Part shown: one piece after another, positions 1-64,000 of the stretch
Layout: every line of letters starts with the position of its first letter
How positions within the stretch are numbered: position 1 is the first letter of the stretch
Assembly: GCA_016928395.1 (NCBI GenBank)
Contig: JAFGKV010000096.1
Coordinates: 1-64,000 of the forward strand
Length of the DNA stretch: 64,000 nt
From: Candidatus Fermentibacterota bacterium
GTDB lineage: Bacteria; JAFGKV01
Reading direction: 5' to 3'
The notes under the pieces: generated by a model
What the model was told of the DNA's origin: nothing
Database searches by the model: none
The model's input: the letters and a program-made list of their open reading frames with translations, nothing else
Position numbers and translations under genes: made by a program

Positions 1-503
1 AGGAGAAAATACAGTGGGGTTTTGGAGTCGCCGAGTCCACGAAGAATGGCGCCGATGGCATTGTAGCCAAACATGAAGATCATGCCCGTAAACATGATGG
101 TCAGGTACGTCGAGGCCTCAGGCATCACCTCAGGGGGAATGCGGATGGCCCGGAGGATGTGCCCTGAAAGCGCAATTCCCGAGAAGGTAACCACTGCGGC
201 CGCGGCCAGCAGAAAGACCGCGGTAGTATCGATGGTCTTCTTCAGCCGTTCGTGATCCCCGGCTCCGAAGAACTGGGCCACCATCACGCTGGAGCCCATG
301 GTGATGCCCATGACCAAAGAGACCATCAGGAAGATGATGGGGAAGCTGGCGCCCACGGCTGCCAGGGCATACTTGCCCACGAATCTGCCGACGACGATGC
401 CGTCCACCGTGGTGTAGAGCTGCTGGAACACATTCCCGGCCAGCATGGGCAGGGCGAACATGACGATGACCGCCGCTTCGTTGCCTTCAGTCAACGATCG
501 CAT
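1..503 (-). CDS. MATE family efflux transporter (N-terminal part; runs off the window start)
   Basis: Manual translation of the minus strand from ATG at 503 gives MRSLTEGNEAAVIVMFALPMLAGNVFQQLYTTVDGIVVGRFVGKYALAAVGASFP...ILRGLGDSKTPLYFL, which has typical MATE motifs. Absent from the ORF track because there is no stop in the window. Confidence 0.9.
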   Translation of the reverse strand, partial: MRSLTEGNEAAVIVMFALPMLAGNVFQQLYTTVDGIVVGRFVGKYALAAVGASFPIIFLMVSLVMGITMGSSVMVAQFFGAGDHERLKKTIDTTAVFLLAAAAVVTFSGIALSGHILRAIRIPPEVMPEASTYLTIMFTGMIFMFGYNAIGAILRGLGDSKTPLYFL

Positions 504-560
504 CGATGGTCTTGTGCAATGCGAGGAACCCGGTCATGGCCGCGGGGCGGCGACGACCGT

Positions 561-3500
561 TCAGAACTGGCGGGGTCCTGGCCGGGGAAACGAACCCGAT
601 TCCAGGGTTCGGAGAAACACATCCAGCCGATAGCCCGACTCATGGGCAACGCCCACCGTGGCAGCGTACAGCTCGGTGAATGTCTCCATCCGGATCCCTC
701 CCTCATCGGGCCTTCCATGCAGACATGCCGAGAACACGATCCAGCGGAGCAACTCCTCGAGAGTCTCCCTGTTGAACCAGCGTGTGTCTTCATACTCGTT
801 CAGGCGCAGGAGACCATGGGAACGGCTATCCAGGAGAATGGTCCCCACCAGGGCGGAAACAGCTTCCTGCTCCGCGGGCAATCCCTCGATCACGTCCTGA
901 TAGGCCTCGAGAATGCGCAGTATCGCCACTGCATCGCCGGCCTGCGTTTCGTCTGCGCCCAGGGCCTGGAGCGTGGAGGCGATGAGACCATCCGGTATGA
1001 CATCATTTCGGAATCTCAAACCCTCGCCGTCTGCCGCCAACCGCCGCACCGCACCGAGGGTCGTGAATGCGGCAAGCATGCCGAAGGACACTGCGTCGCG
1101 CCGGATGCCCTGCAGGAGGGAATCGACGGAGTCGTTCTCCCGGCCGGCATCGGGACCAACCAAAGTCAAGGCGCGATCCAGGACGTGCCGGGCGTGGTTC
1201 GCACAGACCCTGGGCTCTCCCGTGACGATGACGGCATCGCAGATGGCGTCGCAGAGTCTCGCCACTCGGGCTTCCACGGTCTGCAGCAACTCAGGTGCCC
1301 ACTCGGGTACCACCAGAGCCACCTCCATGAGCACGCGGATCACATGGGGATGCAGCACCGCCCTGAATGCGTCATGGGCCGTTCGCAGCCTCAGCTGCGT
1401 CCACGCATAGTCGAGACTTGGAACACCCCTGCCGGCCAGCTCCATGGCCAGCGATTCCAGTGAGCCATCACTGGTGTCTTCCAGCTCCTGGAACTCCAGG
1501 AACACCCGATACTCATACGCACCCAATTCCAGGCGCAAACCCTCGGTCTCCAGGTCGGCGGTGGCCAGAAGGTACTCCAGACCCGCGATACTGTCTCGGA
1601 AACGGAGGAATCGGGCCGTACCATAGCCGATACGGAGGGCTGTCACTAGATCGCCCCGGCGGAGGGCTGTTCCGCCATCCGCTAGCCTGAACACGCGAGG
1701 CGCAGACTCCCGCAGCACGCCGGTCGTGGAGCCCCAGCGATTGTGATACACCACAAGAGTGCGTTCCCCGCCCCAACGATTGGTGTATGCCAGGACATTC
1801 TCGTCAACACCGGCATCCGTCACGAAATCATAGAACTGGAACTCGTCCACCCCCGCGAACAGCTTGCGCTTCTTGAGGAGGGGGAAGATCTCCCGCCCGT
1901 GACGCGCCACGAGGTCGTCGTCTTGGCGTTCATCCCATCGCGGCGCCGTGAACTCCGCCCCGTACTTCTCGGCCAAACCCTCCACTTGCCCATGCCCGAA
2001 CATAGGGAGGCCCGGCATGGTGGCCATGACGGTGCAGATGCCGAAATACTTGCCGCCCTTGCCGAACTGGACAACTGCGGGCTCCTCATCGGGATTGTTC
2101 ATGAAATTCACGTAGCGCTTAAGGATCTCAGGATCGAAGGCCAGCGTGTCCTTCACCAGTTTTCGATAGCCGGCATTATCCTCTTCCCGAAGCATGTTCA
2201 TGAAGGCGCTATTGTAGACTCGGTGCATCCCCAGCGTGCGGACAAAGTACCCCTCGGTGAGCCAGAAGGCCTCGGCGAGCAGCAGCGTGTCAGGGGCCTC
2301 CGCAGCGACGCGATCCACCACCTCGCGCCAGAACTCGCACGGCATCAGTTCGTCGAAGCGCTCTTTTGTGAGCGCATGCTCTGCCCGAGAGGGGACCGCG
2401 CCCCCCGAACCGGGCTCGGGAAACCATAGCCTCTGGTAGTGCATCTTTGTCAGTGTCATCGCCGCGTCGAACCGGATCAGCGGGCACAGGCGAGCAACGT
2501 GAAGGATGGTATCCATCACGGCTTCACGGACCGAAGGGTTCAGGTAGTTGAGCTGGGCCGTGTCGTTCCACGGCATGAGGGTACCGTCATTGCCGTGACA
2601 GATGAACGATACCGTGCCGCTGACTCGGTCAAGACGCTTGAATACGACTGCGGCATCGGTCTTGGCATAGTAATGGTCTTCCAGGAACACCCCCACCCGC
2701 CCGTCATGGGACAGATCAGGCCCATTGAAGGTATAGGAGGGGTAGGGCGGATGGTCCGACGAGATGAACCACTCGGGATGCTCTGTCACCCAATGAGAGA
2801 CGATACCCGTATGATTGGGCACCATGTCTGCACCCAGCCGGATGCCCCGACGGAACGCCTGCTCCCGGAACTTCTCGAAGGCGGCCTTGCCGCCCAGCCC
2901 ATCCGCAATGCGGTACTCGAAGATGGAATAGGCCGATGCGCCCGACTCAGAATCGCCGCACAGAGTCTTGATGCGGCGTGAGGCGGGGCTTCGCTCCCAT
3001 ATCCCGATGAGCCACAGGCCGGTAAAGCCTCGCGCCGCCAGGCGGTCAAGTTCCTCTCCGGGAATCTCGTCAAACCGTGTGATGGCTCGCCCGTAGGCCC
3101 GGGAGAGTTGGTCCAGCCACACCAAAGCGTTCTTGGCGAGCAGCACCAGCTCGGGCATCCACGCCTGATCGGTGCTGTATCGTTCGGGAGCCTCGCCCAG
3201 CGCCTCAATCCGCATGGCCTGGGGAGGCCCCGGGCCGGGGATGCGGGGCTTCTGCTCTTCTTCTATGAGATCCAGCGCACCCAGTACCGCGATGAGTTCA
3301 TCCTCCAGCAATGAACCCCACTCCCGCCGGATAAACTCAAGCTGCGCGGGCAGGGAATCCGGTTCCGCGATGGCCGGTGAACGGAGCATGCCGAGAATGG
3401 TCTGGCTCTTGGGACCGAACCGGGGCTCCGCCTCGAAGAAATGCGAGAGATCCCTGACGATGTGGTCGTATGCCGTCTCCCGTGCCAGCCGCCCATCGTG

Positions 3501-3983
3501 AAAGAGTGGGCGGAAAGGTTCGGCGGCCGTATTGGCGTTCTGTAACCACAGCAACACGAGCCCCAGGAGTAGCCGTTCCTCGTCGCCACGGTCACGTGCT
3601 CCATCAGGGCCGGAAGGAAATTCCTCTCTGAACACCGCGCCAACCCGGGCCAAAGCCTGTGATCCATGGATGGTCTCTAGGGATGAGAACGCCCGTGCGA
3701 ATACGTCGGGGTTGACGGTCTTCGCGTAGAGGCGCAGCACATGACCAAGAATCCCCGTCACCGTGGCCAGGGCATTGAGCTGCCCGGCACTGGCAGACGC
3801 AGTCACCCCTCCCTCTTCCAGTTTCCTGGCCAGGATCCGCGCCGCGTAGGATCCATCCACGGTCAGCATCCCATCAGTGTCGAAGGAGGACGTATCAAGC
3901 CCGTGCTCTTCCCGGGCTCTTGCCGAGACATGAAACGCACGAACAAGAGGGGGCCTCGTCACCGATTCGCGCCTCGCTGTCAT
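561..3983 (-). CDS. Large GH13 alpha-amylase-family glycoside hydrolase (1140 aa) with N- and C-terminal extensions
   Basis: GH13 conserved regions DMVPNH, IRFDAA (nucleophile), LLAEAF (acid/base) and FMNNPD. Confidence 0.85.
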   Translation of the reverse strand: MTARRESVTRPPLVRAFHVSARAREEHGLDTSSFDTDGMLTVDGSYAARILARKLEEGGVTASASAGQLNALATVTGILGHVLRLYAKTVNPDVFARAFSSLETIHGSQALARVGAVFREEFPSGPDGARDRGDEERLLLGLVLLWLQNANTAAEPFRPLFHDGRLARETAYDHIVRDLSHFFEAEPRFGPKSQTILGMLRSPAIAEPDSLPAQLEFIRREWGSLLEDELIAVLGALDLIEEEQKPRIPGPGPPQAMRIEALGEAPERYSTDQAWMPELVLLAKNALVWLDQLSRAYGRAITRFDEIPGEELDRLAARGFTGLWLIGIWERSPASRRIKTLCGDSESGASAYSIFEYRIADGLGGKAAFEKFREQAFRRGIRLGADMVPNHTGIVSHWVTEHPEWFISSDHPPYPSYTFNGPDLSHDGRVGVFLEDHYYAKTDAAVVFKRLDRVSGTVSFICHGNDGTLMPWNDTAQLNYLNPSVREAVMDTILHVARLCPLIRFDAAMTLTKMHYQRLWFPEPGSGGAVPSRAEHALTKERFDELMPCEFWREVVDRVAAEAPDTLLLAEAFWLTEGYFVRTLGMHRVYNSAFMNMLREEDNAGYRKLVKDTLAFDPEILKRYVNFMNNPDEEPAVVQFGKGGKYFGICTVMATMPGLPMFGHGQVEGLAEKYGAEFTAPRWDERQDDDLVARHGREIFPLLKKRKLFAGVDEFQFYDFVTDAGVDENVLAYTNRWGGERTLVVYHNRWGSTTGVLRESAPRVFRLADGGTALRRGDLVTALRIGYGTARFLRFRDSIAGLEYLLATADLETEGLRLELGAYEYRVFLEFQELEDTSDGSLESLAMELAGRGVPSLDYAWTQLRLRTAHDAFRAVLHPHVIRVLMEVALVVPEWAPELLQTVEARVARLCDAICDAVIVTGEPRVCANHARHVLDRALTLVGPDAGRENDSVDSLLQGIRRDAVSFGMLAAFTTLGAVRRLAADGEGLRFRNDVIPDGLIASTLQALGADETQAGDAVAILRILEAYQDVIEGLPAEQEAVSALVGTILLDSRSHGLLRLNEYEDTRWFNRETLEELLRWIVFSACLHGRPDEGGIRMETFTELYAATVGVAHESGYRLDVFLRTLESGSFPRPGPRQF

Positions 3984-4004
3984 ACAGGCTCCCTTGCCAC
4001 AGCC

Positions 4005-4724
4005 CTAGTGTGATGGCTGCAGGGCGTCAAACTTCACCTGTTCCTCGGGAGTAAGGCTGTCGGAAGCCTTCAGGAGGTAGAGAAGAAATGCTGATTCCGG
4101 GATCGCGCCCTCGAATGCCGTCGTCTCGTTGATCACCACCTTGGGCACTCCCATCACCCCGTACTTACGGGCAAGATGGGGAAACTCGGTGGCCTCGATG
4201 GCATCGGCACGAATCCGTGGGCTCTCCATGGCCATCCCGTGGGCAAGCCTGACTGCCCGGGGGCAGAACGGGCACGTCGGTGTGACGAAGACCTGTATGT
4301 GTACGTCAGTGGAGAGCTTCGCCACGCGTTCCTTCGTTCTGGGGGCAAGCCGGGTGGTCTTCCTGGATACATCGACGATATCTTCGACCAGAGAAGGGAA
4401 TTCGTAGCCTGCCGGAACGCCGAAGAAGCGAACTCGTGCGTCACCGTCGCCTCCCACCAGCAGGGCCGGAATCTCGTTTACCCCGCGGGCCTGAACAAGA
4501 TCACGCGCAAGGAGGAAATCACGGATATCCACGGTGATGGCATCACTCAGTTCAGCCAGTTCCTGCACCAAGGAGACGGTATCGGTACAGAATGGGCAGG
4601 GGGTATGGAGGGGCGGCTCCTGGGACGTCTGGTCTTGGGTGAATAGGGTCAGGCGAACCGGGTGAACGAGTTGCTCGGAGAATAGCCGGCGAAGGGCGTT
4701 GCGGTCACGCTCCTGTATCATCAT
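4005..4724 (-). CDS. Protein-disulfide oxidoreductase (two thioredoxin folds, AhpF-N-terminal/PDO-like)
   Basis: Two CPFC motifs plus [10 protein letters not shown] and [11 protein letters not shown]. Start set at MMIQERD, preceded by GAGAGGAG. The longer ORF-track start only reads through the GGAY repeat. Confidence 0.85.
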
Positions 4725-4886
4725 GTACCGGGCTCCTCTCTCCCACCGGGTAGTGCGGCGCAGTGTGCCGACCTTTGCACACAGTACCGGTTTGCCAGCG
4801 AGGAATATGAACGGAAGTCGCCTCCGCGGCAACACTGCCGCGCGGGACAGGAAAAGAACACAGAATGGCCGCCAGGAATGGGGCAC

Positions 4887-4998
<112 letters not shown>

Positions 4999-5356
4999 GG
5001 GGTTGGGTAAGAGCAGGAGATCGCCATGCCTTCGAGGGCCGGGGCGCGCACTACGGCGCCGACCTGCTGTCTCATACGGTCATGTTGACAGAATCCCTCC
5101 AATAGACTCATTCCTTGCGTGAGAGTACATGGGAAAGCTCTTCTTCGTACTCGAATGCCCGGCCCCTCGATAGCGGGGCCGGTAGCGACCCCGAGCGGCC
5201 CCTGCGGCCGACCAGAGACGGTCGCCCCTACGACGGCGGAGTGTCATCGCTCATGCTCTCAACCTCGTGCAATCTGAGGGCGCCTGCGCCGTCAGCGGCC
5301 AGACGAAACCCTCTACCCTCTACCGCCCTGTTCGCAGGTTCCTGAGGAGAATGTTC

Positions 5357-5992
5357 GTGAGTACTCAACCGATGAAGCTGTGCCCAAAGATCATTCTTGA
5401 GGGCACCCGCCTGACCATGAAGACCGAGATTGCCTTTCGTCTCAACGAGCATCCCCGGATCGTGGGGCCGCGCAAGTACCGATATCACTCGCCGCTCATC
5501 TCGGCGGAGTGGTGCGCATTCACCAACTACCCCTGGGGTCGCGGTCCGATCAACTTCGAGCCGGAGGAGGCCTCCCGGGCCATGGAGACCTATGCGACCT
5601 GGGCGCGGCTGTTCGAACTGCAGCGGTATTACTCCTGGATCATCGACCGGTTTCACGTGTCAACCACAGTGTATCAGGCGAGCCGAGACCGACATTTCGA
5701 CTTCGGTTGGCTTGAGCAGCGGCTGGCGCCCCTTGGCTTCTGCATCGTGTTATGCACCAGGACGGTCGACTCCTTCGCCCGGGCCCGCCTGGAACGTCTT
5801 GAGATTTCGGGCAATCCCCGCCAGTACGACGACCTGGAGCCTTTCATCTCGGAGCAGGCACGCTTCCGCGAGGCCGTGGGACAATCGATTCTGCCACACA
5901 TTGAAATAGACGTGTCCTCTGGTGAGCTGGCTTCGGTGTGCGATCACATTGCCGACTGGCTGACCCAGCGCGACCTGCTGCGGGGGCGATGA
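5357..5992 (+). CDS. Thymidylate/deoxynucleoside-kinase-like P-loop protein with non-canonical Walker A
   Basis: KIILEGTRLTMKT resembles the dTMP-kinase P-loop. WIIDRFHVSTTVYQ matches the DRxxxSxxxYQ motif. GTG start lies 7 nt after GAGGAG (alternative ATG at 5351). Confidence 0.6.
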   Translation: MSTQPMKLCPKIILEGTRLTMKTEIAFRLNEHPRIVGPRKYRYHSPLISAEWCAFTNYPWGRGPINFEPEEASRAMETYATWARLFELQRYYSWIIDRFHVSTTVYQASRDRHFDFGWLEQRLAPLGFCIVLCTRTVDSFARARLERLEISGNPRQYDDLEPFISEQARFREAVGQSILPHIEIDVSSGELASVCDHIADWLTQRDLLRGR

Positions 5993-6210
5993 AGAGGCAC
6001 GGAGGCGATGGAGTGAAGAAGTGGGGGGATCGTACACGGCGAAGGTCGAGGTTCGGGCTCAGAGTCATTGTCGATATCACTCTCGGAGTCGAGGGTCCGC
6101 CGATCTGACCGAGATGCCTATGCTGACGGCGATTTCGACGGGAGTCCAACGCATCCTCTCACGATCCCGTGATCCGGAAACCCTCAGACGAGTCAGAGTT
6201 CGGAAGCTCA

Positions 6211-6272
6211 ATCCATTCCCATGTCCGCCCATCCGTTCGCCCACTCGTCCATTCACTCCTCATCATTCCATC
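6211..6272 (-). repeat. Degenerate 4-nt-period pyrimidine-rich repeat (RYYC units), inverse orientation to the GGAY array
   Basis: GTCC GCCC ATCC GTTC GCCC ACTC GTCC ATTC ACTC at 6223-6258. Confidence 0.5.
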
Positions 6273-6536
6273 TACACGTCGTTCCTCGTTTTCATTCCAG
6301 GCTCTGTCTGCGAGGTTAGAAGGCCAGCGATGGAGTCCGAATGATGTCCAGCACGGGCTCATCGCCGACACGATCTGCCGGTGACATCAGAGGAAGCGAC
6401 TCAACCGAGGCATACCCGGGAGCGTCGGCCTCGGAATCGGTGTATCCCTTTGACGTGGTCGCCCCTTCGGGACTTGGCAGCTCGTACTGACGCGGTCTTT
6501 TCCCGGGGATGTCCTGAGCAGTGGCCGGAGCACACT

Positions 6537-7169
6537 ATGCCCTCCAGCGATTTTTCCCAGATAAGCGCTGTGGTCGAGTTGATCATCCTCTGCCAGCCCA
6601 TGAGCGTGCTGGATATTGGGTGCGGGTTCGGCAAGTACGGCGTATTGGCGCGGGAATATCTCGAGCTGTGGGACGGGCGGGAGCGCTACAGTGCGTGGAC
6701 GCGGCGAATCGATGCCATCGAGGCTTTCGAGCCCTATATCACACCGCTGCATCGGTTCATCTACGATCATGTATACGTCGGCGACGCCGTAAACACGCTT
6801 ATGACCCTTGATCTCTCCTACGATTTGGTGCTGCTCGTCGACGTCCTGGAGCATTTGGATCGAACCGCGGGCGCCCTACTGCTGCGCAGGGCGGCTGAGC
6901 GGGGCCGCAACATGCTCATCGCAACGCCAAAGAACCCAGGTGAACAAGGCGCCGCCTTTGAGAATCCCGGGGAAGCGCATCGATCTCGATGGACGAATGA
7001 CGACTTCTCGGGCTTGGTGAATCCCGTCATACTACCCCATCCCCACTCCCTGCTGGTGTTCGCCGGTGAGGCGGCACCACGGGTGTGGAAAGCGCGGATC
7101 AGCGCCCGGCTGAGTACGTCAAAAGACAATCCCGCGGCCCGGCCTGTCGCCCCTGAGCCCACGAGATAG
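6537..7169 (+). CDS. Class I SAM-dependent methyltransferase
   Basis: VLDIGCGFGKYG (motif I) and YDLVLLVDVLEHL. Start placed at MPSSDF after GGAG. Confidence 0.8.
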   Translation: MPSSDFSQISAVVELIILCQPMSVLDIGCGFGKYGVLAREYLELWDGRERYSAWTRRIDAIEAFEPYITPLHRFIYDHVYVGDAVNTLMTLDLSYDLVLLVDVLEHLDRTAGALLLRRAAERGRNMLIATPKNPGEQGAAFENPGEAHRSRWTNDDFSGLVNPVILPHPHSLLVFAGEAAPRVWKARISARLSTSKDNPAARPVAPEPTR

Positions 7170-7185
7170 CCCCAAGGATGCTCCC

Positions 7186-8097
7186 ATGGCTTCCGTGAGG
7201 ACCGCCGTCGTTGCTGCCCTGGCTCGGCGGGGCCGCACGTTCTGGATCTGCTCCGGGTTGGCTGCCGTTGCATTATTGGGTCTTGCGGACTATCTGACCG
7301 GGCCTGACATCGCCTGGTCGTTCTTCTACCTGATCCCTATCTCTTCAGCAGCATGGTTCGCCGGCAGGGGGCCTGGGGCCATTCTCTCAGTGCTCAGTGC
7401 TCTGGTCTGGTGGGCCGCGGACGTCGTCCTGGGACACGCCTATGCCGATTCTCTTATCGGAATATGGAACGCAATTGTGGCGTTAGGCTTCTTCCTGGTC
7501 GTAACCTGGCTTGCTGCCGCACTCCACCGCGTGCTGCAAAGGGAGCGGGCCTTGGCGCGGGTTGACTTCATCACGGGAGCCCTTAATCCCCGTGCATTTT
7601 CCGAGGCACTCCAGGCCGAGGCGGAACGGTGCCGACGCGATCGTCGGCCCTTTTCGTTGGTCTACATGGATGTCGACAACTTCAAGGCGGTCAACGATGT
7701 ATTCGGCCACACCGCGGGCGACGAATTGCTTCAACGCATCGCGGAGACGATGCGCCGCGAGCTTCGAGGCGGCGACATCATCGCCCGATTAGGAGGCGAC
7801 GAGTTCGCGATCTTGCTTCCCGAGACTCCGTCAGCCACAGCCATGGAGATCATGGGACGTCTCAGAGGCTCCCTTCTCAGAACGACTCGCGAACACGGTT
7901 CGTCCGCGACGCTCAGCATGGGGCTCGTCGCTTGTGAGCGCGACCCCGGTGAAGTAGATGACCTCATCCGCTGCGCGGATGATTTGATGTACCACGTGAA
8001 AGAGCACGGGAAGAACGGTATAAGATGGGCCCAGTGGAGGGCGAAGACCGAGCAGTCGGCGGATGACGATCCGCACCTCGCGGGCACGCGAAATTGA
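7186..8097 (+). CDS. Membrane-anchored diguanylate cyclase (GGDEF)
   Basis: About four N-terminal TM helices, DVDNFKAVNDVFGHTAGD, RLGGDEF active site and an RxxD I-site (RGGD). Confidence 0.92.
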   Translation: MASVRTAVVAALARRGRTFWICSGLAAVALLGLADYLTGPDIAWSFFYLIPISSAAWFAGRGPGAILSVLSALVWWAADVVLGHAYADSLIGIWNAIVALGFFLVVTWLAAALHRVLQRERALARVDFITGALNPRAFSEALQAEAERCRRDRRPFSLVYMDVDNFKAVNDVFGHTAGDELLQRIAETMRRELRGGDIIARLGGDEFAILLPETPSATAMEIMGRLRGSLLRTTREHGSSATLSMGLVACERDPGEVDDLIRCADDLMYHVKEHGKNGIRWAQWRAKTEQSADDDPHLAGTRN

Positions 8098-8177
8098 GGA
8101 GATCGGAGATAGGGGAGGAAAGCGCTGCCTGCCGACTGATCCCGCTATGCGGAATACTACCCGCCCGAGGATCTCAG

Positions 8178-9536
8178 CTATCGAGTGTTTCGGAGCGTCT
8201 CCTCCAGCGTCTCAACCAGCGACTTGATGCCGGCTCTGGTTTCCATGAGATGCCGTACCTGGGCACAGGCATGAATCACGGTAGAGTGATCACGCCCGCC
8301 GAAATAGCGCCCGATATCCGTGGTGGAAAGCGAGGTCAGACTTCGCGTGAGGTACATGGCGACCTGCCGCGCCTGAGCGATCTGCATGGTGCGGCGCTTC
8401 GAGGTGAGGGCACCGGCCTGAAGGCCCGTGGCGGAGGCGGTCGCCCGGATGATCTCCTCCACCGAGACTGTGGCCGGGGTGCTCTGGATGATGTCAGCGA
8501 GGATGCGCTTCGCTTCCGCCAGGTCGAGGTCTTTCCCTAATGCGGCATGGGCGGCAAGCCTCACGAGGCATCCTTCGATCTGGCGGACGTTCCTGCTGGC
8601 ATTGTTGATGATGAAGGTCATTACCTCGGGTGGGCAGGAGAGGCCCATCATGGCCGTCTTCTTGTACAGTATTGCCGCACGGGTCTCGAACTCGGGGGGT
8701 TGAATGTCGGCAATGAGGCCGGACTCGAAGCGGGAGATAAGACGTTGCTCCAACTTTGTCTCGTGGGGCGGGCGATCACTGGTGATGACGATCTGGCTCT
8801 TCTTCCTGTGCAGCGTGTTGAAAGTGTGGAAGAACTCCTCCTGCATGCTGTCCTTGCGCGCGATGAAGTGAATATCATCGATGAGCAGAAGTTTCAGCGA
8901 ACGGTAGCGCTTCCTGAACTCGTGTGGCGTGTTCTGGTAGATTGCGCTGACCAGGTCATTCGTGAAATCCTCGGAGCTGACGTAGCGAACCGTGGCGCCC
9001 GGGTGATGGCGCATGAGCAGGTGGCCAATGGCGTGGAGCAGGTGGGTCTTGCCCAGACCCGTGCCACCATAAATGAAGAGCGGGTTGTAGTAGGTCCCCG
9101 GGTTCTTTGCCACCGTGACGCATGCTGCGTGGGCCAACTCATTGCTCTTGCCCACGACAAAACTGTCAAAAGTGAAGGCGTCATTGAGGAACCCCACGGC
9201 GGGCGGCGGAAGCATGTCAGGTTCGGGAACAGCAGGGGTCTCGACAGGGGCCGTACCGGTGGTAAGCCGCAGCGGCACGCGGGCTCCAGCTACCACCTCC
9301 AAGGCCCGAAGGATGTCGTCCTTATTGTGCGACTCAATCCACTGCACATGGAAATCGCTGGGCAGAACGATGACCAACGCACCATTGTCATAGCCCGAAG
9401 GGTGGGCGGAAGAGAGCAGCGCGAATGCGCCTGGTCCCAGTGCTCCACCGCGATACAGGAGATCGACGCACGCGGCCCAGAGGCTCTCGGGGCTCTGTGT
9501 GGCTGAGGCCCGGGCAGTAGTCAACAGGTTATCCAC
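8178..9536 (-). CDS. dnaA: Chromosomal replication initiator protein DnaA
   Basis: YNPLFIYGGTGLGKTHL, LLIDDIHF, QEEFFHTFN, RLISRF arginine finger, NVRQIEG sensor II and domain IV FGGRDHSTVIHA. Divergent from rpmH. GTG start at 9536 chosen; the ORF is open to 9590. Confidence 0.97.
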   Translation of the reverse strand: MDNLLTTARASATQSPESLWAACVDLLYRGGALGPGAFALLSSAHPSGYDNGALVIVLPSDFHVQWIESHNKDDILRALEVVAGARVPLRLTTGTAPVETPAVPEPDMLPPPAVGFLNDAFTFDSFVVGKSNELAHAACVTVAKNPGTYYNPLFIYGGTGLGKTHLLHAIGHLLMRHHPGATVRYVSSEDFTNDLVSAIYQNTPHEFRKRYRSLKLLLIDDIHFIARKDSMQEEFFHTFNTLHRKKSQIVITSDRPPHETKLEQRLISRFESGLIADIQPPEFETRAAILYKKTAMMGLSCPPEVMTFIINNASRNVRQIEGCLVRLAAHAALGKDLDLAEAKRILADIIQSTPATVSVEEIIRATASATGLQAGALTSKRRTMQIAQARQVAMYLTRSLTSLSTTDIGRYFGGRDHSTVIHACAQVRHLMETRAGIKSLVETLEETLRNTR

Positions 9537-9885
9537 AGGTTCCCCCCCGCGGGATTCGGCCCAAGCGACTCCCCGCACGGGGCGGCACATGGCAGGCCTT
9601 GCGGTTTACGGCAATCGCTTAAGACTGAGGTTGAAGTCATTCGAGAAAACCCTTGAGAAACAAGGACATAAAGGGGATGATGATTGTGAAGATGCTGTGA
9701 GCGCGTCTCGACGATGCACCGGGATGAAGACCTTGAAGGGTCATGGAGTTCCGAAATCGCCATCACACTTGTCCACAGGTTGTACACAGCCTTTGTTGAC
9801 ATCTCCGCAGCCTTCGGTCACAGAGGTTTTGGCCGATGAGACGGTGCTATTCAGTAGCACGGCGGAGGGGATTCTGTCAACAGAA
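9518..9885. other. Candidate oriC / DnaA-box cluster in the dnaA-rpmH intergenic region
   Basis: TTATCCACA at 9529-9537, tandem TTGTCCACA 9769-9777 and TTGTACACA 9780-9788, and weaker GTCAACA-type boxes at 9518-9526, 9794-9802 (reverse) and 9874-9882. Canonical dnaA-rpmH location. Confidence 0.7.
9529..9537 (+). promoter_or_regulatory. Perfect DnaA box overlapping the proposed dnaA start codon
   Basis: TTATCCACA; its reverse complement T-GTG-GAT-AA contains the in-frame GTG. Confidence 0.8.
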
Positions 9886-9917
9886 AACACCGGCTCCTCC
9901 TCTGCAGCCGTTCAGCC

Positions 9918-9945
9918 TTGACCCCTCGCGTTTGCGCCCTAAGTT
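9918..9945 (+). promoter_or_regulatory. Putative sigma70 promoter for the rpmH operon
   Basis: TTGACC-N16-TAAGTT. Confidence 0.4.
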
Positions 9946-10104
9946 GCGGGGTCTACCATTCATACGGGTGGATCCCGCAAGTGGGTGGATTCAGGGCGCT
10001 TCCGTTCCTCCGCATCATGAACCGCGTTGAGGTTCCACTCCCGCCCCTTTGTGTGGGGCATCGCGCATCTGAGTCCACACGTATCTCCAGAACAGGGGTT
10101 GTAT

Positions 10105-10239
10105 ATGTCGTTCACCTTCAAGCCGAGTAATCGGCGCCGCAAGAATACCCACGGGTTCCGGCTGCGGATGAGCACCCGCTGGGGCCGGAAGATCGTAAAT
10201 GCTCGACGCGCACGGGGCCGGAGGCGGCTGGCTGGCTGA
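10105..10239 (+). CDS. rpmH: 50S ribosomal protein L34
   Basis: [42 protein letters not shown]; synteny. Confidence 0.97.
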
Positions 10240-10585
10240 CTCCCGCCTGCCACGATGGGAGAGACTCCATCGCCAACGAGACTTTGCCCAGCTCCGACAG
10301 CATGGTCGCCGCAAGGGAGGTCGGTATGTGGTGCTGCTGTGGGAGCCTTGGGATGCCGGCCGCGGCGTCGGATTCGCGGTGGGGCGGACGGTGGGGCCGG
10401 CCGTGGTGCGTTCCAAGGTTCGACGGCGTCTCCGGGAGGGCTACCGTCACCTCCGGGAATCGTTGAAGCCAGCCCATATGCTGTTTATCGCCCGTTCGGC
10501 GAGTTCTTCGGCAACAACGTCGGACATCGGCGCCGAGATGAGGCGCTTGTGCCACGAAGCAGGGCTATGGCATCCTCCGGAGTAG
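10232..10585 (+). CDS. rnpA: Ribonuclease P protein component
   Basis: [32 protein letters not shown] (RNR-motif variant) and synteny. Start uncertain (CTG 10232 or ATG 10199). Confidence 0.9.
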
Positions 10586-10806
10586 CTGCGGCCGTGGCGC
10601 TGGTAATGCTGCGTGGGTACCGCGCCATCATGTCCCCTCTTCTGCCGCCAACATGCCGTTTTGTGCCAACCTGTTCTGCCTACGCAATTGAGAGTGTGGA
10701 GCGGTACGGCGCTCGCCGGGGCCTTGCCTTGGCCGCGCGTCGCCTCCTTCGATGTCACCCCTGGGGGCGGGCTGGGTATGACCCGGTGCCCGCCGATGAG
10801 GAATAG
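10567..10806 (+). CDS. yidD: Membrane protein insertion efficiency factor YidD
   Basis: [18 protein letters not shown]...[17 protein letters not shown]. Confidence 0.95.
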
Positions 10807-10809
10807 TCT

Positions 10810-12405
10810 GTGGAGAAACGGCTCGTCCTGTTTTTTGTGCTTGTTGCTGTCACGATGATCCTGTTTCAGCAGTTCGTGCAGCCTCCGCGGCAGCGTACTC
10901 CCTACGTAGTGGACGCGCCGGAGGACAGCGCGACCGCGGCATATTCACCTCCCGTCGAGCAACCTCCCCCGGAGCCGCTTCTGAGCGTACCAGATAGCGG
11001 GTTCATGGCGGGCATGGAGTCTGCACCTGCGGAGACGGCCACGGTGGCGACAGAGTATCTGTCACTTGACGTGGCATCGGTGGGAGCGACCATCGTCTCC
11101 TGTCGGCTGCCTGGGTTCCCGGAGAACAGCGGTGTCGCGGTATCGCTCTTCCCGGAGGACTATGCCGGCGCTTTGGGCATGACGGTGAATCGCGGCGGCA
11201 CCCAGGAGCTAGACGCACTGCCGTTCCGGATGGAGGTCCGCAGTTGGCCCGACAAGGAGACTGCCGCGCGGGTGGTGTGGAGTGCGAGAAGACCGGACGG
11301 CGCCTGGCTGCGCAAGACCCTCGATGTTCCCGCAACGGGGTATCGCTGCCTGCTCCGGCTGGAGAGCCGGGGGTTGAATCTGGCCGGTTTCAGCCTCAAG
11401 ATGCCGCCGGGCCTCCGCAGCACGGAGCGAAATGAGCGGGACGATCGTTCCTATTTTGCCGCGATGGCCGGAATTGCGGGGCAAACCTGGAAGCAGCAAC
11501 CCGGAAAGCTTAAGGGAGCTTCGGCCAGCATCGAGGGCCCCATGAGCTGGGCGGGACTGCGCACCAAGTACTTCATCGCTGCTTTAGTTCCTGATTCGTC
11601 TGCATGGCACCGGGTCTCCACCGTCCCAGGAAGCACACCAGAGAGCATCGGGCTTACGGCGGAGGGAGTGGCGCCGGGTGGAGCGATGAACGCGCGCTAC
11701 TCCCTCTACCTCGGCCCTCTGGACTACGATGAACTGGCGCCTTTGGGCGGCGGCATCGTCAATGCCGTCGAGATGGGGAACCGCTACCTGCGCCCCATAG
11801 GGCGCTTGGTGCTGCTCTTCCTTACGTCGGTGAGCAAAGTGGTCCCGAACTACGGCCTCGTCATCATCCTGTTCGCCGTGGCTATGAAGGTGCTGCTCCA
11901 TCCGCTCACGTTGACGTCTACACGCTCCATGCAGAGGATGCAGGAACTCCAGCCAAAACTCGCTGCCATCAAGGAGAAGTACAAGAACAACCCCCAGAAG
12001 CAGCAACAGGAAACCATGAAGCTGTACAAGGAGCATGGCGTGAACCCGGTGGGCGGATGCCTGCCCATGCTGTTGCAGATGCCCATCTTTTTCGCCATGT
12101 ATCCCGTGTTGCGCTCCTCGATTCACCTTCGGGGAGCAACCTTCATCCCTGGACTGGTGGGCGATCTCTCACAACCGAATCCGATCTTGCCGATCCTCAT
12201 GGGCATCACCCAATTCATCAGCGGCAAGATGATGGCGACGGACAAGCAGAACAAAGCGTTGGCGTACATCATGCCAATTTTCATGACGTACATTTTTTTC
12301 CAGTTACCGTCGGGCCTCGTGCTCTATTGGCTCACCTTCAATATGCTCCAGATCGGGCAGCAAGTGTGGCAGAAGCGACGAGCCGCGGCAAGACAGGCGT
12401 CCTGA
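10810..12405 (+). CDS. yidC: Membrane protein insertase YidC (with periplasmic domain)
   Basis: NYGLVIILF, SMQRMQELQPKL, GVNPVGGCLPMLLQMPIFFA, PSGLVLYW. Confidence 0.96.
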   Translation: MEKRLVLFFVLVAVTMILFQQFVQPPRQRTPYVVDAPEDSATAAYSPPVEQPPPEPLLSVPDSGFMAGMESAPAETATVATEYLSLDVASVGATIVSCRLPGFPENSGVAVSLFPEDYAGALGMTVNRGGTQELDALPFRMEVRSWPDKETAARVVWSARRPDGAWLRKTLDVPATGYRCLLRLESRGLNLAGFSLKMPPGLRSTERNERDDRSYFAAMAGIAGQTWKQQPGKLKGASASIEGPMSWAGLRTKYFIAALVPDSSAWHRVSTVPGSTPESIGLTAEGVAPGGAMNARYSLYLGPLDYDELAPLGGGIVNAVEMGNRYLRPIGRLVLLFLTSVSKVVPNYGLVIILFAVAMKVLLHPLTLTSTRSMQRMQELQPKLAAIKEKYKNNPQKQQQETMKLYKEHGVNPVGGCLPMLLQMPIFFAMYPVLRSSIHLRGATFIPGLVGDLSQPNPILPILMGITQFISGKMMATDKQNKALAYIMPIFMTYIFFQLPSGLVLYWLTFNMLQIGQQVWQKRRAAARQAS

Positions 12406-12426
12406 GGGCGGAAGGGAGAGGGCTGA

Positions 12427-13350
12427 ATGGAACGATTCGAGCAAACAGGCAAGTCAGTTGAGGATGCGCTTCGGGCCGTTGAGGAACGCATCGGGCGGCC
12501 GCTTCGGCAGGAGGAGTATCAGATAGTCGACGTGGGAAGCCGGGGCGTGTTGGGTCTCATCGGCGCGAAGCCCGCTGTCTTGGCGGTGTGGCTCAGGGAG
12601 GGCGCCGGCCCGGTCGGAAGCAGTGATAGCGCCGCGGTGGAGGAGTGGGCGGTATCCTCCGCGGAGCTGCTCTTGCGACACATGGGGTTGGGCGCCCATG
12701 CGACCGCGTCCATTCAGGATGACTGCCTCCAGGTCGATCTGGAGATGAGTGATGAAGACGGTGGCATTCTCATCGGCCGGCGCGGCGCCACGTTGGATGC
12801 GTTCCAGCATGTGGTGCGGCGGATGGTCGAACGCCAGGCTGGCGAGCCTGTGGCCGTGGTGGTTGATGTGGGCGGGTACCGGGAGCGACGGCGCGAAGCT
12901 TTGGTCCAGAAAGCCTTACGCATCGCGGATCAGGTGAAGCGCAGCGGCCGGCAGGTCACCATGGACCCCATGCCGCCGGGAGAACGGCGGGCAGTGCACA
13001 TGGCATTGAAGCCCGACAGAGGCATCACCACCTATTCGGTGGGCCAAGAGCCAGACCGCAAGGTGGTCATCGCCGCAGCCGAGGGGGGCCGGCAGCGACA
13101 AAGGCGGCGGCCCGAAAGAGAACACGGCGACCGGCCTCGGGATGCGGCACCGGTGGAGCGCGAGTTCCCCCGGCATGACGCTGACGAGGACATGGAGAAC
13201 CACGAGTCGTTTTCCATGCCGTCCGATCGTCCCTCTGCCATCGAGGAAGTGGCGCCACCTGAGACCATGGTGTACGGCCGCCGCCGGCTGTATCGCAAGG
13301 CGAGAAACCGACCGACCAAGCCAGTGAACAACGGGCTTGATTCGCAGTAG
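12427..13350 (+). CDS. jag: RNA-binding protein Jag/KhpB (Jag_N, KH, R3H)
   Basis: TGKSVEDAL, KH motif LIGRRGATLDAFQ, R3H motif ERRAVH. Confidence 0.92.
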   Translation: MERFEQTGKSVEDALRAVEERIGRPLRQEEYQIVDVGSRGVLGLIGAKPAVLAVWLREGAGPVGSSDSAAVEEWAVSSAELLLRHMGLGAHATASIQDDCLQVDLEMSDEDGGILIGRRGATLDAFQHVVRRMVERQAGEPVAVVVDVGGYRERRREALVQKALRIADQVKRSGRQVTMDPMPPGERRAVHMALKPDRGITTYSVGQEPDRKVVIAAAEGGRQRQRRRPEREHGDRPRDAAPVEREFPRHDADEDMENHESFSMPSDRPSAIEEVAPPETMVYGRRRLYRKARNRPTKPVNNGLDSQ

Positions 13351-13407
13351 CAGGCGCCCCGTCACGGGACATTCCACCAGAATGGGGCCAGCGTCAGGAG
13401 CGTGACT

Positions 13408-14892
13408 ATGTGTGATACCGGGCGGATACATCAGGAGATAGAGGAGGGGATTTCGCGGGTCATGGATCAAGGCGCATCATATGCCGATGTGCGATTTCAC
13501 CCCGAGGACGTCTCCGAGTCTTTGGTCATGTATGACGGCAATCTGGAGAACAATGAGACCCTCCAGCAATCAGGTCTCGGCGTGCGCGTCCTCTGGGGAG
13601 GCGCGTGGGGCTTCGCGGCCTCCAGCGACCTGTGCCGCATCGGTGAGTGCTTCGCGCGCAGCCTGGCCAATGCGCGCACGGCAGCCTCTCTGGTGGCCCT
13701 GCCGCTGGACATGGGGCGCATGAGCCCCCACCGCAGCGCCTTCGCATCGCCCGTGGAGATCGATCCGTTTTCCGTCCCTGTGGGAGAACGCGTCGGCCTG
13801 CTCCGCCGCATGGACGAACAGATCAGTGAGGATTGGATCCAGCGGCGCATCGTGGCGGCCGCGACTCAGAAGAAGACAGTGCAGTTCTGGAACAGCGAGG
13901 GGACATTCGTCGAGAAGAAGCTCACCAATGTGTTCGGTACCATCATGATCATGGCGGCGGACAAAGACGGCCAGATGCAGCGCCGCAGTCATGACCTGTA
14001 CACCCGGGGTTCGGGTACCCGTGGCTGGGAGATGATCGCCGATGACGAATTGTTTGGTGGTCATGCCCAGCGGGTGAAGCGCGAACTGGCCGACCTGCTG
14101 CCCGCCGAGGCTCTGGATCACGGCCGGCGCTCGGTGATCCTACTCCCGGGCCAGGCCTGGCTTCAGGTGCACGAGACCATCGGCCATCCCCTGGAGCTGG
14201 ACAGGATCTTGGGATATGAGCTGTCCTACGCAGGCGGATCGCTGGTGACGCCCAATGACATCGGGACCCTGCGCTACGGCAGCGAGAAGCTCAACGTGAG
14301 TTCCTTCGGCGGCATCGCCAATTCGCCGGGCTCCTTCGGGTTCGACGATGACGGCACGCCGGAGCGGGACTATATGCTTATCGATAAGGGCATCTTGGTC
14401 AATGTCCTGTCCTCCAGGGCCATGGTCAACGAAGTGAACGAGGTCGCAGGCCGCCAAGTAGTAAGGGAGAGCGGCGGCGCGGCGCGGGCCAGCTCCTTCT
14501 ATCGCGCACCACTGGAGCGCATGACCAATGTGAACATCGTGCCGGGTGACGACGGGACGCTGGAGGATATCGTGGCATCCACTGAAGACGGTATCATCGT
14601 GGACACGCCGACCTCCTGGTCTATCGGCTCCAACCGGGAGCACTTCCATTTCGGGTGCGAGATCGCCTGGGAGGTCAAGAACGGCCGGCGGACCCGCGTG
14701 CTGCGGAATCCTACGTATCAGGGCCATACCGTCGAGTTCTACAACTCGCTGGATGCGGTGGGTGACGCCTCGACATGGCGCGTGCACCAAGTCGAGAACT
14801 GCGGCAAGGGCGAACCGAACCAGATCATGCAGCTTGGGCATGGAGTACCCGTTATCCGATTCCAAAACGTCGAGAGCGGGGAGAAGGAGTAG
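13408..14892 (+). CDS. tldD: TldD-family metalloprotease, catalytic subunit
   Basis: GLGVRVLWGGAWGFA, HETIGH metal motif, FGFDDDG, RMTN, CGKG. ATG lies 7 nt after AGGAG. Confidence 0.9.
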   Translation: MCDTGRIHQEIEEGISRVMDQGASYADVRFHPEDVSESLVMYDGNLENNETLQQSGLGVRVLWGGAWGFAASSDLCRIGECFARSLANARTAASLVALPLDMGRMSPHRSAFASPVEIDPFSVPVGERVGLLRRMDEQISEDWIQRRIVAAATQKKTVQFWNSEGTFVEKKLTNVFGTIMIMAADKDGQMQRRSHDLYTRGSGTRGWEMIADDELFGGHAQRVKRELADLLPAEALDHGRRSVILLPGQAWLQVHETIGHPLELDRILGYELSYAGGSLVTPNDIGTLRYGSEKLNVSSFGGIANSPGSFGFDDDGTPERDYMLIDKGILVNVLSSRAMVNEVNEVAGRQVVRESGGAARASSFYRAPLERMTNVNIVPGDDGTLEDIVASTEDGIIVDTPTSWSIGSNREHFHFGCEIAWEVKNGRRTRVLRNPTYQGHTVEFYNSLDAVGDASTWRVHQVENCGKGEPNQIMQLGHGVPVIRFQNVESGEKE

Positions 14893-14895
14893 GCC

Positions 14896-16266
14896 ATGTT
14901 GGACACGCACACCAGAGAAGTCCTCACGGGCGTCATCGATGATGCTCGCCACAAGGGCATTCAGGCCTCACTTCTCCTGCACCGGGAGCGAAGCCATCTC
15001 CTGCGGATCGGCAACAGCTCGGTGTCGCTGAACACCAGCGAGTCGCTGACCAGGCTCAAGGCCCGAGTGGTGGACGGTAGGCGCGAGGCAACTCACACGT
15101 ATCTGGGCGAGCTGGGCACCGACGACGCGCGGGAGACACTAGAGGCAGCCGTGGCCAAGGTCCGCGAGGCGCCCGAGCGTGATTTCGAGCCGATCTTGGA
15201 GCATGTGGACGAGACAGTGATACAGGAGGATCAATACGATCCGGCTCTGGCCGAGCTGGATGGGACGTCGAAAGCCGCAGGCTATGCGCGCATCATGCGG
15301 GAGATCGGCCCGTCGGTGACCTACTCAGGGGCCTGGTCCAGCGGTGCCACGGAAACCTACCTGCTCTCCACCGCTTCCGAAGCCGAGGCCTACCATCGCT
15401 GCACTGATCAGCAATTCTCCGTGGTGCTCAAACACCCGGCCGCCGAGTGGGAACTACGCACCGATGACACCGGATGGCGGGTCCTTGACTTCTCGGCAGA
15501 GCGGTCCATCGCGGAGATCCGACGTCTGCTCCCGGTCTACGAGAGCCGAGACGGCATCAAGATCGAGCCCGGGCAGTACACCGTGCTGTTTGGCGCCCAG
15601 GCTCTGGCCGAGATCCTCGGGATGGCGCTGTGGACGGGGCTCTACGGCCGTATGTACGAGGAGAAGCAGGGATGGACCGCGCATCACAAGGAGGGCGACC
15701 GGGTTTTCGGCGCCAACATCAGTATCACGGACGATCCTGAGGACGCGAATACCTTCCGCTATGGTTTCGATCTGGGCGGTATGCGCCGCGGGCGCTATCC
15801 GCTACTGGAGCACGGCCGCATCGCGGGCTTCATGTACGACATAGAGACCGCGGCCAAGTACAAGCGGCCCCTGACCGGGCACACGACCCAGACCATGAGC
15901 GTGGTGATGGACGGCGGCGACGGCGCGGCCGACCCTCTTGCCGCCGTTGCGGATCGTGCGCGGGTGCTCTGGATTCCGGCCCTGCATTACATGAACGTGC
16001 CCAGCAGAGCCAAGGGTCTCTTCACCGGCAGCTCGCGGTTCAGCGCGGTGGTGGTGGAGCGAGGCCGGATTGTCGCGCCGCTGTTCTCCAGCCGCGTCAC
16101 GGAGAGCTTCGAGAACGTGTTCAACAACCTGTCGGTGCTATCGCGTGAGCAAATCTCGGTGAATCTGTCCGATACCTACGGCCAACGGGCCCCGGTCGCC
16201 TGGAGCGTTCCCTCCTACGCCGTGGCCGACGGCATCCACATCACCGACACTGCCGATTCGTTCTAG
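14896..16266 (+). CDS. TldE/PmbA-like partner subunit of TldD
   Basis: Follows tldD directly. IEPGQYTVLF, ISITDDP and GFDLGG are present, and there is no HExxxH motif. Confidence 0.8.
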   Translation: MLDTHTREVLTGVIDDARHKGIQASLLLHRERSHLLRIGNSSVSLNTSESLTRLKARVVDGRREATHTYLGELGTDDARETLEAAVAKVREAPERDFEPILEHVDETVIQEDQYDPALAELDGTSKAAGYARIMREIGPSVTYSGAWSSGATETYLLSTASEAEAYHRCTDQQFSVVLKHPAAEWELRTDDTGWRVLDFSAERSIAEIRRLLPVYESRDGIKIEPGQYTVLFGAQALAEILGMALWTGLYGRMYEEKQGWTAHHKEGDRVFGANISITDDPEDANTFRYGFDLGGMRRGRYPLLEHGRIAGFMYDIETAAKYKRPLTGHTTQTMSVVMDGGDGAADPLAAVADRARVLWIPALHYMNVPSRAKGLFTGSSRFSAVVVERGRIVAPLFSSRVTESFENVFNNLSVLSREQISVNLSDTYGQRAPVAWSVPSYAVADGIHITDTADSF

Positions 16267-16329
16267 TCGGAGCCCGCAGGACTGTGTTCGATACGGGCCG
16301 GCACTGGCGCGCCCGTGTGGTACGTCCGG

Positions 16330-16358
16330 TTGACGGGAGGTCCTCCGGCTCATAGACT
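16330..16358 (+). promoter_or_regulatory. Putative sigma70 promoter upstream of 16438
   Basis: TTGACG-N17-TAGACT, with AAGGAGG before the GTG at 16438. Confidence 0.6.
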
Positions 16359-16437
16359 GCCCCAGGTGCGTTTTCTGTGACGGGGGCCCCGCCACACCGA
16401 ATGGGCGCCTGGTTGGCACAGCAAAGGAGGGCACTCC

Positions 16438-17970
16438 GTGAGGCTACCTGGAAAGCGATCGTCCGCTGCTCCACCCCCGCGATCCGACCCGGCGGAGGAG
16501 GCGGTGCACGGAGCGTTCCGTTCCTTTCCCGATCCGTTCCTGATAATAGAGCAGGATTCCTACCGAGTAATCGCCGCTAATGCCAAGGCTCGCGATCAGG
16601 CGCCCGCCGCGGCAGTCACATGCCACGAGATGTTGTGGGGATTGCAGGCCCGCTGCCAAGGCCAACAGTGTCCTGTGGATTACGTGATGGCGACATGGAT
16701 TCCCATGCGGGCTGAACGAGCCGTGACCAGGGATGACGGCAGTACGCGCGTCTTCGAGGTGCAGGCCTTTCCCATCAGGGAGGTCATTGGCGATGTGCGC
16801 TTCATTGCGCTGATCACGGCCGATATCACCGACCGTAAGAAGGAAGAACACTCGGCGGTCTCCGGTGAGCATTTCAGGGCGGTGGGTGAACTGGCTGGTG
16901 CGGCCGCGCACAGATTCAACAACCTGCTGCAGGTGGTGGTCGCCGGGGCCCAGATGGCGCTGGCCGATCTTGAGGCCGGGGATACGGCCCTGGTCCGTGA
17001 TGCCCTCGAGGATATCCTCACCAGCATCGGCAAAGGACAGAATGCTGTCATGGGCCTGTTAGACGTCGCCCGGGCCGGCTCCGATGCCGCGTCGCCAGAG
17101 GCGGTGCTGTGCGATCTATCGGTTGCTGTCGGCCAGGCCATCAGCGTCTTGTCCCCTTCGTGGAGAGACGAAGGTCAGGCCGGCGTCCCCCGGACAAGAC
17201 TGAATGAGGCTCTGTCTTCCGGATGCGTGGTGCGGGCTACGAAGCGCGAATTGCTGGAATTGGCCACAGGTCTAGTACGCCATGCAATGGGCGCGGCCCC
17301 GGAGGGAAGCGTCGTGCGGGTTGCCACGGCAACCCTCGATGGTGCGGTGGTTCTCACCGTCTCTCACCCGGGCGAGCCCGATGACAACCAGCCCTTACGG
17401 GGATCAAGCATGCCCATGGAAGGCGGCCAATGGATGCCGACTGAGCTGGCCGCCGTGCATCTCATCGCGGAGCGTTTGGGTGGAAGTCTTACAGTCGGCA
17501 GCGCCGATATCGAAGGGTCTTCCTACGTCGTGCGCCTGCCTTCGACAGGCAGCCACCTTTCGGAGGACGGTACGTTCAGCGAGGTGGAGCCACTTTCCCT
17601 GCTACTGATTGACGATAATCCAGAGGTGCTAGCGGCTCTGGAAGACGGACTGCGCCGAGCGGATCAGATGGTTGTGACCGCACCCTCCGGACGAGCCGGG
17701 CTTCAGATACTTCGGAGCAGGCAGGTGGATGCCGTCGTGTGTGATTTCCTCATGCCCGAGATGGATGGCCTCGACGTGGGCCGGGAGATCGCCGAGATCT
17801 TCCGGGACCGCGGTGGCACGAAGCCTCCCTTCGTCCTGCTGACGGGATGGCTCAGCGAGCGGGAACGCAGCAGAATCGAGGCGGCCGAGGTCGATCGCAT
17901 CCTACAGAAGCCCTTGGAACCCGCGAGGCTCCTGGGGGTGATCCGGCAGCTCATCGAGTCCCGCCAGTAG
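16438..17970 (+). CDS. PAS - degenerate histidine kinase - receiver hybrid (probable pseudokinase)
   Basis: PAS (DITDRK), H-box AAHRFNNLL, eroded N/G1/G2 boxes and an intact receiver (LIDD, CDFLMP, LTG, QKP). Confidence 0.8.
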   Translation: MRLPGKRSSAAPPPRSDPAEEAVHGAFRSFPDPFLIIEQDSYRVIAANAKARDQAPAAAVTCHEMLWGLQARCQGQQCPVDYVMATWIPMRAERAVTRDDGSTRVFEVQAFPIREVIGDVRFIALITADITDRKKEEHSAVSGEHFRAVGELAGAAAHRFNNLLQVVVAGAQMALADLEAGDTALVRDALEDILTSIGKGQNAVMGLLDVARAGSDAASPEAVLCDLSVAVGQAISVLSPSWRDEGQAGVPRTRLNEALSSGCVVRATKRELLELATGLVRHAMGAAPEGSVVRVATATLDGAVVLTVSHPGEPDDNQPLRGSSMPMEGGQWMPTELAAVHLIAERLGGSLTVGSADIEGSSYVVRLPSTGSHLSEDGTFSEVEPLSLLLIDDNPEVLAALEDGLRRADQMVVTAPSGRAGLQILRSRQVDAVVCDFLMPEMDGLDVGREIAEIFRDRGGTKPPFVLLTGWLSERERSRIEAAEVDRILQKPLEPARLLGVIRQLIESRQ

Positions 17971-18021
17971 CGGCGCCGTGCTCACCGCGCCATCCGAAGT
18001 GCGCGGAACCTGGGGAGGAGA

Positions 18022-20271
18022 TTATCCCGGTGTTGCCGTGGCCTCGTCGACAAACTCGGGGTACAGTTTCTTCATGCATTCCGGACAGATTCCGTGGGTG
18101 AACTCGGCCTCGGATCGTTGATGGATGTATGTTTCCACCTTCTCCCAGTAACCGGTGTCGTCACGAATGCGTTTGCAGCTTGAGCAGATGGGAAGGAGGC
18201 CGCTCAGTGTCTTGACCTTCGCCAGGGCGGTTCTCAGCTCCCCTATCAGCCGCTCGCGTTCCTGCTCCGCCGTCTTTCGCTCCGAGATGTCCCACACGTA
18301 GGATCGAGTCCCGACGACCTTGTTGCCCTCCCTGAGCTCTATGGCATCCACCTCCAGGTGGATGGGGAGACGGTCCTTGCGGATCCCCATGAACTCGTAG
18401 TGGGAGAAAGGCGTCATTCCCTGTACACGTCTTCTGTGCTGGGTCAGCACCCGGTCGAGTTCCCGTGGATGCACAATGGTCTCGATGGTCTGGCGGCTCA
18501 TCTCTTCGCGGGAGTAACCGAACATCTGGGCAAAGGTGTCGTTGAAGTAGCGGAACGTCCCCTTCGGGTCGTCGATGAGGATTCCGATGCGTGCCCTTTC
18601 CACCAGGTCACGGAAGCGTTCCTCCGACCCGCGGAGTGCCTCGGTCACGTCCCACCGTTCTACCCGGCGGGCAATCCGTCCGGCGACCTCTTCCAGCAAC
18701 CTGATCTCCTCCCGGAGGAAGGGGTCGCCGGCGCCAGGTGGCGGTTCAACCACGTAGCAGACTTCCACCCGGCCTTCAGTGGTCCCCGCTACCACCAGGG
18801 GAGACTCCATGCGCCATGCCGATCGCCGGAAGTCGGGCGTAGCCGCGGTCTCATCTCGGAGCGAAATACACGCAGCCGCGATCTCGGGAAATTGCATGCC
18901 GGCAGGGATTGCCTCCACCGCCGCGAACAGCAGGGCCGCCAGGGATCCTTCCGCGCGGCCGAGCGCAGTTGACACCGCGGAGAGGCAGTTGAGTTCCTTC
19001 ACACGCTCGGTGAGTTCAACAGCGAGACGTTCCCGCTCCTGCTCCGCCCGCTTGAGGTCCGTGATATCCCGGATCACGCCGTTCATGCGCCGCACGACCC
19101 CATCGGCATCGAACTCCAAATCGATGCGGTCGCTGACCCATCGCGTCCTCCCGTCTCTGGTGATAATCCGGTAGTCGACCTGGTGGGGCCCAGGATCGCC
19201 AGGTTTCCGGAAGCACGCGTAGAGGAAGCGATAGACCCGGGCGGCGTCTTCGGGATGAATGACCCGGCGCGTGTGGCGAAGTGGGTTTCCGGTCAGGTAA
19301 TCCCTGGGGTAGCCTGTCAGCCGTTCAAAAGCAGGGCTGATGAAGTCGTAGCGGTTGGTGGGGACGTCATACCGGTAGATGACATCGCTGACGATCTCAA
19401 CGAATCTACGAAGTGACTCCTCGGCCTTGACCAGTGCCTCACGGGCGGCCCTCGGCGCAGTGATATCCTCGGCGGTCCCCTCGATGAATCGGGTCGTGCC
19501 GTCCGCGGCGAGTACTATGCGTGCGCTCTCTCGAACCCAGACTGTACGGCCATCAAGACAGCGCCACTGGGTTTCGAAGGCGTGGACGATTCCGTCCTGA
19601 TGCAGTAGCTCGAGAAAGCACATCCGCTCCCCGGGATCGGCGTAGCCCCCAGCCGCGCTCTGCGTCACGAGATCCTCCGGACAGGAGTACCCCAGTATCT
19701 CGCTGAGGACCCTATTCACGTAGAGGATCCGACCTTCTAACGTCGTGCGGTAGAGGCCCACGGGAAGATTGTCCGCCAACTGGCGGAATCGATCTTCCGC
19801 GACCCCCAGCGCGCGGGCGGCACGGACCTCGTCGGACACGTCTTCAGAGACGACGACAATCTCTCCAGACGGAAGGGGGTATACCCGATGCTTCACCCAG
19901 TGATCAACGGAAACGCTGGCGTAGCAAGCCGGCCCGTGAACGCGTGGGTCTTTAGCTTTGTGAACCTCCCGCAGCACGGCCAACAGCCCCGATCCGGCCA
20001 CGGCGGGGAGCACTTCGGTCAGACGCCTGCCGACTGCGTCTTCCCTGGGGATCCCGCTGATGCGCTGCCCAGCGGGGTTGATGCTCTTGATGAGGAAGTC
20101 GTCGCCGTCATCGACGGCAGCATAGATGGTAACACCGCCACTCATGTGCTCAATGAGTGCCCGGTAGGCAGCTACCTCGCGCTCCAAGGCCTCATCGCGA
20201 GTACCAGCATCTCTTTCCCGCGTCGTTGGCCGCGCTCCAGGGCTGCCCGCGCGGTTTCGAGGAGACTTCAT
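18022..20271 (-). CDS. Multi-PAS/GAF-like sensor protein with C-terminal Cys/His-rich domain, no kinase
   Basis: Four PAS/PAC modules (EDVS, EDIT, RDIT, WDIS). C-terminus LPICSSCKRIRDDTGYW...FTHGICPEC. Confidence 0.85.
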   Translation of the reverse strand: MKSPRNRAGSPGARPTTRERDAGTRDEALEREVAAYRALIEHMSGGVTIYAAVDDGDDFLIKSINPAGQRISGIPREDAVGRRLTEVLPAVAGSGLLAVLREVHKAKDPRVHGPACYASVSVDHWVKHRVYPLPSGEIVVVSEDVSDEVRAARALGVAEDRFRQLADNLPVGLYRTTLEGRILYVNRVLSEILGYSCPEDLVTQSAAGGYADPGERMCFLELLHQDGIVHAFETQWRCLDGRTVWVRESARIVLAADGTTRFIEGTAEDITAPRAAREALVKAEESLRRFVEIVSDVIYRYDVPTNRYDFISPAFERLTGYPRDYLTGNPLRHTRRVIHPEDAARVYRFLYACFRKPGDPGPHQVDYRIITRDGRTRWVSDRIDLEFDADGVVRRMNGVIRDITDLKRAEQERERLAVELTERVKELNCLSAVSTALGRAEGSLAALLFAAVEAIPAGMQFPEIAAACISLRDETAATPDFRRSAWRMESPLVVAGTTEGRVEVCYVVEPPPGAGDPFLREEIRLLEEVAGRIARRVERWDVTEALRGSEERFRDLVERARIGILIDDPKGTFRYFNDTFAQMFGYSREEMSRQTIETIVHPRELDRVLTQHRRRVQGMTPFSHYEFMGIRKDRLPIHLEVDAIELREGNKVVGTRSYVWDISERKTAEQERERLIGELRTALAKVKTLSGLLPICSSCKRIRDDTGYWEKVETYIHQRSEAEFTHGICPECMKKLYPEFVDEATATPG

Positions 20272-20488
20272 CCTCCGTTATCCTCCGCTCTTCGGCTGGG
20301 CACCAGCGTAAGACGACGCGGGTGCGAGACTCTGGCCACACACATCCCGCGGACGCACCGGGGCCAGGGGAGCCCCCGCCACGACGATCAGGGAGGGGAT
20401 CCTTGACGCGGGCCTGAAAGGCACTGACCTTATGCCCCGCGCGTTAGTACGGTACGATTCAGGCCTCCGCATTAGTGAACGGGGTCCC

Positions 20489-21661
20489 ATGGCTTCCGAG
20501 CACGTTGAATCAGAATCGATTCTGGTGGTCGACGACGAACCGCAGATCCGCTCGCTTCTGGGGCGCTTCCTGCGCAGGCGGGGCTCCACGGTACTGGAGG
20601 CGGGCTCCGGCGCAGAAGGACTGGCGCTCTTCCAGAAGCACTCACCGGCTGTGGTGATATCGGACATACGCATGCCAGGCATGGGTGGTTTCGACCTACT
20701 TAGGGCCGTCCGGAAGATCGACGCCGAGGTAGAGGTGGTCCTTATCACGGGGTATGGCGAGATCTCCGACGCGGTGGAAGCCATCCGCACTGGCGCTTCA
20801 GACTTCATCGCCAAACCCTTTGATCTTACCTTGGTGGACCATGCGGTGGACAGCTGCCTGGAACGAAGGCGCTACAAGGCGATGGCGCGGGGCTATACGC
20901 GCCGGCTCGAGGAGGAGGTGACCCGGCGAACGGAGGAGTTGGCACACGCGAACAGGGAACTGGAGAAGCTGGGCAAGACCCGGGAGGACTTCCTGGCCCT
21001 CATCTCCCACGAACTGCGGACGCCCCTGGCCGGCATGGGACTCGCAGAGCTGGCCTTTGAAGAGATAGACTCGTTGACGCGAGGACAGGTGCAGGAGATG
21101 CTCTCGGGGATCATTGAATCCTTCCGGCGCCTGCATGCCTTCTCGGAGCGAGCGCTGCTCTACTCGCGCCTCGCATCGGGCGGGCCGGTTCGGCGCAGGG
21201 AGGGGGTCGATTTCTCGGAGCTCGTTCACGACGAAGTCTCCCGTATCGCTAAGACCGCCGCCGACGCCGACATCTCCGTCCGTTGGGCCCCTTTCGCTGG
21301 GTCGATGACCACGAATGGCGATCCGGAACTCCTCCGATTCGTGATTCGCGCCCTTCTGGACAATGCCGTGAAACACAATCGGCGTGGAGGCTCGGCAGAA
21401 GTACACCTTGAACCCCGTGACGATGGGTTCGAGTTCTCCATCACGGATACCGGCGTAGGCATTCCTGGGGAGGCGATTGACAGGGTTTTCCGGCCACTGG
21501 ATTCGCCCGACATCCTGCACCGCCGCTCAGGAACCTCCCTCTCGCTAGCCATAAGCAGGTTGATCAGTCAACAGCACGGTATGCAGCTCTCATGCAGCAG
21601 CGAGGGCACCGGCAAGGGGGCGACATTCACTCTCACCTGTCCAGCACACCAATCGACATAG
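20489..21661 (+). CDS. Receiver - histidine kinase
   Basis: Receiver (VVDD, SDIRMP, KPF), SHELRTPL, DNAVKH and DTGVGI. G2 box altered to GTSLSL. Confidence 0.88.
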   Translation: MASEHVESESILVVDDEPQIRSLLGRFLRRRGSTVLEAGSGAEGLALFQKHSPAVVISDIRMPGMGGFDLLRAVRKIDAEVEVVLITGYGEISDAVEAIRTGASDFIAKPFDLTLVDHAVDSCLERRRYKAMARGYTRRLEEEVTRRTEELAHANRELEKLGKTREDFLALISHELRTPLAGMGLAELAFEEIDSLTRGQVQEMLSGIIESFRRLHAFSERALLYSRLASGGPVRRREGVDFSELVHDEVSRIAKTAADADISVRWAPFAGSMTTNGDPELLRFVIRALLDNAVKHNRRGGSAEVHLEPRDDGFEFSITDTGVGIPGEAIDRVFRPLDSPDILHRRSGTSLSLAISRLISQQHGMQLSCSSEGTGKGATFTLTCPAHQST

Positions 21662-21671
21662 CTCCATAGAA

Positions 21672-23480
21672 TCACGATCCCGGTGATTCGGGATCGCCTT
21701 CCAGGGCATAGCGAAGCCAAGTTCTGGCGTTCGAAGGCGTGACATCCGATCCCACAATCACGGGGACCTCGCCGGGAACCCGGAAGAGGCGGCGCATGCT
21801 GTTGGCCAGGAGGCATTTCGCAGAGGAATCAGCGCGATGTTCCGCGCCGGCGAACAGCACCACCACAGCCACAGCGACACCTCGAGGAACGGAAGCAACG
21901 AGAAGTCGCGCATCGATGATCCTCGACCCCGCGCTGTCAAACACCAGCAGATAGAGCGGCACCTGGCTCCCAGCCACAGCCCACGAAAGATCGTCTCCAA
22001 TGTTCCAACGATTGGTTCCCACGATTATCCACTCCGGTTCCGGCGCCTCAGGGTGGAGCAGGCAAGCCCATCTCTCGCCTTCAGGGATTGCCGACACTTG
22101 CCCCCTGATGCCGGCGATGGCATCCATGGTGTCGATTACCTGCGCGGGAGATGTGCCAAGAACGATGATGGGGGCTGTCTTCGGCGAGGGAACGATGGCA
22201 GCGATCTCCTCCGGCGTACCCCAGGTGCTGGCAAGGTCACCGCTCTTGATGAACACCTTGACGAAGTCGTGAAGCTCCCCCGGCGGCGCGGGCGGCTCGA
22301 GGGTCCTCCGCGGCGGCTCCCCGGGGACCGCATCGTCGCGAATCGCCATGATCACCTTGTCAACCACGGCCCGGTCAAGACTGATCGAACCAAGAGTGTG
22401 CATCGCGACCAGCTTCTTGACCGCGCCCTCCAGAGTTCGGACATCGCTGTCCAGAGCCGCGGCAAGGTAATCCAAGAGGTCGAAAGCGATGGGCCATCCG
22501 CTCTGCAATGCCTTGGTCTTCAAGATCGTCGCCCGGAGTGCGGCGTCAGGGGCGTCAACGCTCATCACCAATCCGGCCGCAAGACCCGTGGTAATCTCGT
22601 TGATGAGGGTTGAGACCTCCTCGGGGCGGCGGTCGCCGGAGATCACGATCTGCTTCTGCTGGCGGTACATCTCTGAGAACACCCCCGCGGCGACGGTCTG
22701 CAAGCTCGATGATACCGCCAGGAACTGGATGTCATCGATGAAGAGGGCATCACACTCCATGTAGCCCGCTCTCAGCCTCTCCACAGTCCTGTGCTCGTAG
22801 GCATCTATGATCTGCTGGCTGAATACTTCGGATGTGAGGTAAAGAATCCGTGTCTGGGAATTCCTGGAATACAGCTCGTTGGCCAGCGCGCACATGAGAT
22901 GGGTCTTGCCACGGCCCGGACCGCCGTACAAGAACAACGGGTTGTGCCGCCGGCCGAGGTTGTCCGCTACCGCCTTGGCGGCTTCCACGGCCCGGGAATT
23001 TCCCTTGCCCACCACGAAGGTACCGAAGGAATACCGTGACAGGCGCTCCAGGGCCGAAGCGTAGAAGGGGCCTTCAGTAGAAGGCTGGGTCATTGCGCGG
23101 AACTGGGCTCGTCGGCGCAGCAGTGCTCTGACACGTGCCAGGAACAGCTCAACATTGAAGGGCTTGACTAAGTAGTCGTCGGCGCCCAGTTCCAGACCTT
23201 TGATCTGGTCTTCTTCTTCCGCCTTGCCGCTCAGGATCATCAGCGGTGTGTGACCTACCACGGGATCTGACCGTAGCCGCCGGACCAGCTCAAAACCGTC
23301 AAGCCTGGGCATCATCACGTCAGTGATCACCGCGTCGGGATGCTCTCCCTGTACCGCGTACCAGCCCTTCTCGCCATCCTCGGCCGTCACCACCTCGAAG
23401 TGCTCTCGCTCAAGGACGCTGCTCAAGAGCCGCAGGATATGGGGGTCGTCATCAACTACGAGTATGCGATCGGCGGGCAC
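21672..23480 (-). CDS. Response-regulator receiver fused to a DnaA-type AAA+ domain and a C-terminal degenerate GTPase-like domain
   Basis: Receiver with D54 (TDVMMP). YSFGTFVVGKGN, NPLFLYGGPGRGKTHL, FIDDIQF, ISGDRRP and DVRTLEGA align with DnaA domain III. No RDHSTV domain IV. GTG start with AAGGAG. Confidence 0.88.
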   Translation of the reverse strand: MPADRILVVDDDPHILRLLSSVLEREHFEVVTAEDGEKGWYAVQGEHPDAVITDVMMPRLDGFELVRRLRSDPVVGHTPLMILSGKAEEEDQIKGLELGADDYLVKPFNVELFLARVRALLRRRAQFRAMTQPSTEGPFYASALERLSRYSFGTFVVGKGNSRAVEAAKAVADNLGRRHNPLFLYGGPGRGKTHLMCALANELYSRNSQTRILYLTSEVFSQQIIDAYEHRTVERLRAGYMECDALFIDDIQFLAVSSSLQTVAAGVFSEMYRQQKQIVISGDRRPEEVSTLINEITTGLAAGLVMSVDAPDAALRATILKTKALQSGWPIAFDLLDYLAAALDSDVRTLEGAVKKLVAMHTLGSISLDRAVVDKVIMAIRDDAVPGEPPRRTLEPPAPPGELHDFVKVFIKSGDLASTWGTPEEIAAIVPSPKTAPIIVLGTSPAQVIDTMDAIAGIRGQVSAIPEGERWACLLHPEAPEPEWIIVGTNRWNIGDDLSWAVAGSQVPLYLLVFDSAGSRIIDARLLVASVPRGVAVAVVVLFAGAEHRADSSAKCLLANSMRRLFRVPGEVPVIVGSDVTPSNARTWLRYALEGDPESPGS

Positions 23481-23580
23481 GGCAGCTCCTTATCTATCAG
23501 ATACAAGGCATGGCCACAGGTGGCGAGGGATTCACGGGGCACCTTAATGTGCGCCGTCTCCGCCTCGCCCACAAGATTGT

Positions 23581-23608
23581 GGAGTGCGGAGTGGGGAGTG
23601 GCGAGTGA
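23581..23608 (+). repeat. Four heptamer units (GGAGTGC/GGAGTGG/GGAGTGG/CGAGTGA), same family as the 49352 array
   Basis: Directly visible. Confidence 0.6.
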
Positions 23609-23666
23609 GGAAGGGTACATCACGGCGTGGGTGCGGCCCCCACAGGCGGGTGGGCCGGCCGCGTGC

Positions 23667-26600
23667 TCATGCCCCTTCCTTGCTCGACAACCCTGCCGAT
23701 CTCATGGCCGCGATGACCTCACCGAGCTGAGCCTCTGCGGCTGCGACCAGCGAGTCCGCCCGCCGGCCGTCTCCCGCGGCGCATGCCTGTTCGATTCGGG
23801 AAGCCGTGGCCATGATCGAGGCGGCGCCCACGGAGCCTGCCGCGCCCCTGAGGGTGTGCGCTGTGCGTGCCGCAGCGCGCAGGTCGGATCGACTCAGCGC
23901 CTCTCTCATCGCCGAGATCCGCCGAGGGACATCGTCGACGAACATTGCAGCAAGCTCGTTCGCCAGTGCCTCATCATCCATCGTGCGTTCCATCAGGCCC
24001 GTCAGATCGAACACGAGAGAGGGGGTGTCCGGCGGAGGTGGGATCCCTGCGGCTGCGACGTTGTCAGTTCGATTGACCCAGCGCTCGACGGCGGCGCGGA
24101 GTGCGCCGGGGGTGACCGGCTTGGCAATGTAGTCGTTCATCCCCGCCTGCAGGCATTGTTGCCGGTCGCTCTCCATGGCGTACGCGGTCATCGCTATGAT
24201 GGGGATGTCGTGCTTTAGAACAGAAGATGAAGGATCACGAATCGCCCGGCTCGCTTCATACCCATCCATCTGTGGCATCTGGCAGTCCATCAGCACAAGG
24301 TCATATGGGGCCGTCTCCAGTGCCCGGAGGGCCTCAAGACCGTTGGCGGCGACATCCACCCTGCAGCCGAGCTTCTCGAGAACTGCCGACGCCACTCGCT
24401 GGCTGGTGGCGTTGTCCTCAGCGACCAAGATGCGGCCCCCGCGTCGATCGGGTGCGTGGCTGCCGGCAGCAGACGCGACAGTGCCGTCAGGGCAGACGCC
24501 AAGCACCATCTCAAGGCTTTGGCGTAACTGCACCTGTCTGATCGGCTTCGTCAGGAAGGCGGAGAACTCCCCGGCCACCGCACGCGCATCCATCGTGACC
24601 TTCCCCAGCGACGAGAGCATGATCAGCATCGTGGCGCTGATCCGCGGATCTTCCTTGATTCGCTTCCCCAGCTCGAGCCCGTCCATCCCCGGCATCTGCA
24701 TGTCGATGAGCGCCACGGTGAACGGCTGTCCCTCCGTCTGGGCCTGCGTCAGGGCCTCGAGCGCTGCCGGGCCGTCGGCCACTTCGGCATGCGTGCACCC
24801 CCAGGATGCCAGAAGCACGGCCAGGAGCCGCCGATTGGTCTGATTGTCATCCACGACGAGAATGCGTGCACCCGCGATGTCGCCTGCGGGTGCCTCAGCG
24901 GCGGTGGGCGACGCGGTGGACTTCTCGAACACCACTGTGAACCAAAACACTGAACCCTGCCCCGGGTTGCTGGTCACGCCGATGTCCCCGCCCATCATCT
25001 CAGCGAGTCGTTTCGAGATGGACAACCCCAGGCCCGTGCCGCCGAACCGCCGCGTGGTCGAGGTGTCGGCCTGTCCGAACGGGCGGAACAGGAGCGGCAA
25101 CGCATCCGACGATATGCCGATGCCAGTGTCCTTGACCTCGAAACGAAGTGTCACCGAGGAAGGGGTCTCACTATCCACGTCGGCGTGTATCGATACTTCT
25201 CCCCGATCGGTGAACTTGACCGCATTGCCCGCCAAGTTGAGCAGGATTTGCCGGAGCCGCCCCGCGTCTCCCCGCACTATGCGCGGCACATCGGGCTCCA
25301 CCATGCTGATGAGTTCTATTCCCTTCCCGTGCGCATCGACCGCCAAGAGGGCCGCAGTCTCGTCCAGGACCGCATGGATATCGAAGTCCAGTACTTCCAG
25401 GTCCATCCGCCCGGCTTCGATCTTGGAGAAGTCAAGAACGTCATTGATGATGGCAAGCAGGCTTTCGCCGCTGGATCGTACGATCTCCGCGTACTCTCGC
25501 TGCTCGGGAGAGAGTGGAGTGTCGAGCAACACGCCTGCCATGCCGATCACGCCGTTCATGGGAGTGCGGATTTCGTGGCTCATGTTGGCAAGGAACGCGC
25601 TCTTGGCCTTGCTGGCCTCCTCCGCCATCACCGCCAGTTCGTTGGCGCGATCGCTGGCCCGTTCAAGTCTCTCATTGGTCACTTCCAGCTCGCGATTCGC
25701 CATGCGGAGCCGAATCTCCGCCCTCCTGCGCTCAGTGATGTCCGTGAGGATGCCGACCAGCCGCCTGACTACGCCATCGGCATCCACAATCGGGTTCAAT
25801 GCGGCGTGCCACGTCATGTCGCGACCATCGGGCCGCAGATAGGCCGACTCGAAGGAAACCTGCTCGCCCCGCGCGGCGCGCGTGAGCTCTGCCTCTATCA
25901 CCTCGCGGGTTGGTTCAGGCCACAGCTTTGGAAAGGCTTGGCCGAGGATGTCGTCCGTCGCCCACCCAAGGGCTGCGGCCCCGTTACGGTTGACCATAAG
26001 AAAGCGGCCGGTCGGATCGAGCAGCACCACGCAGTTCGGGGAGCCTTCCACGAGCCCTCGGTACCGTCTCTCCGAATCCCCGATCACAGTCGAGGTCTCC
26101 TGGGAGCGCTGCTGGACCGCGAAGAAGACCAGAATCAGTGCGGCGACCAGAAGCGTGATGAGAAGCGGGCCCATGCGACTCATGGCGATCACCTGCGCCC
26201 AGCGGGATGCATCTACATCCTGTCCGAGCACCCCCACAACCCGGCCCGAACGGTTCTGGACGATGGGCACGAGCCCGCTTACCCACGTGCCCCACCGGTC
26301 GGTGGCAGGCCCTTCGACGAACTCCTCACCGGTTCGGAAGACCTCTACCAACTCGGCGCTGGCTTCCTCGTATGTTTGGCCGGGGGGAGAGTAGTCCTCC
26401 GAACTCTCGGGCTCCGAATCGGCAAGGAAGATCACCTGGCGGTCACGCATCCCCATCAGGTAGGCGAACCGGCAGTCCGGGAAGGCCCTCCTCACGGCGA
26501 CGAGCTGCCGCTTCAGCCTCCCGTAGTCGGGACTGACGAGGTCGGCTTCGGTACCGGCCAACCGCAGGATCGAGTCAGCGTCTATGGCGGCGGCGGCCGT

Positions 26601-27410
26601 TCGGGTCACGGTCAGGATCACCCGGCGCTGGCCGTGGTCCGCCGCCCGTCCCGACTCCTGCGCGAGGATCCACCCAAGACCGAGGGTGATGACGAGGCCG
26701 CCCACGGCCACGCGGCTGATGCGTCCGGCGGCGCGGGCGGCCCGGTCGCCAAACGCGAGCCTGCGGAGCAGCCGGTACCGCCGGCAGAGCGCCCCAGCGA
26801 TCGCAAGCGCGAAGACCGCCCGCGCGAGTTGGATCGAGATTCCCGCGAGGGTGCCCGCGTCCGGGAGCGGGACAGCCATGGGCGGTCCCGCCACCGCGGC
26901 GAGGCCAAGCCCCGCCATCGCCACCGCCGCGATGCCGCTGCCCCGCGCCTCGTGGGGCAGCCCCAGGACGGGCGCACGCCACAGCAGCCATGCAGCGGCC
27001 AGCGTGGACACTGCGCCGAGGGAGTAGCGAATCGCGGCGTCAGGGTCGGCGGCCCCCATGCCGACGCTGCCGCATGCCAAAGCCAGCAGGACAAGATGAA
27101 CCCAGAAGCCCGGGCCGCGCTTCACGACGGAGGCGATCCCCGACCGGGCGAACTCCGCCAGGCACAGAAACGACACTGCATTCAGAAGTGGTCCAACAAC
27201 CGCCGACACGGGGGAGGGTTCGAGACTGGGCGTCAAGAGGCCAAGCCATTCGTGGAGCGCCTGAGAGAACCCGAAGAGTGCGCACCACTTCCATGGGAGG
27301 TGACTATCCGTTCGCGCCAGCGACCGTCCGATGACGCCGAGGCATGCAAATGCCAGCCCTGAGAGCAAAAGCAGGAAGTCCGTTTGGTGAGAGAGGAAGT
27401 CAACAATCAT
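23667..27410 (-). CDS. Unorthodox hybrid histidine kinase: multi-TM region, extracytoplasmic sensor, PAS, HisKA, HATPase, two receivers, Hpt
   Basis: FLANMSHEIRTPMNG, NLAGNAVKF, GGTGLGL, IDMQMP, MDCQMP and Hpt AHTLRGAAGSVGA. Start MIVDF chosen; the ORF is open to 27479. Confidence 0.93.
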   Translation of the reverse strand: MIVDFLSHQTDFLLLLSGLAFACLGVIGRSLARTDSHLPWKWCALFGFSQALHEWLGLLTPSLEPSPVSAVVGPLLNAVSFLCLAEFARSGIASVVKRGPGFWVHLVLLALACGSVGMGAADPDAAIRYSLGAVSTLAAAWLLWRAPVLGLPHEARGSGIAAVAMAGLGLAAVAGPPMAVPLPDAGTLAGISIQLARAVFALAIAGALCRRYRLLRRLAFGDRAARAAGRISRVAVGGLVITLGLGWILAQESGRAADHGQRRVILTVTRTAAAAIDADSILRLAGTEADLVSPDYGRLKRQLVAVRRAFPDCRFAYLMGMRDRQVIFLADSEPESSEDYSPPGQTYEEASAELVEVFRTGEEFVEGPATDRWGTWVSGLVPIVQNRSGRVVGVLGQDVDASRWAQVIAMSRMGPLLITLLVAALILVFFAVQQRSQETSTVIGDSERRYRGLVEGSPNCVVLLDPTGRFLMVNRNGAAALGWATDDILGQAFPKLWPEPTREVIEAELTRAARGEQVSFESAYLRPDGRDMTWHAALNPIVDADGVVRRLVGILTDITERRRAEIRLRMANRELEVTNERLERASDRANELAVMAEEASKAKSAFLANMSHEIRTPMNGVIGMAGVLLDTPLSPEQREYAEIVRSSGESLLAIINDVLDFSKIEAGRMDLEVLDFDIHAVLDETAALLAVDAHGKGIELISMVEPDVPRIVRGDAGRLRQILLNLAGNAVKFTDRGEVSIHADVDSETPSSVTLRFEVKDTGIGISSDALPLLFRPFGQADTSTTRRFGGTGLGLSISKRLAEMMGGDIGVTSNPGQGSVFWFTVVFEKSTASPTAAEAPAGDIAGARILVVDDNQTNRRLLAVLLASWGCTHAEVADGPAALEALTQAQTEGQPFTVALIDMQMPGMDGLELGKRIKEDPRISATMLIMLSSLGKVTMDARAVAGEFSAFLTKPIRQVQLRQSLEMVLGVCPDGTVASAAGSHAPDRRGGRILVAEDNATSQRVASAVLEKLGCRVDVAANGLEALRALETAPYDLVLMDCQMPQMDGYEASRAIRDPSSSVLKHDIPIIAMTAYAMESDRQQCLQAGMNDYIAKPVTPGALRAAVERWVNRTDNVAAAGIPPPPDTPSLVFDLTGLMERTMDDEALANELAAMFVDDVPRRISAMREALSRSDLRAAARTAHTLRGAAGSVGAASIMATASRIEQACAAGDGRRADSLVAAAEAQLGEVIAAMRSAGLSSKEGA

Positions 27411-27554
27411 GGGAGACCCCGCCACCTGACGTGCATGCCTCACTAGGGCACTCTGGGCGTGAGCCCTGGCCCATCCCATCGGCTACCAAGGAGACGGAAG
27501 CCAGTTCCATCGGCATTGCTCCCCACCGGTTGTGTTGCGCCATGACAGCCGGGG

Positions 27555-27588
27555 CGGCAATCGTGGGCGGATCGCCCGCCGATTGCCG
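27555..27588. other. GC-rich stem-loop in the divergent intergenic region
   Basis: CGGCAATCG-TGGGCG-GAT-CGCCCG-C-CGATTGCCG. Confidence 0.55.
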
Positions 27589-27847
27589 GTTCCGTTCCGA
27601 CGCAATCGGGGGCCTCGTTCAGTGTTCCAATGGTTCCGCGACGCGTCAGCGTACTCAGCGTACAAGGAAGCCCCGATCGCACGGTGGACGTGACGGCCAT
27701 GCCCCATCGGGCCCGTCAGCGGGCAGTGCACAGTGTCTGTTTAGTCCGGGTACCAAAGATACTGCCAGGCGGCGGCGACGCCAGATCCTTGGAGGCCCCC
27801 AGGATCCCGAGGTTCTCCGGCGGCCTGGGCAGCATCGGACCCTGCAC

Positions 27848-27875
27848 GACACTATTCTAATATTAGAATAGTGTC
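27848..27875. repeat. Perfect 28-bp AT-rich palindrome
   Basis: GACACTATTCTAAT/ATTAGAATAGTGTC is its own reverse complement. Confidence 0.95.
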
Positions 27876-28086
27876 CCGATTCTCTCATGCCCCCCGAGGA
27901 GGAGCCAGGAGTTTCGACAGTCCCCCGGCGTATCCTGCCCCACGGCGAAGGTTGCCCGCCTCTTGAGGCAGACGTATACTCCAGGGTCTCGAAAGCAGCC
28001 TTCGTTTCCCATGGCGACGGCGCGCGCCGGCCATCCGGGCCGACGCGCCGGCGAGGGACCCTCTGAACGAGGAGGCGCCAGGCATC

Positions 28087-30669
28087 ATGACACGCCCCCA
28101 TGCCCGACTCCCCACGTGGGCCACGGTGGTGCTACCGCTCGCGTTGCTGGTCTTCGCCGTGGGAGGCCTGTGGTTTTACCGCGCCCAAGACCAGGCCATG
28201 CGCCGCAAGGTCGAGGAGGAGCTGGCTACCATCGCCGGGCTCAAGGCGGAGCAGATCGTTGCCTGGCGCCGCGACCAACTGGAGGATGCCGGCCTGATCG
28301 CGGAGAACGCCACGCTAGTCGTGGCCACGGCGCGCTACTGGGCCGATCCTGGCGACGAAACCGGCGACCAGCTTCTCCGCGTCTTTCGTCGCGTCCAGAA
28401 AGGCCATGACTACGCGGACATCCTGCTGGTGGATGCGAACGGGCATGTCTGCCTGAGTCTGGCCGGCGCCGCAGGCGACGGCCATCCGGAGATGCTCTCG
28501 GCGTTGGAAACCTCCCTGCGCGAGCGGAGGCCCGTTCTCGTCGACCTGCACGCGGGCGACCTCGACCCGTCGCCGCATATCAGCGTCGTCGCACCCGTCT
28601 TCTCAGACGCTGCGGGCGGCGAGCCTGCCGGCGCGCTGGTGTTGATGAGTGAGGCGCGAGCCTTCCTTTACCCCCTTGTCGAAAGCTGGCCCAGGCCGAG
28701 CAAGACCGCGGAGACCCTGCTCATCCGGCGAGACGGTGACGAGGTGCTCTTCCTGAACGACCTCCGCCACCAGGCGGGCACGGCGCTCACGCTGCGCATC
28801 CCGATAGATCGAACCGACGTCCCCGCAGTGATGGCGGCGCTGGGTCGGCGGGGGGTCGTGTACGGCCGTGACTACCGCGAGGTTTCGGTTGTCTCGCACG
28901 TCTCCGCTATTCCCGATTCCCCATGGCTCATGGTGGCAAAGGAGGATGCCGACGAAGCGTTCTCCGAATGGCGGTTTCGCTCAGTGATGATCCTCGCCTT
29001 CCTGGCGGGATTGGCTGCGGCCGTGGGCGCGGTCATCCTCGTGGTCTGGCAGCGGAACGAGAAAGGCCACTACCGCACACTCTATGAGACCGAGTCGGCG
29101 CTGCGGGCGTTGTCCGCGCGTCAGCAGGCCCTGCTGGCCGCGGTACCTGACATCATCATGGAAGTCGACGTGAACAAGAGGTACACCTGGGCGAACCGTG
29201 CGGGCATTGAGTTCTTTGGGGAGGATGTGGTCGGCACGGAAGCCGCTTCCTACTTCGACGGGGAGCAGGATACCTACGAGACGGTCGCGCCGCTCTTCAA
29301 GGGCCAGGAAGGCGTGATCTACGCGGAGAGCTGGCAGCGGCGCCGAGATGGGGAGAGGCGCCTGCTCGCGTGGTGGGGCCGCGTGCTCAAAGACGCCAAG
29401 GAGAACGTTATCGGCGCGCTCTCCTCCGCGCGGGATATCACCGAGCGTTCGCGGGCGGAGCAGCAGCTCCTCATCCAGAAACGGATCGCCGACATCTTCC
29501 TCACGATCCCCGATGACGAGATGTTCTACGAGGTCTTGCAGGTCGTGCTTGAGGCCATGCAGAGCCCGTTCGGCGTCTTCGGGTACATAGACGAGGCAGG
29601 CGCGCTGGTCGTGCCGACCATGACCCGGCTCATCTGGGACAAGTGTCAGGTTCCCGAGAAGACCATCACGTTCCCGCGCTCCACCTGGGGAGACAGCAGT
29701 TGGCCCAGGGCGATCCGGGAGAAGATGCCGAACTACTCCAACGAGGTCTCTACCAGAACCCCCGCTGGGCATGTCACACTCACGAGACACATTTCCCTGC
29801 CAATCCTGTTTCGTGGCGACGTCATCGGTCTTTTCCAGGTGGCGAACAAGGCGGTGGACTACACGGCAGCGGATATCGCCGCTTTGCAGACCGTCGCCAC
29901 CTACGTGGCCCCGGTTCTGAGCGCGCGGCTGCAGCGCCAGCGGCAGGAAGAGAATCTACGATCTCTGAATCAGGAGCTGGCGAGGGCCAACGCCGAACTC
30001 CAGCGTTTCGCATACGTTGCGTCACACGACCTTCAAGAGCCGCTACGAATGATCGCCAGCTACCTGCAGCTCATCGAGGGCCGGTACAAGGACAGGCTGG
30101 ATGCCGATGGCCTGGAGTTCATGGCCTTTGCCGTTGATGGCGCCAACCGCCTGCAGACGATGATCCGTGACCTTCTTGAGTACTCCCGTGTGGGAAGCCG
30201 GGGGATGCCCCTTGAGGAGGTCGACGCCGAGGAGGCGCTGGATCAGGCCCTGCAGAATCTGCAGGTGCAGATCGCGGACAGCGGCGCGGTTGTGACCCAC
30301 GACCCCCTGCCGCGCATCACGGCCGACCAGACGCAGATCGTGCAGGTGTTCCAGAATCTGATCAGTAATGCCATAAAGTTCAGAAGCAGTGAGCCCCCGC
30401 GTATCCATATCACGTCTCGCCGCCAGGACGACGAATGCGTCTTCTCTGCACGGGACAACGGCCTGGGGGTGGCGCCGGAGCTCAATGAGCGCATCTTCAT
30501 CGTGTTTCAACGCCTTCACGGCCAGGAGTACCCGGGAACCGGCATAGGTCTGGCCATCTGCAAACGTATCGTGGAACGCCACAAGGGGAGGATCTGGGTG
30601 GAATCCGAGGCAGGCACAGGCGCCACGTTCCACTTCAGTATTCCTATCGCTACAGGAGGGAATGTGTGA
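28087..30669 (+). CDS. Membrane sensor histidine kinase (Cache-like, PAS, GAF, Cph1-type HisKA/HATPase)
   Basis: Two TM segments, FAYVASHDLQEPLR, NLISNAIKF, YPGTGIGLA. Confidence 0.92.
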   Translation: MTRPHARLPTWATVVLPLALLVFAVGGLWFYRAQDQAMRRKVEEELATIAGLKAEQIVAWRRDQLEDAGLIAENATLVVATARYWADPGDETGDQLLRVFRRVQKGHDYADILLVDANGHVCLSLAGAAGDGHPEMLSALETSLRERRPVLVDLHAGDLDPSPHISVVAPVFSDAAGGEPAGALVLMSEARAFLYPLVESWPRPSKTAETLLIRRDGDEVLFLNDLRHQAGTALTLRIPIDRTDVPAVMAALGRRGVVYGRDYREVSVVSHVSAIPDSPWLMVAKEDADEAFSEWRFRSVMILAFLAGLAAAVGAVILVVWQRNEKGHYRTLYETESALRALSARQQALLAAVPDIIMEVDVNKRYTWANRAGIEFFGEDVVGTEAASYFDGEQDTYETVAPLFKGQEGVIYAESWQRRRDGERRLLAWWGRVLKDAKENVIGALSSARDITERSRAEQQLLIQKRIADIFLTIPDDEMFYEVLQVVLEAMQSPFGVFGYIDEAGALVVPTMTRLIWDKCQVPEKTITFPRSTWGDSSWPRAIREKMPNYSNEVSTRTPAGHVTLTRHISLPILFRGDVIGLFQVANKAVDYTAADIAALQTVATYVAPVLSARLQRQRQEENLRSLNQELARANAELQRFAYVASHDLQEPLRMIASYLQLIEGRYKDRLDADGLEFMAFAVDGANRLQTMIRDLLEYSRVGSRGMPLEEVDAEEALDQALQNLQVQIADSGAVVTHDPLPRITADQTQIVQVFQNLISNAIKFRSSEPPRIHITSRRQDDECVFSARDNGLGVAPELNERIFIVFQRLHGQEYPGTGIGLAICKRIVERHKGRIWVESEAGTGATFHFSIPIATGGNV

Positions 30670-31136
30670 AGTCTGGGTCCAAGAACGAGCCGGCCCTCGG
30701 CCGGCCTATCGAGATCCTGCTGGTCGATGACAATCCGGGCGACGTCCGCCTTGCCATTGAGGCCCTGAAGGAGGGCAAAGTCCGCAATCACCTCCATGTG
30801 ACCTATGACGGGGTGGAGGCCATGGAGTTCCTCCGCCGCACGGGCAAGTACGCCGCGTCGCCGCGGCCCGACATCGTGCTCTTAGACCTGAACATGCCGA
30901 AGAAGGACGGGCGCGAAGTCCTGAAGGAGATCAAGAGTGACGAAGACCTGCGCCGGATCCCGGTCGTGATCCTCACAATCTCCAAGGGCGAAGAAGATAT
31001 CCTGGCGACCTACAATCACCACGCCAATTGCTACATCACCAAGCCGATCCAGATGGATGAGTTCCTCAAGGTCATGCGATCCATCGAGAATTTCTGGCTG
31101 ACCATCGTGACGTTGCCCCCCGGTGGGGCGTGCTGA
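30666..31136 (+). CDS. Single-domain response regulator (Rcp1-like)
   Basis: ILLVDDNPGD, LLDLNMPKKDG, ANCYITKP, FWL tail; GTGA overlap with the upstream kinase. Confidence 0.93.
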   Translation: MKSGSKNEPALGRPIEILLVDDNPGDVRLAIEALKEGKVRNHLHVTYDGVEAMEFLRRTGKYAASPRPDIVLLDLNMPKKDGREVLKEIKSDEDLRRIPVVILTISKGEEDILATYNHHANCYITKPIQMDEFLKVMRSIENFWLTIVTLPPGGAC

Positions 31137-32989
31137 TGTCCGCGGGGGGTGTTCCCGGGTCGAGGAGGCATCGCGTTGACTCGGAACTGATTCGCCTGCT
31201 GCTGGTCGAAGACAATGCCGGCGATGCGCGTCTCATCCGCGAGATGCTTAGGGAGTCGGCGGACATCGAGATCGAGACCGTCGAACAAGTGTCTGCGGCG
31301 GTGGACCGCCTTGGACGCGGTGGCCTCGATCTCGTCCTTCTTGATCTCGGTCTTCCGGACAGCCAGGGGCTCGACACCCTTCGCACGGTGGGTACGGCGG
31401 CGCCTCGGCTTCCCATCGTGGTTCTGACCGGCCACGACGACGCCGAATCCGGCATGGCGGCGGTGCGGGCCGGCGCTCAGGATTATCTAATCAAGGGTCA
31501 GATCCCCGCGGGATTGCTTCACCGCGTGCTACGGTTCTCCGTGGAACGGCAGCGCGTGCAGGAAGCGTTGCTGGAGAGCGAGGACCGCTATCGGGATCTG
31601 GTAGAGAACAGCCAGGAGCTGATCTGCACCCACGATCTCGAAGGGCGTATCCTCTCCGCGAATCCCTGGGCAGCGAAGGTGCTGGGCTATGGCCTCGATA
31701 CCATTCTGCACATGAATATCCGCGACTTCCTGGCGCCCGAAACGCGTGGAGGAATCGGGGCGTATCTCGCCAGGATTCAAAAGCGCGGCGTTGCCAAAGG
31801 GCAGTTGCTCATTCAGACCGCCACGGGGGAGCGGCGCCTGTGGGAATACCACAACACCCTGAGGACCGAGGACGTCGCCGTTCCCGTCGTCCGCGGCATG
31901 GCGCACGACATCACCGAGCGCAAACAGGCGGAGGACGCGTTGCGCACCAGCCGAGCCCAGTTCTCCCACGCTCTGCAGATGGCCCGTGCAGGCCACTGGG
32001 AGTATGACGTGGGCACCGACACGTTCACATTCAACGATAACTTCTACCGAATCTTCCGTACGACGGCGGCTGAAGTGGGCGGGTACCGAATGTCATCGGC
32101 CGAGTACGCTCGCAGGTTCTGCCATCCGGACGATGCAGGCCTGGTGGCCAAGGAAGTTCAGGCGGCAATCGCCACACCCGACCCCGCCTACAGCTGCCAA
32201 ATCGAACACCGTATCCTTCATGCCGACGGTGAGGTCGGCCACATCACCGTGCGTTTCTTCATCGTCAAGGACTCCCAGGGACGAACCGTGAAGACCTATG
32301 GCGTCAATCAAGACATCACCGAGCGCAAGCAGGCGGAACGCCGCATCGCCGCGGCTCTGGTGGAGAAGGAGGCCCTCCTGCGGGAAATCCACCACCGGGT
32401 CAAGAACAACCTCCAGGCAGTCACCGCGCTCATCGACATCAGCCGAGCCCAAGTGGCGGATGCCGGCGTCCGGCGCTCCCTCCGGGAGCTGCAGGAACAA
32501 GTCCGCACCATGGCGTTGGTCCATGAGCATCTGTACAGGTCGGAGAACCTGGCGGAGGTCGAGATGCAGCCCTTCCTCGACACGCTGGCCGAGAATGTGC
32601 TTCAGGCTTTCGGCGCCGGAGGCCTGGTCGTCGTCTCTGTTCGAGTAGATGGCGTCTCCATGGATTTGGAGGAGGCGATGCCCTGCGGCCTCATCGTGAA
32701 CGAGCTAGTCACCAACGCACTGAAGCATGCCTTTGCCGGAGGTACCGGCGAGGCCGGGGCCGTCACGGTCTCCCTGGCATCTTCCGGCGACGAGTGGGAG
32801 CTTCGGGTCACCGACAACGGAATAGGGTTGCCGCCCGGGTTTGACTGGCGACGGGCCGAGTCCATGGGGCTGCATCTGGTCAATCTCTGGGCGACGCACC
32901 AATTGGGAGGCATCATCGACGTCTCCGTCTCTGAGGGCACTGCATTCACCATACGGTTTGGTCGGAAGCGGAGGGCACGCCATGACTAG
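31136..32989 (+). CDS. Receiver - PAS - PAS - HisKA_2-type histidine kinase
   Basis: LLDLGLPDS, EIHHRVKNNLQ, NELVTNALKHAF, DNGIG. Confidence 0.92.
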   Translation: MSAGGVPGSRRHRVDSELIRLLLVEDNAGDARLIREMLRESADIEIETVEQVSAAVDRLGRGGLDLVLLDLGLPDSQGLDTLRTVGTAAPRLPIVVLTGHDDAESGMAAVRAGAQDYLIKGQIPAGLLHRVLRFSVERQRVQEALLESEDRYRDLVENSQELICTHDLEGRILSANPWAAKVLGYGLDTILHMNIRDFLAPETRGGIGAYLARIQKRGVAKGQLLIQTATGERRLWEYHNTLRTEDVAVPVVRGMAHDITERKQAEDALRTSRAQFSHALQMARAGHWEYDVGTDTFTFNDNFYRIFRTTAAEVGGYRMSSAEYARRFCHPDDAGLVAKEVQAAIATPDPAYSCQIEHRILHADGEVGHITVRFFIVKDSQGRTVKTYGVNQDITERKQAERRIAAALVEKEALLREIHHRVKNNLQAVTALIDISRAQVADAGVRRSLRELQEQVRTMALVHEHLYRSENLAEVEMQPFLDTLAENVLQAFGAGGLVVVSVRVDGVSMDLEEAMPCGLIVNELVTNALKHAFAGGTGEAGAVTVSLASSGDEWELRVTDNGIGLPPGFDWRRAESMGLHLVNLWATHQLGGIIDVSVSEGTAFTIRFGRKRRARHD

Positions 32990-35423
32990 TGCACGAATTC
33001 TGGTCGTCGAGGATGACGCAATCGTCGCGGCCCACCTTGAGCGGGTGCTGGCCCAGATGGGATACGAGGTGACGCGCCTCGTCGCCACCGGCGAGGACGC
33101 CGTGGCTGCCGCGGGGGCGGACAGGCCGGATGTGGTGCTGATGGATGTACGCCTCCGGGGTGAGATGGATGGGATCCGCGCCGCGGAGGAGATCCGCGCG
33201 GGCTACGGGCTGCCGATCATCTATCTGACGGCCTATGCGGATGAGCCGTTGATCCAAAAGGCCAAGCGCACGGAGCCCTACGGCTACTTGGCCAAGCCCG
33301 TGCGCGACAAGGAGCTGCATGCGAGTATCGAGATGGCCTTGTACAAGCATGCGACCGACCGGAAACTGAAGCATCTTTCCGACGTGCTCAGGGCCGTGCG
33401 GGATGTGAACAAGCTTATCACCCGCGAGCGCGATCGTTTCCGCATGATGGCGGGTGCATGCCGGATTCTGGAGCACACCAGAGGGTATGTCCTGGTTGTG
33501 GTGAACCTCGTGTCAGAGGGCGGCTCGCCCACCGTGGTGGTGGGGGAGGGGGCCCCGGAGCTCGCTGCCGCGCTGCTGAGGATGAGTGCCGATGACCTGA
33601 TGCAGACCCCCTGCATGAGGTCGATCCGCCAGGGGAAGATGGAGGTCTGCGACTGTAGCGAGGCGGTTCAGACGGAGTCGGCGTGGGGCCGGGCGGCCGC
33701 GGCCCAGGGGGTGTGCGCCATCGCCTCCATCCCCATGCGGTATGAGGAGAAGACGTACGGGGCGCTGTGCGTGTACGGCGACCGGCAGGATGCCTTCGGG
33801 CCGGGAGAGATGGATCTCCTGGAGGAACTGGCGGACGATCTCGCCTTCGCCGTGAAGGGCCTCGCCGACCAGGAGGCCCGACTGGCAGCGGAGCTGCAGC
33901 TGCAGGCCAGCGAAGAACGCTACCGCGAACTGGTGGAGAACCTCAACGAGGTCATCATCTCATTGGATGCAGACAGCCGGATTGCCTTCGTCAGCCCGGC
34001 GGCGACTGCCATCCTGGGGTATGCGCCCGCCGAGATGGTCGGCCGTCCCTATCAGGACTTCATCCACGCCGATGACCTAAGCCCTGTGCGAGCGGCCTTC
34101 CAGGACCTCCTGCGGGGCGAGCTCAGTCCCAGCGAATACCGGATGATCACCAAGAGCGGCGCCGTACGCTGGGTGCGCTCGTCCAGCAGGCCAGTGGTGG
34201 AAGACGGCAGGATCACTGGGATCCAGGGCCTGATCAGCGATATCACCGAGCGCACGGTGCTGGAAACGCAGCTGCGGCGAGCCCAGAAGCTGGAGGCCTT
34301 CGGTCAACTGGCCGGAGGGGTCGCCCACGATTTCAACAATGTGCTCCAGACCATCGTCGGCTACCTCTCGCTGGCGATGAGGTCCCTCAATCCTGCCCAC
34401 GAGTCGTACGACGACCTCAAGGAAATCGAACGCGCCACCGAAAGGGCGGCGGCCTTAACCCGCCAGCTCCTGGCTTTCGGCCGCCGGCAGGTGCTGGACC
34501 TTCGGGTTCAGAATCTCAGTGACGTCGTGGCGGGCATGCTCAAGATGATGCAGCGGGCGCTTGGTGAACACATCGTGCTCAACCTCCACGCTCGGCCGAG
34601 CACTCCCACCGTGCGAATCGATGCCGGGCAGATCGAGCAAGTCCTCCTCAATCTCGCGCTGAACGCCAGGGACGCCATGCCGGGGGGAGGCCAGCTGGAC
34701 ATCGGGACCGACATCATCCATCTGGAGCGCGATCATGTGGCGGCCCATCCCGAGGCCACGGCAGGCACATACGCCGTACTCAGGGTGAGTGACACCGGCA
34801 GCGGCATGAGCGAGGAAGTAAAGGCCCATGTGTTCGAGCCGTTCTTCACGACCAAGGCGGAGGGCACGGGCAGCGGTTTGGGCTTGGCCATGGTGCACGG
34901 CATCGTGAAGCAACACGAGGGGTTCTGCGAGATCGAGAGCGAGCCGGGGCGCGGTACATCGGTGGCTATCTACCTGCCCGAAGCGGCGGAACCGGCGTCC
35001 CAAGAGGAGGCGCGGATCGAGGTGCCGAAGCCTGCGGGTGGTACCGAGGTCATCCTGATGGCGGAAGACGAGGGGGCCATCAGGGCCCTGAATGCTCGCA
35101 TTCTGTCGTCGGCGGGCTATCGGGTACTTCAGGCGGCCAACGGAGAGGAAGCCATGAAGGTCTTTGACGACCACGGAGGGGGCGTAGACCTGGCTCTCTT
35201 GGATGTGGTCATGCCCCGAGCGGGCGGGGTCGCGGTACTCCAGCACGTCCGCGCCCACCGGCCCGGCCTGCCCGTGGTCTTCTCCTCGGGCTACAGCGAC
35301 GACGTGAGCCAGACGCGGTTAGTCCAAGAGCAGGGGCTGGCCCTCCTTCGCAAGCCCTTCACCCCCAATGAGCTATTGCTGGCCGTGCGGGCCGCCTTGG
35401 ATTCCGCCCGAGGGACCTCGTGA
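32982..35423 (+). CDS. Receiver - GAF - PAS - hybrid histidine kinase - receiver
   Basis: Start MTSARILVVEDD, AGGVAHDFNN, NARDAM, FEPFFTTK, GSGLGL, C-terminal LDVVMP. Confidence 0.92.
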   Translation: MTSARILVVEDDAIVAAHLERVLAQMGYEVTRLVATGEDAVAAAGADRPDVVLMDVRLRGEMDGIRAAEEIRAGYGLPIIYLTAYADEPLIQKAKRTEPYGYLAKPVRDKELHASIEMALYKHATDRKLKHLSDVLRAVRDVNKLITRERDRFRMMAGACRILEHTRGYVLVVVNLVSEGGSPTVVVGEGAPELAAALLRMSADDLMQTPCMRSIRQGKMEVCDCSEAVQTESAWGRAAAAQGVCAIASIPMRYEEKTYGALCVYGDRQDAFGPGEMDLLEELADDLAFAVKGLADQEARLAAELQLQASEERYRELVENLNEVIISLDADSRIAFVSPAATAILGYAPAEMVGRPYQDFIHADDLSPVRAAFQDLLRGELSPSEYRMITKSGAVRWVRSSSRPVVEDGRITGIQGLISDITERTVLETQLRRAQKLEAFGQLAGGVAHDFNNVLQTIVGYLSLAMRSLNPAHESYDDLKEIERATERAAALTRQLLAFGRRQVLDLRVQNLSDVVAGMLKMMQRALGEHIVLNLHARPSTPTVRIDAGQIEQVLLNLALNARDAMPGGGQLDIGTDIIHLERDHVAAHPEATAGTYAVLRVSDTGSGMSEEVKAHVFEPFFTTKAEGTGSGLGLAMVHGIVKQHEGFCEIESEPGRGTSVAIYLPEAAEPASQEEARIEVPKPAGGTEVILMAEDEGAIRALNARILSSAGYRVLQAANGEEAMKVFDDHGGGVDLALLDVVMPRAGGVAVLQHVRAHRPGLPVVFSSGYSDDVSQTRLVQEQGLALLRKPFTPNELLLAVRAALDSARGTS

Positions 35424-35818
35424 TGGAACTCATGCCGAAGCCGGCGCGCCCACAGGCCCTGGTGCTGCCGGCGCTCATGCTGTGCGTGCGAGGGGGGGAG
35501 GTGTGGCTCCACCGCGCCCAGGGTTCGCGGCTGAGAGATGAAGCCGAGACCTCGCTGAAGGCCATCGCAAGACTCAAGGAGAACCGGATCGCCGCCTGGC
35601 GCGACGACCAACTGAACGATGCGATGCTGCTGGCCGGGCCCGGGCTCAGCGGGCGCGATGACGGGGGCGGATCGCAGGCCTCCGTGGCCGCGGACACCGG
35701 CTCCTTCGGGCTGCGCATGGTGCATCTGTGGGCCACCCATCAACTGGGCGGGCGCATCGACATCGGTAGAGAGGATGGGGCCGTCATCACCGTCTGCTGT
35801 GCGGAGCCTCAGGCATGA
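35420..35818 (+). pseudogene. Internally deleted sensor kinase remnant (Cache-type N-terminus joined in frame to the last HATPase strands)
   Basis: IARLKENRIAAWRDDQLNDA resembles the start of 28087. FGLRMVHLWATHQLGGRIDI resembles the ends of the HisKA_2 kinases. No H-box. Confidence 0.8.
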
Positions 35819-37884
35819 GAAGGCCGGCCGGGGCTCCCAGTCCTGCCGTGCGCCTTCCTCGTGTCACGGGCTTGGGAGCCTTGATTCTCATCATCGGCCT
35901 TGCACTGTCAACCGCGGCCGTGTTCCTGGTGACCCGCCGGGCCGACCGCGAACTCCGCTTGGCGCTGGTGCGGCAAGCGAGGCTGGCGGCCTATGCCCTG
36001 TCCTTTGAGCGCCTTGCCGCATTGACCGGTACCGATGATGACCTGACATCGCCCGACTACCTGCGGATCAAAGCGCAACTTGCCGGAATGAGGATCGCCG
36101 ATCCACGATGCAGGTTTCTCTATCTCATGGGCCGCCGGGCCGACGGGTCGGTCTTCTTCCTCGTGGATTCCGAGCCTTTCGGTTCGGCCGACGAGTCGCC
36201 TCCCGGCCAGACGTATGACGAGGCCTCGCCCCAGTTGCATCGCGTCTTCACCACGATGCGTGAGACGGTGGTGGGTCCGTTTAGTGACCGGTGGGGAACC
36301 TGGATCAGCGCCTTCGTGCCCCTGGCGAGGGATAACGGCAATGTGGTGGTCTTCGGCATGGACATCGCGGCCAGCGGATGGCGCGGGATGGTGGCGGCCA
36401 GCGCTGCAGTGCCGGCACTGCTGGCACTGCTGACAGCCGGTCTCTCCCTGGCGGTGATCCGCTTGCGTAGGATCACCCAGCACGCCCGCGCCAATGCGCA
36501 GAAAGTCGCAAGCATCTTCCGGGGATCGCCCATCGGCGTGGGCGTGGCCGTGAACCGCATTATCGTCGAGGTCAATGACCGCTTCTGTGAGCTCTGTGGC
36601 TATGCCCGCGAGGAACTCATCGGTCAGAGCACGGCCAGGCTGTACCCCCACGACAAAGAGTACGAGCGAGTTGGTCGTGACCTGTACGAACCCATCAACC
36701 GAGGGGCCATCGGCACGGTCGAGGCGAAGTTCCGGCGGCGAGACGGCGGCCTGCGAGACATGGCGCTTCGTGCCGCGGCCCTGGATCCTCGGCATCCCGA
36801 GTTCGGGGTCGCCCTGGCGGCGGTAGACATCACCGAGCGGAAGCGGGGAGAAGACGCGCTGCGTCACTCGCACTCCCTGATTGAGGCGACGCTGGAATCC
36901 ACTGCCGACGGCATCCTCGTGGTAGACCGCGCCGGCAAGATTGCCGGTTTCAACCGGCGCTTCCTGGAGTTGTGGCGGATTCCAAAGCCGCTGGCGGCGA
37001 AGGGAGATGATGAAGCACTGCTGCGGTTTGTGCTCGACCAACTGGAGGATCCGGGCGCCTTCCTAGACAAGGTGCATGCACTGTACGGCATGCCCGAGGC
37101 GGTATCGACGGACGAGGTTCGTTTCAAGGACGGCCGGGTGTTTGAGCGCTACTCACAACCCCAGCGGGTCGGTGACGAGGTCGCGGGGAGGGTCTGGAGC
37201 TTTCGCGATATCACCGAGCGGATGCAGACCGCGGAGGCGTTGCGCGCCGCGGTCGCGGAGAAGGACGTGCTGCTTCGGGAGGTGCACCATCGGGTCAAGA
37301 ATGCCTTGCAAGGCATCATCGCCTTGGTGGGGCTTCGCATCGCCAAGATCAGCGATGAAAGCGTCGTGCGCTCCCTGGAGGAACTGCAGGAGCAGGCCCG
37401 GGCCATGGCGCTGGTGTACGAGCGGCTTTACCAGTCTTCCGATGTAACCCAGGTGGACATGGAGCCGTATCTGGAGGCGATCTGTCGGGGCTTGGTCGAG
37501 GCGTTCCGCGGCGACCGCGACCTGGCGGTCACCGTGCACGCGCCATCCGTCAGATTGCCCGTCACCCAGGCCATGCCGTGCGGGCTCATCGTGAACGAAC
37601 TGGTCTCCAATGCGTTGAAGCACGCGTTCCCGCCCGAGGTGCGGCCTTTCGGCGGCATCCAGGTCGCCATGGAGCGGGTCGGAGACGGGGTGGTGCTGTC
37701 GGTCTCAGATGACGGCGTGGGGCCTCCGGAGGGGTTCACATTGGGCGGAGAGCACGATTCGGGGCTCCAACTGGTGCGGCTTTGGGCGACCCATCAGTTG
37801 GGAGGGAGCATCGAGAGCATCGGAGGGGCGGGCCTGCGGGTCACGGTGCGATTCGAGGCAGAACGCGTGGCGGCGGAATCATGA
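35815..37884 (+). CDS. Membrane sensor - PAS - PAS - HisKA_2-type histidine kinase
   Basis: TM-sensor-TM layout, EVHHRVKNALQ, NELVSNALKHAF, DDGVG. Confidence 0.92.
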   Translation: MRRPAGAPSPAVRLPRVTGLGALILIIGLALSTAAVFLVTRRADRELRLALVRQARLAAYALSFERLAALTGTDDDLTSPDYLRIKAQLAGMRIADPRCRFLYLMGRRADGSVFFLVDSEPFGSADESPPGQTYDEASPQLHRVFTTMRETVVGPFSDRWGTWISAFVPLARDNGNVVVFGMDIAASGWRGMVAASAAVPALLALLTAGLSLAVIRLRRITQHARANAQKVASIFRGSPIGVGVAVNRIIVEVNDRFCELCGYAREELIGQSTARLYPHDKEYERVGRDLYEPINRGAIGTVEAKFRRRDGGLRDMALRAAALDPRHPEFGVALAAVDITERKRGEDALRHSHSLIEATLESTADGILVVDRAGKIAGFNRRFLELWRIPKPLAAKGDDEALLRFVLDQLEDPGAFLDKVHALYGMPEAVSTDEVRFKDGRVFERYSQPQRVGDEVAGRVWSFRDITERMQTAEALRAAVAEKDVLLREVHHRVKNALQGIIALVGLRIAKISDESVVRSLEELQEQARAMALVYERLYQSSDVTQVDMEPYLEAICRGLVEAFRGDRDLAVTVHAPSVRLPVTQAMPCGLIVNELVSNALKHAFPPEVRPFGGIQVAMERVGDGVVLSVSDDGVGPPEGFTLGGEHDSGLQLVRLWATHQLGGSIESIGGAGLRVTVRFEAERVAAES

Positions 37885-39605
37885 GTGGCGGGAGACCCAG
37901 CCGGATTCCGCGGATGTGCCTGCTCGTCGGAGTGATGATGATGTCTGAGGCGTGGGCAGAACGCACCGTGCGGGTCGGGGTGTATCAGAACAGCCCCAAG
38001 GTGGCGGTGGCTGAGGACGGGGGGGCCGAGGGCATGTTTGTTGACCTGATCGAGGCTATTGCCGAGGAAGAGGGGTGGTCGCTGGAGTACGTGCCGGGCA
38101 CCTGGGTCGAGGGGTTGGACCGACTGCTCGCGGGAGAGATCGACCTGATGCCGGATGTAGCCTACAGCGCCGCCCGCGAGGAGACCTATGCGTTCCATCA
38201 TGAGCCGGTCTTGTCGGACTGGTTCCAGGTGTATGCGCGGCGGGGCAGTGGGATCAAATCCATAGTCGATTGTGCCGGCGGGAAGATTTCGGTGCTGGAG
38301 CGCTCGATCCAACAGGATGCCTTCGCGAGGATGCTCGTCGAATTCGACATCATGATATCTCTGATGCCGTTTTCCACCTACGAGGATGCGTTCGCGGCAG
38401 TCGCGAGGGGCGAGGCGGATGCGGTTATCGCCAATCGTTTCTACGGTGCGACGCATCTGCGTGAGCATCAGCTCGAGGATACTGCCATCATCTTCAGCCC
38501 GACCAGGTTGTTCTTCGCGGCGCCCAAGTCGGGAGACCCAATGGTGCGTGATGCCATTGACAGGCACCTGGCGCGGTTCAAGCGGGATCCTCACTCGGTC
38601 TACTTCCGGTCGTTGAAGCGGTGGACGTCGGAGGCGGTGCCCGCCCGCGTCCCCGGGTGGATGAAAGGGGCCGTGATCGGCACCATTGGGGTGCTGCTCG
38701 TCGTCGGCCTGTGGACCGTCACGCTCAAGCGCCAGATCGCGGTCAGGACAGCGGAGCTCAGAAGGAGCAGCCAGGAAAACGCGCGGCTGTATACCGAAGT
38801 GCGCCGGAGGGCAGAAAACCTGGAGGGCCGAGTAGCAGAGCGTACCGCGGAGTTGACCCAGGCCAATACTGAACTGGCGGTGGCCAGGGATCAGGCCCAG
38901 GCGGCCGACCGTCTCAAGTCGGCGTTCTTGGCGACCATGTCCCACGAATTGCGGACCCCGCTGAACTCCATCATCGGTTTCACCGGCATTCTCCTCCAGG
39001 AGTTGCCGGGGCCGCTGACCACCGAGCAGCGCACCCAACTGGAGATGGTGCGCGGCAGTGCGCGGCATCTCCTCGCCCTCATCAATGATGTGCTGGACAT
39101 CTCGAAGATTGAGGCCGGGCAAATGGAGGTTGTGCGGGAATCATTCGATCTGCGTGCCTCCCTCGCCAAGGTCGCTGGCATCATGCGGCCCCTGGCCGAG
39201 AAGAAGGGGCTTGCCGTGCGCCTCGACTGCGCGCCGGAGATCGGCCTCGTGGAGGGCGACCCCCGCCGGGTGGAACAGGTGCTCATGAATCTCATGAATA
39301 ATGCCGTCAAGTTCACGGAACAAGGCGCGGTCACGGTCACCGCCGGGGTGAGGGAAGGCTGGGTGCGTATCGCCGTCGCGGATACGGGTATCGGCATCAA
39401 GCCACAAGACCTCTCTACCCTGTTCCGGCCCTTCCGGCAGATCGACACGGGATTGTCGAGACAGCACGAGGGAACCGGGCTGGGTTTAGCTATCTGCACG
39501 CGCCTGGTCGACCTCATGGGCGGCGACATCACCGTCGAAAGCGCGTGGGAGAGGGGGAGCGTGTTCACGTTCGCGCTGCCCATCCATGCAGGGGGGATGG
39601 CATGA
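37881..39605 (+). CDS. Histidine kinase with periplasmic solute-binding-protein (family 3) sensor
   Basis: VRVGVYQNSP...GEIDLMPD, one TM segment, FLATMSHELRTPLNS, GTGLGL; ATGA overlap. Confidence 0.92.
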   Translation: MSGGRPSRIPRMCLLVGVMMMSEAWAERTVRVGVYQNSPKVAVAEDGGAEGMFVDLIEAIAEEEGWSLEYVPGTWVEGLDRLLAGEIDLMPDVAYSAAREETYAFHHEPVLSDWFQVYARRGSGIKSIVDCAGGKISVLERSIQQDAFARMLVEFDIMISLMPFSTYEDAFAAVARGEADAVIANRFYGATHLREHQLEDTAIIFSPTRLFFAAPKSGDPMVRDAIDRHLARFKRDPHSVYFRSLKRWTSEAVPARVPGWMKGAVIGTIGVLLVVGLWTVTLKRQIAVRTAELRRSSQENARLYTEVRRRAENLEGRVAERTAELTQANTELAVARDQAQAADRLKSAFLATMSHELRTPLNSIIGFTGILLQELPGPLTTEQRTQLEMVRGSARHLLALINDVLDISKIEAGQMEVVRESFDLRASLAKVAGIMRPLAEKKGLAVRLDCAPEIGLVEGDPRRVEQVLMNLMNNAVKFTEQGAVTVTAGVREGWVRIAVADTGIGIKPQDLSTLFRPFRQIDTGLSRQHEGTGLGLAICTRLVDLMGGDITVESAWERGSVFTFALPIHAGGMA

Positions 39606-39988
39606 AAGGAACCATACTTCTCATCGAAGACAATGAGCAGAACCGCTATCTGGCGACCTTTCTTCTGGAGCACCACGGCTTCACCGTGCTCCAGGCGCGC
39701 AACGGCCCCGAGGGGATCGCCCGGGCGGCCGAAGTCCGCCCCGACCTCATCATCCTGGATATTCAGCTTCCGCAGATGGATGGCTACGATGTCGCCCGCA
39801 CGCTCAGGCAAAATCCAGACCTGCTGCGCATTCCCATCGTAGCCGTGACGTCGTACGCCATGCCCGGCGACCGGGAGAAGACTCTGGCAGCCGGCTGCAC
39901 CGGGTACATCGAGAAGCCCATCAATCCCGCGACCTTTGTCGCCGAGATCCGGGGGCACCTTCCCCCCGTGCGAGAGGAGAGCTCATGA
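39602..39988 (+). CDS. Single-domain response regulator (DivK-like)
   Basis: ILLIEDN, LDIQLPQMDG, VTSYAMPGD, GCTGYIEKPI. Confidence 0.92.
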   Translation: MKGTILLIEDNEQNRYLATFLLEHHGFTVLQARNGPEGIARAAEVRPDLIILDIQLPQMDGYDVARTLRQNPDLLRIPIVAVTSYAMPGDREKTLAAGCTGYIEKPINPATFVAEIRGHLPPVREESS

Positions 39989-41472
39989 CAACGGAGCGTA
40001 TCCTGATCGTGGATGACAGGGAGGAGAACCGCTACCTGCTGCGGGCCATGCTGCAGGGTAACGGCTACGACGTGCTGGAAGCGCGGCACGGCGCCGAAGC
40101 TCTGGAGACGGCCCGGCAGACGCCGCCGGACCTTGTCATCTCCGACATACTCATGCCCGTGATGGACGGGTTCGCTCTCTGCCGGGAGTGGCTTCGGGAC
40201 GAGCGTTTGGGGAAGATCCCGTTCATCTTCTACACCGCCACCTACACCGACAGCAGGGACCGGGAGTTCGCCCTCGGCCTTGGGGCCTCCCGGTTCATCG
40301 TGAAGCCCCAGGAGCCTGAGGCCTTCATGGAGATCATCCGGGAGGCCCTGCGACATGTCGTGGCGGGCCGTGCCGCGTTGGCGAGCCCGGGCCCTACCGT
40401 GGATGAGGCGGCCTATCTCCAGCAGTACAACGAGGCCCTCATCCGCAAGCTGGAAACGAAGATGGAGCAACTGGAGCATGCCAACCGCATGCTGGAGCAC
40501 GAGCTGGAGGAACGAACCCGGATGGAGGCGGATCTCCGGGAGAGCGAGGTGCGGTACCGGGCCCTCTTCGAGCACATGGCCTCGGCATCATGCCTGGATG
40601 AGGTGATCTACCGGGAGGGTATCCCCGTGGACTACCGCCTGGTGGATGTCAACCCCGCCTTCGAGCGCGTCACCGGCATCAGCCGCGGGCGGGCCATCGG
40701 AGCCCTGGCCTCAGAGCTCTACGACTCACCCCAGGTCTGGTCGTTGGATGTCTTTACGGGGGTTGCCGAGACGGGAACGCCGGCTCGGTTCGAGGCCTTC
40801 GTGCCCGCCATCGGCAAGCATCTCGACATAGTCGTGTCGTGCCCCCGCAAGGGAATGTTCTCGACCGTGTTCTCCGATATCACCGAGCGAAAGAGGCTGG
40901 AAGACGAGCTCCGGAGCGCGCTGGACGAACAGGCATGGCTCCTGAAGAGCATGATGAACGCCTTCGTCGTGTGTGACTCGGTCTTCGACGCCGACGGCCG
41001 CTTCGTCAGCTACCGTTTCCGGTACATCAACGATGCCTATGAACGCATAACCGGCGTGAAGCGAAACGAGGTGTACGGCAAGACCGTGCACGAGGTATGG
41101 CCTGAGACCGAAGAGTCATGGATCGAGAACTACGGCGCGGTGGCCGTGACCGGCGTGGCGATGACCTTCGAGATGTATCACGCGCCCACGGCCAAACACT
41201 ACCACTGCCACGTCTACCGCCCGTGGGACAGCACTGCGCGGTTCTGCGTCGTCTTCGACGACATCACCGCGCGGGTAGAGGCCTCCGCTGCGATGGCGAG
41301 CCGGCTTGACGAACTGCGCCGATGGCACACGGCAACGCTGGGCCGCGAAACCCGGATTCTCGAACTCAAGCGAGAAATAAACGAACTGCTGGCCGCTGCG
41401 GGACAGCCGCCACGGTACTCCAGCGCGGAGGAAGATCAGTGGCCCCGCGCCGACTCCTCGCGGCGTGGCTGA
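39985..41472 (+). CDS. Receiver - PAS - PAS protein ending in a short coiled-coil tail, no catalytic output
   Basis: SDILMP, FYTATY, two PAS domains, tail GRETRILELKREINELL...RY. Confidence 0.88.
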   Translation: MTTERILIVDDREENRYLLRAMLQGNGYDVLEARHGAEALETARQTPPDLVISDILMPVMDGFALCREWLRDERLGKIPFIFYTATYTDSRDREFALGLGASRFIVKPQEPEAFMEIIREALRHVVAGRAALASPGPTVDEAAYLQQYNEALIRKLETKMEQLEHANRMLEHELEERTRMEADLRESEVRYRALFEHMASASCLDEVIYREGIPVDYRLVDVNPAFERVTGISRGRAIGALASELYDSPQVWSLDVFTGVAETGTPARFEAFVPAIGKHLDIVVSCPRKGMFSTVFSDITERKRLEDELRSALDEQAWLLKSMMNAFVVCDSVFDADGRFVSYRFRYINDAYERITGVKRNEVYGKTVHEVWPETEESWIENYGAVAVTGVAMTFEMYHAPTAKHYHCHVYRPWDSTARFCVVFDDITARVEASAAMASRLDELRRWHTATLGRETRILELKREINELLAAAGQPPRYSSAEEDQWPRADSSRRG

Positions 41473-41524
41473 TGACCGGGGAGGATCGTGTCTTCAGGCC
41501 GGTTCCGGAAGGAAGGTGGTGGGG

Positions 41525-44068
41525 ATGAAGCTCAGCACGAAGTTGACCGTGATAATGGGAGGAGCCACGGTTGCGTTCTTCCTGGTTGCCCTGGCGGTAT
41601 CGGACCGCATTGTCCGCAGCGGATTCTCCCGTCTCGAAGAGCGGCATGCCCGCGCCGATGTCGATCACGCGCGTGCGGCCATCGACCGAGGGGCCGACGC
41701 GTTGGGGGTGACTGCCGCGGACTGGGCAATGTGGGATGACACCTACCAGTTCGTGCAAGATCAGAACCCCGCCTACGCAGAAGGAAACCTTACCCCCCTG
41801 GCGCTCTCAACGCTCAGGATCCATGCGCTGATGATCGTCGACGAGTCGTGCGGGCTGGCCTGGGGCCAGATGCTGAGTCCCGAAGACACCGGTTTTGTGC
41901 CACTCCCCGACAAGCTGCGCCGGCTCGCGGAAGCTGGCGGGGTGTTGACCACCTTCGATCCCGATCGGGACCGCATCTCGGGGATCGTGGTTCTGGCTGA
42001 AGGGCCCATGCTGGTCGCCGCCCATCGGATCCTCACGAGCCAGCGGGAAGGCCCTGCCCGGGGCACGCTGGTCATGGGGCGATTCCTTGATGCCGACGCC
42101 ATTGGTGAACTGGCAGAGGCGCTCCAGGTGGAGGTTAACGTCTTCCGCGTTGATGATCTCGCCGGGCCCACCGTGCCGGATGGGGTCACCGCAGCCTGGG
42201 GCGTGGATCCGCCCGTGATCCGGGTGATCAGCCCAACGGTCATCGCCGGATACGGTCTTGTGCGGGATCTGAGCGAAACGCCGGCACTGGTGGTCGAAGT
42301 CCGGATGCCGCGAGACATCTCTGCGCAGGGAACCCGTACCTCCGCGGTCTTCGCGGGCACGTTGCTGGCGGCTGCCTCCTGTCTCACCTTCGTCATCGCG
42401 GTCACGCTGAGATGGCAGATCATCGGGAGACTGGCGTCGCTCAGCAGAGGCATCCGGCGCATCTCCACCGCGGAGGATTTTTCGGGGCGCGTCACCCTGG
42501 CCGGATCCGATGAGTTGTCCGCCATCGCCGATGACGTCAACCACCTGGTGACCCGGGTGGCGGAATCCCGACGGGCGCTGGTGAAGAGCGAGGAGCGCAT
42601 CGGGCAGATCGCGAATAGCGTCGCCGACTGGATCTGGGAAGTTGACGCAGAGGGGTTGTACACGTACGCAAGTCCTGCGGTGGAGCGAATTCTGGGCTAC
42701 GCGCCCGAGGAAATCGTGGGGAAAAAGCATTTCTACGACCTATTCGCGCCCGAAGAACAGCAGGCCAAGAAGCGCGCGGCACTCGACACAATGGCGCGGC
42801 GCGTGAGGTTCATCGCCCTGGTCAACACCAACGTGCACAAAGACGGCCGTCGCGTAGTGCTGGAGACCAACGGCGTGCCGGTGGTGGATCAGCAGGGGAA
42901 GCTCCTTGGGTACCGCGGCGCCGACAGGGATATTACCGAGCGCACCCTGGCGGAGGAGGCAATGAAGGAGGCCGCCGTCGAGACGCAGCGACTTCTCGAA
43001 ACGGCCGAGCAGTCGCGCAGGGCGCTGCTCAGCGTGGTAGAGGACCAGAAGCGTGCCGAGGAGGCACTCCGTCAGAGCACGGTCCTGCTGGACACCGCGG
43101 GACGAATGGCGCGGTTCGGCGCCTGGAGCGTGAACCTGGCCGAGAACAGGGTGACATGGTCGGACCAGGTGGCCGCCATCCACGAGATGCCTCCGGGATA
43201 CTCTCCCACCGTGGAGCAGGGATTGGGCTTCTACGCTCCCATATGCCGGGAGCGGATCGCGCAGGTGTTCGGCGCGTGCGCCCGAGAGGGGACGCCCTAC
43301 GACGAGGAGTTCGAGATCATTGCGGCCGGAGGGTCCCGCGTCTGGGTTCGGACCATTGGCCACGCCATTCGCGATGGCACGGGAGCCATCGTGAAGGTCG
43401 AAGGCGCCTTCCAGGATATCACGGAGCGCAAACGGGTCGAGGGGGCGCTCCACAAGGCACTCGCTGAAAAGGATGTTCTGCTGCGCGAGGTGCATCATCG
43501 GGTTAAGAACAATCTCATGGCGATGATGGCGCTCATGCAGATGAAACGCGAACGGATTGGTGATGAGCGCCTGAGTCTTGTGCTGCTCGAGCTGGAAGAG
43601 CAGGCGCGCGCTATGTCGCTGGTGTATGAGCAGCTCTACCAGAGCGACAGCGTGGCCCACGTGGAGATGGGTCCCTATCTCTCGTCACTGACCCAGAGCC
43701 TGGTGCCGGCCTTGCGTGGTGAGCGGGACATTATCGTGGAGGTCGACGCGGATCCGGTCGTGCTCGATGTGGAACAGGCCATGCCGTGCGGGCTCATCGT
43801 CAACGAGTTGGTGACCAATGCGCTGAAGCACGCGTTTCCGCCGTCGCCGGGGAGGAGGGGAACCATCCACGTCTCCCTGGCGAAGGAGGGGGAGGCCTGC
43901 CTGCTGACGGTGGCCGACGATGGAGCGGGCATGCCGCGGGGCGGTGACGCGATAACACGCTCGGGGCTCCGCATGGTGGGGTTGTGGGCCACCCACCAGT
44001 TGGGGGGCACCATTGAGATCGTAGACAACGCGGGGACCACCGTGACGGTCCGATTCAGCGAGGGGTGA
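41525..44068 (+). CDS. CHASE4-like - HAMP - PAS - PAS - HisKA_2-type histidine kinase
   Basis: DWAMWDDTYQFV, HAMP GSDELSAIADDVN, EVHHRVKNNL, NELVTNALKHAF. Confidence 0.9.
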   Translation: MKLSTKLTVIMGGATVAFFLVALAVSDRIVRSGFSRLEERHARADVDHARAAIDRGADALGVTAADWAMWDDTYQFVQDQNPAYAEGNLTPLALSTLRIHALMIVDESCGLAWGQMLSPEDTGFVPLPDKLRRLAEAGGVLTTFDPDRDRISGIVVLAEGPMLVAAHRILTSQREGPARGTLVMGRFLDADAIGELAEALQVEVNVFRVDDLAGPTVPDGVTAAWGVDPPVIRVISPTVIAGYGLVRDLSETPALVVEVRMPRDISAQGTRTSAVFAGTLLAAASCLTFVIAVTLRWQIIGRLASLSRGIRRISTAEDFSGRVTLAGSDELSAIADDVNHLVTRVAESRRALVKSEERIGQIANSVADWIWEVDAEGLYTYASPAVERILGYAPEEIVGKKHFYDLFAPEEQQAKKRAALDTMARRVRFIALVNTNVHKDGRRVVLETNGVPVVDQQGKLLGYRGADRDITERTLAEEAMKEAAVETQRLLETAEQSRRALLSVVEDQKRAEEALRQSTVLLDTAGRMARFGAWSVNLAENRVTWSDQVAAIHEMPPGYSPTVEQGLGFYAPICRERIAQVFGACAREGTPYDEEFEIIAAGGSRVWVRTIGHAIRDGTGAIVKVEGAFQDITERKRVEGALHKALAEKDVLLREVHHRVKNNLMAMMALMQMKRERIGDERLSLVLLELEEQARAMSLVYEQLYQSDSVAHVEMGPYLSSLTQSLVPALRGERDIIVEVDADPVVLDVEQAMPCGLIVNELVTNALKHAFPPSPGRRGTIHVSLAKEGEACLLTVADDGAGMPRGGDAITRSGLRMVGLWATHQLGGTIEIVDNAGTTVTVRFSEG

Positions 44069-44069
44069 C

Positions 44070-46745
44070 ATGGGCCTGGTCGCAGAGGGAATCCACGGAG
44101 GCAACGATGAAGGCTCGATGGCGTCAGTGCCGGCCGATGGGCAGGTGCGCGCGGGAGAAGAGTATCTGCGGGCCGTCCTGGACTCGGTGAATGACGCCGT
44201 GTTCGTGGATGACGCGGCTACCGGCCAGATCATCGATGTCAATCAGCGCACGTGCGAGATGTACGGGTATGCCCGAGAGGAAGTCCTCCGAATCCCCCTC
44301 GGAGACCTGAGCCAGGGCGAGCCTCCGTACTCTCAGAATGAGGCGCTGGAGTGGCTCCGCCGGGCCCGGGAGGGCGGGCCCCAGGTCTTCCCGTGGCTGG
44401 CGAAGCGAAAGAACGGCTCGTTGTTCTGGGTCGAGGTCAGCATCCGGTTCACGCGCATCGGCGCCGCAGATCGGTTCGTGGTCGTGGTGCGCGATATTAC
44501 GGAGAGGTGGCTGGCCGAGGAGTCGCTTCGCGTCAGCCGCGAGAAGGCCGCACGTCTGCTGGCCCACCAGACCGCCATGAACCGGCTCGCCCTTGCCCTG
44601 GGAGAGACCCTCAGCCTGGATGAGGTATATCGCACCATTCACCGCCACATCGGCGACCTGGTCGACGTGTGGTGTCTCATCATTTCCTCCTTCGACGAGA
44701 AGTCGGGGCTGATCCAGGCCAGTTATGCCGCGGCCGATCAGGAGTACGATGTCTCCCAGTTCCCCGCCATCCCCCTGGGAGAACGGGGCAAGGGCACCCA
44801 GAGCAGGGTACTACACTCCGGAGAGCCACTCTACACCCCAGACCATCAGCAGGCGCTCAGGGATAGCCGGTTCCGCTACACCGTCGAGGATGACGGTGCG
44901 GTCCACGAGGAACTGCCCTCGGAGAGAGACAAGGAGGATACCACCCGCTCCGCGGTGTACCTGCCGATGAAGGTGGGCGGGAAAACGGTGGGAGTCATGC
45001 AGGTGCAGAGCCGCCGGTTGGACGCCTATACACAGGACGACATCGTTCTCCTGGCCGGGATGGCGAACGTTGCCGCGGTGGCCTTGCAGAATGCTCGGCT
45101 TCGAGAGGATCTCGTGCGAGAACTGGCCGAGCGAACCCGTGCCGAGGATGCGCGCGGCAAGAATGAAGCGAGGTTGGAGGGGTTGTTGCGCATCGTGAAT
45201 TACGAGGCTCAGAGCGAACAGGAGCTCCTGGACCACGCACTGGAGCAGGCGGTCGCACTCACCGCCAGCACCATCGGGTACATCTACTACTATGACGAGG
45301 CCACACGCCGCTTCACCCTCAACACCTGGTCGAAGGATGTGATGAAGGAGTGCACGGTGATCGAACCCCAGGCCGTGTACGCGTTGGACAAGACCGGTGC
45401 CTGGGGGGAAGCGGTCAGGCAGGAAATGCCGATCGTCATCAACGATTTCGCGGCGCCGCATCCCCTCAAGAAGGGCTTTCCCGAGGGTCACGCGCCCGTG
45501 AAGAGATTCATGACCATCCCGGTGCGCGTCGAGGAACGGATTGTCGCGGTCGTCGGCGTCGCGAACAAGACGGCCGAGTATGACCAGGGCGACGTCCGCC
45601 AGCTCACCCTGCTCATGGATTCGATCTGGAAGATCGTGGAGCGCCGCCGGGCCCAAGAGGCCCTTCGGGAGAGCGAGCGGCGCTTCGCCACCCTGGCCGC
45701 CACCGCTCCCATCGGTATCTTCCGCACCGACGCCGACGGCGCCACGACCTATGTCAATCGCCGCTGGTCGGAGATATCGGGGCTCCGCGAGACAGAGGCC
45801 CTGGGTGATGGGTGGCTCCGCGCGGTGCATCCGGATGACCGGGCGCGTCTGGCCGCGGGATGGCACACCAAGGCCCGCGAGGGTGTACGGTCCCGGGCAG
45901 AGTATCGCTTCATCCGCCCCGACGGCACGGTTGTATGGGTCTGGGGGATCGCGACGCCGGAAGTCGACGCCCAGGGTGAGAGCTCCGGGTACATCGGTGC
46001 CATCAGCGACATCACCGAACGCCGCCGTGCGGAGGAGCAGGTCCGCGCCGCCCTGGAGGAGAAGGAGGTCCTCCTCCGCGAGGTGCATCACCGAGTCAAG
46101 AACAACCTCCAGGCCATCATCTACCTCATCGACACCAGGCTTGACCAGATCACCGACACGGCAACCGAGGCGCTGCTCCGGGGCCTGCAGGAGCAGGCCC
46201 GGGCCATGGCGCTGGTGTACGAGCAGATCTACCAGAGCGAGGACCTCTCCCATGTGCACATGGGCCACTATCTCGAGGTACTGGTCAGGCAGGTGATCCT
46301 CGCTCTCAGCCCCAGGGGAGACATCGACCAGGAAGTGAACGTCGGCGATGTCTTTCTGGAGGTAGCGGCGGCGATTCCCTGCGGCCTGATCGTGAACGAG
46401 CTGGTGACCAACAGCCTCAAGTATGCGTTCCCGCCCTCCTTTCAGACCAGGCCGCGCATCGGGATCGCGCTCGGCATCGAGGGCGATCGCTGTTGCCTGG
46501 CTGTCGAAGACAATGGCATCGGCATCGCCGAGCATTCGGAGTGCTCATCGCCGGGTTCCACCGGGCTGCGGCTGGTGCACCTGTGGGCCACGCACCAGTT
46601 GGGGGGCACGATCTCCCGCGAAGGCGGCAGGGGAACGCGGCATGTCATCCACTTTCCCCTGCCGGGCAACGTCGAGCCTGATGCGAGGCGCGGGCGGGAT
46701 AAACCGTTGACGTTGCGGCACTGCGGCCCCATCATGCCAGAATGA
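44070..46745 (+). CDS. PAS - GAF - GAF - PAS - HisKA_2-type histidine kinase
   Basis: EVHHRVKNNLQ, NELVTNSLKYAF, DNGIG; start uncertain. Confidence 0.9.
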   Translation: MGLVAEGIHGGNDEGSMASVPADGQVRAGEEYLRAVLDSVNDAVFVDDAATGQIIDVNQRTCEMYGYAREEVLRIPLGDLSQGEPPYSQNEALEWLRRAREGGPQVFPWLAKRKNGSLFWVEVSIRFTRIGAADRFVVVVRDITERWLAEESLRVSREKAARLLAHQTAMNRLALALGETLSLDEVYRTIHRHIGDLVDVWCLIISSFDEKSGLIQASYAAADQEYDVSQFPAIPLGERGKGTQSRVLHSGEPLYTPDHQQALRDSRFRYTVEDDGAVHEELPSERDKEDTTRSAVYLPMKVGGKTVGVMQVQSRRLDAYTQDDIVLLAGMANVAAVALQNARLREDLVRELAERTRAEDARGKNEARLEGLLRIVNYEAQSEQELLDHALEQAVALTASTIGYIYYYDEATRRFTLNTWSKDVMKECTVIEPQAVYALDKTGAWGEAVRQEMPIVINDFAAPHPLKKGFPEGHAPVKRFMTIPVRVEERIVAVVGVANKTAEYDQGDVRQLTLLMDSIWKIVERRRAQEALRESERRFATLAATAPIGIFRTDADGATTYVNRRWSEISGLRETEALGDGWLRAVHPDDRARLAAGWHTKAREGVRSRAEYRFIRPDGTVVWVWGIATPEVDAQGESSGYIGAISDITERRRAEEQVRAALEEKEVLLREVHHRVKNNLQAIIYLIDTRLDQITDTATEALLRGLQEQARAMALVYEQIYQSEDLSHVHMGHYLEVLVRQVILALSPRGDIDQEVNVGDVFLEVAAAIPCGLIVNELVTNSLKYAFPPSFQTRPRIGIALGIEGDRCCLAVEDNGIGIAEHSECSSPGSTGLRLVHLWATHQLGGTISREGGRGTRHVIHFPLPGNVEPDARRGRDKPLTLRHCGPIMPE

Positions 46746-49348
46746 CGCACCGAATTCCTTCTTCCCGCCATCGCCCGCCAAAGCTGATTCGCCATGCCTT
46801 TCCGGTTCACCTATCGCGACCTTCCGCCGGCGCGGGCGTTCTCGCCGTGGTCCTGTGCGCCGGCGCCATCGGCCTTGTGATCCATCGAACCGATGCCCGG
46901 ATGCGCGCCGATCTCCTGGATCACGCCCAAAGCATTGCCGCGGCACTCCATGTCGGCGAGATCTCGGCGCTGACCGGCACTCCCGCTGATACGGCATCCA
47001 CGGACTACTCCCGGCTGAAGGAGCAACTGGCCCGGATCCGCCAGGCCACTCCCGCGTGCCGTTTCCTCTACCTCATGGGGCGCCGGGCCGACGGCGCCGT
47101 GGTCTTCCTGGCCGATTCGGAACCTCCCGGCTCTCCTGATGAATCCCCTCCAGGCCAGGTCTATGAGGAAGCCACGGCGCTCCTCCTCAGGGCGTTCGAC
47201 ACCGGGCTCGCGGCCACGGAAGGACCGGTCACCGACCGGTGGGGACCGTGGATCAGCGGGCTGGTGCCGGCCGTTGATTCATCCACAGGCCGCGTTGTCG
47301 CCCTCGTGGGTATGGACATCGACGCCGGAGGGTGGACGAGGCGGATCCTGTGGAGCGTCGCGTTCACGATGCTCTCTGTGGTGCTCGCCGCCGGCGCTTT
47401 TCTCTTTGCTTTGGGTCTTCACCGGGCGAACCGGAGGATCCGCGAAGGACAGGAGAGACTCCAGGCCATCTTCCGCGGAACGCCGGTGGGCATGGGTATC
47501 GTGGCGAACCAGGTATTCACGGAGGTCAACGACTGGTTCTGCGAGATGATGGGCTATTCACGGGAAGAGCTTGTCATGCAACCAGCGCGCACCGTGTACC
47601 CGAGCGACGAGGAGTTCGACAGGGTCGGTAGGGAGAAGTACGCGCAGATCGCCCAGAGCGGGATCGGGGTCATCGAGACACGGTTCGTGCGAAAGGATAG
47701 GGCCACTCTGCACATCCTGCTCAGCAGCGCAACCCTCGACCGAGCGAACCTGGAACGGGGGGTCGCTTTTGCCGCCCTGGACATCACGGAACGGAAACGG
47801 GCGGAGGAGGAGCTTCGCGTCCGGGCAACCTACCTCAGCGAGCTATTTGAAGGGGCGCCCGAAGCGATCGTCGTGCTCGACAACCACGACGTGGTGCAGC
47901 GGGTGAATCGAGAGTTCACGCGACTCTTCGAGTACACGCCTGACGAGGCCATCGGTCGCAGGATCAACGACCTCATCGTCCCCGCTGACCTCAAAGATGA
48001 GGGGGCCAAGGCAACTGCCGACGTGGCAGCGGGGACCCATGTCTTGTTCGAGACGATTCGTCAATCCAAGGGCGGCACAAGGATCAATGTCTCTGTCCTG
48101 GGGAATCCGATCAGGCTGGGCGCCGACCAGCTCGGCGTGTATGGCGTCTACCGGGATATCACCGATCTGAAGAAGGCTGAGGGTGAGCGTGACCGGCTTC
48201 AGGCACAACTTCTGCAGGCTCAGAAGATGGAGGCCGTGGGGAGGCTCGCGGGGGGGGTCGCCCATGATTTCAACAACATGCTGCAGGTTATCTTGGGGCA
48301 TGTTGAGATGGCGCTGGGGCAGCTCGCGGAAACCGACCCCCTCCGCGTCGACCTTGAGGAGATCCGCCGCGCCGCCAGAAGGACCGCCGACCTGACCGGG
48401 CAGTTGTTAGCGTTTGCCCGCAAGCAGATAGTCCAACCGAAGCTGCTGGATCTGAACGAGACCATCGGAGCTATGCTGAAAATGCTCGAGCGCTTGATCG
48501 GTGAGGATATCAGGCTGACCTGGAAGCCCACGGCGCGGCGAGCCACCGTCAAGATCGATCCATCACAGGTGGACCAGATCCTCGCCAATCTCTGCGTCAA
48601 TGCCCGAGACGCGATACAGGGGATCGGAGACATCGTGATCGAGACGGATTGGGTGACGTTGGATGCAGAGTTCTGCGAGACACATCCAGGGGCGCGGCCG
48701 GGAAGCCATGTGAAGCTGTCGGTGAGTGACACCGGTCGCGGTATAGCGCCCGAGGTTCGCGATCGCCTGTTCGAGCCCTTCTTCACCACCAAGGGCGTTG
48801 GGGAGGGAACAGGGCTGGGATTGGCGACGGTGTACGGGATCGTGGAGCAGAATGGCGGCTTCGTGCGTGTGTACAGCGAGCCGGACAGAGGGACGACCTT
48901 CTCCATCTTCCTGCCTCACCAGGGCGGTGACGCTGCCGGAACTCACACCGAACTGCCCAAACCCAGGCGGGGGGTCGCGGCGGGAGAGACGGTGCTCGTG
49001 GTGGAGGACGACGCGGCAATCCTGCGCATGGGGGTGCGGATGCTGGAGGGATTGGGGTATCGGGTGCTCAGCGCGGAACACCCTAATGTCGCCCTCCGGT
49101 TGGCCGAGGCCCACGACGGACGGATTGATCTGCTGCTCACCGATCTGGTCATGCCTGAAATGACCGGGCGTGAGTTGGCGACGCGCGTCGAGAGGATGAA
49201 GCCGGGCATAGGATGCGTGTTCATGTCGGGGTACACCGCCGACGTGCTGGCCCGACGTGGCGTTCTGGACGGATCGGTGCGGTTCCTCCAGAAGCCCTTC
49301 ACCCTTGACGAGCTGGCGCTGAAGATGCGTGAGGCGCTGGAGGGGTGA
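46742..49348 (+). CDS. Membrane sensor - PAS - PAS - hybrid histidine kinase - receiver
   Basis: QKMEAVGRLAGGVAHDFNN, NARDAI, FEPFFTTK, GTGLGL, TDLVMP. Confidence 0.93.
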   Translation: MTHRIPSSRHRPPKLIRHAFPVHLSRPSAGAGVLAVVLCAGAIGLVIHRTDARMRADLLDHAQSIAAALHVGEISALTGTPADTASTDYSRLKEQLARIRQATPACRFLYLMGRRADGAVVFLADSEPPGSPDESPPGQVYEEATALLLRAFDTGLAATEGPVTDRWGPWISGLVPAVDSSTGRVVALVGMDIDAGGWTRRILWSVAFTMLSVVLAAGAFLFALGLHRANRRIREGQERLQAIFRGTPVGMGIVANQVFTEVNDWFCEMMGYSREELVMQPARTVYPSDEEFDRVGREKYAQIAQSGIGVIETRFVRKDRATLHILLSSATLDRANLERGVAFAALDITERKRAEEELRVRATYLSELFEGAPEAIVVLDNHDVVQRVNREFTRLFEYTPDEAIGRRINDLIVPADLKDEGAKATADVAAGTHVLFETIRQSKGGTRINVSVLGNPIRLGADQLGVYGVYRDITDLKKAEGERDRLQAQLLQAQKMEAVGRLAGGVAHDFNNMLQVILGHVEMALGQLAETDPLRVDLEEIRRAARRTADLTGQLLAFARKQIVQPKLLDLNETIGAMLKMLERLIGEDIRLTWKPTARRATVKIDPSQVDQILANLCVNARDAIQGIGDIVIETDWVTLDAEFCETHPGARPGSHVKLSVSDTGRGIAPEVRDRLFEPFFTTKGVGEGTGLGLATVYGIVEQNGGFVRVYSEPDRGTTFSIFLPHQGGDAAGTHTELPKPRRGVAAGETVLVVEDDAAILRMGVRMLEGLGYRVLSAEHPNVALRLAEAHDGRIDLLLTDLVMPEMTGRELATRVERMKPGIGCVFMSGYTADVLARRGVLDGSVRFLQKPFTLDELALKMREALEG

Positions 49349-49351
49349 CAA

Positions 49352-49498
49352 GGAACGCGGAGCGCGGAATGCGGAGCGCGGAATGCGGAGCGAGGAACGC
49401 GGAGCGAGGAGCGAGGAACGCGGAACGCGGAGCGAGGAGCGCGGAACGCGGAGCGCGGAACGCGGAGCGAGGAGCGCGGAACGAGGAGCGCGGAATGG
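49352..49498 (+). repeat. Heptamer tandem array, 21 units of about GGARYGM
   Basis: GGAACGC GGAGCGC GGAATGC GGAGCGA... in perfect 7-nt register; four more units at 49579-49606. Confidence 0.95.
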
Positions 49499-49505
49499 CA
49501 TGAAC

Positions 49506-49566
49506 TCCCGCAGAGACCGAGAGCTCGGAGCGCCATGATTTCCCGCAGAGACGCAGAGGCGCGGAG
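49506..49566 (+). repeat. Two copies of the TCCCGCAGAGAC... octamer-repeat arm also found before the GxxExxY gene
   Basis: 49541-49566 TCCCGCAGAGACGCAGAGGCGCGGAG matches 53401-53426 at 25/26. Confidence 0.9.
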
Positions 49567-49602
49567 AATGCAGATCTCGGAGTGCGGAGCGCGGAACGAG
49601 GA

Positions 49603-49791
49603 GTGAGAAATGAGCAGGATGAACTGAGGGAGAAAGCGAAGGCATTCGTCCTCACGAAGGTTAGACTGGCGAACCCGCTGCCTACCACCCCAGAGGGGCG
49701 ACATAAGCCCTTGGCGTCGATGGCGCGGGAGCAGGTGGCCGGACCGCGCGTCCCCGTGGCTCGGGTGACGGCTGTGGAGGAACAGATGTGA
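49603..49791 (+). pseudogene. Probable N-terminal remnant of a four-helix-bundle (23S rRNA IVP/Avd-like) protein
   Basis: QDELREKAKAFVLTKVRLANPLPTTPEGR resembles the family N-terminus (approximately DLKERTKxFALRIIxLxxxLPxTxEGR). Similarity stops after about 35 codons; judged by eye. Confidence 0.5.
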
Positions 49792-52700
49792 GCAAGAACG
49801 CCGCGATCTTGGTCGTTGACGATGATCCCGCGCTGCTGCGGGCAACCTCTGCGGTGCTTGCCTCGGCCGGACACACCGTGCATGAGGCCAGAAGCGCCGC
49901 CGAGGCGTTGGAGAAGGTGAAGACCTGTTCGCCGGACCTGGTGCTGGTGGACGTGGTCTTGCCCGATATGAGCGGCCTCGAAGTCAGTCGCCGGATCAAG
50001 GCCGATTCGTCCTTGACCGACATCATCGTGGTACTCATGTCATGCCTTCGCACCGACTCGACAAGCCAGGCCGAAGGGCTGGAGGGCGGGGCCGATGACT
50101 ACATCGCCCGCCCGGTCTCCAATCGGGAGCTTGTAGCACGGGTGCACGGCTTCCTGCGGACTAAGCGCGCGGAGGCGGCGCTGAGGGCGTCTCTGGAGCG
50201 CAGCCAGCAACAGCAGGCAGTGGTCGCTGCGGTTGCCACGTCTCCCCACCTCGCTGCGGGGGATGTGCCTGAACTCGCCCTTCAACTTACTGAGCTCGCC
50301 GCCAAGGCACTTGGCGTCGAGCGCGTAGGAGTGTGGCTGTGTGACGACGACGGAAACGAATTGCGCTGCGTGGACCTCTATGAGGACTCCGCGGGGCGTC
50401 ATTCCGCGGGCGCGGTGCTGCAACGGCATGAATACCAGAATGAGTTCGACGCCCTGAGCGCGGCGAAGTACGTGGATGCCGATGACCCGTTGACTGACCC
50501 ACGGACGGCCGGGTATGTGGCGGGATACCTGAAGCCACTGCGTATCACATCAATGCTGGATGCGGTCATCCGGAGTGCAGGGCGGATTCTCGGAACCCTC
50601 TGCTTTGAGCACGTGGAGAGGACCCACCGCTGGGAGCCGGATGAGATCGCATTCGCGTGTCAGCTCGCAGACCAGGTCGCGCTGGCAATAATGAACCAGG
50701 CGCGCAGGAAGGCGGAAGAGGCGCTGCGGGAGAGCGAGGAACGAAATCGCTCCATTGTGGCGGCATTGCCTGATCTGCTCTTCCGAATATCCGCCGACGG
50801 ACGCTTCATTGACTGTCGGGCCAATAGCCCGGAGCTATTGCTGCTCCCACCTCACCAAGTCATCGGCAGACGAATAGCGGAGATCTTGCCGCCGGACTTG
50901 GCACACCTCACCGAGAAAAGGGTGCGGGAAGCGCTCGATAGCGGACAACTGCAGGTCTATGAATACTCGCTCACCCTGGAAGGCCATGCGCACTGGTTTG
51001 AAGCTCGAATGACAACCAGTGGGGCCAACTCCGTGCTGGCGCTCATCCGCGACATCACCACACGCAAGCTGGCCGAACGGGCGCTGCGGGAATCGGCTCA
51101 GAAGTGGAACACCACCTTCGACGCCATTGGGGACTGCATGGCCCTGATGGACACCGAGCAGAACATCCTCCAATGCAACAGGGCCTTCGCCGAGTATCTG
51201 GAGAGGCCCCTCTCTGAGATCATCGGCCGGAAATGCTATAGTCTAGTCCACACCGACGGCCGACCGGCAGAAGGCTGTCCCTTCGACCGGACGCTGCACA
51301 GCAAGCGGCGCGAGACCATGGAGATGCAGGTCAACGGCCGCAGCTTCGAGGTCCTGGTGGACCCCATTCTGAGCGAGGATGGCGAGATCACCGGCATCGT
51401 TCACATCCTAGCCGAGACTACCGAGCGCACGCAGGTCATGGACGCGTTGCGACGGAGCGAGGAGCGGTATCGCACGCTGGTGGAGGGCATGGCCGAGGGC
51501 CTCATCGCGGGAGACAACGACGATCGGATTCAGTATGTCAACGCCCGGTTCTGCCAGATGATTGGGAGGGATCCCGAAGAGCTGATCGGAAAGGTCGGCT
51601 ACGAGGTCTTCGCGCCGGAGGACGAGCGGGAGTCGATCAGGGCGAAGACCCGCCTGCGGCAGCGAGGGGTCAGCGACACCTACGAAACGAGAATGACCAC
51701 TGAAGACGGAAGGGAGATCTGGGTGTCCATCTGTGGTTCGCCGGTGTACGGCCCGGATGGGGCGGTCGTCGGCTCGATCGGCCTGGTCACCGATGTTACC
51801 CAGCGCAGACTGGCCGAGGAGGAGCTGCGGGAGAGCGAGGGGCGTTTCCGGGCAGCGTTCGAAGGGTTGCATGATGCAGTCACCATCGTCACTGAAGACG
51901 GGAAGTTCCTCGACTGCAACCAGAGGGCGCTGGAGATGTTTCGCGTCGAGAGCAAGGCCCGATTTATTGCGCGGCGCCCCGCCGATTTCTCTCCTCCCTT
52001 CCAACCTGACGGGCGCGAATCCGTCACGGCATCGCGCGAGAGGCTGAGGGAGGTCCTTGAGAAGGACGGATTCGTGCGCTTCGAATGGCTGCATCAACGG
52101 GCCGACGGAGAGGCGTTCCCGGCCGAGGTGGTGCTCACCACCTATCAACGGGGGGGGCGGAGTATCATCCAGGGTGTGATCCGCGACATCACCGCCCGCC
52201 GGCGGGCGGAAGAGGAACGCGAGAAGCTTCAAGGGCAATTGCTGCATGCGCAGAAGATGGAGGCTGTCGGACTGCTGGCGGGCGGGGTGGCGCATGACTT
52301 CAACAACATGATCCAAGTCATTCTCGGGCATACGGACATGGCGTTGGGGCAGGTTGCCTCGGTGGATCCGCTGCTCGCCGATCTTGAGGAGATCCGCACG
52401 GCCGCTCAGCGGTCGGCTGCCCTCACGCGGCAGTTGTTGGCCTTCGCCCGCAAACAGATCGTGACACCCAAGGTGCTGGACCTGAACGCAACGGTCGAGG
52501 GGACACTGAAGATGCTGCGTCGGCTGATCGGCGAAGACATCGCGCTTTCGTGGAAGCCAGGAGCCGGGCTGTGGAGCGTGAAGATGGATCCATCGCAGGT
52601 GGACCAGGTTCTGGCGAACCTGTGCGTGAACGCGCGGGATGCGATCAGAGGGGTGGGCGAGGTCGCCATCGAGACGAAGAACGTCACGGTCGACGAGGCA

Positions 52701-53372
52701 TGTTGCGCGGATCGCGCTGGCTTTGTTCCGGGGTCGTACGTGCAACTTTCCGTGAGTGACGACGGGTGCGGGATGGACAAGGAGACCCTCGGGAGGGTGT
52801 TCGAGCCGTTCTTCACGACGAAGGGCGTGGGAGAGGGAACGGGGCTCGGGCTGTCGACGGTGTACGGCATCGTGAAGCAGAACGAGGGATTCATCGACGC
52901 ATACAGCGAGCCGGGAGCAGGTACGGTGATCACGATCTATCTGCCGTCGCAGGGAGAGGGAGTGCAGGAGGAGGAGCAGGAGAAGGGATCGGGGGTGCGT
53001 CGAGGCGGGGGAGAGACAGTGCTGTTGGTGGAGGACGACGGGGCGATCCTGCGGATGGGGGCGCGGATGCTGGAGGGTCTTGGGTACCGTGTGGTGACGG
53101 CGGGGACGCCGTGGGATGCCATACGGCAGGCGGAACGTGCGGGAGAGATCGACCTCTTGATCACAGACGTCGTGATGCCCGAGATGAACGGGCGTGAGCT
53201 GGCGAGGCGGATCGGCGGGATGAAGCCGGGTTTGAGATGCCTGTACATGTCGGGCTACACGGCGGATGTGATTGCACACCGGGGTGTAGTAGATGCGGGT
53301 GTGCGGTTTCTACAGAAGCCGTTCACACTGGAGGAGTTGGCGCGGAAGGTGCGCGAAGCGCTGGTGGGATGA
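49788..53372 (+). CDS. Receiver - GAF - four PAS - hybrid histidine kinase - receiver
   Basis: VDVVLP, GAF, multiple DIT/DVT PAC ends, AGGVAHDFNN, GTGLGL, TDVVMP. Confidence 0.93.
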   Translation: MSKNAAILVVDDDPALLRATSAVLASAGHTVHEARSAAEALEKVKTCSPDLVLVDVVLPDMSGLEVSRRIKADSSLTDIIVVLMSCLRTDSTSQAEGLEGGADDYIARPVSNRELVARVHGFLRTKRAEAALRASLERSQQQQAVVAAVATSPHLAAGDVPELALQLTELAAKALGVERVGVWLCDDDGNELRCVDLYEDSAGRHSAGAVLQRHEYQNEFDALSAAKYVDADDPLTDPRTAGYVAGYLKPLRITSMLDAVIRSAGRILGTLCFEHVERTHRWEPDEIAFACQLADQVALAIMNQARRKAEEALRESEERNRSIVAALPDLLFRISADGRFIDCRANSPELLLLPPHQVIGRRIAEILPPDLAHLTEKRVREALDSGQLQVYEYSLTLEGHAHWFEARMTTSGANSVLALIRDITTRKLAERALRESAQKWNTTFDAIGDCMALMDTEQNILQCNRAFAEYLERPLSEIIGRKCYSLVHTDGRPAEGCPFDRTLHSKRRETMEMQVNGRSFEVLVDPILSEDGEITGIVHILAETTERTQVMDALRRSEERYRTLVEGMAEGLIAGDNDDRIQYVNARFCQMIGRDPEELIGKVGYEVFAPEDERESIRAKTRLRQRGVSDTYETRMTTEDGREIWVSICGSPVYGPDGAVVGSIGLVTDVTQRRLAEEELRESEGRFRAAFEGLHDAVTIVTEDGKFLDCNQRALEMFRVESKARFIARRPADFSPPFQPDGRESVTASRERLREVLEKDGFVRFEWLHQRADGEAFPAEVVLTTYQRGGRSIIQGVIRDITARRRAEEEREKLQGQLLHAQKMEAVGLLAGGVAHDFNNMIQVILGHTDMALGQVASVDPLLADLEEIRTAAQRSAALTRQLLAFARKQIVTPKVLDLNATVEGTLKMLRRLIGEDIALSWKPGAGLWSVKMDPSQVDQVLANLCVNARDAIRGVGEVAIETKNVTVDEACCADRAGFVPGSYVQLSVSDDGCGMDKETLGRVFEPFFTTKGVGEGTGLGLSTVYGIVKQNEGFIDAYSEPGAGTVITIYLPSQGEGVQEEEQEKGSGVRRGGGETVLLVEDDGAILRMGARMLEGLGYRVVTAGTPWDAIRQAERAGEIDLLITDVVMPEMNGRELARRIGGMKPGLRCLYMSGYTADVIAHRGVVDAGVRFLQKPFTLEELARKVREALVG

Positions 53373-53376
53373 TGAT

Positions 53377-53427
53377 GAGCGCGGAGCTCGGAACAATGGA
53401 TCCCGCAGAGACGCAGAGGCGCAGAGA
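53377..53427 (+). repeat. Left nested inverted-repeat arm of the GxxExxY cassette
   Basis: GAGCGCGGAGCTCGGAAC (53377-53394) and ATCCCGCAGAGACGCAGAGGCGCAGAGA (53400-53427). Confidence 0.9.
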
Positions 53428-53813
53428 TGATGAATGAGAACGAGATCGGGACGATCATCGTCGAGTCGGCGATCGCGGTTCATCGAGGCTTGGGACCAGG
53501 ACTACTCGAGACGGTCTACGAGGTAGTCCTGGCGCGTGAACTGCGGGACCGTGGCTTGTCTGTTGAACGGCAGCAACCTATCGCAATCGAGTACAAGGGA
53601 ATCACGTTCGACGAGGGGTTCAGGGCTGACCTCATTGTTGAAAGACGAGTGATCGTGGAACTCAAGTCGGTCGAGCGGGTGACGGCCGCGCATGCAAGAC
53701 AGGTCCAGACCTATCTGCGGTTGACGGGATGCAGACTCGGGTATCTTCTCAACTTCGGCGAGGCGCTGATGAAAGAGGGTATCACGCGATGCGTGAATGG
53801 CCTTGCAGAGTAG
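53427..53813 (+). CDS. GxxExxY protein (PD-(D/E)XK nuclease superfamily)
   Basis: GPGLLETVY, FRADLIVE, IVELKS, QVQTYL, GYLLNFG. Confidence 0.93.
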   Translation: MMNENEIGTIIVESAIAVHRGLGPGLLETVYEVVLARELRDRGLSVERQQPIAIEYKGITFDEGFRADLIVERRVIVELKSVERVTAAHARQVQTYLRLTGCRLGYLLNFGEALMKEGITRCVNGLAE

Positions 53814-53814
53814 C

Positions 53815-53876
53815 TCTCTGCGTCTCTGCGTCTCTGCGGGATAGAGCGTATGTCTTCCGTTCCGCGCTCCGCGTTC
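53815..53876 (-). repeat. Right nested inverted-repeat arm of the GxxExxY cassette
   Basis: 53815-53842 is the reverse complement of 53400-53427 at 27/28. 53859-53876 is the reverse complement of 53377-53394 at 16/18. Confidence 0.9.
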
Positions 53877-53927
53877 GGAAGGCTCTGCACGCCATCGCTG
53901 TTCTGCGAGTATGAGGGGAGGAACGTC

Positions 53928-56900
53928 ATGACCGGGAAGAAAGGGAACACTCAGAACCGGAAGACCAAGGCGACGCCCGCCACGCCAGCCAAATCGCCCC
54001 CAGTCTCGGCGGAGACCGATCAGGCTGAACCGGGCCCGGTCCCTACGCGGCAGGCGCATTTTCCCATCGTCGGCATCGGCGCCTCGGCCGGGGGCCTGGC
54101 GGCCTTCGAAGCCTTCTTCTCCGGCATGCCCGCCGACACCGACCCCGGCATGGCCTTTGTGCTGGTGCAGCACCTGGCCCCGGACCATGAGAGCATCCTC
54201 ACTGATCTGATCCGGCGCCATACCCGCATGCAGGTCTTCCAAGTCGAGGACGGGATGGTGGTCCAGCCCAACTGCGCGTACGTCATCCCTCCAGGCAGCG
54301 ACATGGCGTTTCTGAACGGCACGCTCCAATTGATGGAACCGTCCGCCCCGCGTGGGCAGCGCCTGACGATCGACTACTTTTTTCGCTCCCTGGCCCAAGA
54401 CCAGCACGAGCGGGCCATCGGCATCGTACTTTCGGGCACGGGAAGTGACGGCACCCTGGGCGTGCGTGCGATCAAGGGCGAGGGTGGCATGGTTATGGCG
54501 CAGAACCCCGCATCCACTGAGTACGATGGCATGCCGCGCAGCGCCATTGCCACCGGCCTGGTGGACTATGAGCTGCCTCCGGCCGAGATGCCCGCCCAGC
54601 TCATCGCCTACGTAACTCATGCGTTCGGCACGCCGCCCCGGCCCTCCACAGCCACGGCGTCCGCGGTCGAGAACGACCTGAAGAAGATCTTCATCCTGCT
54701 GCGCGCCCACACCGGCCACGACTTTTCCCGGTACAAGTCGAGCATGATCAACCGCCGCATCGAGCGGCGCATGGCCGTCCACCAGATCGAAACGATGGAC
54801 GGGTATGTCAAGCATCTGCAGCATGCGCCTGAGGAGCTTGACGCACTCTTCCGGGACCTGTTGATCGGCGTGACCAGTTTCTTCCGCGATTCGGAGGCCT
54901 TCCGGGCACTCGAGGAACAGGTCATCCCAAAGCTTTTCGCCGGCAGGCCCGCGAGCTCCGTGATCCGCGTCTGGTCGCCAGGATGTTCCACCGGCGAGGA
55001 GGCCTATTCCATCGCAATCCTGCTCGCCGAACGTCAGGAGGCGATGAAACAGAGTTTCAAAGTGCAGATCTTCGCCACCGACATCAGCAGCCAGGCTATT
55101 GTCGCGGCCCGGGCCGGCCTCTATCCGGCCAGCATTGCCGCAGACCTCTCGCCGGAGCGGCTGATGCGCTTCTTCACGGCCGAGCCCGACGGTAGCGCGT
55201 ACCGAATTCACCGGGGCATCCGCGACATGCTGGTCTTTTCCGAGCAAGATGCGATCGAGAACGCACCCTTTGCGAAACTCGACCTCATCAGTTGCCGCAA
55301 TCTCCTGATCTACATGGGCGGGGACCTGCGGAGGAACCTCATACCCATGTTTCACTATGCGCTGAAGCCGGGCGGTTATCTCTTTCTGGGCACTTCCGAA
55401 ACCGCGGACGAGTTTGGCGATCTGTTTACCGCGTTAGACCGGAAATCGAAGCTATATGAGCGCAAAGAGGAGACTCACGGCACAAAGCACACGGCGATGA
55501 GGCGGTTTCTCCCGGCCATGACGGCGATAGATGTGGCGCTCCCGCGAGCCGTCGAAAAGGCCGCGAACGCTCCGAAGCTGCCGCTGCGCGAGCTGACCGA
55601 ACAGGCGCTGCTACTGCAGGGCGGGCTGGCCGGCGTACTGGTCAACTACCACGGGGACATCCTCTACCTCCACGGCCGCACCGGGCAGTACTTGGAGCCG
55701 GCCCCAGGCGAGGCTGGAACCAACAACATCCTGAAGATGGCCCGCGAAGGGTTGCGGCGCGAACTGACCGTGGCCCTCCGCAAGGCCGTGAGGACAAGAG
55801 AAGTCATTCGCTGCCCGGGCCTGCGCGTCAAGACGAATGGCGACGTTTCCACGGTCAACCTGACCGTGCGCCCGGTGGCCCCGAGCCTGGCCGCACCTGC
55901 GCAAGGCAAACCCGGCGCGGCGATTGAGACGCCCCTGTTCCTGGTCGTCCTGCAGGAGACGCGGTCGGACAAGTCGGACAAGTCAGACGCATCCGACACA
56001 CCGGACGCCAACGCGCGCATCGCGGCGCTCAAACAGGAACTACGGTCCAAGGAGGAATACCTCGATGCTACCATCGAGGAACTGGAGACCTCCAACGAAG
56101 AACTCAAATCATTCACTGTGGAGATGCAGTCGGTGAACGAGGAATTGCAATCCACCAACGAGGAGCTGGAAACATCCAAAGAGGAATTGCAGTCGGTGAA
56201 CGAGGAACTGGCCACGATCAACGCCGAACTGCAGACCAAGGTGGCCGATCTGTCGCGGGCCAACAACGACATGAACAACCTGCTGGCAGGCACCGGCATT
56301 GCCACCGTCTTCGTGGACCTGGACCTGCGCATCCTGCGCTTCACCCCCCGCGCCATTGAGATTGTTAAGCTGAGGGTGAGCGACGTGGGCAGGCCCGTGG
56401 GCCACATCGTCTCCAACTTGGTGGGCTACGATCGCCTGGCGATGGACGCGCAGGCCGTGCTGGATACTCTGACTCCCAAAGAGCTGGAGGTGCAGACCCG
56501 TGCAGGAGTGTGGTACGCGATGCGCATCCTGCCCTACCGCACGCTGGACAACGCGATTGAGGGCGCCGTGATCACGTTTGTCGACATCACCGAGACCTGG
56601 AAGATCCGGGAGGCGCTGCGGAAGGCGAACGAACTGCTCCGCCTGGCGGTTGTCGTGCGCGATGCGCACGATGCGATCACCGTGCACGACCTGGACGGCC
56701 GCATCATCGCCTGGAATCCGGGAGCGGTGAGGATGTATGGCTGGAGTGAAGCCGAGGCGTTGGCGATGAATGCCCGCGAACGGATCCCGAAAGGGCTTCG
56801 AGACCAAGCGTTGGTCAAGGCACATCAGCTCAGCCAGGCTCAGGTTCTAAAGCCGTTTCGCACAGAACGGCTCACTAGGGACGGTGCCGTCGTGGAGGTC

Positions 56901-57023
56901 TGGATGACCGCCACGGCATTGGTGAATGAGACCGGGCAAGTGTATGCGATCGCGACAACGGAACGGTCGATCGGATCAACGAATGCCCACACGAAGGAGG
57001 CCCGCGATGGCTCGCAGGGATAA
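53928..57023 (+). CDS. CheB methylesterase - CheR methyltransferase fusion with coiled coil and PAS domains
   Basis: CheB triad motifs GASAGG, VQHL and SGTGSDG. CheR motifs GCSTGEEAYS, ATDI and CRNLLIY. NEELQSTNEEL repeats. Start MTGKKG after GGAGG. Confidence 0.93.
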   Translation: MTGKKGNTQNRKTKATPATPAKSPPVSAETDQAEPGPVPTRQAHFPIVGIGASAGGLAAFEAFFSGMPADTDPGMAFVLVQHLAPDHESILTDLIRRHTRMQVFQVEDGMVVQPNCAYVIPPGSDMAFLNGTLQLMEPSAPRGQRLTIDYFFRSLAQDQHERAIGIVLSGTGSDGTLGVRAIKGEGGMVMAQNPASTEYDGMPRSAIATGLVDYELPPAEMPAQLIAYVTHAFGTPPRPSTATASAVENDLKKIFILLRAHTGHDFSRYKSSMINRRIERRMAVHQIETMDGYVKHLQHAPEELDALFRDLLIGVTSFFRDSEAFRALEEQVIPKLFAGRPASSVIRVWSPGCSTGEEAYSIAILLAERQEAMKQSFKVQIFATDISSQAIVAARAGLYPASIAADLSPERLMRFFTAEPDGSAYRIHRGIRDMLVFSEQDAIENAPFAKLDLISCRNLLIYMGGDLRRNLIPMFHYALKPGGYLFLGTSETADEFGDLFTALDRKSKLYERKEETHGTKHTAMRRFLPAMTAIDVALPRAVEKAANAPKLPLRELTEQALLLQGGLAGVLVNYHGDILYLHGRTGQYLEPAPGEAGTNNILKMAREGLRRELTVALRKAVRTREVIRCPGLRVKTNGDVSTVNLTVRPVAPSLAAPAQGKPGAAIETPLFLVVLQETRSDKSDKSDASDTPDANARIAALKQELRSKEEYLDATIEELETSNEELKSFTVEMQSVNEELQSTNEELETSKEELQSVNEELATINAELQTKVADLSRANNDMNNLLAGTGIATVFVDLDLRILRFTPRAIEIVKLRVSDVGRPVGHIVSNLVGYDRLAMDAQAVLDTLTPKELEVQTRAGVWYAMRILPYRTLDNAIEGAVITFVDITETWKIREALRKANELLRLAVVVRDAHDAITVHDLDGRIIAWNPGAVRMYGWSEAEALAMNARERIPKGLRDQALVKAHQLSQAQVLKPFRTERLTRDGAVVEVWMTATALVNETGQVYAIATTERSIGSTNAHTKEARDGSQG

Positions 57024-59871
57024 CCCGCCTGGCGACGCCGCCGAACTGCGCCGGGAGGCCGAGGAGATCGCCCGGAGAAAAGCCGCCCATTCGCTGAAGA
57101 GCATTGAGACCCTGTCGACCGAAGAAGTACGGAAGGTTCTCCACGAACTAGACGTGCACCAGATCGAGCTGGAGCTACAGAACGAGGAACTGCGCCGGGC
57201 GCAGGCGGAACTGGAAGCGTCGCGGGCGCGATACTTCGACCTGTACGATCTAGCCCCTGTCGGCTATTGCACCCTTAGCGAGAAGGGGCTGATCCTGGAA
57301 GTCAATCTCGCCGCCGCCGCCCTGCTGGGCGTGGCCCGGAGCGCGCTGGTCAACCGGGCGTTGACCAGCTTTGTCTACCCCGAGGACCAGGACATCTACT
57401 ACCTGCATCGCAAACAGCTCTTTGAGACCGGTGCGCCGCAGGCGTGTGAATTCAGGATGCTGCGTGCCAACGCCGGCCCTTTCTGGGCACATGTGGCGGC
57501 CACCGCGGCAAAGGACTCCGATGGCGCGCCCGTGCGCCGCGTCGTGATGAGTGACATCACGGAGCGGAAGAAGGCGGAGGCAACGCTGCGGGAGAGCGAG
57601 CAAAGGTACCACCTGCTGGTCGACACCGCTCAAGAATCGATCGTTGTCGCGCAAGACGGCCTGCTCAAGTTCGTCAATCCCGTGACGCTGGGCCTGTTGG
57701 AAGGGCATTCGGAGCAGGAACTCATTGATCGACCATTCACCGAATTCATCCACCCTGATGATCGGAGCATGGTGGTTGCCAACTACCGGCGCCGGATCGC
57801 AGGAGAACCAGTACAGTCCCGGTATGCCTTCAGGCTGGCTACCCGTGATGGCAGTATCAAGTGGGTGGAAATCAGTGCCGCCTTGATTGAATGGCAAGGC
57901 AGACCGGCCACATTGAACTTCCTCACGGATGTCACAGAGCGCAAGCGGGCGGAGGAGGAACGGCAGTCGGCGAGAGAATTCCTCGACAGGATCATCAACG
58001 CGATTGCGGATCCGGTCTTCGTCAAAGATGACCAGCGGCGTTTTGTGCTCGTCAATGACGCGCTGTGCGCGATCGTCGGCCGCCCGAGAGAGGCCCTCCT
58101 TGGCGAGGATGGCGACGATATGTTCCCCGAGGACCAGGTCGCGGTCTTCCGGAAGATGGACGCCGGTGTTCTCGACACCGGCAACGAGAATGTGAACGAG
58201 GAATCTCTGAGCAACTTGTCCAGCGGAGAGGTGCGCACGATCGTCACGCGCAAGACCCGCTACATCGATCCGGCCGGAAGACGGTTTCTCGTCGGAGTGA
58301 TCCGTGACTTCACCGAGCGCACGCGGGTGGAGGCGGCGCTACGGGAGAGCGAGGGGAGGTACCGGTCTCTCGTGGAGCTGGCGCCTGATGCGATCTACAC
58401 GATAGCTCCGGATGGCACCATATCGTCGCTGAACCAGGCCTTCGAGAAGATCACGGGCTGGTCGTGCGAAGAGTGGTTGGGGAGGCCCTTCGTGGGACTT
58501 GTTCACCCGGATGACCTGCCGGGAGCCGTGCAGTCGTTTGAATGCTCACTCCGCGGCGAGTTTCCACCGCCCTACGAAATGCGGATTCGGCTGAAGACGG
58601 GCGGTTACGTGGTCGCCGAATTCACCAGTTGCCCGCTTGTGGAAGATGGGCGGGTCATCGGCGAGCTGGGGATGGCCCGCGACATCACCAATCGCAAGCG
58701 TGCGGAGGAAGAGCGTGACCGGCTCCAGGCGCAACTCCTTCAGGCGCAGAAGATGGAATCCGTGGGGCGGCTTGCCGGCGGGGTGGCCCATGATTTCAAC
58801 AATCAACTGCAGGTGATCTTCGGATACACGACCTTTGCGCAAAAGCACGTGGACCCACACGAGCCCCTGTATGCCGACCTTGAGGAGATCCGCAAGGCCG
58901 CCCAGCGTTCCGCCGACCTGACGCGCCAACTGCTGGCCTTTGCCCGGAAACAGACCATCGCCCCAGAGGTGCTGGACCTGAACGTGACGATTGAGAGCAT
59001 CCTCAAGATGCTGCGGCGGCTCATCGGGGAGGCCATCGACCTGGCGTGGCTGCCGGGCAAGAACCTGTGGCCGATCAAGGTGGACCCGGCGCAGATCGAT
59101 CAGATCCTGGCAAACCTGTGCGTGAACGCGCGGGATGCGATAGGCGGCGTAGGAAAGATCACCATCGAGACGCGGACCGCCAGGTTCGACGAGGTCACCA
59201 GCGCGGGACATGTGGGATGTGTCCCCGGCGAGTATGTGATGCTGGGAGTAAGTGACGATGGGCGCGGGATGGACAAAGAGACCCTCGATAGGGTGTTCGA
59301 GCCGTTCTTCACGACCAAAGGGGCAGGAGAGGGAACCGGGTTGGGGCTGGCCATGGTGCATGGCATCGTGACGCAGAACAAGGGATTCATCAGCGTTCAG
59401 AGCGAACCGGGGGAAGGCACGACGTTTTGGATCTATCTGCCCCGGCACGAGGGCGAGGCGGTGGATGTGTTGAAGGAGCCCGTGGAGGAAACGCCGAGGG
59501 GCCAAGGCGAGACGGTGCTGGTGGTGGAAGACGAGGTCTCGATCCTGCGTCTGGCGAGGAGAATGTTAGAGGGTCTCGGTTACGTCGTTCTGACGGCAGG
59601 GACCCCTGGCGACGCCACACGACTGGCCGAGGAACATACTGGCGAGATCCATCTGCTCATGACCGACGTGGTGATGCCCCAGATGACGGGGAAGGATCTG
59701 GCGGAACGGATCATGGGGACGAGGCCGGGGCTGAGATGTCTGTACATGTCGGGGTACACGGCGGATGTGATCGCGCCCTTTGGCGTGCTTGAGGACGGTG
59801 TGCGGTTCATGCAGAAGCCGTTCACGCTGGAGGACTTGGCGCGGAAGGTGCGCGAGGCGCTGGAGGGGTGA
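57007..59871 (+). CDS. Four-PAS hybrid histidine kinase - receiver
   Basis: HQIELELQNEELR N-terminal coil, AGGVAHDFNN, GTGLGL, TDVVMP; start MARRD after AAGGAGG. Confidence 0.93.
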   Translation: MARRDNPPGDAAELRREAEEIARRKAAHSLKSIETLSTEEVRKVLHELDVHQIELELQNEELRRAQAELEASRARYFDLYDLAPVGYCTLSEKGLILEVNLAAAALLGVARSALVNRALTSFVYPEDQDIYYLHRKQLFETGAPQACEFRMLRANAGPFWAHVAATAAKDSDGAPVRRVVMSDITERKKAEATLRESEQRYHLLVDTAQESIVVAQDGLLKFVNPVTLGLLEGHSEQELIDRPFTEFIHPDDRSMVVANYRRRIAGEPVQSRYAFRLATRDGSIKWVEISAALIEWQGRPATLNFLTDVTERKRAEEERQSAREFLDRIINAIADPVFVKDDQRRFVLVNDALCAIVGRPREALLGEDGDDMFPEDQVAVFRKMDAGVLDTGNENVNEESLSNLSSGEVRTIVTRKTRYIDPAGRRFLVGVIRDFTERTRVEAALRESEGRYRSLVELAPDAIYTIAPDGTISSLNQAFEKITGWSCEEWLGRPFVGLVHPDDLPGAVQSFECSLRGEFPPPYEMRIRLKTGGYVVAEFTSCPLVEDGRVIGELGMARDITNRKRAEEERDRLQAQLLQAQKMESVGRLAGGVAHDFNNQLQVIFGYTTFAQKHVDPHEPLYADLEEIRKAAQRSADLTRQLLAFARKQTIAPEVLDLNVTIESILKMLRRLIGEAIDLAWLPGKNLWPIKVDPAQIDQILANLCVNARDAIGGVGKITIETRTARFDEVTSAGHVGCVPGEYVMLGVSDDGRGMDKETLDRVFEPFFTTKGAGEGTGLGLAMVHGIVTQNKGFISVQSEPGEGTTFWIYLPRHEGEAVDVLKEPVEETPRGQGETVLVVEDEVSILRLARRMLEGLGYVVLTAGTPGDATRLAEEHTGEIHLLMTDVVMPQMTGKDLAERIMGTRPGLRCLYMSGYTADVIAPFGVLEDGVRFMQKPFTLEDLARKVREALEG

Positions 59872-60121
59872 CAAGGAGTGCGGAGTGCGAGGCTGAATGA
59901 TTTCCCGCTCCGCCACTACGCGCAGGGCTGGATGCTGTCTGTACTGGGGGTATGTGCTGAGAAGTGGTGCGCGGGAACCCACCAGCGAAATCGGATTCGA
60001 CATGAGCCTCGCCTAGGAGCGGGACCATTGACGCCGAAAGGCCAATGGCTTTGCGGAAGCGGACAAAGGGAAGCGTTCTGTCGGTGACAGGCCGACTGCC
60101 GGTGTCGGCATCGATGGGGAA

Positions 60122-62788
60122 ATGAGGAGCCGGATGAGACTCAAGACGAAGCTGCTCGTCCTTTTGAGCTCGACAGCGGCCTTCATCGTCCTCGCCTTTG
60201 GTGGGATCATCTACACAAGGCTCCGGCATGAGCGGCTGACGCTGGTCCAGGAGAGCATCTCCCAGCAAGCGCGGGACTTCGGCTTCTCCTTGAAGAGCTT
60301 CTTCACCGAGGTGGAAGGCAACGTCAGTGCCTTGGCGGACAATGAGTTGGTCCGTTCGAGGGATGACAGTCGATTCACCAGCTTCCTGCACGCCGACGAG
60401 GACGGCTTCGAGTACAACTACACCGAGCAGGAGAGGAAGATCATCCAGATCTTCAACACCCACCGGCTCACGCACCGGTACGTGAACTCGGTCTACATGG
60501 GGAGAGAGAGCGGAGCCTTCGTCCGTTCCCACCCTCGAGAACGTCCTACCCGCTACGACCCCCGGGAACGGCCCTGGTACATCCTGGCCAAGGCCACACC
60601 TGGGGAAGTGATGAAGACCGACGCCTACCCCTCGCTAACCACCCGAGACGTCAACATCGGCGTAGTCAAGGCCTTGGTGGACGAAAGTGGGACGGTGTTC
60701 GGGGTGGTGGGCATTGACGTCACGCTTGTCAACCTGACGGACTATATGCACAGCTTCAAGATCCGCCCCGCCGGGACGGTCTTCCTGGTGGACCAGAATG
60801 GCGTGGTCCTTGCCAGCCAGGCACACGGGCTGCAGGGGAAGAAGATCGAGCAATATTCCCCGGCGCTCGCATCCGTACTGAGGAGACGCGACGCGGGAGT
60901 CGCATCCCTGAACATCCGGGGACAGAAGACGCTCCTTTTCTGCCAGAGCGTCACTGAACAGGATTGGAGGCTGTCCGTCCTCGTCCCCGTGGCTGACATC
61001 GAGCGACAGATCCGTGGCCCCATTCTCTGGACGGTTCTCAGCCTCTCCGCCGGCCTGGTGCTGCTGAGCATCCTCACCCTCTCCGGCCTCCATCTCTTCG
61101 TCATCCACCCCCTCAAGAGGCTCACCAGGGAGACCGACGCTATCGGCCGCACCGCGGATCTGGACCGACGGGTTGAGATTCGCTCCCGGGACGAAATCGG
61201 CGATCTGGCGGACTCCTTCAACGAGATGGTCGGCACCCTGAGACAATCCAAAACCTTGCTCCAGGAGAGCGAGCAGCGCTACCGGCACCTCTTCGAACGC
61301 AACCCGGCGCCGATGCTGATCTACGAGCGCGAGTCGCTGCAGATACTGGCCATGAACGAAGCCTTCCTGCGCCACTACGGCTACGCCGAGCGGGAAGCCC
61401 TGTTCCTTCACCTCCCGGATCTCTTCCCCGAGGCGGAGCGGGACCAAATCGTAGCCTTGGTCCCCCGCCTCAGCGGCTACGCTGACGTCGGCGAGTGGCA
61501 CCACCGTCGCAAGGATGGTGCGCTCATCACGGTAGTGGCCAGCTCGCACGACATCCCCTATCAGGGGCGGATGGCCCGGATCGCGGTCATCACCGATATC
61601 ACCGAACGCAAACAGGCCGAGGACGCGCTACGCGTCTCCGAGCAGAAGTTTATGAAGGCCTTCCACGCCACACCCGACGCGATCGTGATCAGCCGGGTCT
61701 CCGACGGTGTGCTGCTGGACGTCAACGAGGTCTTCCTCCGGTACACCGGACACACGCGCGAAGGGGTACGACAGCGGTCCGCGGTCGATTTGGGCCTTTG
61801 GGCCAACGCTGGCGATCGGGAGCGGTACATCTCGGCCGTGCGGGCCGAGGGTCGCGTCCGGGACATGGAGGCGGCTTTCGTCACCACATCCGGAACGGTG
61901 CTCGACGGCCTCGTGTCCGGAGAGGGCATTGAGGTGGACGGGGAAGCCTGCCTGCTGACCATCATTCGCGACATCACGGAGCGCAAACGCATCGAAGCCG
62001 AGCTGGAGCGGCATCGGTTGCACCTCGAGGAACTCGTCGCGTCGCGCACAGCCGAACTGGCGGCCGCCAAGGAGCGCGCTGAATCCGCCGACCGCGTGAA
62101 GTCCGCCTTTCTGGCGACCATGTCGCATGAATTGCGCACGCCGCTCAACTCAATCATCGGGTTCACCGGCCTCTTGTTGCAGGGCTTGGCGGGGCCGTTG
62201 AACGCCGAGCAGAGCAAGCAGCTCCACATGGTCAAAGACAGCGGGCGACACCTGTTGGCCCTCATAAACGACGTGCTAGACATCTCGAAGATCGAGGCCG
62301 GTCAGATCGAAGTCGCAAGCGCGCCGTTTGACCTGCCGGAGTCCATTCACAAGGTCGTGCGAACCGTCACCCCCCTCGCCGATAGGAAGGGTCTGCAGTT
62401 GATCGTTCGGATCGCGCCCGAGGTGAGCCGGGTCACCAGCGATCGCCGTCGCGTCGAACAGATCCTCCTGAACCTGTTGAGCAACGCGATCAAGTTCACC
62501 GAGCAAGGCCACGTCACGCTCACTGTGGAGACTCTACCGGACGCAGTCCGCATCGCCGTTGCGGATACGGGCATCGGCATCAAGGCGGAGGATCTCGACA
62601 AGCTGTTCGAGCCGTTCCGCCAGCTTGACACCGGCCTGACGCGCCAACACGAAGGGACTGGGCTGGGGTTGACCATCTGCAAGCGCCTGATCGAGCGGTT
62701 AGGCGGGGAGGTTCACGTTGAGAGCGAATGGGGCAAGGGCAGCACGTTCCGTTTCACGCTGCCGATCCACCCAGAGAGGGGACCATGA
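60122..62788 (+). CDS. dCache - HAMP - PAS - PAS - histidine kinase
   Basis: YDPRERPWY dCache motif, RDEIGDLADSFN HAMP, FLATMSHELRTPLNS, GTGLGL; alternative start at 60134. Confidence 0.92.
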   Translation: MRSRMRLKTKLLVLLSSTAAFIVLAFGGIIYTRLRHERLTLVQESISQQARDFGFSLKSFFTEVEGNVSALADNELVRSRDDSRFTSFLHADEDGFEYNYTEQERKIIQIFNTHRLTHRYVNSVYMGRESGAFVRSHPRERPTRYDPRERPWYILAKATPGEVMKTDAYPSLTTRDVNIGVVKALVDESGTVFGVVGIDVTLVNLTDYMHSFKIRPAGTVFLVDQNGVVLASQAHGLQGKKIEQYSPALASVLRRRDAGVASLNIRGQKTLLFCQSVTEQDWRLSVLVPVADIERQIRGPILWTVLSLSAGLVLLSILTLSGLHLFVIHPLKRLTRETDAIGRTADLDRRVEIRSRDEIGDLADSFNEMVGTLRQSKTLLQESEQRYRHLFERNPAPMLIYERESLQILAMNEAFLRHYGYAEREALFLHLPDLFPEAERDQIVALVPRLSGYADVGEWHHRRKDGALITVVASSHDIPYQGRMARIAVITDITERKQAEDALRVSEQKFMKAFHATPDAIVISRVSDGVLLDVNEVFLRYTGHTREGVRQRSAVDLGLWANAGDRERYISAVRAEGRVRDMEAAFVTTSGTVLDGLVSGEGIEVDGEACLLTIIRDITERKRIEAELERHRLHLEELVASRTAELAAAKERAESADRVKSAFLATMSHELRTPLNSIIGFTGLLLQGLAGPLNAEQSKQLHMVKDSGRHLLALINDVLDISKIEAGQIEVASAPFDLPESIHKVVRTVTPLADRKGLQLIVRIAPEVSRVTSDRRRVEQILLNLLSNAIKFTEQGHVTLTVETLPDAVRIAVADTGIGIKAEDLDKLFEPFRQLDTGLTRQHEGTGLGLTICKRLIERLGGEVHVESEWGKGSTFRFTLPIHPERGP

Positions 62789-63180
62789 AACACACTATTC
62801 TCCTCATCGAAGACAATGAGCAGAACCTCTACCTTGCTACGTTCCTTCTGGAACAGAATGGTTTCGATGTGATCCCGGCCCGAACCGGACCTGAGGGAAT
62901 CGAACTGGCCGGCCGGATCGTGCCCGACCTTGTTATTCTCGATATCCAATTGCCCCAGATGGACGGCTACGCAGTGGCGCGAGCCTTGAGACAGAACCCG
63001 ACTCTGAAGGACGTGCCCATTGTGGCAGTCACCTCCCACGCGATGGTGGGCGACCGGGAGCGAACGCTGGAGGCTGGATGCAACGGTTACATCGAGAAAC
63101 CCATTGACCCCGATACGTTCAGGAGCCAGATCGAAGAGCATCTGAAGACCCGACCGACGAGTGGAGGGACTGAACCATGA
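62785..63180 (+). CDS. Single-domain response regulator (DivK-like), paralog of 39602
   Basis: MKHTILLIEDNEQN, LDIQLPQMDG, GYIEKPI. Confidence 0.92.
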   Translation: MKHTILLIEDNEQNLYLATFLLEQNGFDVIPARTGPEGIELAGRIVPDLVILDIQLPQMDGYAVARALRQNPTLKDVPIVAVTSHAMVGDRERTLEAGCNGYIEKPIDPDTFRSQIEEHLKTRPTSGGTEP

Positions 63181-64000
63181 CCATCCTCATCGTGGACGAC
63201 AATGAGCAGAACCTCTATCAACTCCAAGTGCTTCTGGGCGGTAATGGGTATGAAGTCGTGGCCGCCCCCAATGGCGCGGAGGCGCTGGCCAAGGGCCGGC
63301 AGAATCCGCCGGACCTCATCATCAGCGACATCTTGATGCCGGTGATGGACGGGTTCGCCCTCTGTCGGAAGTGGAACCAAGACGAGCGTCTGCGGTCAGT
63401 CCCCTTCATCTTCTACACTGCCACCTACACGGACGGGCGGGACCGTGAGTTCGCACTCGGCCTTGGGGCTGCGCGGTTCATCGTCAAACCGGTGGAGCCG
63501 GAGGTCTTCATACAGACGATTCAGGAAGTCATCCAGCAGGTTCAGCATCCTGCCTCCGGGGCGACCCGCGAGCGGATCGAGGCGCCTCCGGGCGATGAAG
63601 CCGGGTACTTGAAGCAGTACAACGCGACGCTGATCAGGAAGCTGGAAGCGAAGATGCAGCAACTGGAGCAGACTAACCGCGAATTGGAGCTGAGCCTTGC
63701 GGACCACAGGCATATGGAGCACGATCTGGAGGCGTCCGAAACGCGGTACCGTCGCCTGTTCGAAGCCGCCAAGGACGGCATCCTGATCCTCGATGCGGAC
63801 ACGGGAATGATCGTTGACGTCAATCCGTTCCTGGTGGAGTTGGTGGGGTGTTCGCGCAACGAGTTCCTTGGTAGGCACCTCTGGGAGATCGGCCTGTTCC
63901 GAAACATTGTAGCCTCCAAGGCTTCGTTCGCCGAATTGCAGGACAAGGGATACGTCCGTCATGAGGATCTCCCGCTTGCGACCCGTGACGGGCGGGAGAT
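63177..64000 (+). CDS. Receiver - PAS protein (truncated by window end), paralog of 39985
   Basis: Manual translation MTILIVDDNEQNLY...SDILMPVMDGFALC...FYTATYTD...YRRLFEAAKDGILILD; ATGA overlap. Confidence 0.9.
   Translation, partial: MTILIVDDNEQNLYQLQVLLGGNGYEVVAAPNGAEALAKGRQNPPDLIISDILMPVMDGFALCRKWNQDERLRSVPFIFYTATYTDGRDREFALGLGAARFIVKPVEPEVFIQTIQEVIQQVQHPASGATRERIEAPPGDEAGYLKQYNATLIRKLEAKMQQLEQTNRELELSLADHRHMEHDLEASETRYRRLFEAAKDGILILDADTGMIVDVNPFLVELVGCSRNEFLGRHLWEIGLFRNIVASKASFAELQDKGYVRHEDLPLATRDGRE

Follow-up and report, generated by a model that had tools for sequence, protein, structure and literature searches.

The gene of protein P0001 lies in a 64,000-nt window, the whole stretch of DNA that was analysed (positions 1 to 64,000 of contig JAFGKV010000096.1, Candidatus Fermentibacterota bacterium, GCA_016928395.1). 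The host is an uncultured sediment bacterium. The locus comprises the following features.

8178..9590, minus strand: true DnaA (Bac_DnaA and Bac_DnaA_C), 470 aa, the only canonical DnaA of the genome; a comparator rather than an established component
20432..21661, plus strand: REC-HisKA-HATPase kinase (Pfam), convergent, ending 10 bp from the P0001 stop
21672..23480, minus strand: whole gene of P0001, 602 aa, GTG start, encoding in this order a receiver (REC), a DnaA-type AAA+ module, a linker and a GTPase-like domain
21696..22238, minus strand: C-terminal domain, residues ~415-595, with a predicted small-GTPase-like fold, without P-loop and without Pfam family
22278..22328, minus strand: disordered Pro/Glu-rich linker, residues 385-401, with pLDDT <50 in the full-length model and a gappy alignment
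22344..23048, minus strand: DnaA domain III AAA+ module, residues 145-379 (Pfam and NCBIfam), with Walker A K192/T193, Walker B D249/D250, sensor I D283 and sensor II R348 intact
22584..22598, minus strand: box VII segment, residues 295-299, with E295 and G299 where E. coli has R281 and R285 (Arg finger)
23130..23465, minus strand: OmpR/PhoB-like receiver domain, residues 6-117 (Pfam), with a complete phospho-acceptor set of D10, D11, D54, S84, Y103 and K106
23319..23321, minus strand: codon of Asp54, the predicted phosphorylation site (D in 46/47 and E in 1/47 family members)
23667..27479, minus strand: hybrid histidine kinase PAS-HisKA-HATPase-REC-REC-Hpt, 1270 aa (Pfam), on the same strand 186 bp upstream of P0001

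The reading frame of P0001 (21672-23480) is uninterrupted over its 602 codons. Pfam assigns residues 6-117 to Response_reg (PF00072, E 4.9e-30) and residues 149-306 to Bac_DnaA (E 1.6e-43). The NCBIfam DnaA model TIGR00362 aligns residues 145-379 with profile positions 103-337 of 437. This corresponds to the whole domain III and leaves domains I and IV uncovered. The score of 228.7 bits lies under the cutoff of 343.9 bits, placing P0001 outside the DnaA equivalog. Pfam matches to Bac_DnaA_C (PF08299) and DnaA_N (PF11638) were not obtained, and domains IV and I are thus absent. The first-pass annotation, made from the letters alone, had described a response regulator with a DnaA AAA+ effector lacking domains I and IV. 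The profile matches bear out this architecture, and every DnaA motif it named is present. The length of the linker (residues 385-401) differs between homologs. The full-length model (pTM 0.54) does not fix the domain-to-domain arrangement, and the inter-domain packing in this model was discarded as evidence.

About 47 full-length homologs, 41-62% identical to P0001, were found in NCBI, JGI, ENA and Logan assemblies; the homolog P0003 (62% identity) lies on a 219-kb contig. All stem from uncultured bacteria; the named ones are labelled Eisenbacteria or Fermentibacteria. Orthologs and paralogs are present in 3/3 genomes of the phylum. A scan of 185,579 species genomes with a single peptide pattern yielded two sister genomes only, leaving absence elsewhere unproven. 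The fusion of a receiver to DnaA domain III is real, conserved and lineage-restricted.

Among the NCBIfam receiver models, PhoB, CseB, PleD, RpaB, OmpR and MtrA ranked highest. The PhoB, OmpR and MtrA models match the receiver portion only (residues 4-136), and no Trans_reg_C winged-helix output was found with Pfam or NCBIfam. The family residues D10/D11/D12, D54, S84, Y103 and K106 are each kept in at least 45/47 members (D10, 47/47; D11, 46/47; D54, 46/47; S/T84, 47/47; Y103, 47/47; K106, 46/47). Judged by these residues, the receiver is catalytically complete, as annotated before.

Over domain III, P0001 is 33% identical to the true DnaA of the window. Its alignment with this protein and with B. 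subtilis DnaA contains two gaps only across ~230 residues. Every Walker A, Walker B and sensor I/II residue checked is conserved in 47/47 members. This conservation, at only 41-62% identity to P0001, argues for selection on nucleotide binding. Head-to-tail oligomerisation of E. coli DnaA uses R227, R281 and R285, and these roles, as well as that of K243, are given here according to PMC10325909. The AID-1 arginine R227 occurs in 0/47 family members. K243, the conserved lysine adjoining the ssDNA B motif, is likewise found in 0/47 and replaced by serine in 47/47. At the box VII position of R281 (P0001 residue 295), arginine is present in 0/47. The position of the R285 Arg finger (P0001 residue 299) holds arginine in 7/47, all from one subclade that includes the paralog C20. 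True DnaAs used as comparators keep R227, K243, R281 and R285 in 16-17/17 and both box VII arginines in 17/17. The AID-2 leucine is retained in 40/47 family members, and the V211 H-motif position is hydrophobic in the family. By residue content, the ATP pocket is intact, but the filament arginines and the lysine of the ssDNA-contact segment are substituted family-wide.

The Hda model TIGR03420 scored 85 bits on P0001, below its cutoff of 194.8 bits; the Arg finger is missing too. IstB_IS21 (PF01695) reached 32 bits versus 149 bits for Bac_DnaA on the same residues, which argues against a DnaC/IstB assignment. Sigma54_activat (PF00158) was not among the nine Pfam families matching at E <=0.01. 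According to the profile scores, the module is clearly DnaA-like and descends from DnaA itself; Hda, DnaC and IstB are not its source. When domain III of the true DnaA, the P0001 AAA+ module and two ATP were modelled as a complex, without controls, the score was 0.01 against a mark of 0.32, which speaks neither for nor against a contact.

The C-terminal domain was modelled with AF2 at pLDDT 83.6 and pTM 0.84. The closest structure is RagD (VIA Z 10.1, rmsd 4.0 Å, 148 residues aligned), followed by many Ras, Arf and Rab proteins. VIA Z values are about 10 for Rag, Arf, Rheb and Sar1, and lie between 8.5 and 10.1 over 113-148 aligned residues for the small-GTPase and pseudoGTPase structures compared. 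Foldseek gave E-values of 6e-5 to about 1e-4 and TM values of about 0.46-0.5. A weak EngA profile match (E 0.01) and the atlas neighbours agree with a small-GTPase likeness. The similarity of the modelled domain to the small-GTPase fold is consistent but moderate, and not decisive. The G1 P-loop GxxxxGK[ST] is present in 0/47 members, the G4 motif [NT]KxD in 1/47 only, and Pfam matches to this domain were absent in 12/12 members scanned. The arginines R525, R563 and R586 of the domain show a conservation of at least 90%. The whole genome contains four matches to the domain. A word-limited search for free-standing relatives among shorter proteins retrieved one 156-aa protein (75% identity), probably a fragment. 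Within the searches run, the domain is confined to the P0001-type architecture. The P0001 family may define a new pseudo-GTPase-like domain. This domain of ~180 aa, the box VII arginine substitutions and the large paralog family of the same genome had been missed by the first-pass annotation.

The source genome holds 14 Bac_DnaA matches, distributed over six REC+DnaA proteins, four MshEN+DnaA proteins (one with two matches), one true DnaA, one IstB and one unscanned fragment. MshEN is a c-di-GMP sensor. The six REC-type and four MshEN-type paralogs with a DnaA domain III are spread over 8 contigs, and genes of the two types are not co-localised. The REC-linked DnaA domains form a single clade (SH-aLRT 95). 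The four long paralogs fall into four separate supported subclades, which suggests that the duplications are old and retained. A large MshEN-DnaA protein keeps both box VII arginines and the lysine; its identity to domain III of the true DnaA is 51%. On one contig, the MshEN-DnaA cluster adjoins a prepilin peptidase and a SprA_N protein. REC+DnaA or MshEN+DnaA fusions are not described in the literature searched, in line with the earlier statement that no characterised example was known. In PMC5013675, a paper on MshEN, DnaA is mentioned 0 times in the main text; its supplementary architecture tables could list such fusions.

The surroundings of P0001 in the window form a kinase-rich island of signalling genes. 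The arrangement with the hybrid kinase upstream is kept in a sister species (L018), and so is the convergent REC-HisKA-HATPase kinase. The adjacency suggests that the Hpt domain of the hybrid kinase is the phosphodonor of P0001; the convergent kinase is a possible second partner. An adjacent kinase gene is present at 7/12 long-form loci in a pattern consistent within subclades. It is absent at 5/12 loci, one of which ends at a contig edge. The paralogs lie mostly beside histidine kinases, besides housekeeping genes, and replication genes were not found next to any paralog.

The true dnaA, placed about 12 kb away by the first-pass annotation, is indeed located 12.1 kb from P0001; nine unrelated predicted genes separate the two. 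An ortholog from the same genus is also near dnaA (both copies 12-13 kb away). P0001 is the sole dnaA-near copy among the paralogs of its genome. The linkage of a REC+Bac_DnaA gene to dnaA was observed in this one genus only. A scan for DnaA boxes, using a 9-mer consensus with <=1 mismatch, gave 6 matches versus 4.62 expected. This number was reached by 36/100 shuffles, indicating no enrichment. The promoter scan detected no sigma-70-like promoter. Three terminator-like matches were all located within the gene and are not meaningful. No RNA was among the sequencing runs matching the stretch, and the full stretch was present in the probable source sample only. Four sequencing runs compared gave short matches only, mostly to the conserved receiver motif at 23156-23198, originating from other organisms. 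A separate study contributed two DNA contigs (~250 nt) whose matches carry 3-4 differences.

P0001 has about an even chance of being a terminal phosphorelay response regulator, in which a repurposed DnaA domain III acts as switch or oligomeriser and presents the pseudo-GTPase domain as a general signalling output. The neighbouring hybrid kinase would pass phosphate to Asp54 through its Hpt domain. Receivers of OmpR/PhoB-family regulators dimerise upon phosphorylation, and the phosphorylated P0001 receivers may dimerise in this manner. Dimerisation would alter the self-association or the conformation of the ATP-bound AAA+ module. As a consequence, the C-terminal pseudo-GTPase domain would be exposed or clustered and engage a partner. 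Separate paralogs would be wired to separate kinases, and the DnaA core would serve as a general ATP-dependent output rather than as a dedicated replication regulator. The roughly tenfold duplication of this core in combination with two sensory inputs argues for such a modular signalling output. Counting against this reading are the lack of an adjacent kinase at 5/12 long-form loci, the still DnaA-like AAA+ module (TIGR00362 228.7 versus Hda 85 bits) with its AID-2 leucine in 40/47 members, and the intact ATP site without Arg finger, which also fits a one-sided partner of DnaA. A role of P0001 in replication is possible, but unsupported.

A direct action on the initiator is unlikely. P0001 would join one end of a DnaA oligomer as a cap or modulator and stop or tune its extension, timed by phosphorylation. 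The intact ATP site could accept the Arg finger of DnaA, and P0001 can neither donate a finger nor hold DNA. The origin of the module from DnaA proper (228.7 versus 85 bits; Bac_DnaA 149 versus IstB 32 bits), the Walker motifs and both sensors in 47/47, the frequent AID-2 leucine (40/47) and the distance of 12-13 kb from dnaA in P0001 and its same-genus ortholog are consistent with such a cap. However, each genome carries ten paralogs with two kinds of input; a single copy lies near dnaA, and replication genes adjoin none of them. The AID-1 arginine and the R281 of box VII are gone in 47/47, the conserved C-terminal domain is left without a role, and the dnaA linkage, seen in one genus only, spans nine unrelated predicted genes. 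The same facts, i.e. the paralog number with one copy near dnaA, the kinase and housekeeping neighbours and the lost oligomerisation arginines, leave the proposal of a phosphorelay acting on the initiator filament unsupported. Of the earlier interpretation, the conserved response regulator with a DnaA-type AAA+ effector stands, while the specific filament link does not. An extension to all of the roughly ten REC- or MshEN-gated paralogs as a multi-input replication control is decidedly speculative. Each signal, be it a separate phosphorelay or c-di-GMP, would allow a DnaA mimic without finger or DNA contact to occupy one end of the DnaA oligomer at oriC, thereby setting the threshold of initiation. 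To our knowledge, protein-level initiator mimicry is not known as a mechanism in any bacterium.

Hetero-oligomers among the paralogs are quite improbable as well. The finger-less P0001 would assemble with a finger-bearing REC paralog of the C20 type or with the large MshEN-DnaA protein, integrating phosphorelay and c-di-GMP, a role in the control of pili, secretion or motility being conceivable. Suitable partners exist in the Arg finger subclade (7/47, including C20) and in the MshEN-DnaA protein with both arginines and the lysine at 51% identity to the true DnaA domain III, whose cluster adjoins the prepilin peptidase and the SprA_N protein. Against this, REC-type and MshEN-type genes are not co-localised, and the pilus or gliding link is an adjacency on one contig. 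Even less probable is a decayed pseudo-enzyme scaffold with nucleotide bound structurally or not at all, P0001 being a phospho-dependent adaptor or a phosphate sink for kinases. Decay would account for the loss of the trans-acting catalytic arginines in a kinase-rich neighbourhood, but not for Walker A/B and sensor I/II residues in 47/47 members at 41-62% identity to P0001. The chance of an assembly chimera or annotation artefact is negligible. The metagenome-assembled genome is fragmented into 343 contigs, yet NCBI, JGI, ENA and Logan assemblies contain 47 full-length homologs, orthologs and paralogs occur in 3/3 phylum genomes, and the kinase neighbours are conserved. The one-off chimera or misassembly named as a danger in the first-pass annotation was ruled out on these grounds. 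The switch presenting a pseudo-GTPase domain is retained as the preferred reading.

Response regulators carry many kinds of output domain, and a DnaA-clade AAA+ output was absent from the literature searched. The C-terminal domain moderately resembles in its predicted fold bacterial Ras/Arf-like GTPases (ATP_bind_1, MglA-type) and the eukaryotic pseudoGTPase domain pG1 of p190RhoGAP. In contrast to those, it is without P-loop (0/47), has [NT]KxD in 1/47, matches no Pfam family and was never free-standing in the searches run. CtrA, MtrA and Spo0A are two-component regulators too, and theirs is a link to the control of replication. They bind origin DNA via HTH or winged-helix domains, whereas P0001 is without a DNA-binding domain. 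The NtrC family (REC, sigma-54 AAA+, HTH) follows the same logic as proposed here, with the receiver deciding how the AAA+ module assembles. The AAA+ module of P0001 belongs to another clade, an HTH is missing, and the receiver is OmpR/PhoB-like. Hda/HdaA is, comparably, a paralog with DnaA domain III only. E. coli Hda acts on DnaA by AAA+/AAA+ contact, donating an Arg finger. P0001 is devoid of this finger, while Hda has neither receiver nor C-terminal domain. With DnaA domain III itself, P0001 shares Walker A/B and sensor I/II in kind. Unlike DnaA, it is without domains I, II and IV, scores under the equivalog cutoff, has replaced R227, K243, R281 and R285 in its family and has gained an N-terminal receiver and a C-terminal GTPase-like domain. 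The family amounts to a dissection of DnaA domain III by evolution, the ATP pocket being kept and the filament arginines and the lysine of the ssDNA segment removed. If its members contact DnaA, they would be the first initiator mimics under two-component control; if they do not, the fold of the initiator would be recruitable for unrelated signalling.

P0001, the 602-aa protein under study, joins a receiver (REC) to a DnaA-type AAA+ domain. The relevant features are as follows.

21672-23480, reverse strand: P0001, 602 open codons, GTG start
P0001 residues 6-117, reverse strand: Response_reg (Pfam, E 4.9e-30)
P0001 residues 149-306, reverse strand: Bac_DnaA (Pfam, E 1.6e-43)
8178-9590, reverse strand: canonical DnaA, Bac_DnaA and Bac_DnaA_C, 470 aa, adjoining yidC and jag

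Residues 145-379 match positions 103-337 of the NCBIfam DnaA model (437 positions), the entire domain III with its lid; domains I and IV are not covered by this alignment. The match scores 228.7 bits, short of the 343.9-bit cutoff, and the Hda model yields only 85 bits. P0001 shares 33% identity with the canonical DnaA of the window across 231 residues, with 2 gaps. The first-pass annotation had described this combination of receiver and domain III, and each motif it named was found in P0001. The best NCBIfam matches of the receiver are PhoB, CseB, RpaB, OmpR and MtrA; its sequence identifies it as a competent receiver of the OmpR/PhoB type.

A third domain (residues ~415-595), missed by the first-pass annotation and conserved in paralogs and relatives, follows a disordered linker (residues 385-401, pLDDT <50 in the full-length model). 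None of the 12 copies scanned was assigned to a Pfam family. Modelled by itself from a 12-row alignment, the domain reached pLDDT 83.6 and pTM 0.84. Small GTPases head the structural matches, with RagD first (VIA-align Z 10.1, rmsd 4.0 Å, 148 residues), then Arf6, Rheb, Sar1, Ras and Rab; the p190RhoGAP pseudoGTPase domain reached Z 8.5. Foldseek matched small GTPases with E 6e-5 to 6e-4 at a TM of about 0.46-0.5. The EngA/Der G-domain is a weak profile match (E 0.01), and in a language-model atlas, as a lead only, its closest neighbours are bacterial ATP_bind_1/Arf/Ras clusters (0.93). A GxxxxGK[ST] P-loop is absent from the last 200 residues in 47 of 47 family members, and [NT]KxD occurs there in one. 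Given the fold matches and the missing P-loop, the domain is termed GTPase-like and probably does not bind nucleotides. Among 29,692 open frames of the host genome it is limited to the four long REC-DnaA proteins (E <=1e-69); the next match has E 0.14.

E. coli DnaA was aligned with all 47 members of the family and with 17 true DnaAs.

Table. Residues of domain III (E. coli DnaA numbering; role; P0001 family; true DnaA)
K178; Walker A; K 47/47; K 17/17
D235, D236; Walker B; D 47/47; D 17/17
D269; sensor I; D 47/47; D 17/17
R334; sensor II; R 47/47; R 17/17
R227; AID-1; R 0/47; R 16/17
K243; conserved Lys, ssDNA-contact segment; Ser 47/47; K 16/17, R 1/17
R245; B motif (ssDNA); S 43/47, R 0/47; R 5/17
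R281; box VII; E 41/47, G 6/47; R 17/17
R285; Arg finger; R 7/47, G in P0001; R 17/17
L290; AID-2; L 40/47; L 12/17, M 5/17

[quoted passage not shown] The V211 position stays hydrophobic in the family (I225 in P0001). The residue pattern indicates that the AAA+ domain is selectively degenerate, selection acting on the nucleotide pocket and not on the determinants of the initiator filament or of ssDNA capture. P0001 has a DnaA-type AAA+ core predicted to bind ATP; trans-acting arginines and DNA-binding parts are missing from it. That P0001 is a decayed scaffold is considered improbable.

A hybrid kinase (PAS-HisKA-HATPase-REC-REC-Hpt) is encoded on the same strand 186 bp upstream of P0001, and a convergent REC-HisKA-HATPase gene ends 10 bp from the P0001 stop. 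The same-genus ortholog has these two neighbours as well. Paralogs of the C218 type overlap with an upstream HisKA-HATPase gene in 3/3 genomes. In the C78 type a kinase lies next downstream (2/2), the one in the host genome being cNMP-binding. No kinase adjoins the C20 type (2/2) or three further long-form loci of genome G002, one of which is truncated at a contig end. In all, a kinase adjoins 7 of the 12 long-form loci (receiver, domain III and C-terminal domain). No replication genes were found among the other scanned paralog neighbours, which are housekeeping or envelope genes instead.

The window region 16.4-53.4 kb constitutes a signalling island, where all ten large frames scanned encode sensor kinases or REC-PAS proteins. 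Between 16438 and 62788 are located a PAS-REC protein, a triple-PAS protein and the two kinases flanking P0001, then, on the forward strand, a series of large sensor kinases (PAS/GAF/CHASE4/SBP) together with REC-PAS proteins. The ten scanned frames span 28087-53372; further kinase-like catalytic regions occur near 58.7 and 62.1 kb. The triple-PAS protein (18022-20271, reverse strand) has a Cys-rich tail (CxxC...CxxC) with no Pfam assignment, a possible zinc-binding output module. A TldD/PmbA-type metallopeptidase gene pair (13402-16266, forward strand) lies between jag and the island.

The host genome, 4.79 Mb in 343 contigs and 94% complete, yielded 14 Bac_DnaA matches. Pfam scans of the frames around them assign six to REC+Bac_DnaA proteins, four long and two short; one short paralog has a degenerate receiver. 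This pseudo-receiver version (contig C311, L015:5271-6785, forward strand) carries in the alignment His at the phospho-acceptor Asp, Ile at the conserved Lys and an altered acidic pair. Four further proteins combine Bac_DnaA with MshEN, a c-di-GMP receptor domain (PMC5013675); one has two DnaA domains, one is at least 1308 aa long and three are consecutive on one contig. The remainder comprises the canonical DnaA, an IstB protein and a fragment. In the MshEN trio (contig C299, L009:8940-18339, forward strand), one protein is 983 aa long, with DUF4398 besides its two DnaA domains, one has 423 aa, and one runs off the contig end at 1308 aa or more. A type IV prepilin peptidase gene (A24, L009:8062-8838) lies directly 5', a SprA_N protein is encoded nearby, and the cluster also contains an MshEN-only gene. 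The largest protein keeps both box VII arginines and shares 51% identity with true DnaA domain III. The trio members are candidate c-di-GMP-gated DnaA-core proteins.

Among 5.8 billion proteins, a word-indexed search picked out 46 further full-length relatives (586-665 aa, at least 97% query coverage, 41-62% identity to P0001), REC+Bac_DnaA by precomputed Pfam, which gives 47 members. The three that bear a name are labelled Eisenbacteria or Fermentibacteria. An exhaustive 50%-cluster search revealed at least four clusters with the full architecture among the matches listed; its top 150 were largely multi-receiver proteins, and more distant REC+DnaA fusions may be missed. It also gave short REC+DnaA clusters (P0139, P0178, P0188), giant MshEN-DnaA proteins and tandem proteins. 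The latter (P0124, P0126, P0127, P0130, P0133; 585-697 aa) carry two Bac_DnaA domains and no DnaA_C, one being labelled 'AAA family ATPase [Gemmatimonadota]'; they look like a separate, apparently uncharacterised DnaA-core duplication family outside the lineage of P0001. Within the GTDB phylum, several REC/DnaA copies occur in 3/3 species genomes of the collection. When 185,579 species genomes were scanned with a single pattern, no genomes but the two sister MAGs, which carry the labels Eisenbacteria and Fermentibacteria, showed the C-terminal domain. Homologs across assemblies and the limited taxonomic spread therefore establish the fusion as real, conserved and, as far as the searches reach, lineage-restricted. 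Misassembly as its source was excluded.

The phylogeny comprised 118 domain III rows (quick IQ-TREE search, LG+G4, SH-aLRT); thinning to every second row reduced the true DnaAs from 63 to 30, and nothing else was dropped. All REC-linked domains form one clade (95), set apart from the true DnaAs, and so do the members of the long family (98). The four long paralogs of the host fall into four different supported subclades, each shared with other assemblies. The large MshEN-DnaA group lies on the opposite side (support 93), together with the true DnaAs and the tandem proteins. The tree, which has no root and several long-branched rows, is taken to show no more than that the REC fusion arose once and was duplicated long ago.

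The terminal branch of the canonical DnaA in this tree is unusually long (0.78 vs a median of 0.19), and the protein shows no Pfam DnaA_N match at E <=1e-4 despite 130 N-terminal residues. The 1.2-kb gap between the divergent dnaA and yidC (9591-10809) contains no ORF of 200 aa or more and two near-consensus DnaA-box matches (9769 and 10809); a perfect box is located at 9529 within the dnaA 5' end. The cumulative GC skew minimum of the window lies near 2-8 kb. The gap is a candidate origin region, with DnaA-box counts across the window not enriched above chance.

Phosphorylation usually dimerises receivers of the OmpR/PhoB type. In P0001, the neighbouring Hpt would pass phosphate to D54, and the dimerising receiver would change how the ATP-loaded AAA+ modules associate, so that the C-terminal domain may be presented to some partner. 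Because the same core also stands behind MshEN domains, domain III could be a portable output module with interchangeable sensors, a reading for which the balance is about even. The main alternative sharpens the direct link from phosphorelay to DnaA filament suggested by the first-pass annotation: P0001, with an ATP site and no finger, would take the finger of DnaA and cap the filament end. It is rated unlikely because the paralogs are many and dispersed, the AID-1 and R281 residues are lost, and the additional C-terminal domain is left without explanation. Somewhat less likely still are hetero-oligomers among paralogs, with C20-type and large MshEN-type proteins as finger donors. The hosts are uncultured, so that tests would have to be biochemical or heterologous.

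A literature search, covering the main text of the MshEN paper (PMC5013675), found no published description of REC+DnaA or MshEN+DnaA architectures, in agreement with the first-pass statement that no characterised example was known. The core of P0001 descends from DnaA domain III; its score, the missing Arg finger and the absence of domains I and IV place the protein outside both DnaA and Hda. It lacks the sigma-54 AAA+ domain and is therefore not a member of the NtrC family. P0001 is regarded as a response regulator whose kind of output had not been described before, closest in its working to NtrC-type regulators, in which a receiver likewise gates AAA+ assembly.

Follow-up and report, generated by a model that had tools for sequence, protein, structure and literature searches.

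A DnaA domain III paralog with a receiver domain, a replaced arginine finger and a GTPase-like domain in Candidatus Fermentibacterota: a possible ATP-binding signalling switch

A protein of 602 residues from a Candidatus Fermentibacterota genome joins a receiver domain to an AAA+ module of the DnaA domain III type and a GTPase-like C-terminal domain, and its AAA+ module keeps the ATP site while both box VII arginines are replaced. Sequence and predicted structure lead us to favor, with confidence about evenly balanced, the reading that this DnaA paralog would be a phosphorylation-controlled, ATP-binding switch in signal transduction, the product of a lineage expansion that recruited DnaA domain III, and not a dedicated replication factor. 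The open reading frame spans positions 21672-23480 (minus strand) of the window, the 64,000-nucleotide stretch of DNA that was analyzed, and begins with a GTG start codon; all features of the gene given below lie on the same strand. It is composed of a REC receiver domain (residues 6-117, 23130..23465), a DnaA-type AAA+ module comprising domain IIIa and the lid (residues 145-379, 22344..23048), and a C-terminal domain of approximately 200 residues (residues 415-598, 21687..22238) that resembles small GTPases, is devoid of the P-loop lysine and is specific to the lineage. The placement of the domains relative to each other is uncertain in the whole-protein model (pTM 0.52).

The AAA+ module was assigned to DnaA domain III from Pfam, TIGRFAM and structural matches. 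It scores 149.1 bits against Pfam Bac_DnaA (PF00308, E 1.6e-43), well above the cut-off of 23, and matches the TIGR00362 DnaA profile with E 1.4e-67, though over profile positions 103-337 of 437 only and with 228.7 bits, below the equivalog cut-off of 343.9 bits. The B. subtilis DnaA chains 8bv3 and 8btg match at E 3e-44 with 37% identity over domain III, and the AlphaFold2 model of the paralog overlays DnaA domain III of 8bv3_A in Foldseek with a TM of 0.90 by target length and an rmsd of 1.9 Å. Neither DnaA domain I (DnaA_N, PF11638) nor domain IV (Bac_DnaA_C, PF08299) is among the 17 Pfam families matched at E ≤ 0.1, and domain II is likewise absent, so that domain III alone of the four is represented; true DnaA matches in the homolog search carry both DnaA_N and Bac_DnaA_C. 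A PDB sequence search with the paralog returned no match past residue 390. The earlier note on this DNA covered one domain, and the receiver, the missing domains I and IV, the C-terminal domain and the many paralogs did not figure in it.

The ATP site is invariant throughout the family. Residues were compared in an alignment of the paralog with 47 full-length homologs, and all counts are given over these 48 family members. Walker A (GGPGRGKT, residues 186-193, 22902..22925) retains G186, G191, K192, and T193 in 48/48, as do Walker B its D249 and D250 (22731..22736), sensor I its D283 (22632..22634) and sensor II its R348 (22437..22439). A sensor II arginine and a Walker B acidic pair are usually retained for γ-phosphate sensing or hydrolysis. 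Together with the changes on the donor face described next, these motifs predict a module that binds ATP with little or no turnover.

Box VII is degenerate (EITTG, residues 295-299, 22584..22598). The B. subtilis DnaA alignment is ungapped through this segment and aligns E295 and G299 with the pair of arginines of DnaA, E295 standing in the position of Arg281 and G299 in that of the Arg285 finger. This replacement by E and G had been described in the earlier note, as had the intact Walker A/B, sensor I Asp, and sensor II Arg, and both observations hold. The peptides that it quoted are found verbatim, IARKDSMQEEFFHTFN and SDRPPHETKLEQRLISRFESGL in the canonical DnaA of the window (8178..9590, minus strand, 470 aa), where both box VII arginines are intact, and LAVSSSLQTVAAGVFS and GDRRPEEVSTLINEITTGLAAGL in the 602-residue open reading frame; the interval that it marked, 22560-22730 (minus strand), corresponds exactly to residues 251-307 of the paralog. 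Two further elements of the donor face are changed. M241 (22758..22760), 8 residues ahead of Walker B, occupies what we take to be the position of the E. coli DnaA AID-1 Arg227, the E. coli numbering being placed by offset; the DnaA encoded in the window has Arg here, and the family column (L27 T8 V6 A5 M2) is never basic, with Arg in 0/48. VSSS (residues 256-259, 22704..22715) stands in place of the B-motif/Lys243 basic region, which reads ARKDS in the DnaA of the window, and S257 faces the DnaA lysine equivalent to Lys243 in all 48 members. In E. coli DnaA, Arg285 is required for ATP-dependent head-to-tail contacts and assembly and for the intrinsic ATPase, and Arg227 has a role in domain III contacts (PMC5742627). 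Lys243 likewise takes part in contacts of DnaA domain III. Since the equivalents of Arg285, Arg281, Arg227, and Lys243 are all missing, the paralog is not expected to make the ATP-sensing donor-face contacts of DnaA or to undergo trans-stimulated hydrolysis.

The finger loss that the earlier note had described in this protein is not conserved among its homologs, a result that, by the test which the note itself proposed, counts in part against its interpretation. Column 299 contains eight residue types (G17 A11 R8 S6 E3 C1 D1 T1), so that Arg is found in 8/48. P0004, the nearest relative at 62% identity, is among these eight, and some members may be active ATPases. The finger is present in every member of one clade (P0030, P0032, P0033, P0034, and P0045; 5/5), and at least 4 changes between Arg and non-Arg are needed on the family tree. 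With an entropy of 2.42 bits, where the median is 1.18, the column ranks 36 of 232 AAA+ columns, and the box VII helix positions 290, 294, 298, and 302 are likewise highly variable, which points to a donor face under relaxed constraint. G299 itself may reflect recent drift inside one genus-level lineage. Column 295, by comparison with this variable finger position, holds E in 42 members and G in 6 and is never basic, and the members that carry a finger Arg are as devoid of the Arg281, Arg227, and Lys243 equivalents as the others.

The receiver domain is OmpR/PhoB-like and scores 104.4 bits against PF00072 (E 4.9e-30; threshold 30.2). The residues D10, D11, D54, S84, Y103, and K106 are all present and are retained in 45-47 of the 48 members; both the phospho-acceptor D54 (23319-23321) and K106 are kept in 46/48. 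A hybrid histidine kinase with PAS-HisKA-HATPase-REC-REC-Hpt architecture (23667..27479, minus strand) is encoded 186 nt upstream on the same strand, and this kinase with its Hpt domain is likely the phosphodonor of the paralog. In a genome of the same genus (G001), an open reading frame with two REC matches lies immediately upstream of the ortholog.

The C-terminal domain adopts a G-domain fold in the predicted structure (pLDDT 80.9, pTM 0.82), though Pfam gave no match in this part of the protein. The top Foldseek matches are EngB/YsxC, Nog1, Toc34, and Rho (E 6e-5 to 7e-4). By VIA-align, GTPases account for 50/50 of the matches listed, with Z scores of 8.1-10.2 (best 10.2) over 123-170 aligned residues at 7-16% identity. 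A protein atlas feature search pointed to the Arf, Ras, and ATP_bind_1 clusters with scores of only 0.81-0.84. The first loop reads VLGTSPA, and G-x-S without Lys is found in 12/12 aligned members; guanine specificity in GTPases is conferred by NKxD, and visual inspection of the aligned domain revealed no motif of this kind. A search against 1.84 billion representative sequences gave just 15 matches, of which 14 are family members or their fragments, so that the domain is found only with this AAA+ module. The remaining match, P0131, is a BNR/Laminin_G protein aligned over 35 residues (E 3.9e-5) and was judged spurious.

The gene belongs to an expansion of DnaA domain III in this lineage. At E ≤ 1e-10 the genome (G000) holds 11 Bac_DnaA matches and two relatives of the lineage hold 9 and 12, compared with 0-2 in each of 28 other bacterial genomes; at E ≤ 0.001 the count for this genome rises to 14. 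The paralog is one of four co-paralogs here with the REC-DnaA-III-GTPase-like layout, three of which adjoin histidine-kinase genes, and the genome encodes a further 2 REC-DnaA-III and 4 MshEN-DnaA-III proteins, MshEN being a domain family known for c-di-GMP binding. A wider search of contigs recovered the family only in G001 and a second relative, G002 (6 loci), and a metagenome search added 2 short contigs; of 10 family proteins looked up by exact match, 2 yielded accession numbers. A literature search at the level of titles and abstracts returned nothing on REC-DnaA fusions or on DnaA paralogs in this lineage, and the word DnaA is absent from the main text of the MshEN paper (PMC5013675).

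The response-regulator layout with a conserved output domain of its own, the four co-paralogs and the 14 Bac_DnaA matches argue for a family that works in signalling and against a dedicated regulator of DnaA. In the mechanism that we propose, D54 would be phosphorylated by the hybrid kinase/Hpt encoded immediately upstream, and phosphorylation would change how the AAA+ module self-associates or is exposed, as happens in REC-AAA+ regulators of the NtrC type. ATP would be bound by this module, which is predicted to act as a slow or non-hydrolyzing ATP-dependent switch or assembly module given the loss of donor-face contacts and of trans-stimulated hydrolysis, and the GTPase-like domain would pass the signal on by protein-protein contact. 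ATP binding, the absence of hydrolysis and control by phosphorylation are each predicted from motifs.

The alternative that fares best, though we consider it unlikely, is that the four co-paralogs form a hetero-oligomer with the logic of ORC or a clamp loader, in which the sole finger-bearing member would make the catalytic site and the finger-less members would be ATP-binding non-donors. A weak hint in its favor is that G000, G001, and G002 each encode four co-paralogs of which exactly one has a finger Arg: in G000 the C20 copy (SARF; the other three have G, S, G), in G001 the C199 copy (SVRF; G, G, A), and in G002 the C65 copy (SRRF; G, G, E). The Arg-bearing copy of G002 is from a different clade than those of G000 and G001, none of the four G002 copies (0/4) matches members of the P0030 clade, and retention of the finger throughout that clade also speaks for this reading. 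However, the pattern comes from 3 genomes only, two of them of one genus, and with Arg in 8/48 members exactly one Arg among four copies is expected by chance at ~39% per genome, so that it is not significant. Moreover, the genes of the four co-paralogs are unlinked and lie beside different kinases, which suggests separate pathways, and the loss of the Arg281, Arg227, and Lys243 equivalents in the Arg-bearing members counts against this reading too.

It is improbable, in our judgment, that the protein is a nucleotide-locked pseudo-enzyme scaffold in which ATP is structural only, the AAA+ module neither cycles nor assembles and the whole serves as a passive adaptor between REC and the GTPase-like domain. 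The lost donor-face residues would fit such a scaffold, as would the presence of another degenerate domain of NTPase type, the GTPase fold that has no P-loop, so that the protein may have shifted generally to non-catalytic roles; but the invariance of Walker A/B, sensor I, and sensor II in 48/48 members exceeds what a purely structural nucleotide would normally require.

We give equally little credence to the proposal of the earlier note, extended here by phosphorylation gating, namely that the paralog acts on the DnaA filament as a cap or polarity terminator, accepting the finger of the terminal DnaA and offering none, so that two-component signalling would throttle initiation. Its starting point, a protein able to accept a finger and unable to donate one, fits the sequence of an ATP-binding non-donor, with an intact ATP site and both box VII arginines missing; DnaA as the partner, and with it capping of DnaA filaments, does not find support, given the absence of domains I and IV and of Lys243 and Arg227 equivalents and the signalling-family context. 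In line with a DnaA partner, DnaA proper, and not Hda, is the source of the AAA+ module (TIGR00362 E 1.4e-67 versus TIGR03420 E 5.5e-24), an equivalent of the AID-2 Leu is retained in 40/48 members, and the model shows helices 217-229 and 233-240, following strand 212-216, at the place of the initiator-specific helix pair, to which we presume them to correspond by position. The gene is also origin-proximal, in the dnaA / yidC / jag region at a distance of ~13 kb from dnaA itself, so that a link to replication may exist. Outside this genome, however, that linkage is seen only in G001, of the same genus, and the dnaA contig of G002 carries 0/4 of its co-paralogs. A scan of the window for DnaA boxes with ≤ 1 mismatch gave 6 against 4.6 expected, a number reached in 36 of 100 shuffles, and thus no enrichment; the 1-mismatch box at 22025 inside the paralog gene was taken as a chance occurrence. 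Without domain I, domain IV or a basic B-motif residue the paralog would be unable to reach oriC or single-stranded DNA alone, the finger loss is not conserved in a column that is highly variable, a single replication-specific task is hard to square with four co-paralogs and six other DnaA-III fusions per genome, and the conserved GTPase-like output domain would be left without a role. Least probable of all is the specific version in which the phosphorylated protein mimics a DnaA protomer, docking its ATP face on the terminal DnaA finger and stopping filament growth because it has no finger, Arg281 equivalent or ssDNA-binding motif, while the co-paralogs bring in other signals; were it true, two-component signalling would act directly on initiation and the cap would be the mirror image of Hda.

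To our knowledge, almost all known cases of DnaA domain III belong to DnaA, which initiates replication, or to Hda, which controls that step. In this lineage the domain appears to be a signalling module that can be reused, joined to receiver and MshEN domains, and the family forms a natural variant series in which the ATP site is kept and the donor face lost, making it testable what ATP binding alone allows an initiator-clade AAA+ module to do. Any member that does act on DnaA would represent a new kind of initiation regulator tied to environmental sensing; if none does, the family would be a new type of output for response regulators. Either way, it is an uncharacterized architecture from a candidate lineage known from metagenome-assembled genomes only.

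Compared with known systems, the next-best non-DnaA matches of the paralog are tandem proteins with two DnaA-III modules (P0053, P0054, P0150, and relatives), which are also domain III paralogs without domain IV but, unlike the paralog, contain no REC and no GTPase-like domain; P0053, P0054, and P0150 have Arg at both box VII positions in both modules, with one exception of four in P0054. The C-terminal domain shares the α/β fold of Ras/Arf-like and EngB-type GTPases and differs in having VLGTSPA where GTPases have the GxxxxGK[ST] P-loop. NtrC, NtrX, and NtrC1-type regulators also place a receiver ahead of an AAA+ oligomerization module, though in Foldseek the REC and AAA+ part aligns with NtrX, NtrC1, NtrC4, and LuxO at a TM of only 0.26-0.28 by query length with an rmsd of 16-20 Å, so that domain order is all that these chains share. 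The paralog differs from them in its initiator-clade AAA+ module, a type that in DnaA forms open spirals and not closed rings, and in the absence of a DNA-binding domain and an arginine finger; Sigma54_activat (PF00158) is not among its Pfam matches at E ≤ 0.1. With DnaA it shares the fold of the ATPase core, Walker A/B, the sensor I Asp, the sensor II Arg, and the lid, and it differs in the absence of domains I, II, and IV, in the added REC and GTPase-like domains, and in the replacement of the box VII arginines, the AID-1 Arg, and Lys243/B-motif. Hda/HdaA is likewise a paralog of DnaA domain III that has no DNA-binding domain, and it sets the precedent for action on DnaA by one of its paralogs through AAA+/AAA+ contact; identity of the present protein with Hda was ruled out by its TIGR03420 score (85 bits against a cut-off of 194.8) and by the finger residue. 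Hda has a β-clamp-binding motif at its N-terminus, the end at which the present protein has its REC domain. Hda retains the arginine finger and, with the β clamp, applies it to DnaA-bound ATP, whereas the paralog has the opposite pattern, keeping its own ATP site and having G299 in place of the finger.

The open reading frame at 21672–23480 on the minus strand, with a GTG start, encodes a 602-residue protein composed of an N-terminal REC receiver domain (residues 6–117, E = 4.9e-30, Pfam) in which the phosphorylation-site residues are all present, a DnaA-type AAA+ module, and a C-terminal domain of about 200 residues that follows a disordered linker at residues 385–400 of the AlphaFold2 model (mean pLDDT 85.6). 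Homology of the AAA+ module to DnaA is beyond doubt. The protein is matched by Pfam Bac_DnaA (E = 1.6e-43), by the TIGR00362 DnaA profile (E = 1.4e-67, profile positions 103–337 of 437) and, in a PDB sequence search, by the Bacillus subtilis DnaA chains 8bv3 and 8btg (E = 3e-44), and its model overlays DnaA domain III with a TM-score of 0.90 by target length and an rmsd of 1.9 Å (Foldseek, 8bv3_A). Neither DnaA domain I nor the DNA-binding domain IV was found with Pfam or the TIGR00362 profile. The span discussed in the earlier note, 22560–22730 on the minus strand, corresponds exactly to residues 251–307, and all four peptides quoted there, two from the paralog and two from DnaA, occur verbatim in the window, the DnaA pair in the canonical dnaA gene (8178–9590, minus strand). 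Its claim that both box VII arginines are replaced in an otherwise intact ATP site is borne out: the alignment to B. subtilis DnaA, ungapped through box VII, places E295 and G299 opposite the two arginines, and the protein retains Walker A (186–193), Walker B (D249 and D250), sensor I (D283) and sensor II (R348).

The C-terminal domain gave zero matches in Pfam and zero in the PDB sequence search. Modelled alone from a 12-sequence alignment (pLDDT 80.9, pTM 0.82), it is predicted to have a small-GTPase fold; its top Foldseek matches are EngB/YsxC, Nog1, Toc34 and Rho (E = 6e-5 to 7e-4, TM about 0.5), GTPases account for 50 of the 50 matches listed in an all-against-representatives structure search (Z 8.1–10.2, 123–170 aligned residues), and weak leads from a language-model feature search point to the same clan (scores 0.81–0.84). 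Since the first loop reads VLGTSPA in place of a lysine-bearing P-loop, we call the domain GTPase-like rather than a GTPase; the P-loop lysine is absent from this loop in all 12 aligned members. A phmmer search with the domain against 1.84 billion representatives returned 15 proteins, 14 of them members of the target family or N-terminally cut fragments thereof; the fifteenth was judged spurious.

A word-seeded search covering 5.8 billion proteins supplied the homologs, which were taken from its best 120 matches. The protein searches reach only candidates that share words with the query, and fusions of this type in other phyla may therefore have escaped them. Among the matches listed, P0003–P0049 are full-length REC plus Bac_DnaA proteins, for which the sources offer no names other than OmpR-family regulator, replication initiator and [quoted passage not shown]. 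The query, P0004–P0049 and P0052 were aligned (48 rows, with the window DnaA as outgroup); excluded were P0003, an exact copy of the query, and two short proteins, P0050 and P0051. The Walker A G/G/K/T, Walker B DD, sensor I Asp and sensor II Arg are invariant (48/48). At positions equivalent to those of E. coli DnaA, Arg281 is replaced by Glu (42) or Gly (6), Lys243 by Ser in all 48, and AID-1 Arg227 by Leu (27), Thr (8), Val (6), Ala (5) or Met (2), while AID-2 Leu290 is Leu in 40. The finger position, Arg285, is occupied by Gly (17), Ala (11), Arg (8), Ser (6), Glu (3), Cys, Asp or Thr (1 each). That finger loss is conserved among homologs therefore does not hold: the 8 Arg-bearing members of the 48 are a clade of P0030, P0032, P0033, P0034 and P0045, together with P0013, P0052 and P0004, the last being the nearest relative of the query (62% identity). 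On a quick maximum-likelihood tree built with the key columns left out, the column requires at least 4 changes between Arg and non-Arg and at least 16 among all states. Its entropy is 2.42 bits against a median of 1.18, rank 36 of 232 AAA+ columns, and variability is just as high at several neighbouring positions of its helix. [quoted passage not shown]

The target belongs to a two-component block (16438–30669) encoding a PAS-REC protein, a 749-residue multi-PAS protein, a REC-histidine kinase (20432–21661, convergent with the target), the target itself, a 1270-residue hybrid kinase (PAS-HisKA-HATPase-REC-REC-Hpt, 23667–27479) and a dCache-GAF kinase. The hybrid kinase is on the same strand, with the target 186 nt downstream of it. 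The tail at the end of the multi-PAS protein (18022–20271, minus strand) is rich in Cys, spaced as CxxC...CxxC, and has no Pfam match at E ≤ 1e-5. The window also holds dnaA diverging from a yidD-yidC-jag cluster (10255–13350, plus strand) and is therefore origin-proximal. A perfect consensus DnaA box lies at 9529 and a one-mismatch box at 9769; no enrichment of boxes was found across the whole window. A GGDEF diguanylate cyclase gene (7186–8097, plus strand) directly adjoins dnaA.

The source genome (4.79 Mb, 343 contigs) contains 14 Bac_DnaA matches at E ≤ 0.001. These include four REC-DnaA-III-GTPase-like proteins (the target and copies on contigs C78, C218 and C20), three of the four with adjacent kinase genes, and two shorter REC-DnaA-III proteins that lack the GTPase-like domain, at locus L013 6825–8045 (C150) and locus L014 5271–6785 (C311). 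For the C150 type, the protein database contains about 18 relatives, every one with REC plus Bac_DnaA. Four further proteins carry MshEN and DnaA domain III, three of them in tandem on C299 and the fourth on C108. The tandem cluster (locus L012, C299:68000–84340; ORFs 6940–9891, 9876–11144, 11144–12415 and 12416–16339) comprises these three and one MshEN-only protein, with a prepilin peptidase gene (6062–6838) alongside. A 983-residue protein of the cluster has two DnaA-III modules; a 1308-residue protein, the best Bac_DnaA match of the genome, retains the basic motif together with the two box VII arginines. Its C-terminal stretch is very long, charged and Ala/Glu-rich, with a helical or coiled-coil look by eye. 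Input from c-di-GMP, a second messenger, to a DnaA-type module is possible, and the GGDEF gene beside dnaA may be relevant to these proteins elsewhere in the genome. At E ≤ 1e-10 there are 11 Bac_DnaA matches in the source genome, 9 in the same-genus genome and 12 in the third genome of the lineage, versus none in 2, one in 21 and two in 5 of 28 other bacterial genomes; in this comparison the expansion is lineage-specific. A different kind of DnaA paralog has two tandem DnaA-III modules in 640–755 residues without domain IV (P0053, P0054, P0055, P0057, P0150, P0152 and P0153). In the three sequences read (P0053, P0054 and P0150), both box VII positions are Arg in both modules, save one of four in P0054.

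In the reading we favour, to which we give about an even chance, the target would be a phosphorylation-controlled switch: phosphorylation of the receiver would control a module that binds ATP and hydrolyses it poorly or not at all, with the signal leaving through the GTPase-like domain. Assembly of the four co-paralogs into a hetero-oligomer is unlikely by comparison; each of the three genomes has four co-paralogs and in each exactly one bears Arg in the finger column, but this is expected by chance in about 39% of genomes (Arg at 8/48) and two of the three share a genus, making the pattern a lead, not a result. The earlier note had proposed that the protein caps DnaA filaments, accepting a finger from DnaA and donating none. 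The part of this proposal that is based on sequence is sound: the target can probably hold ATP and would be unable to donate a finger. DnaA as the partner is without support, and we consider the cap improbable, because the finger state varies even in the nearest relative, the target has no domains able to bring it to oriC or single-stranded DNA, its receiver and conserved output domain are left unexplained, a tenfold module expansion across signalling architectures ill fits a single replication task, and linkage to dnaA is observed within the genus only. The switch is favoured over a DnaA partner for these same reasons. A nucleotide-locked scaffold is just as improbable as the cap.

In a literature search, neither REC-DnaA fusions nor the DnaA-III expansion of this lineage were found described. 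Pfam places the AAA+ module in Bac_DnaA, but the protein was rejected as a DnaA on the TIGR00362 cut-off, domains I and IV and box VII, and as an Hda on the cut-off and the finger. The interest lies more in the recruited DnaA module and its lineage-wide expansion than in the cap. The nearest likeness in layout is to the NtrC-type REC-AAA+ regulators, from which the target differs in that its AAA+ module is of the initiator clade.
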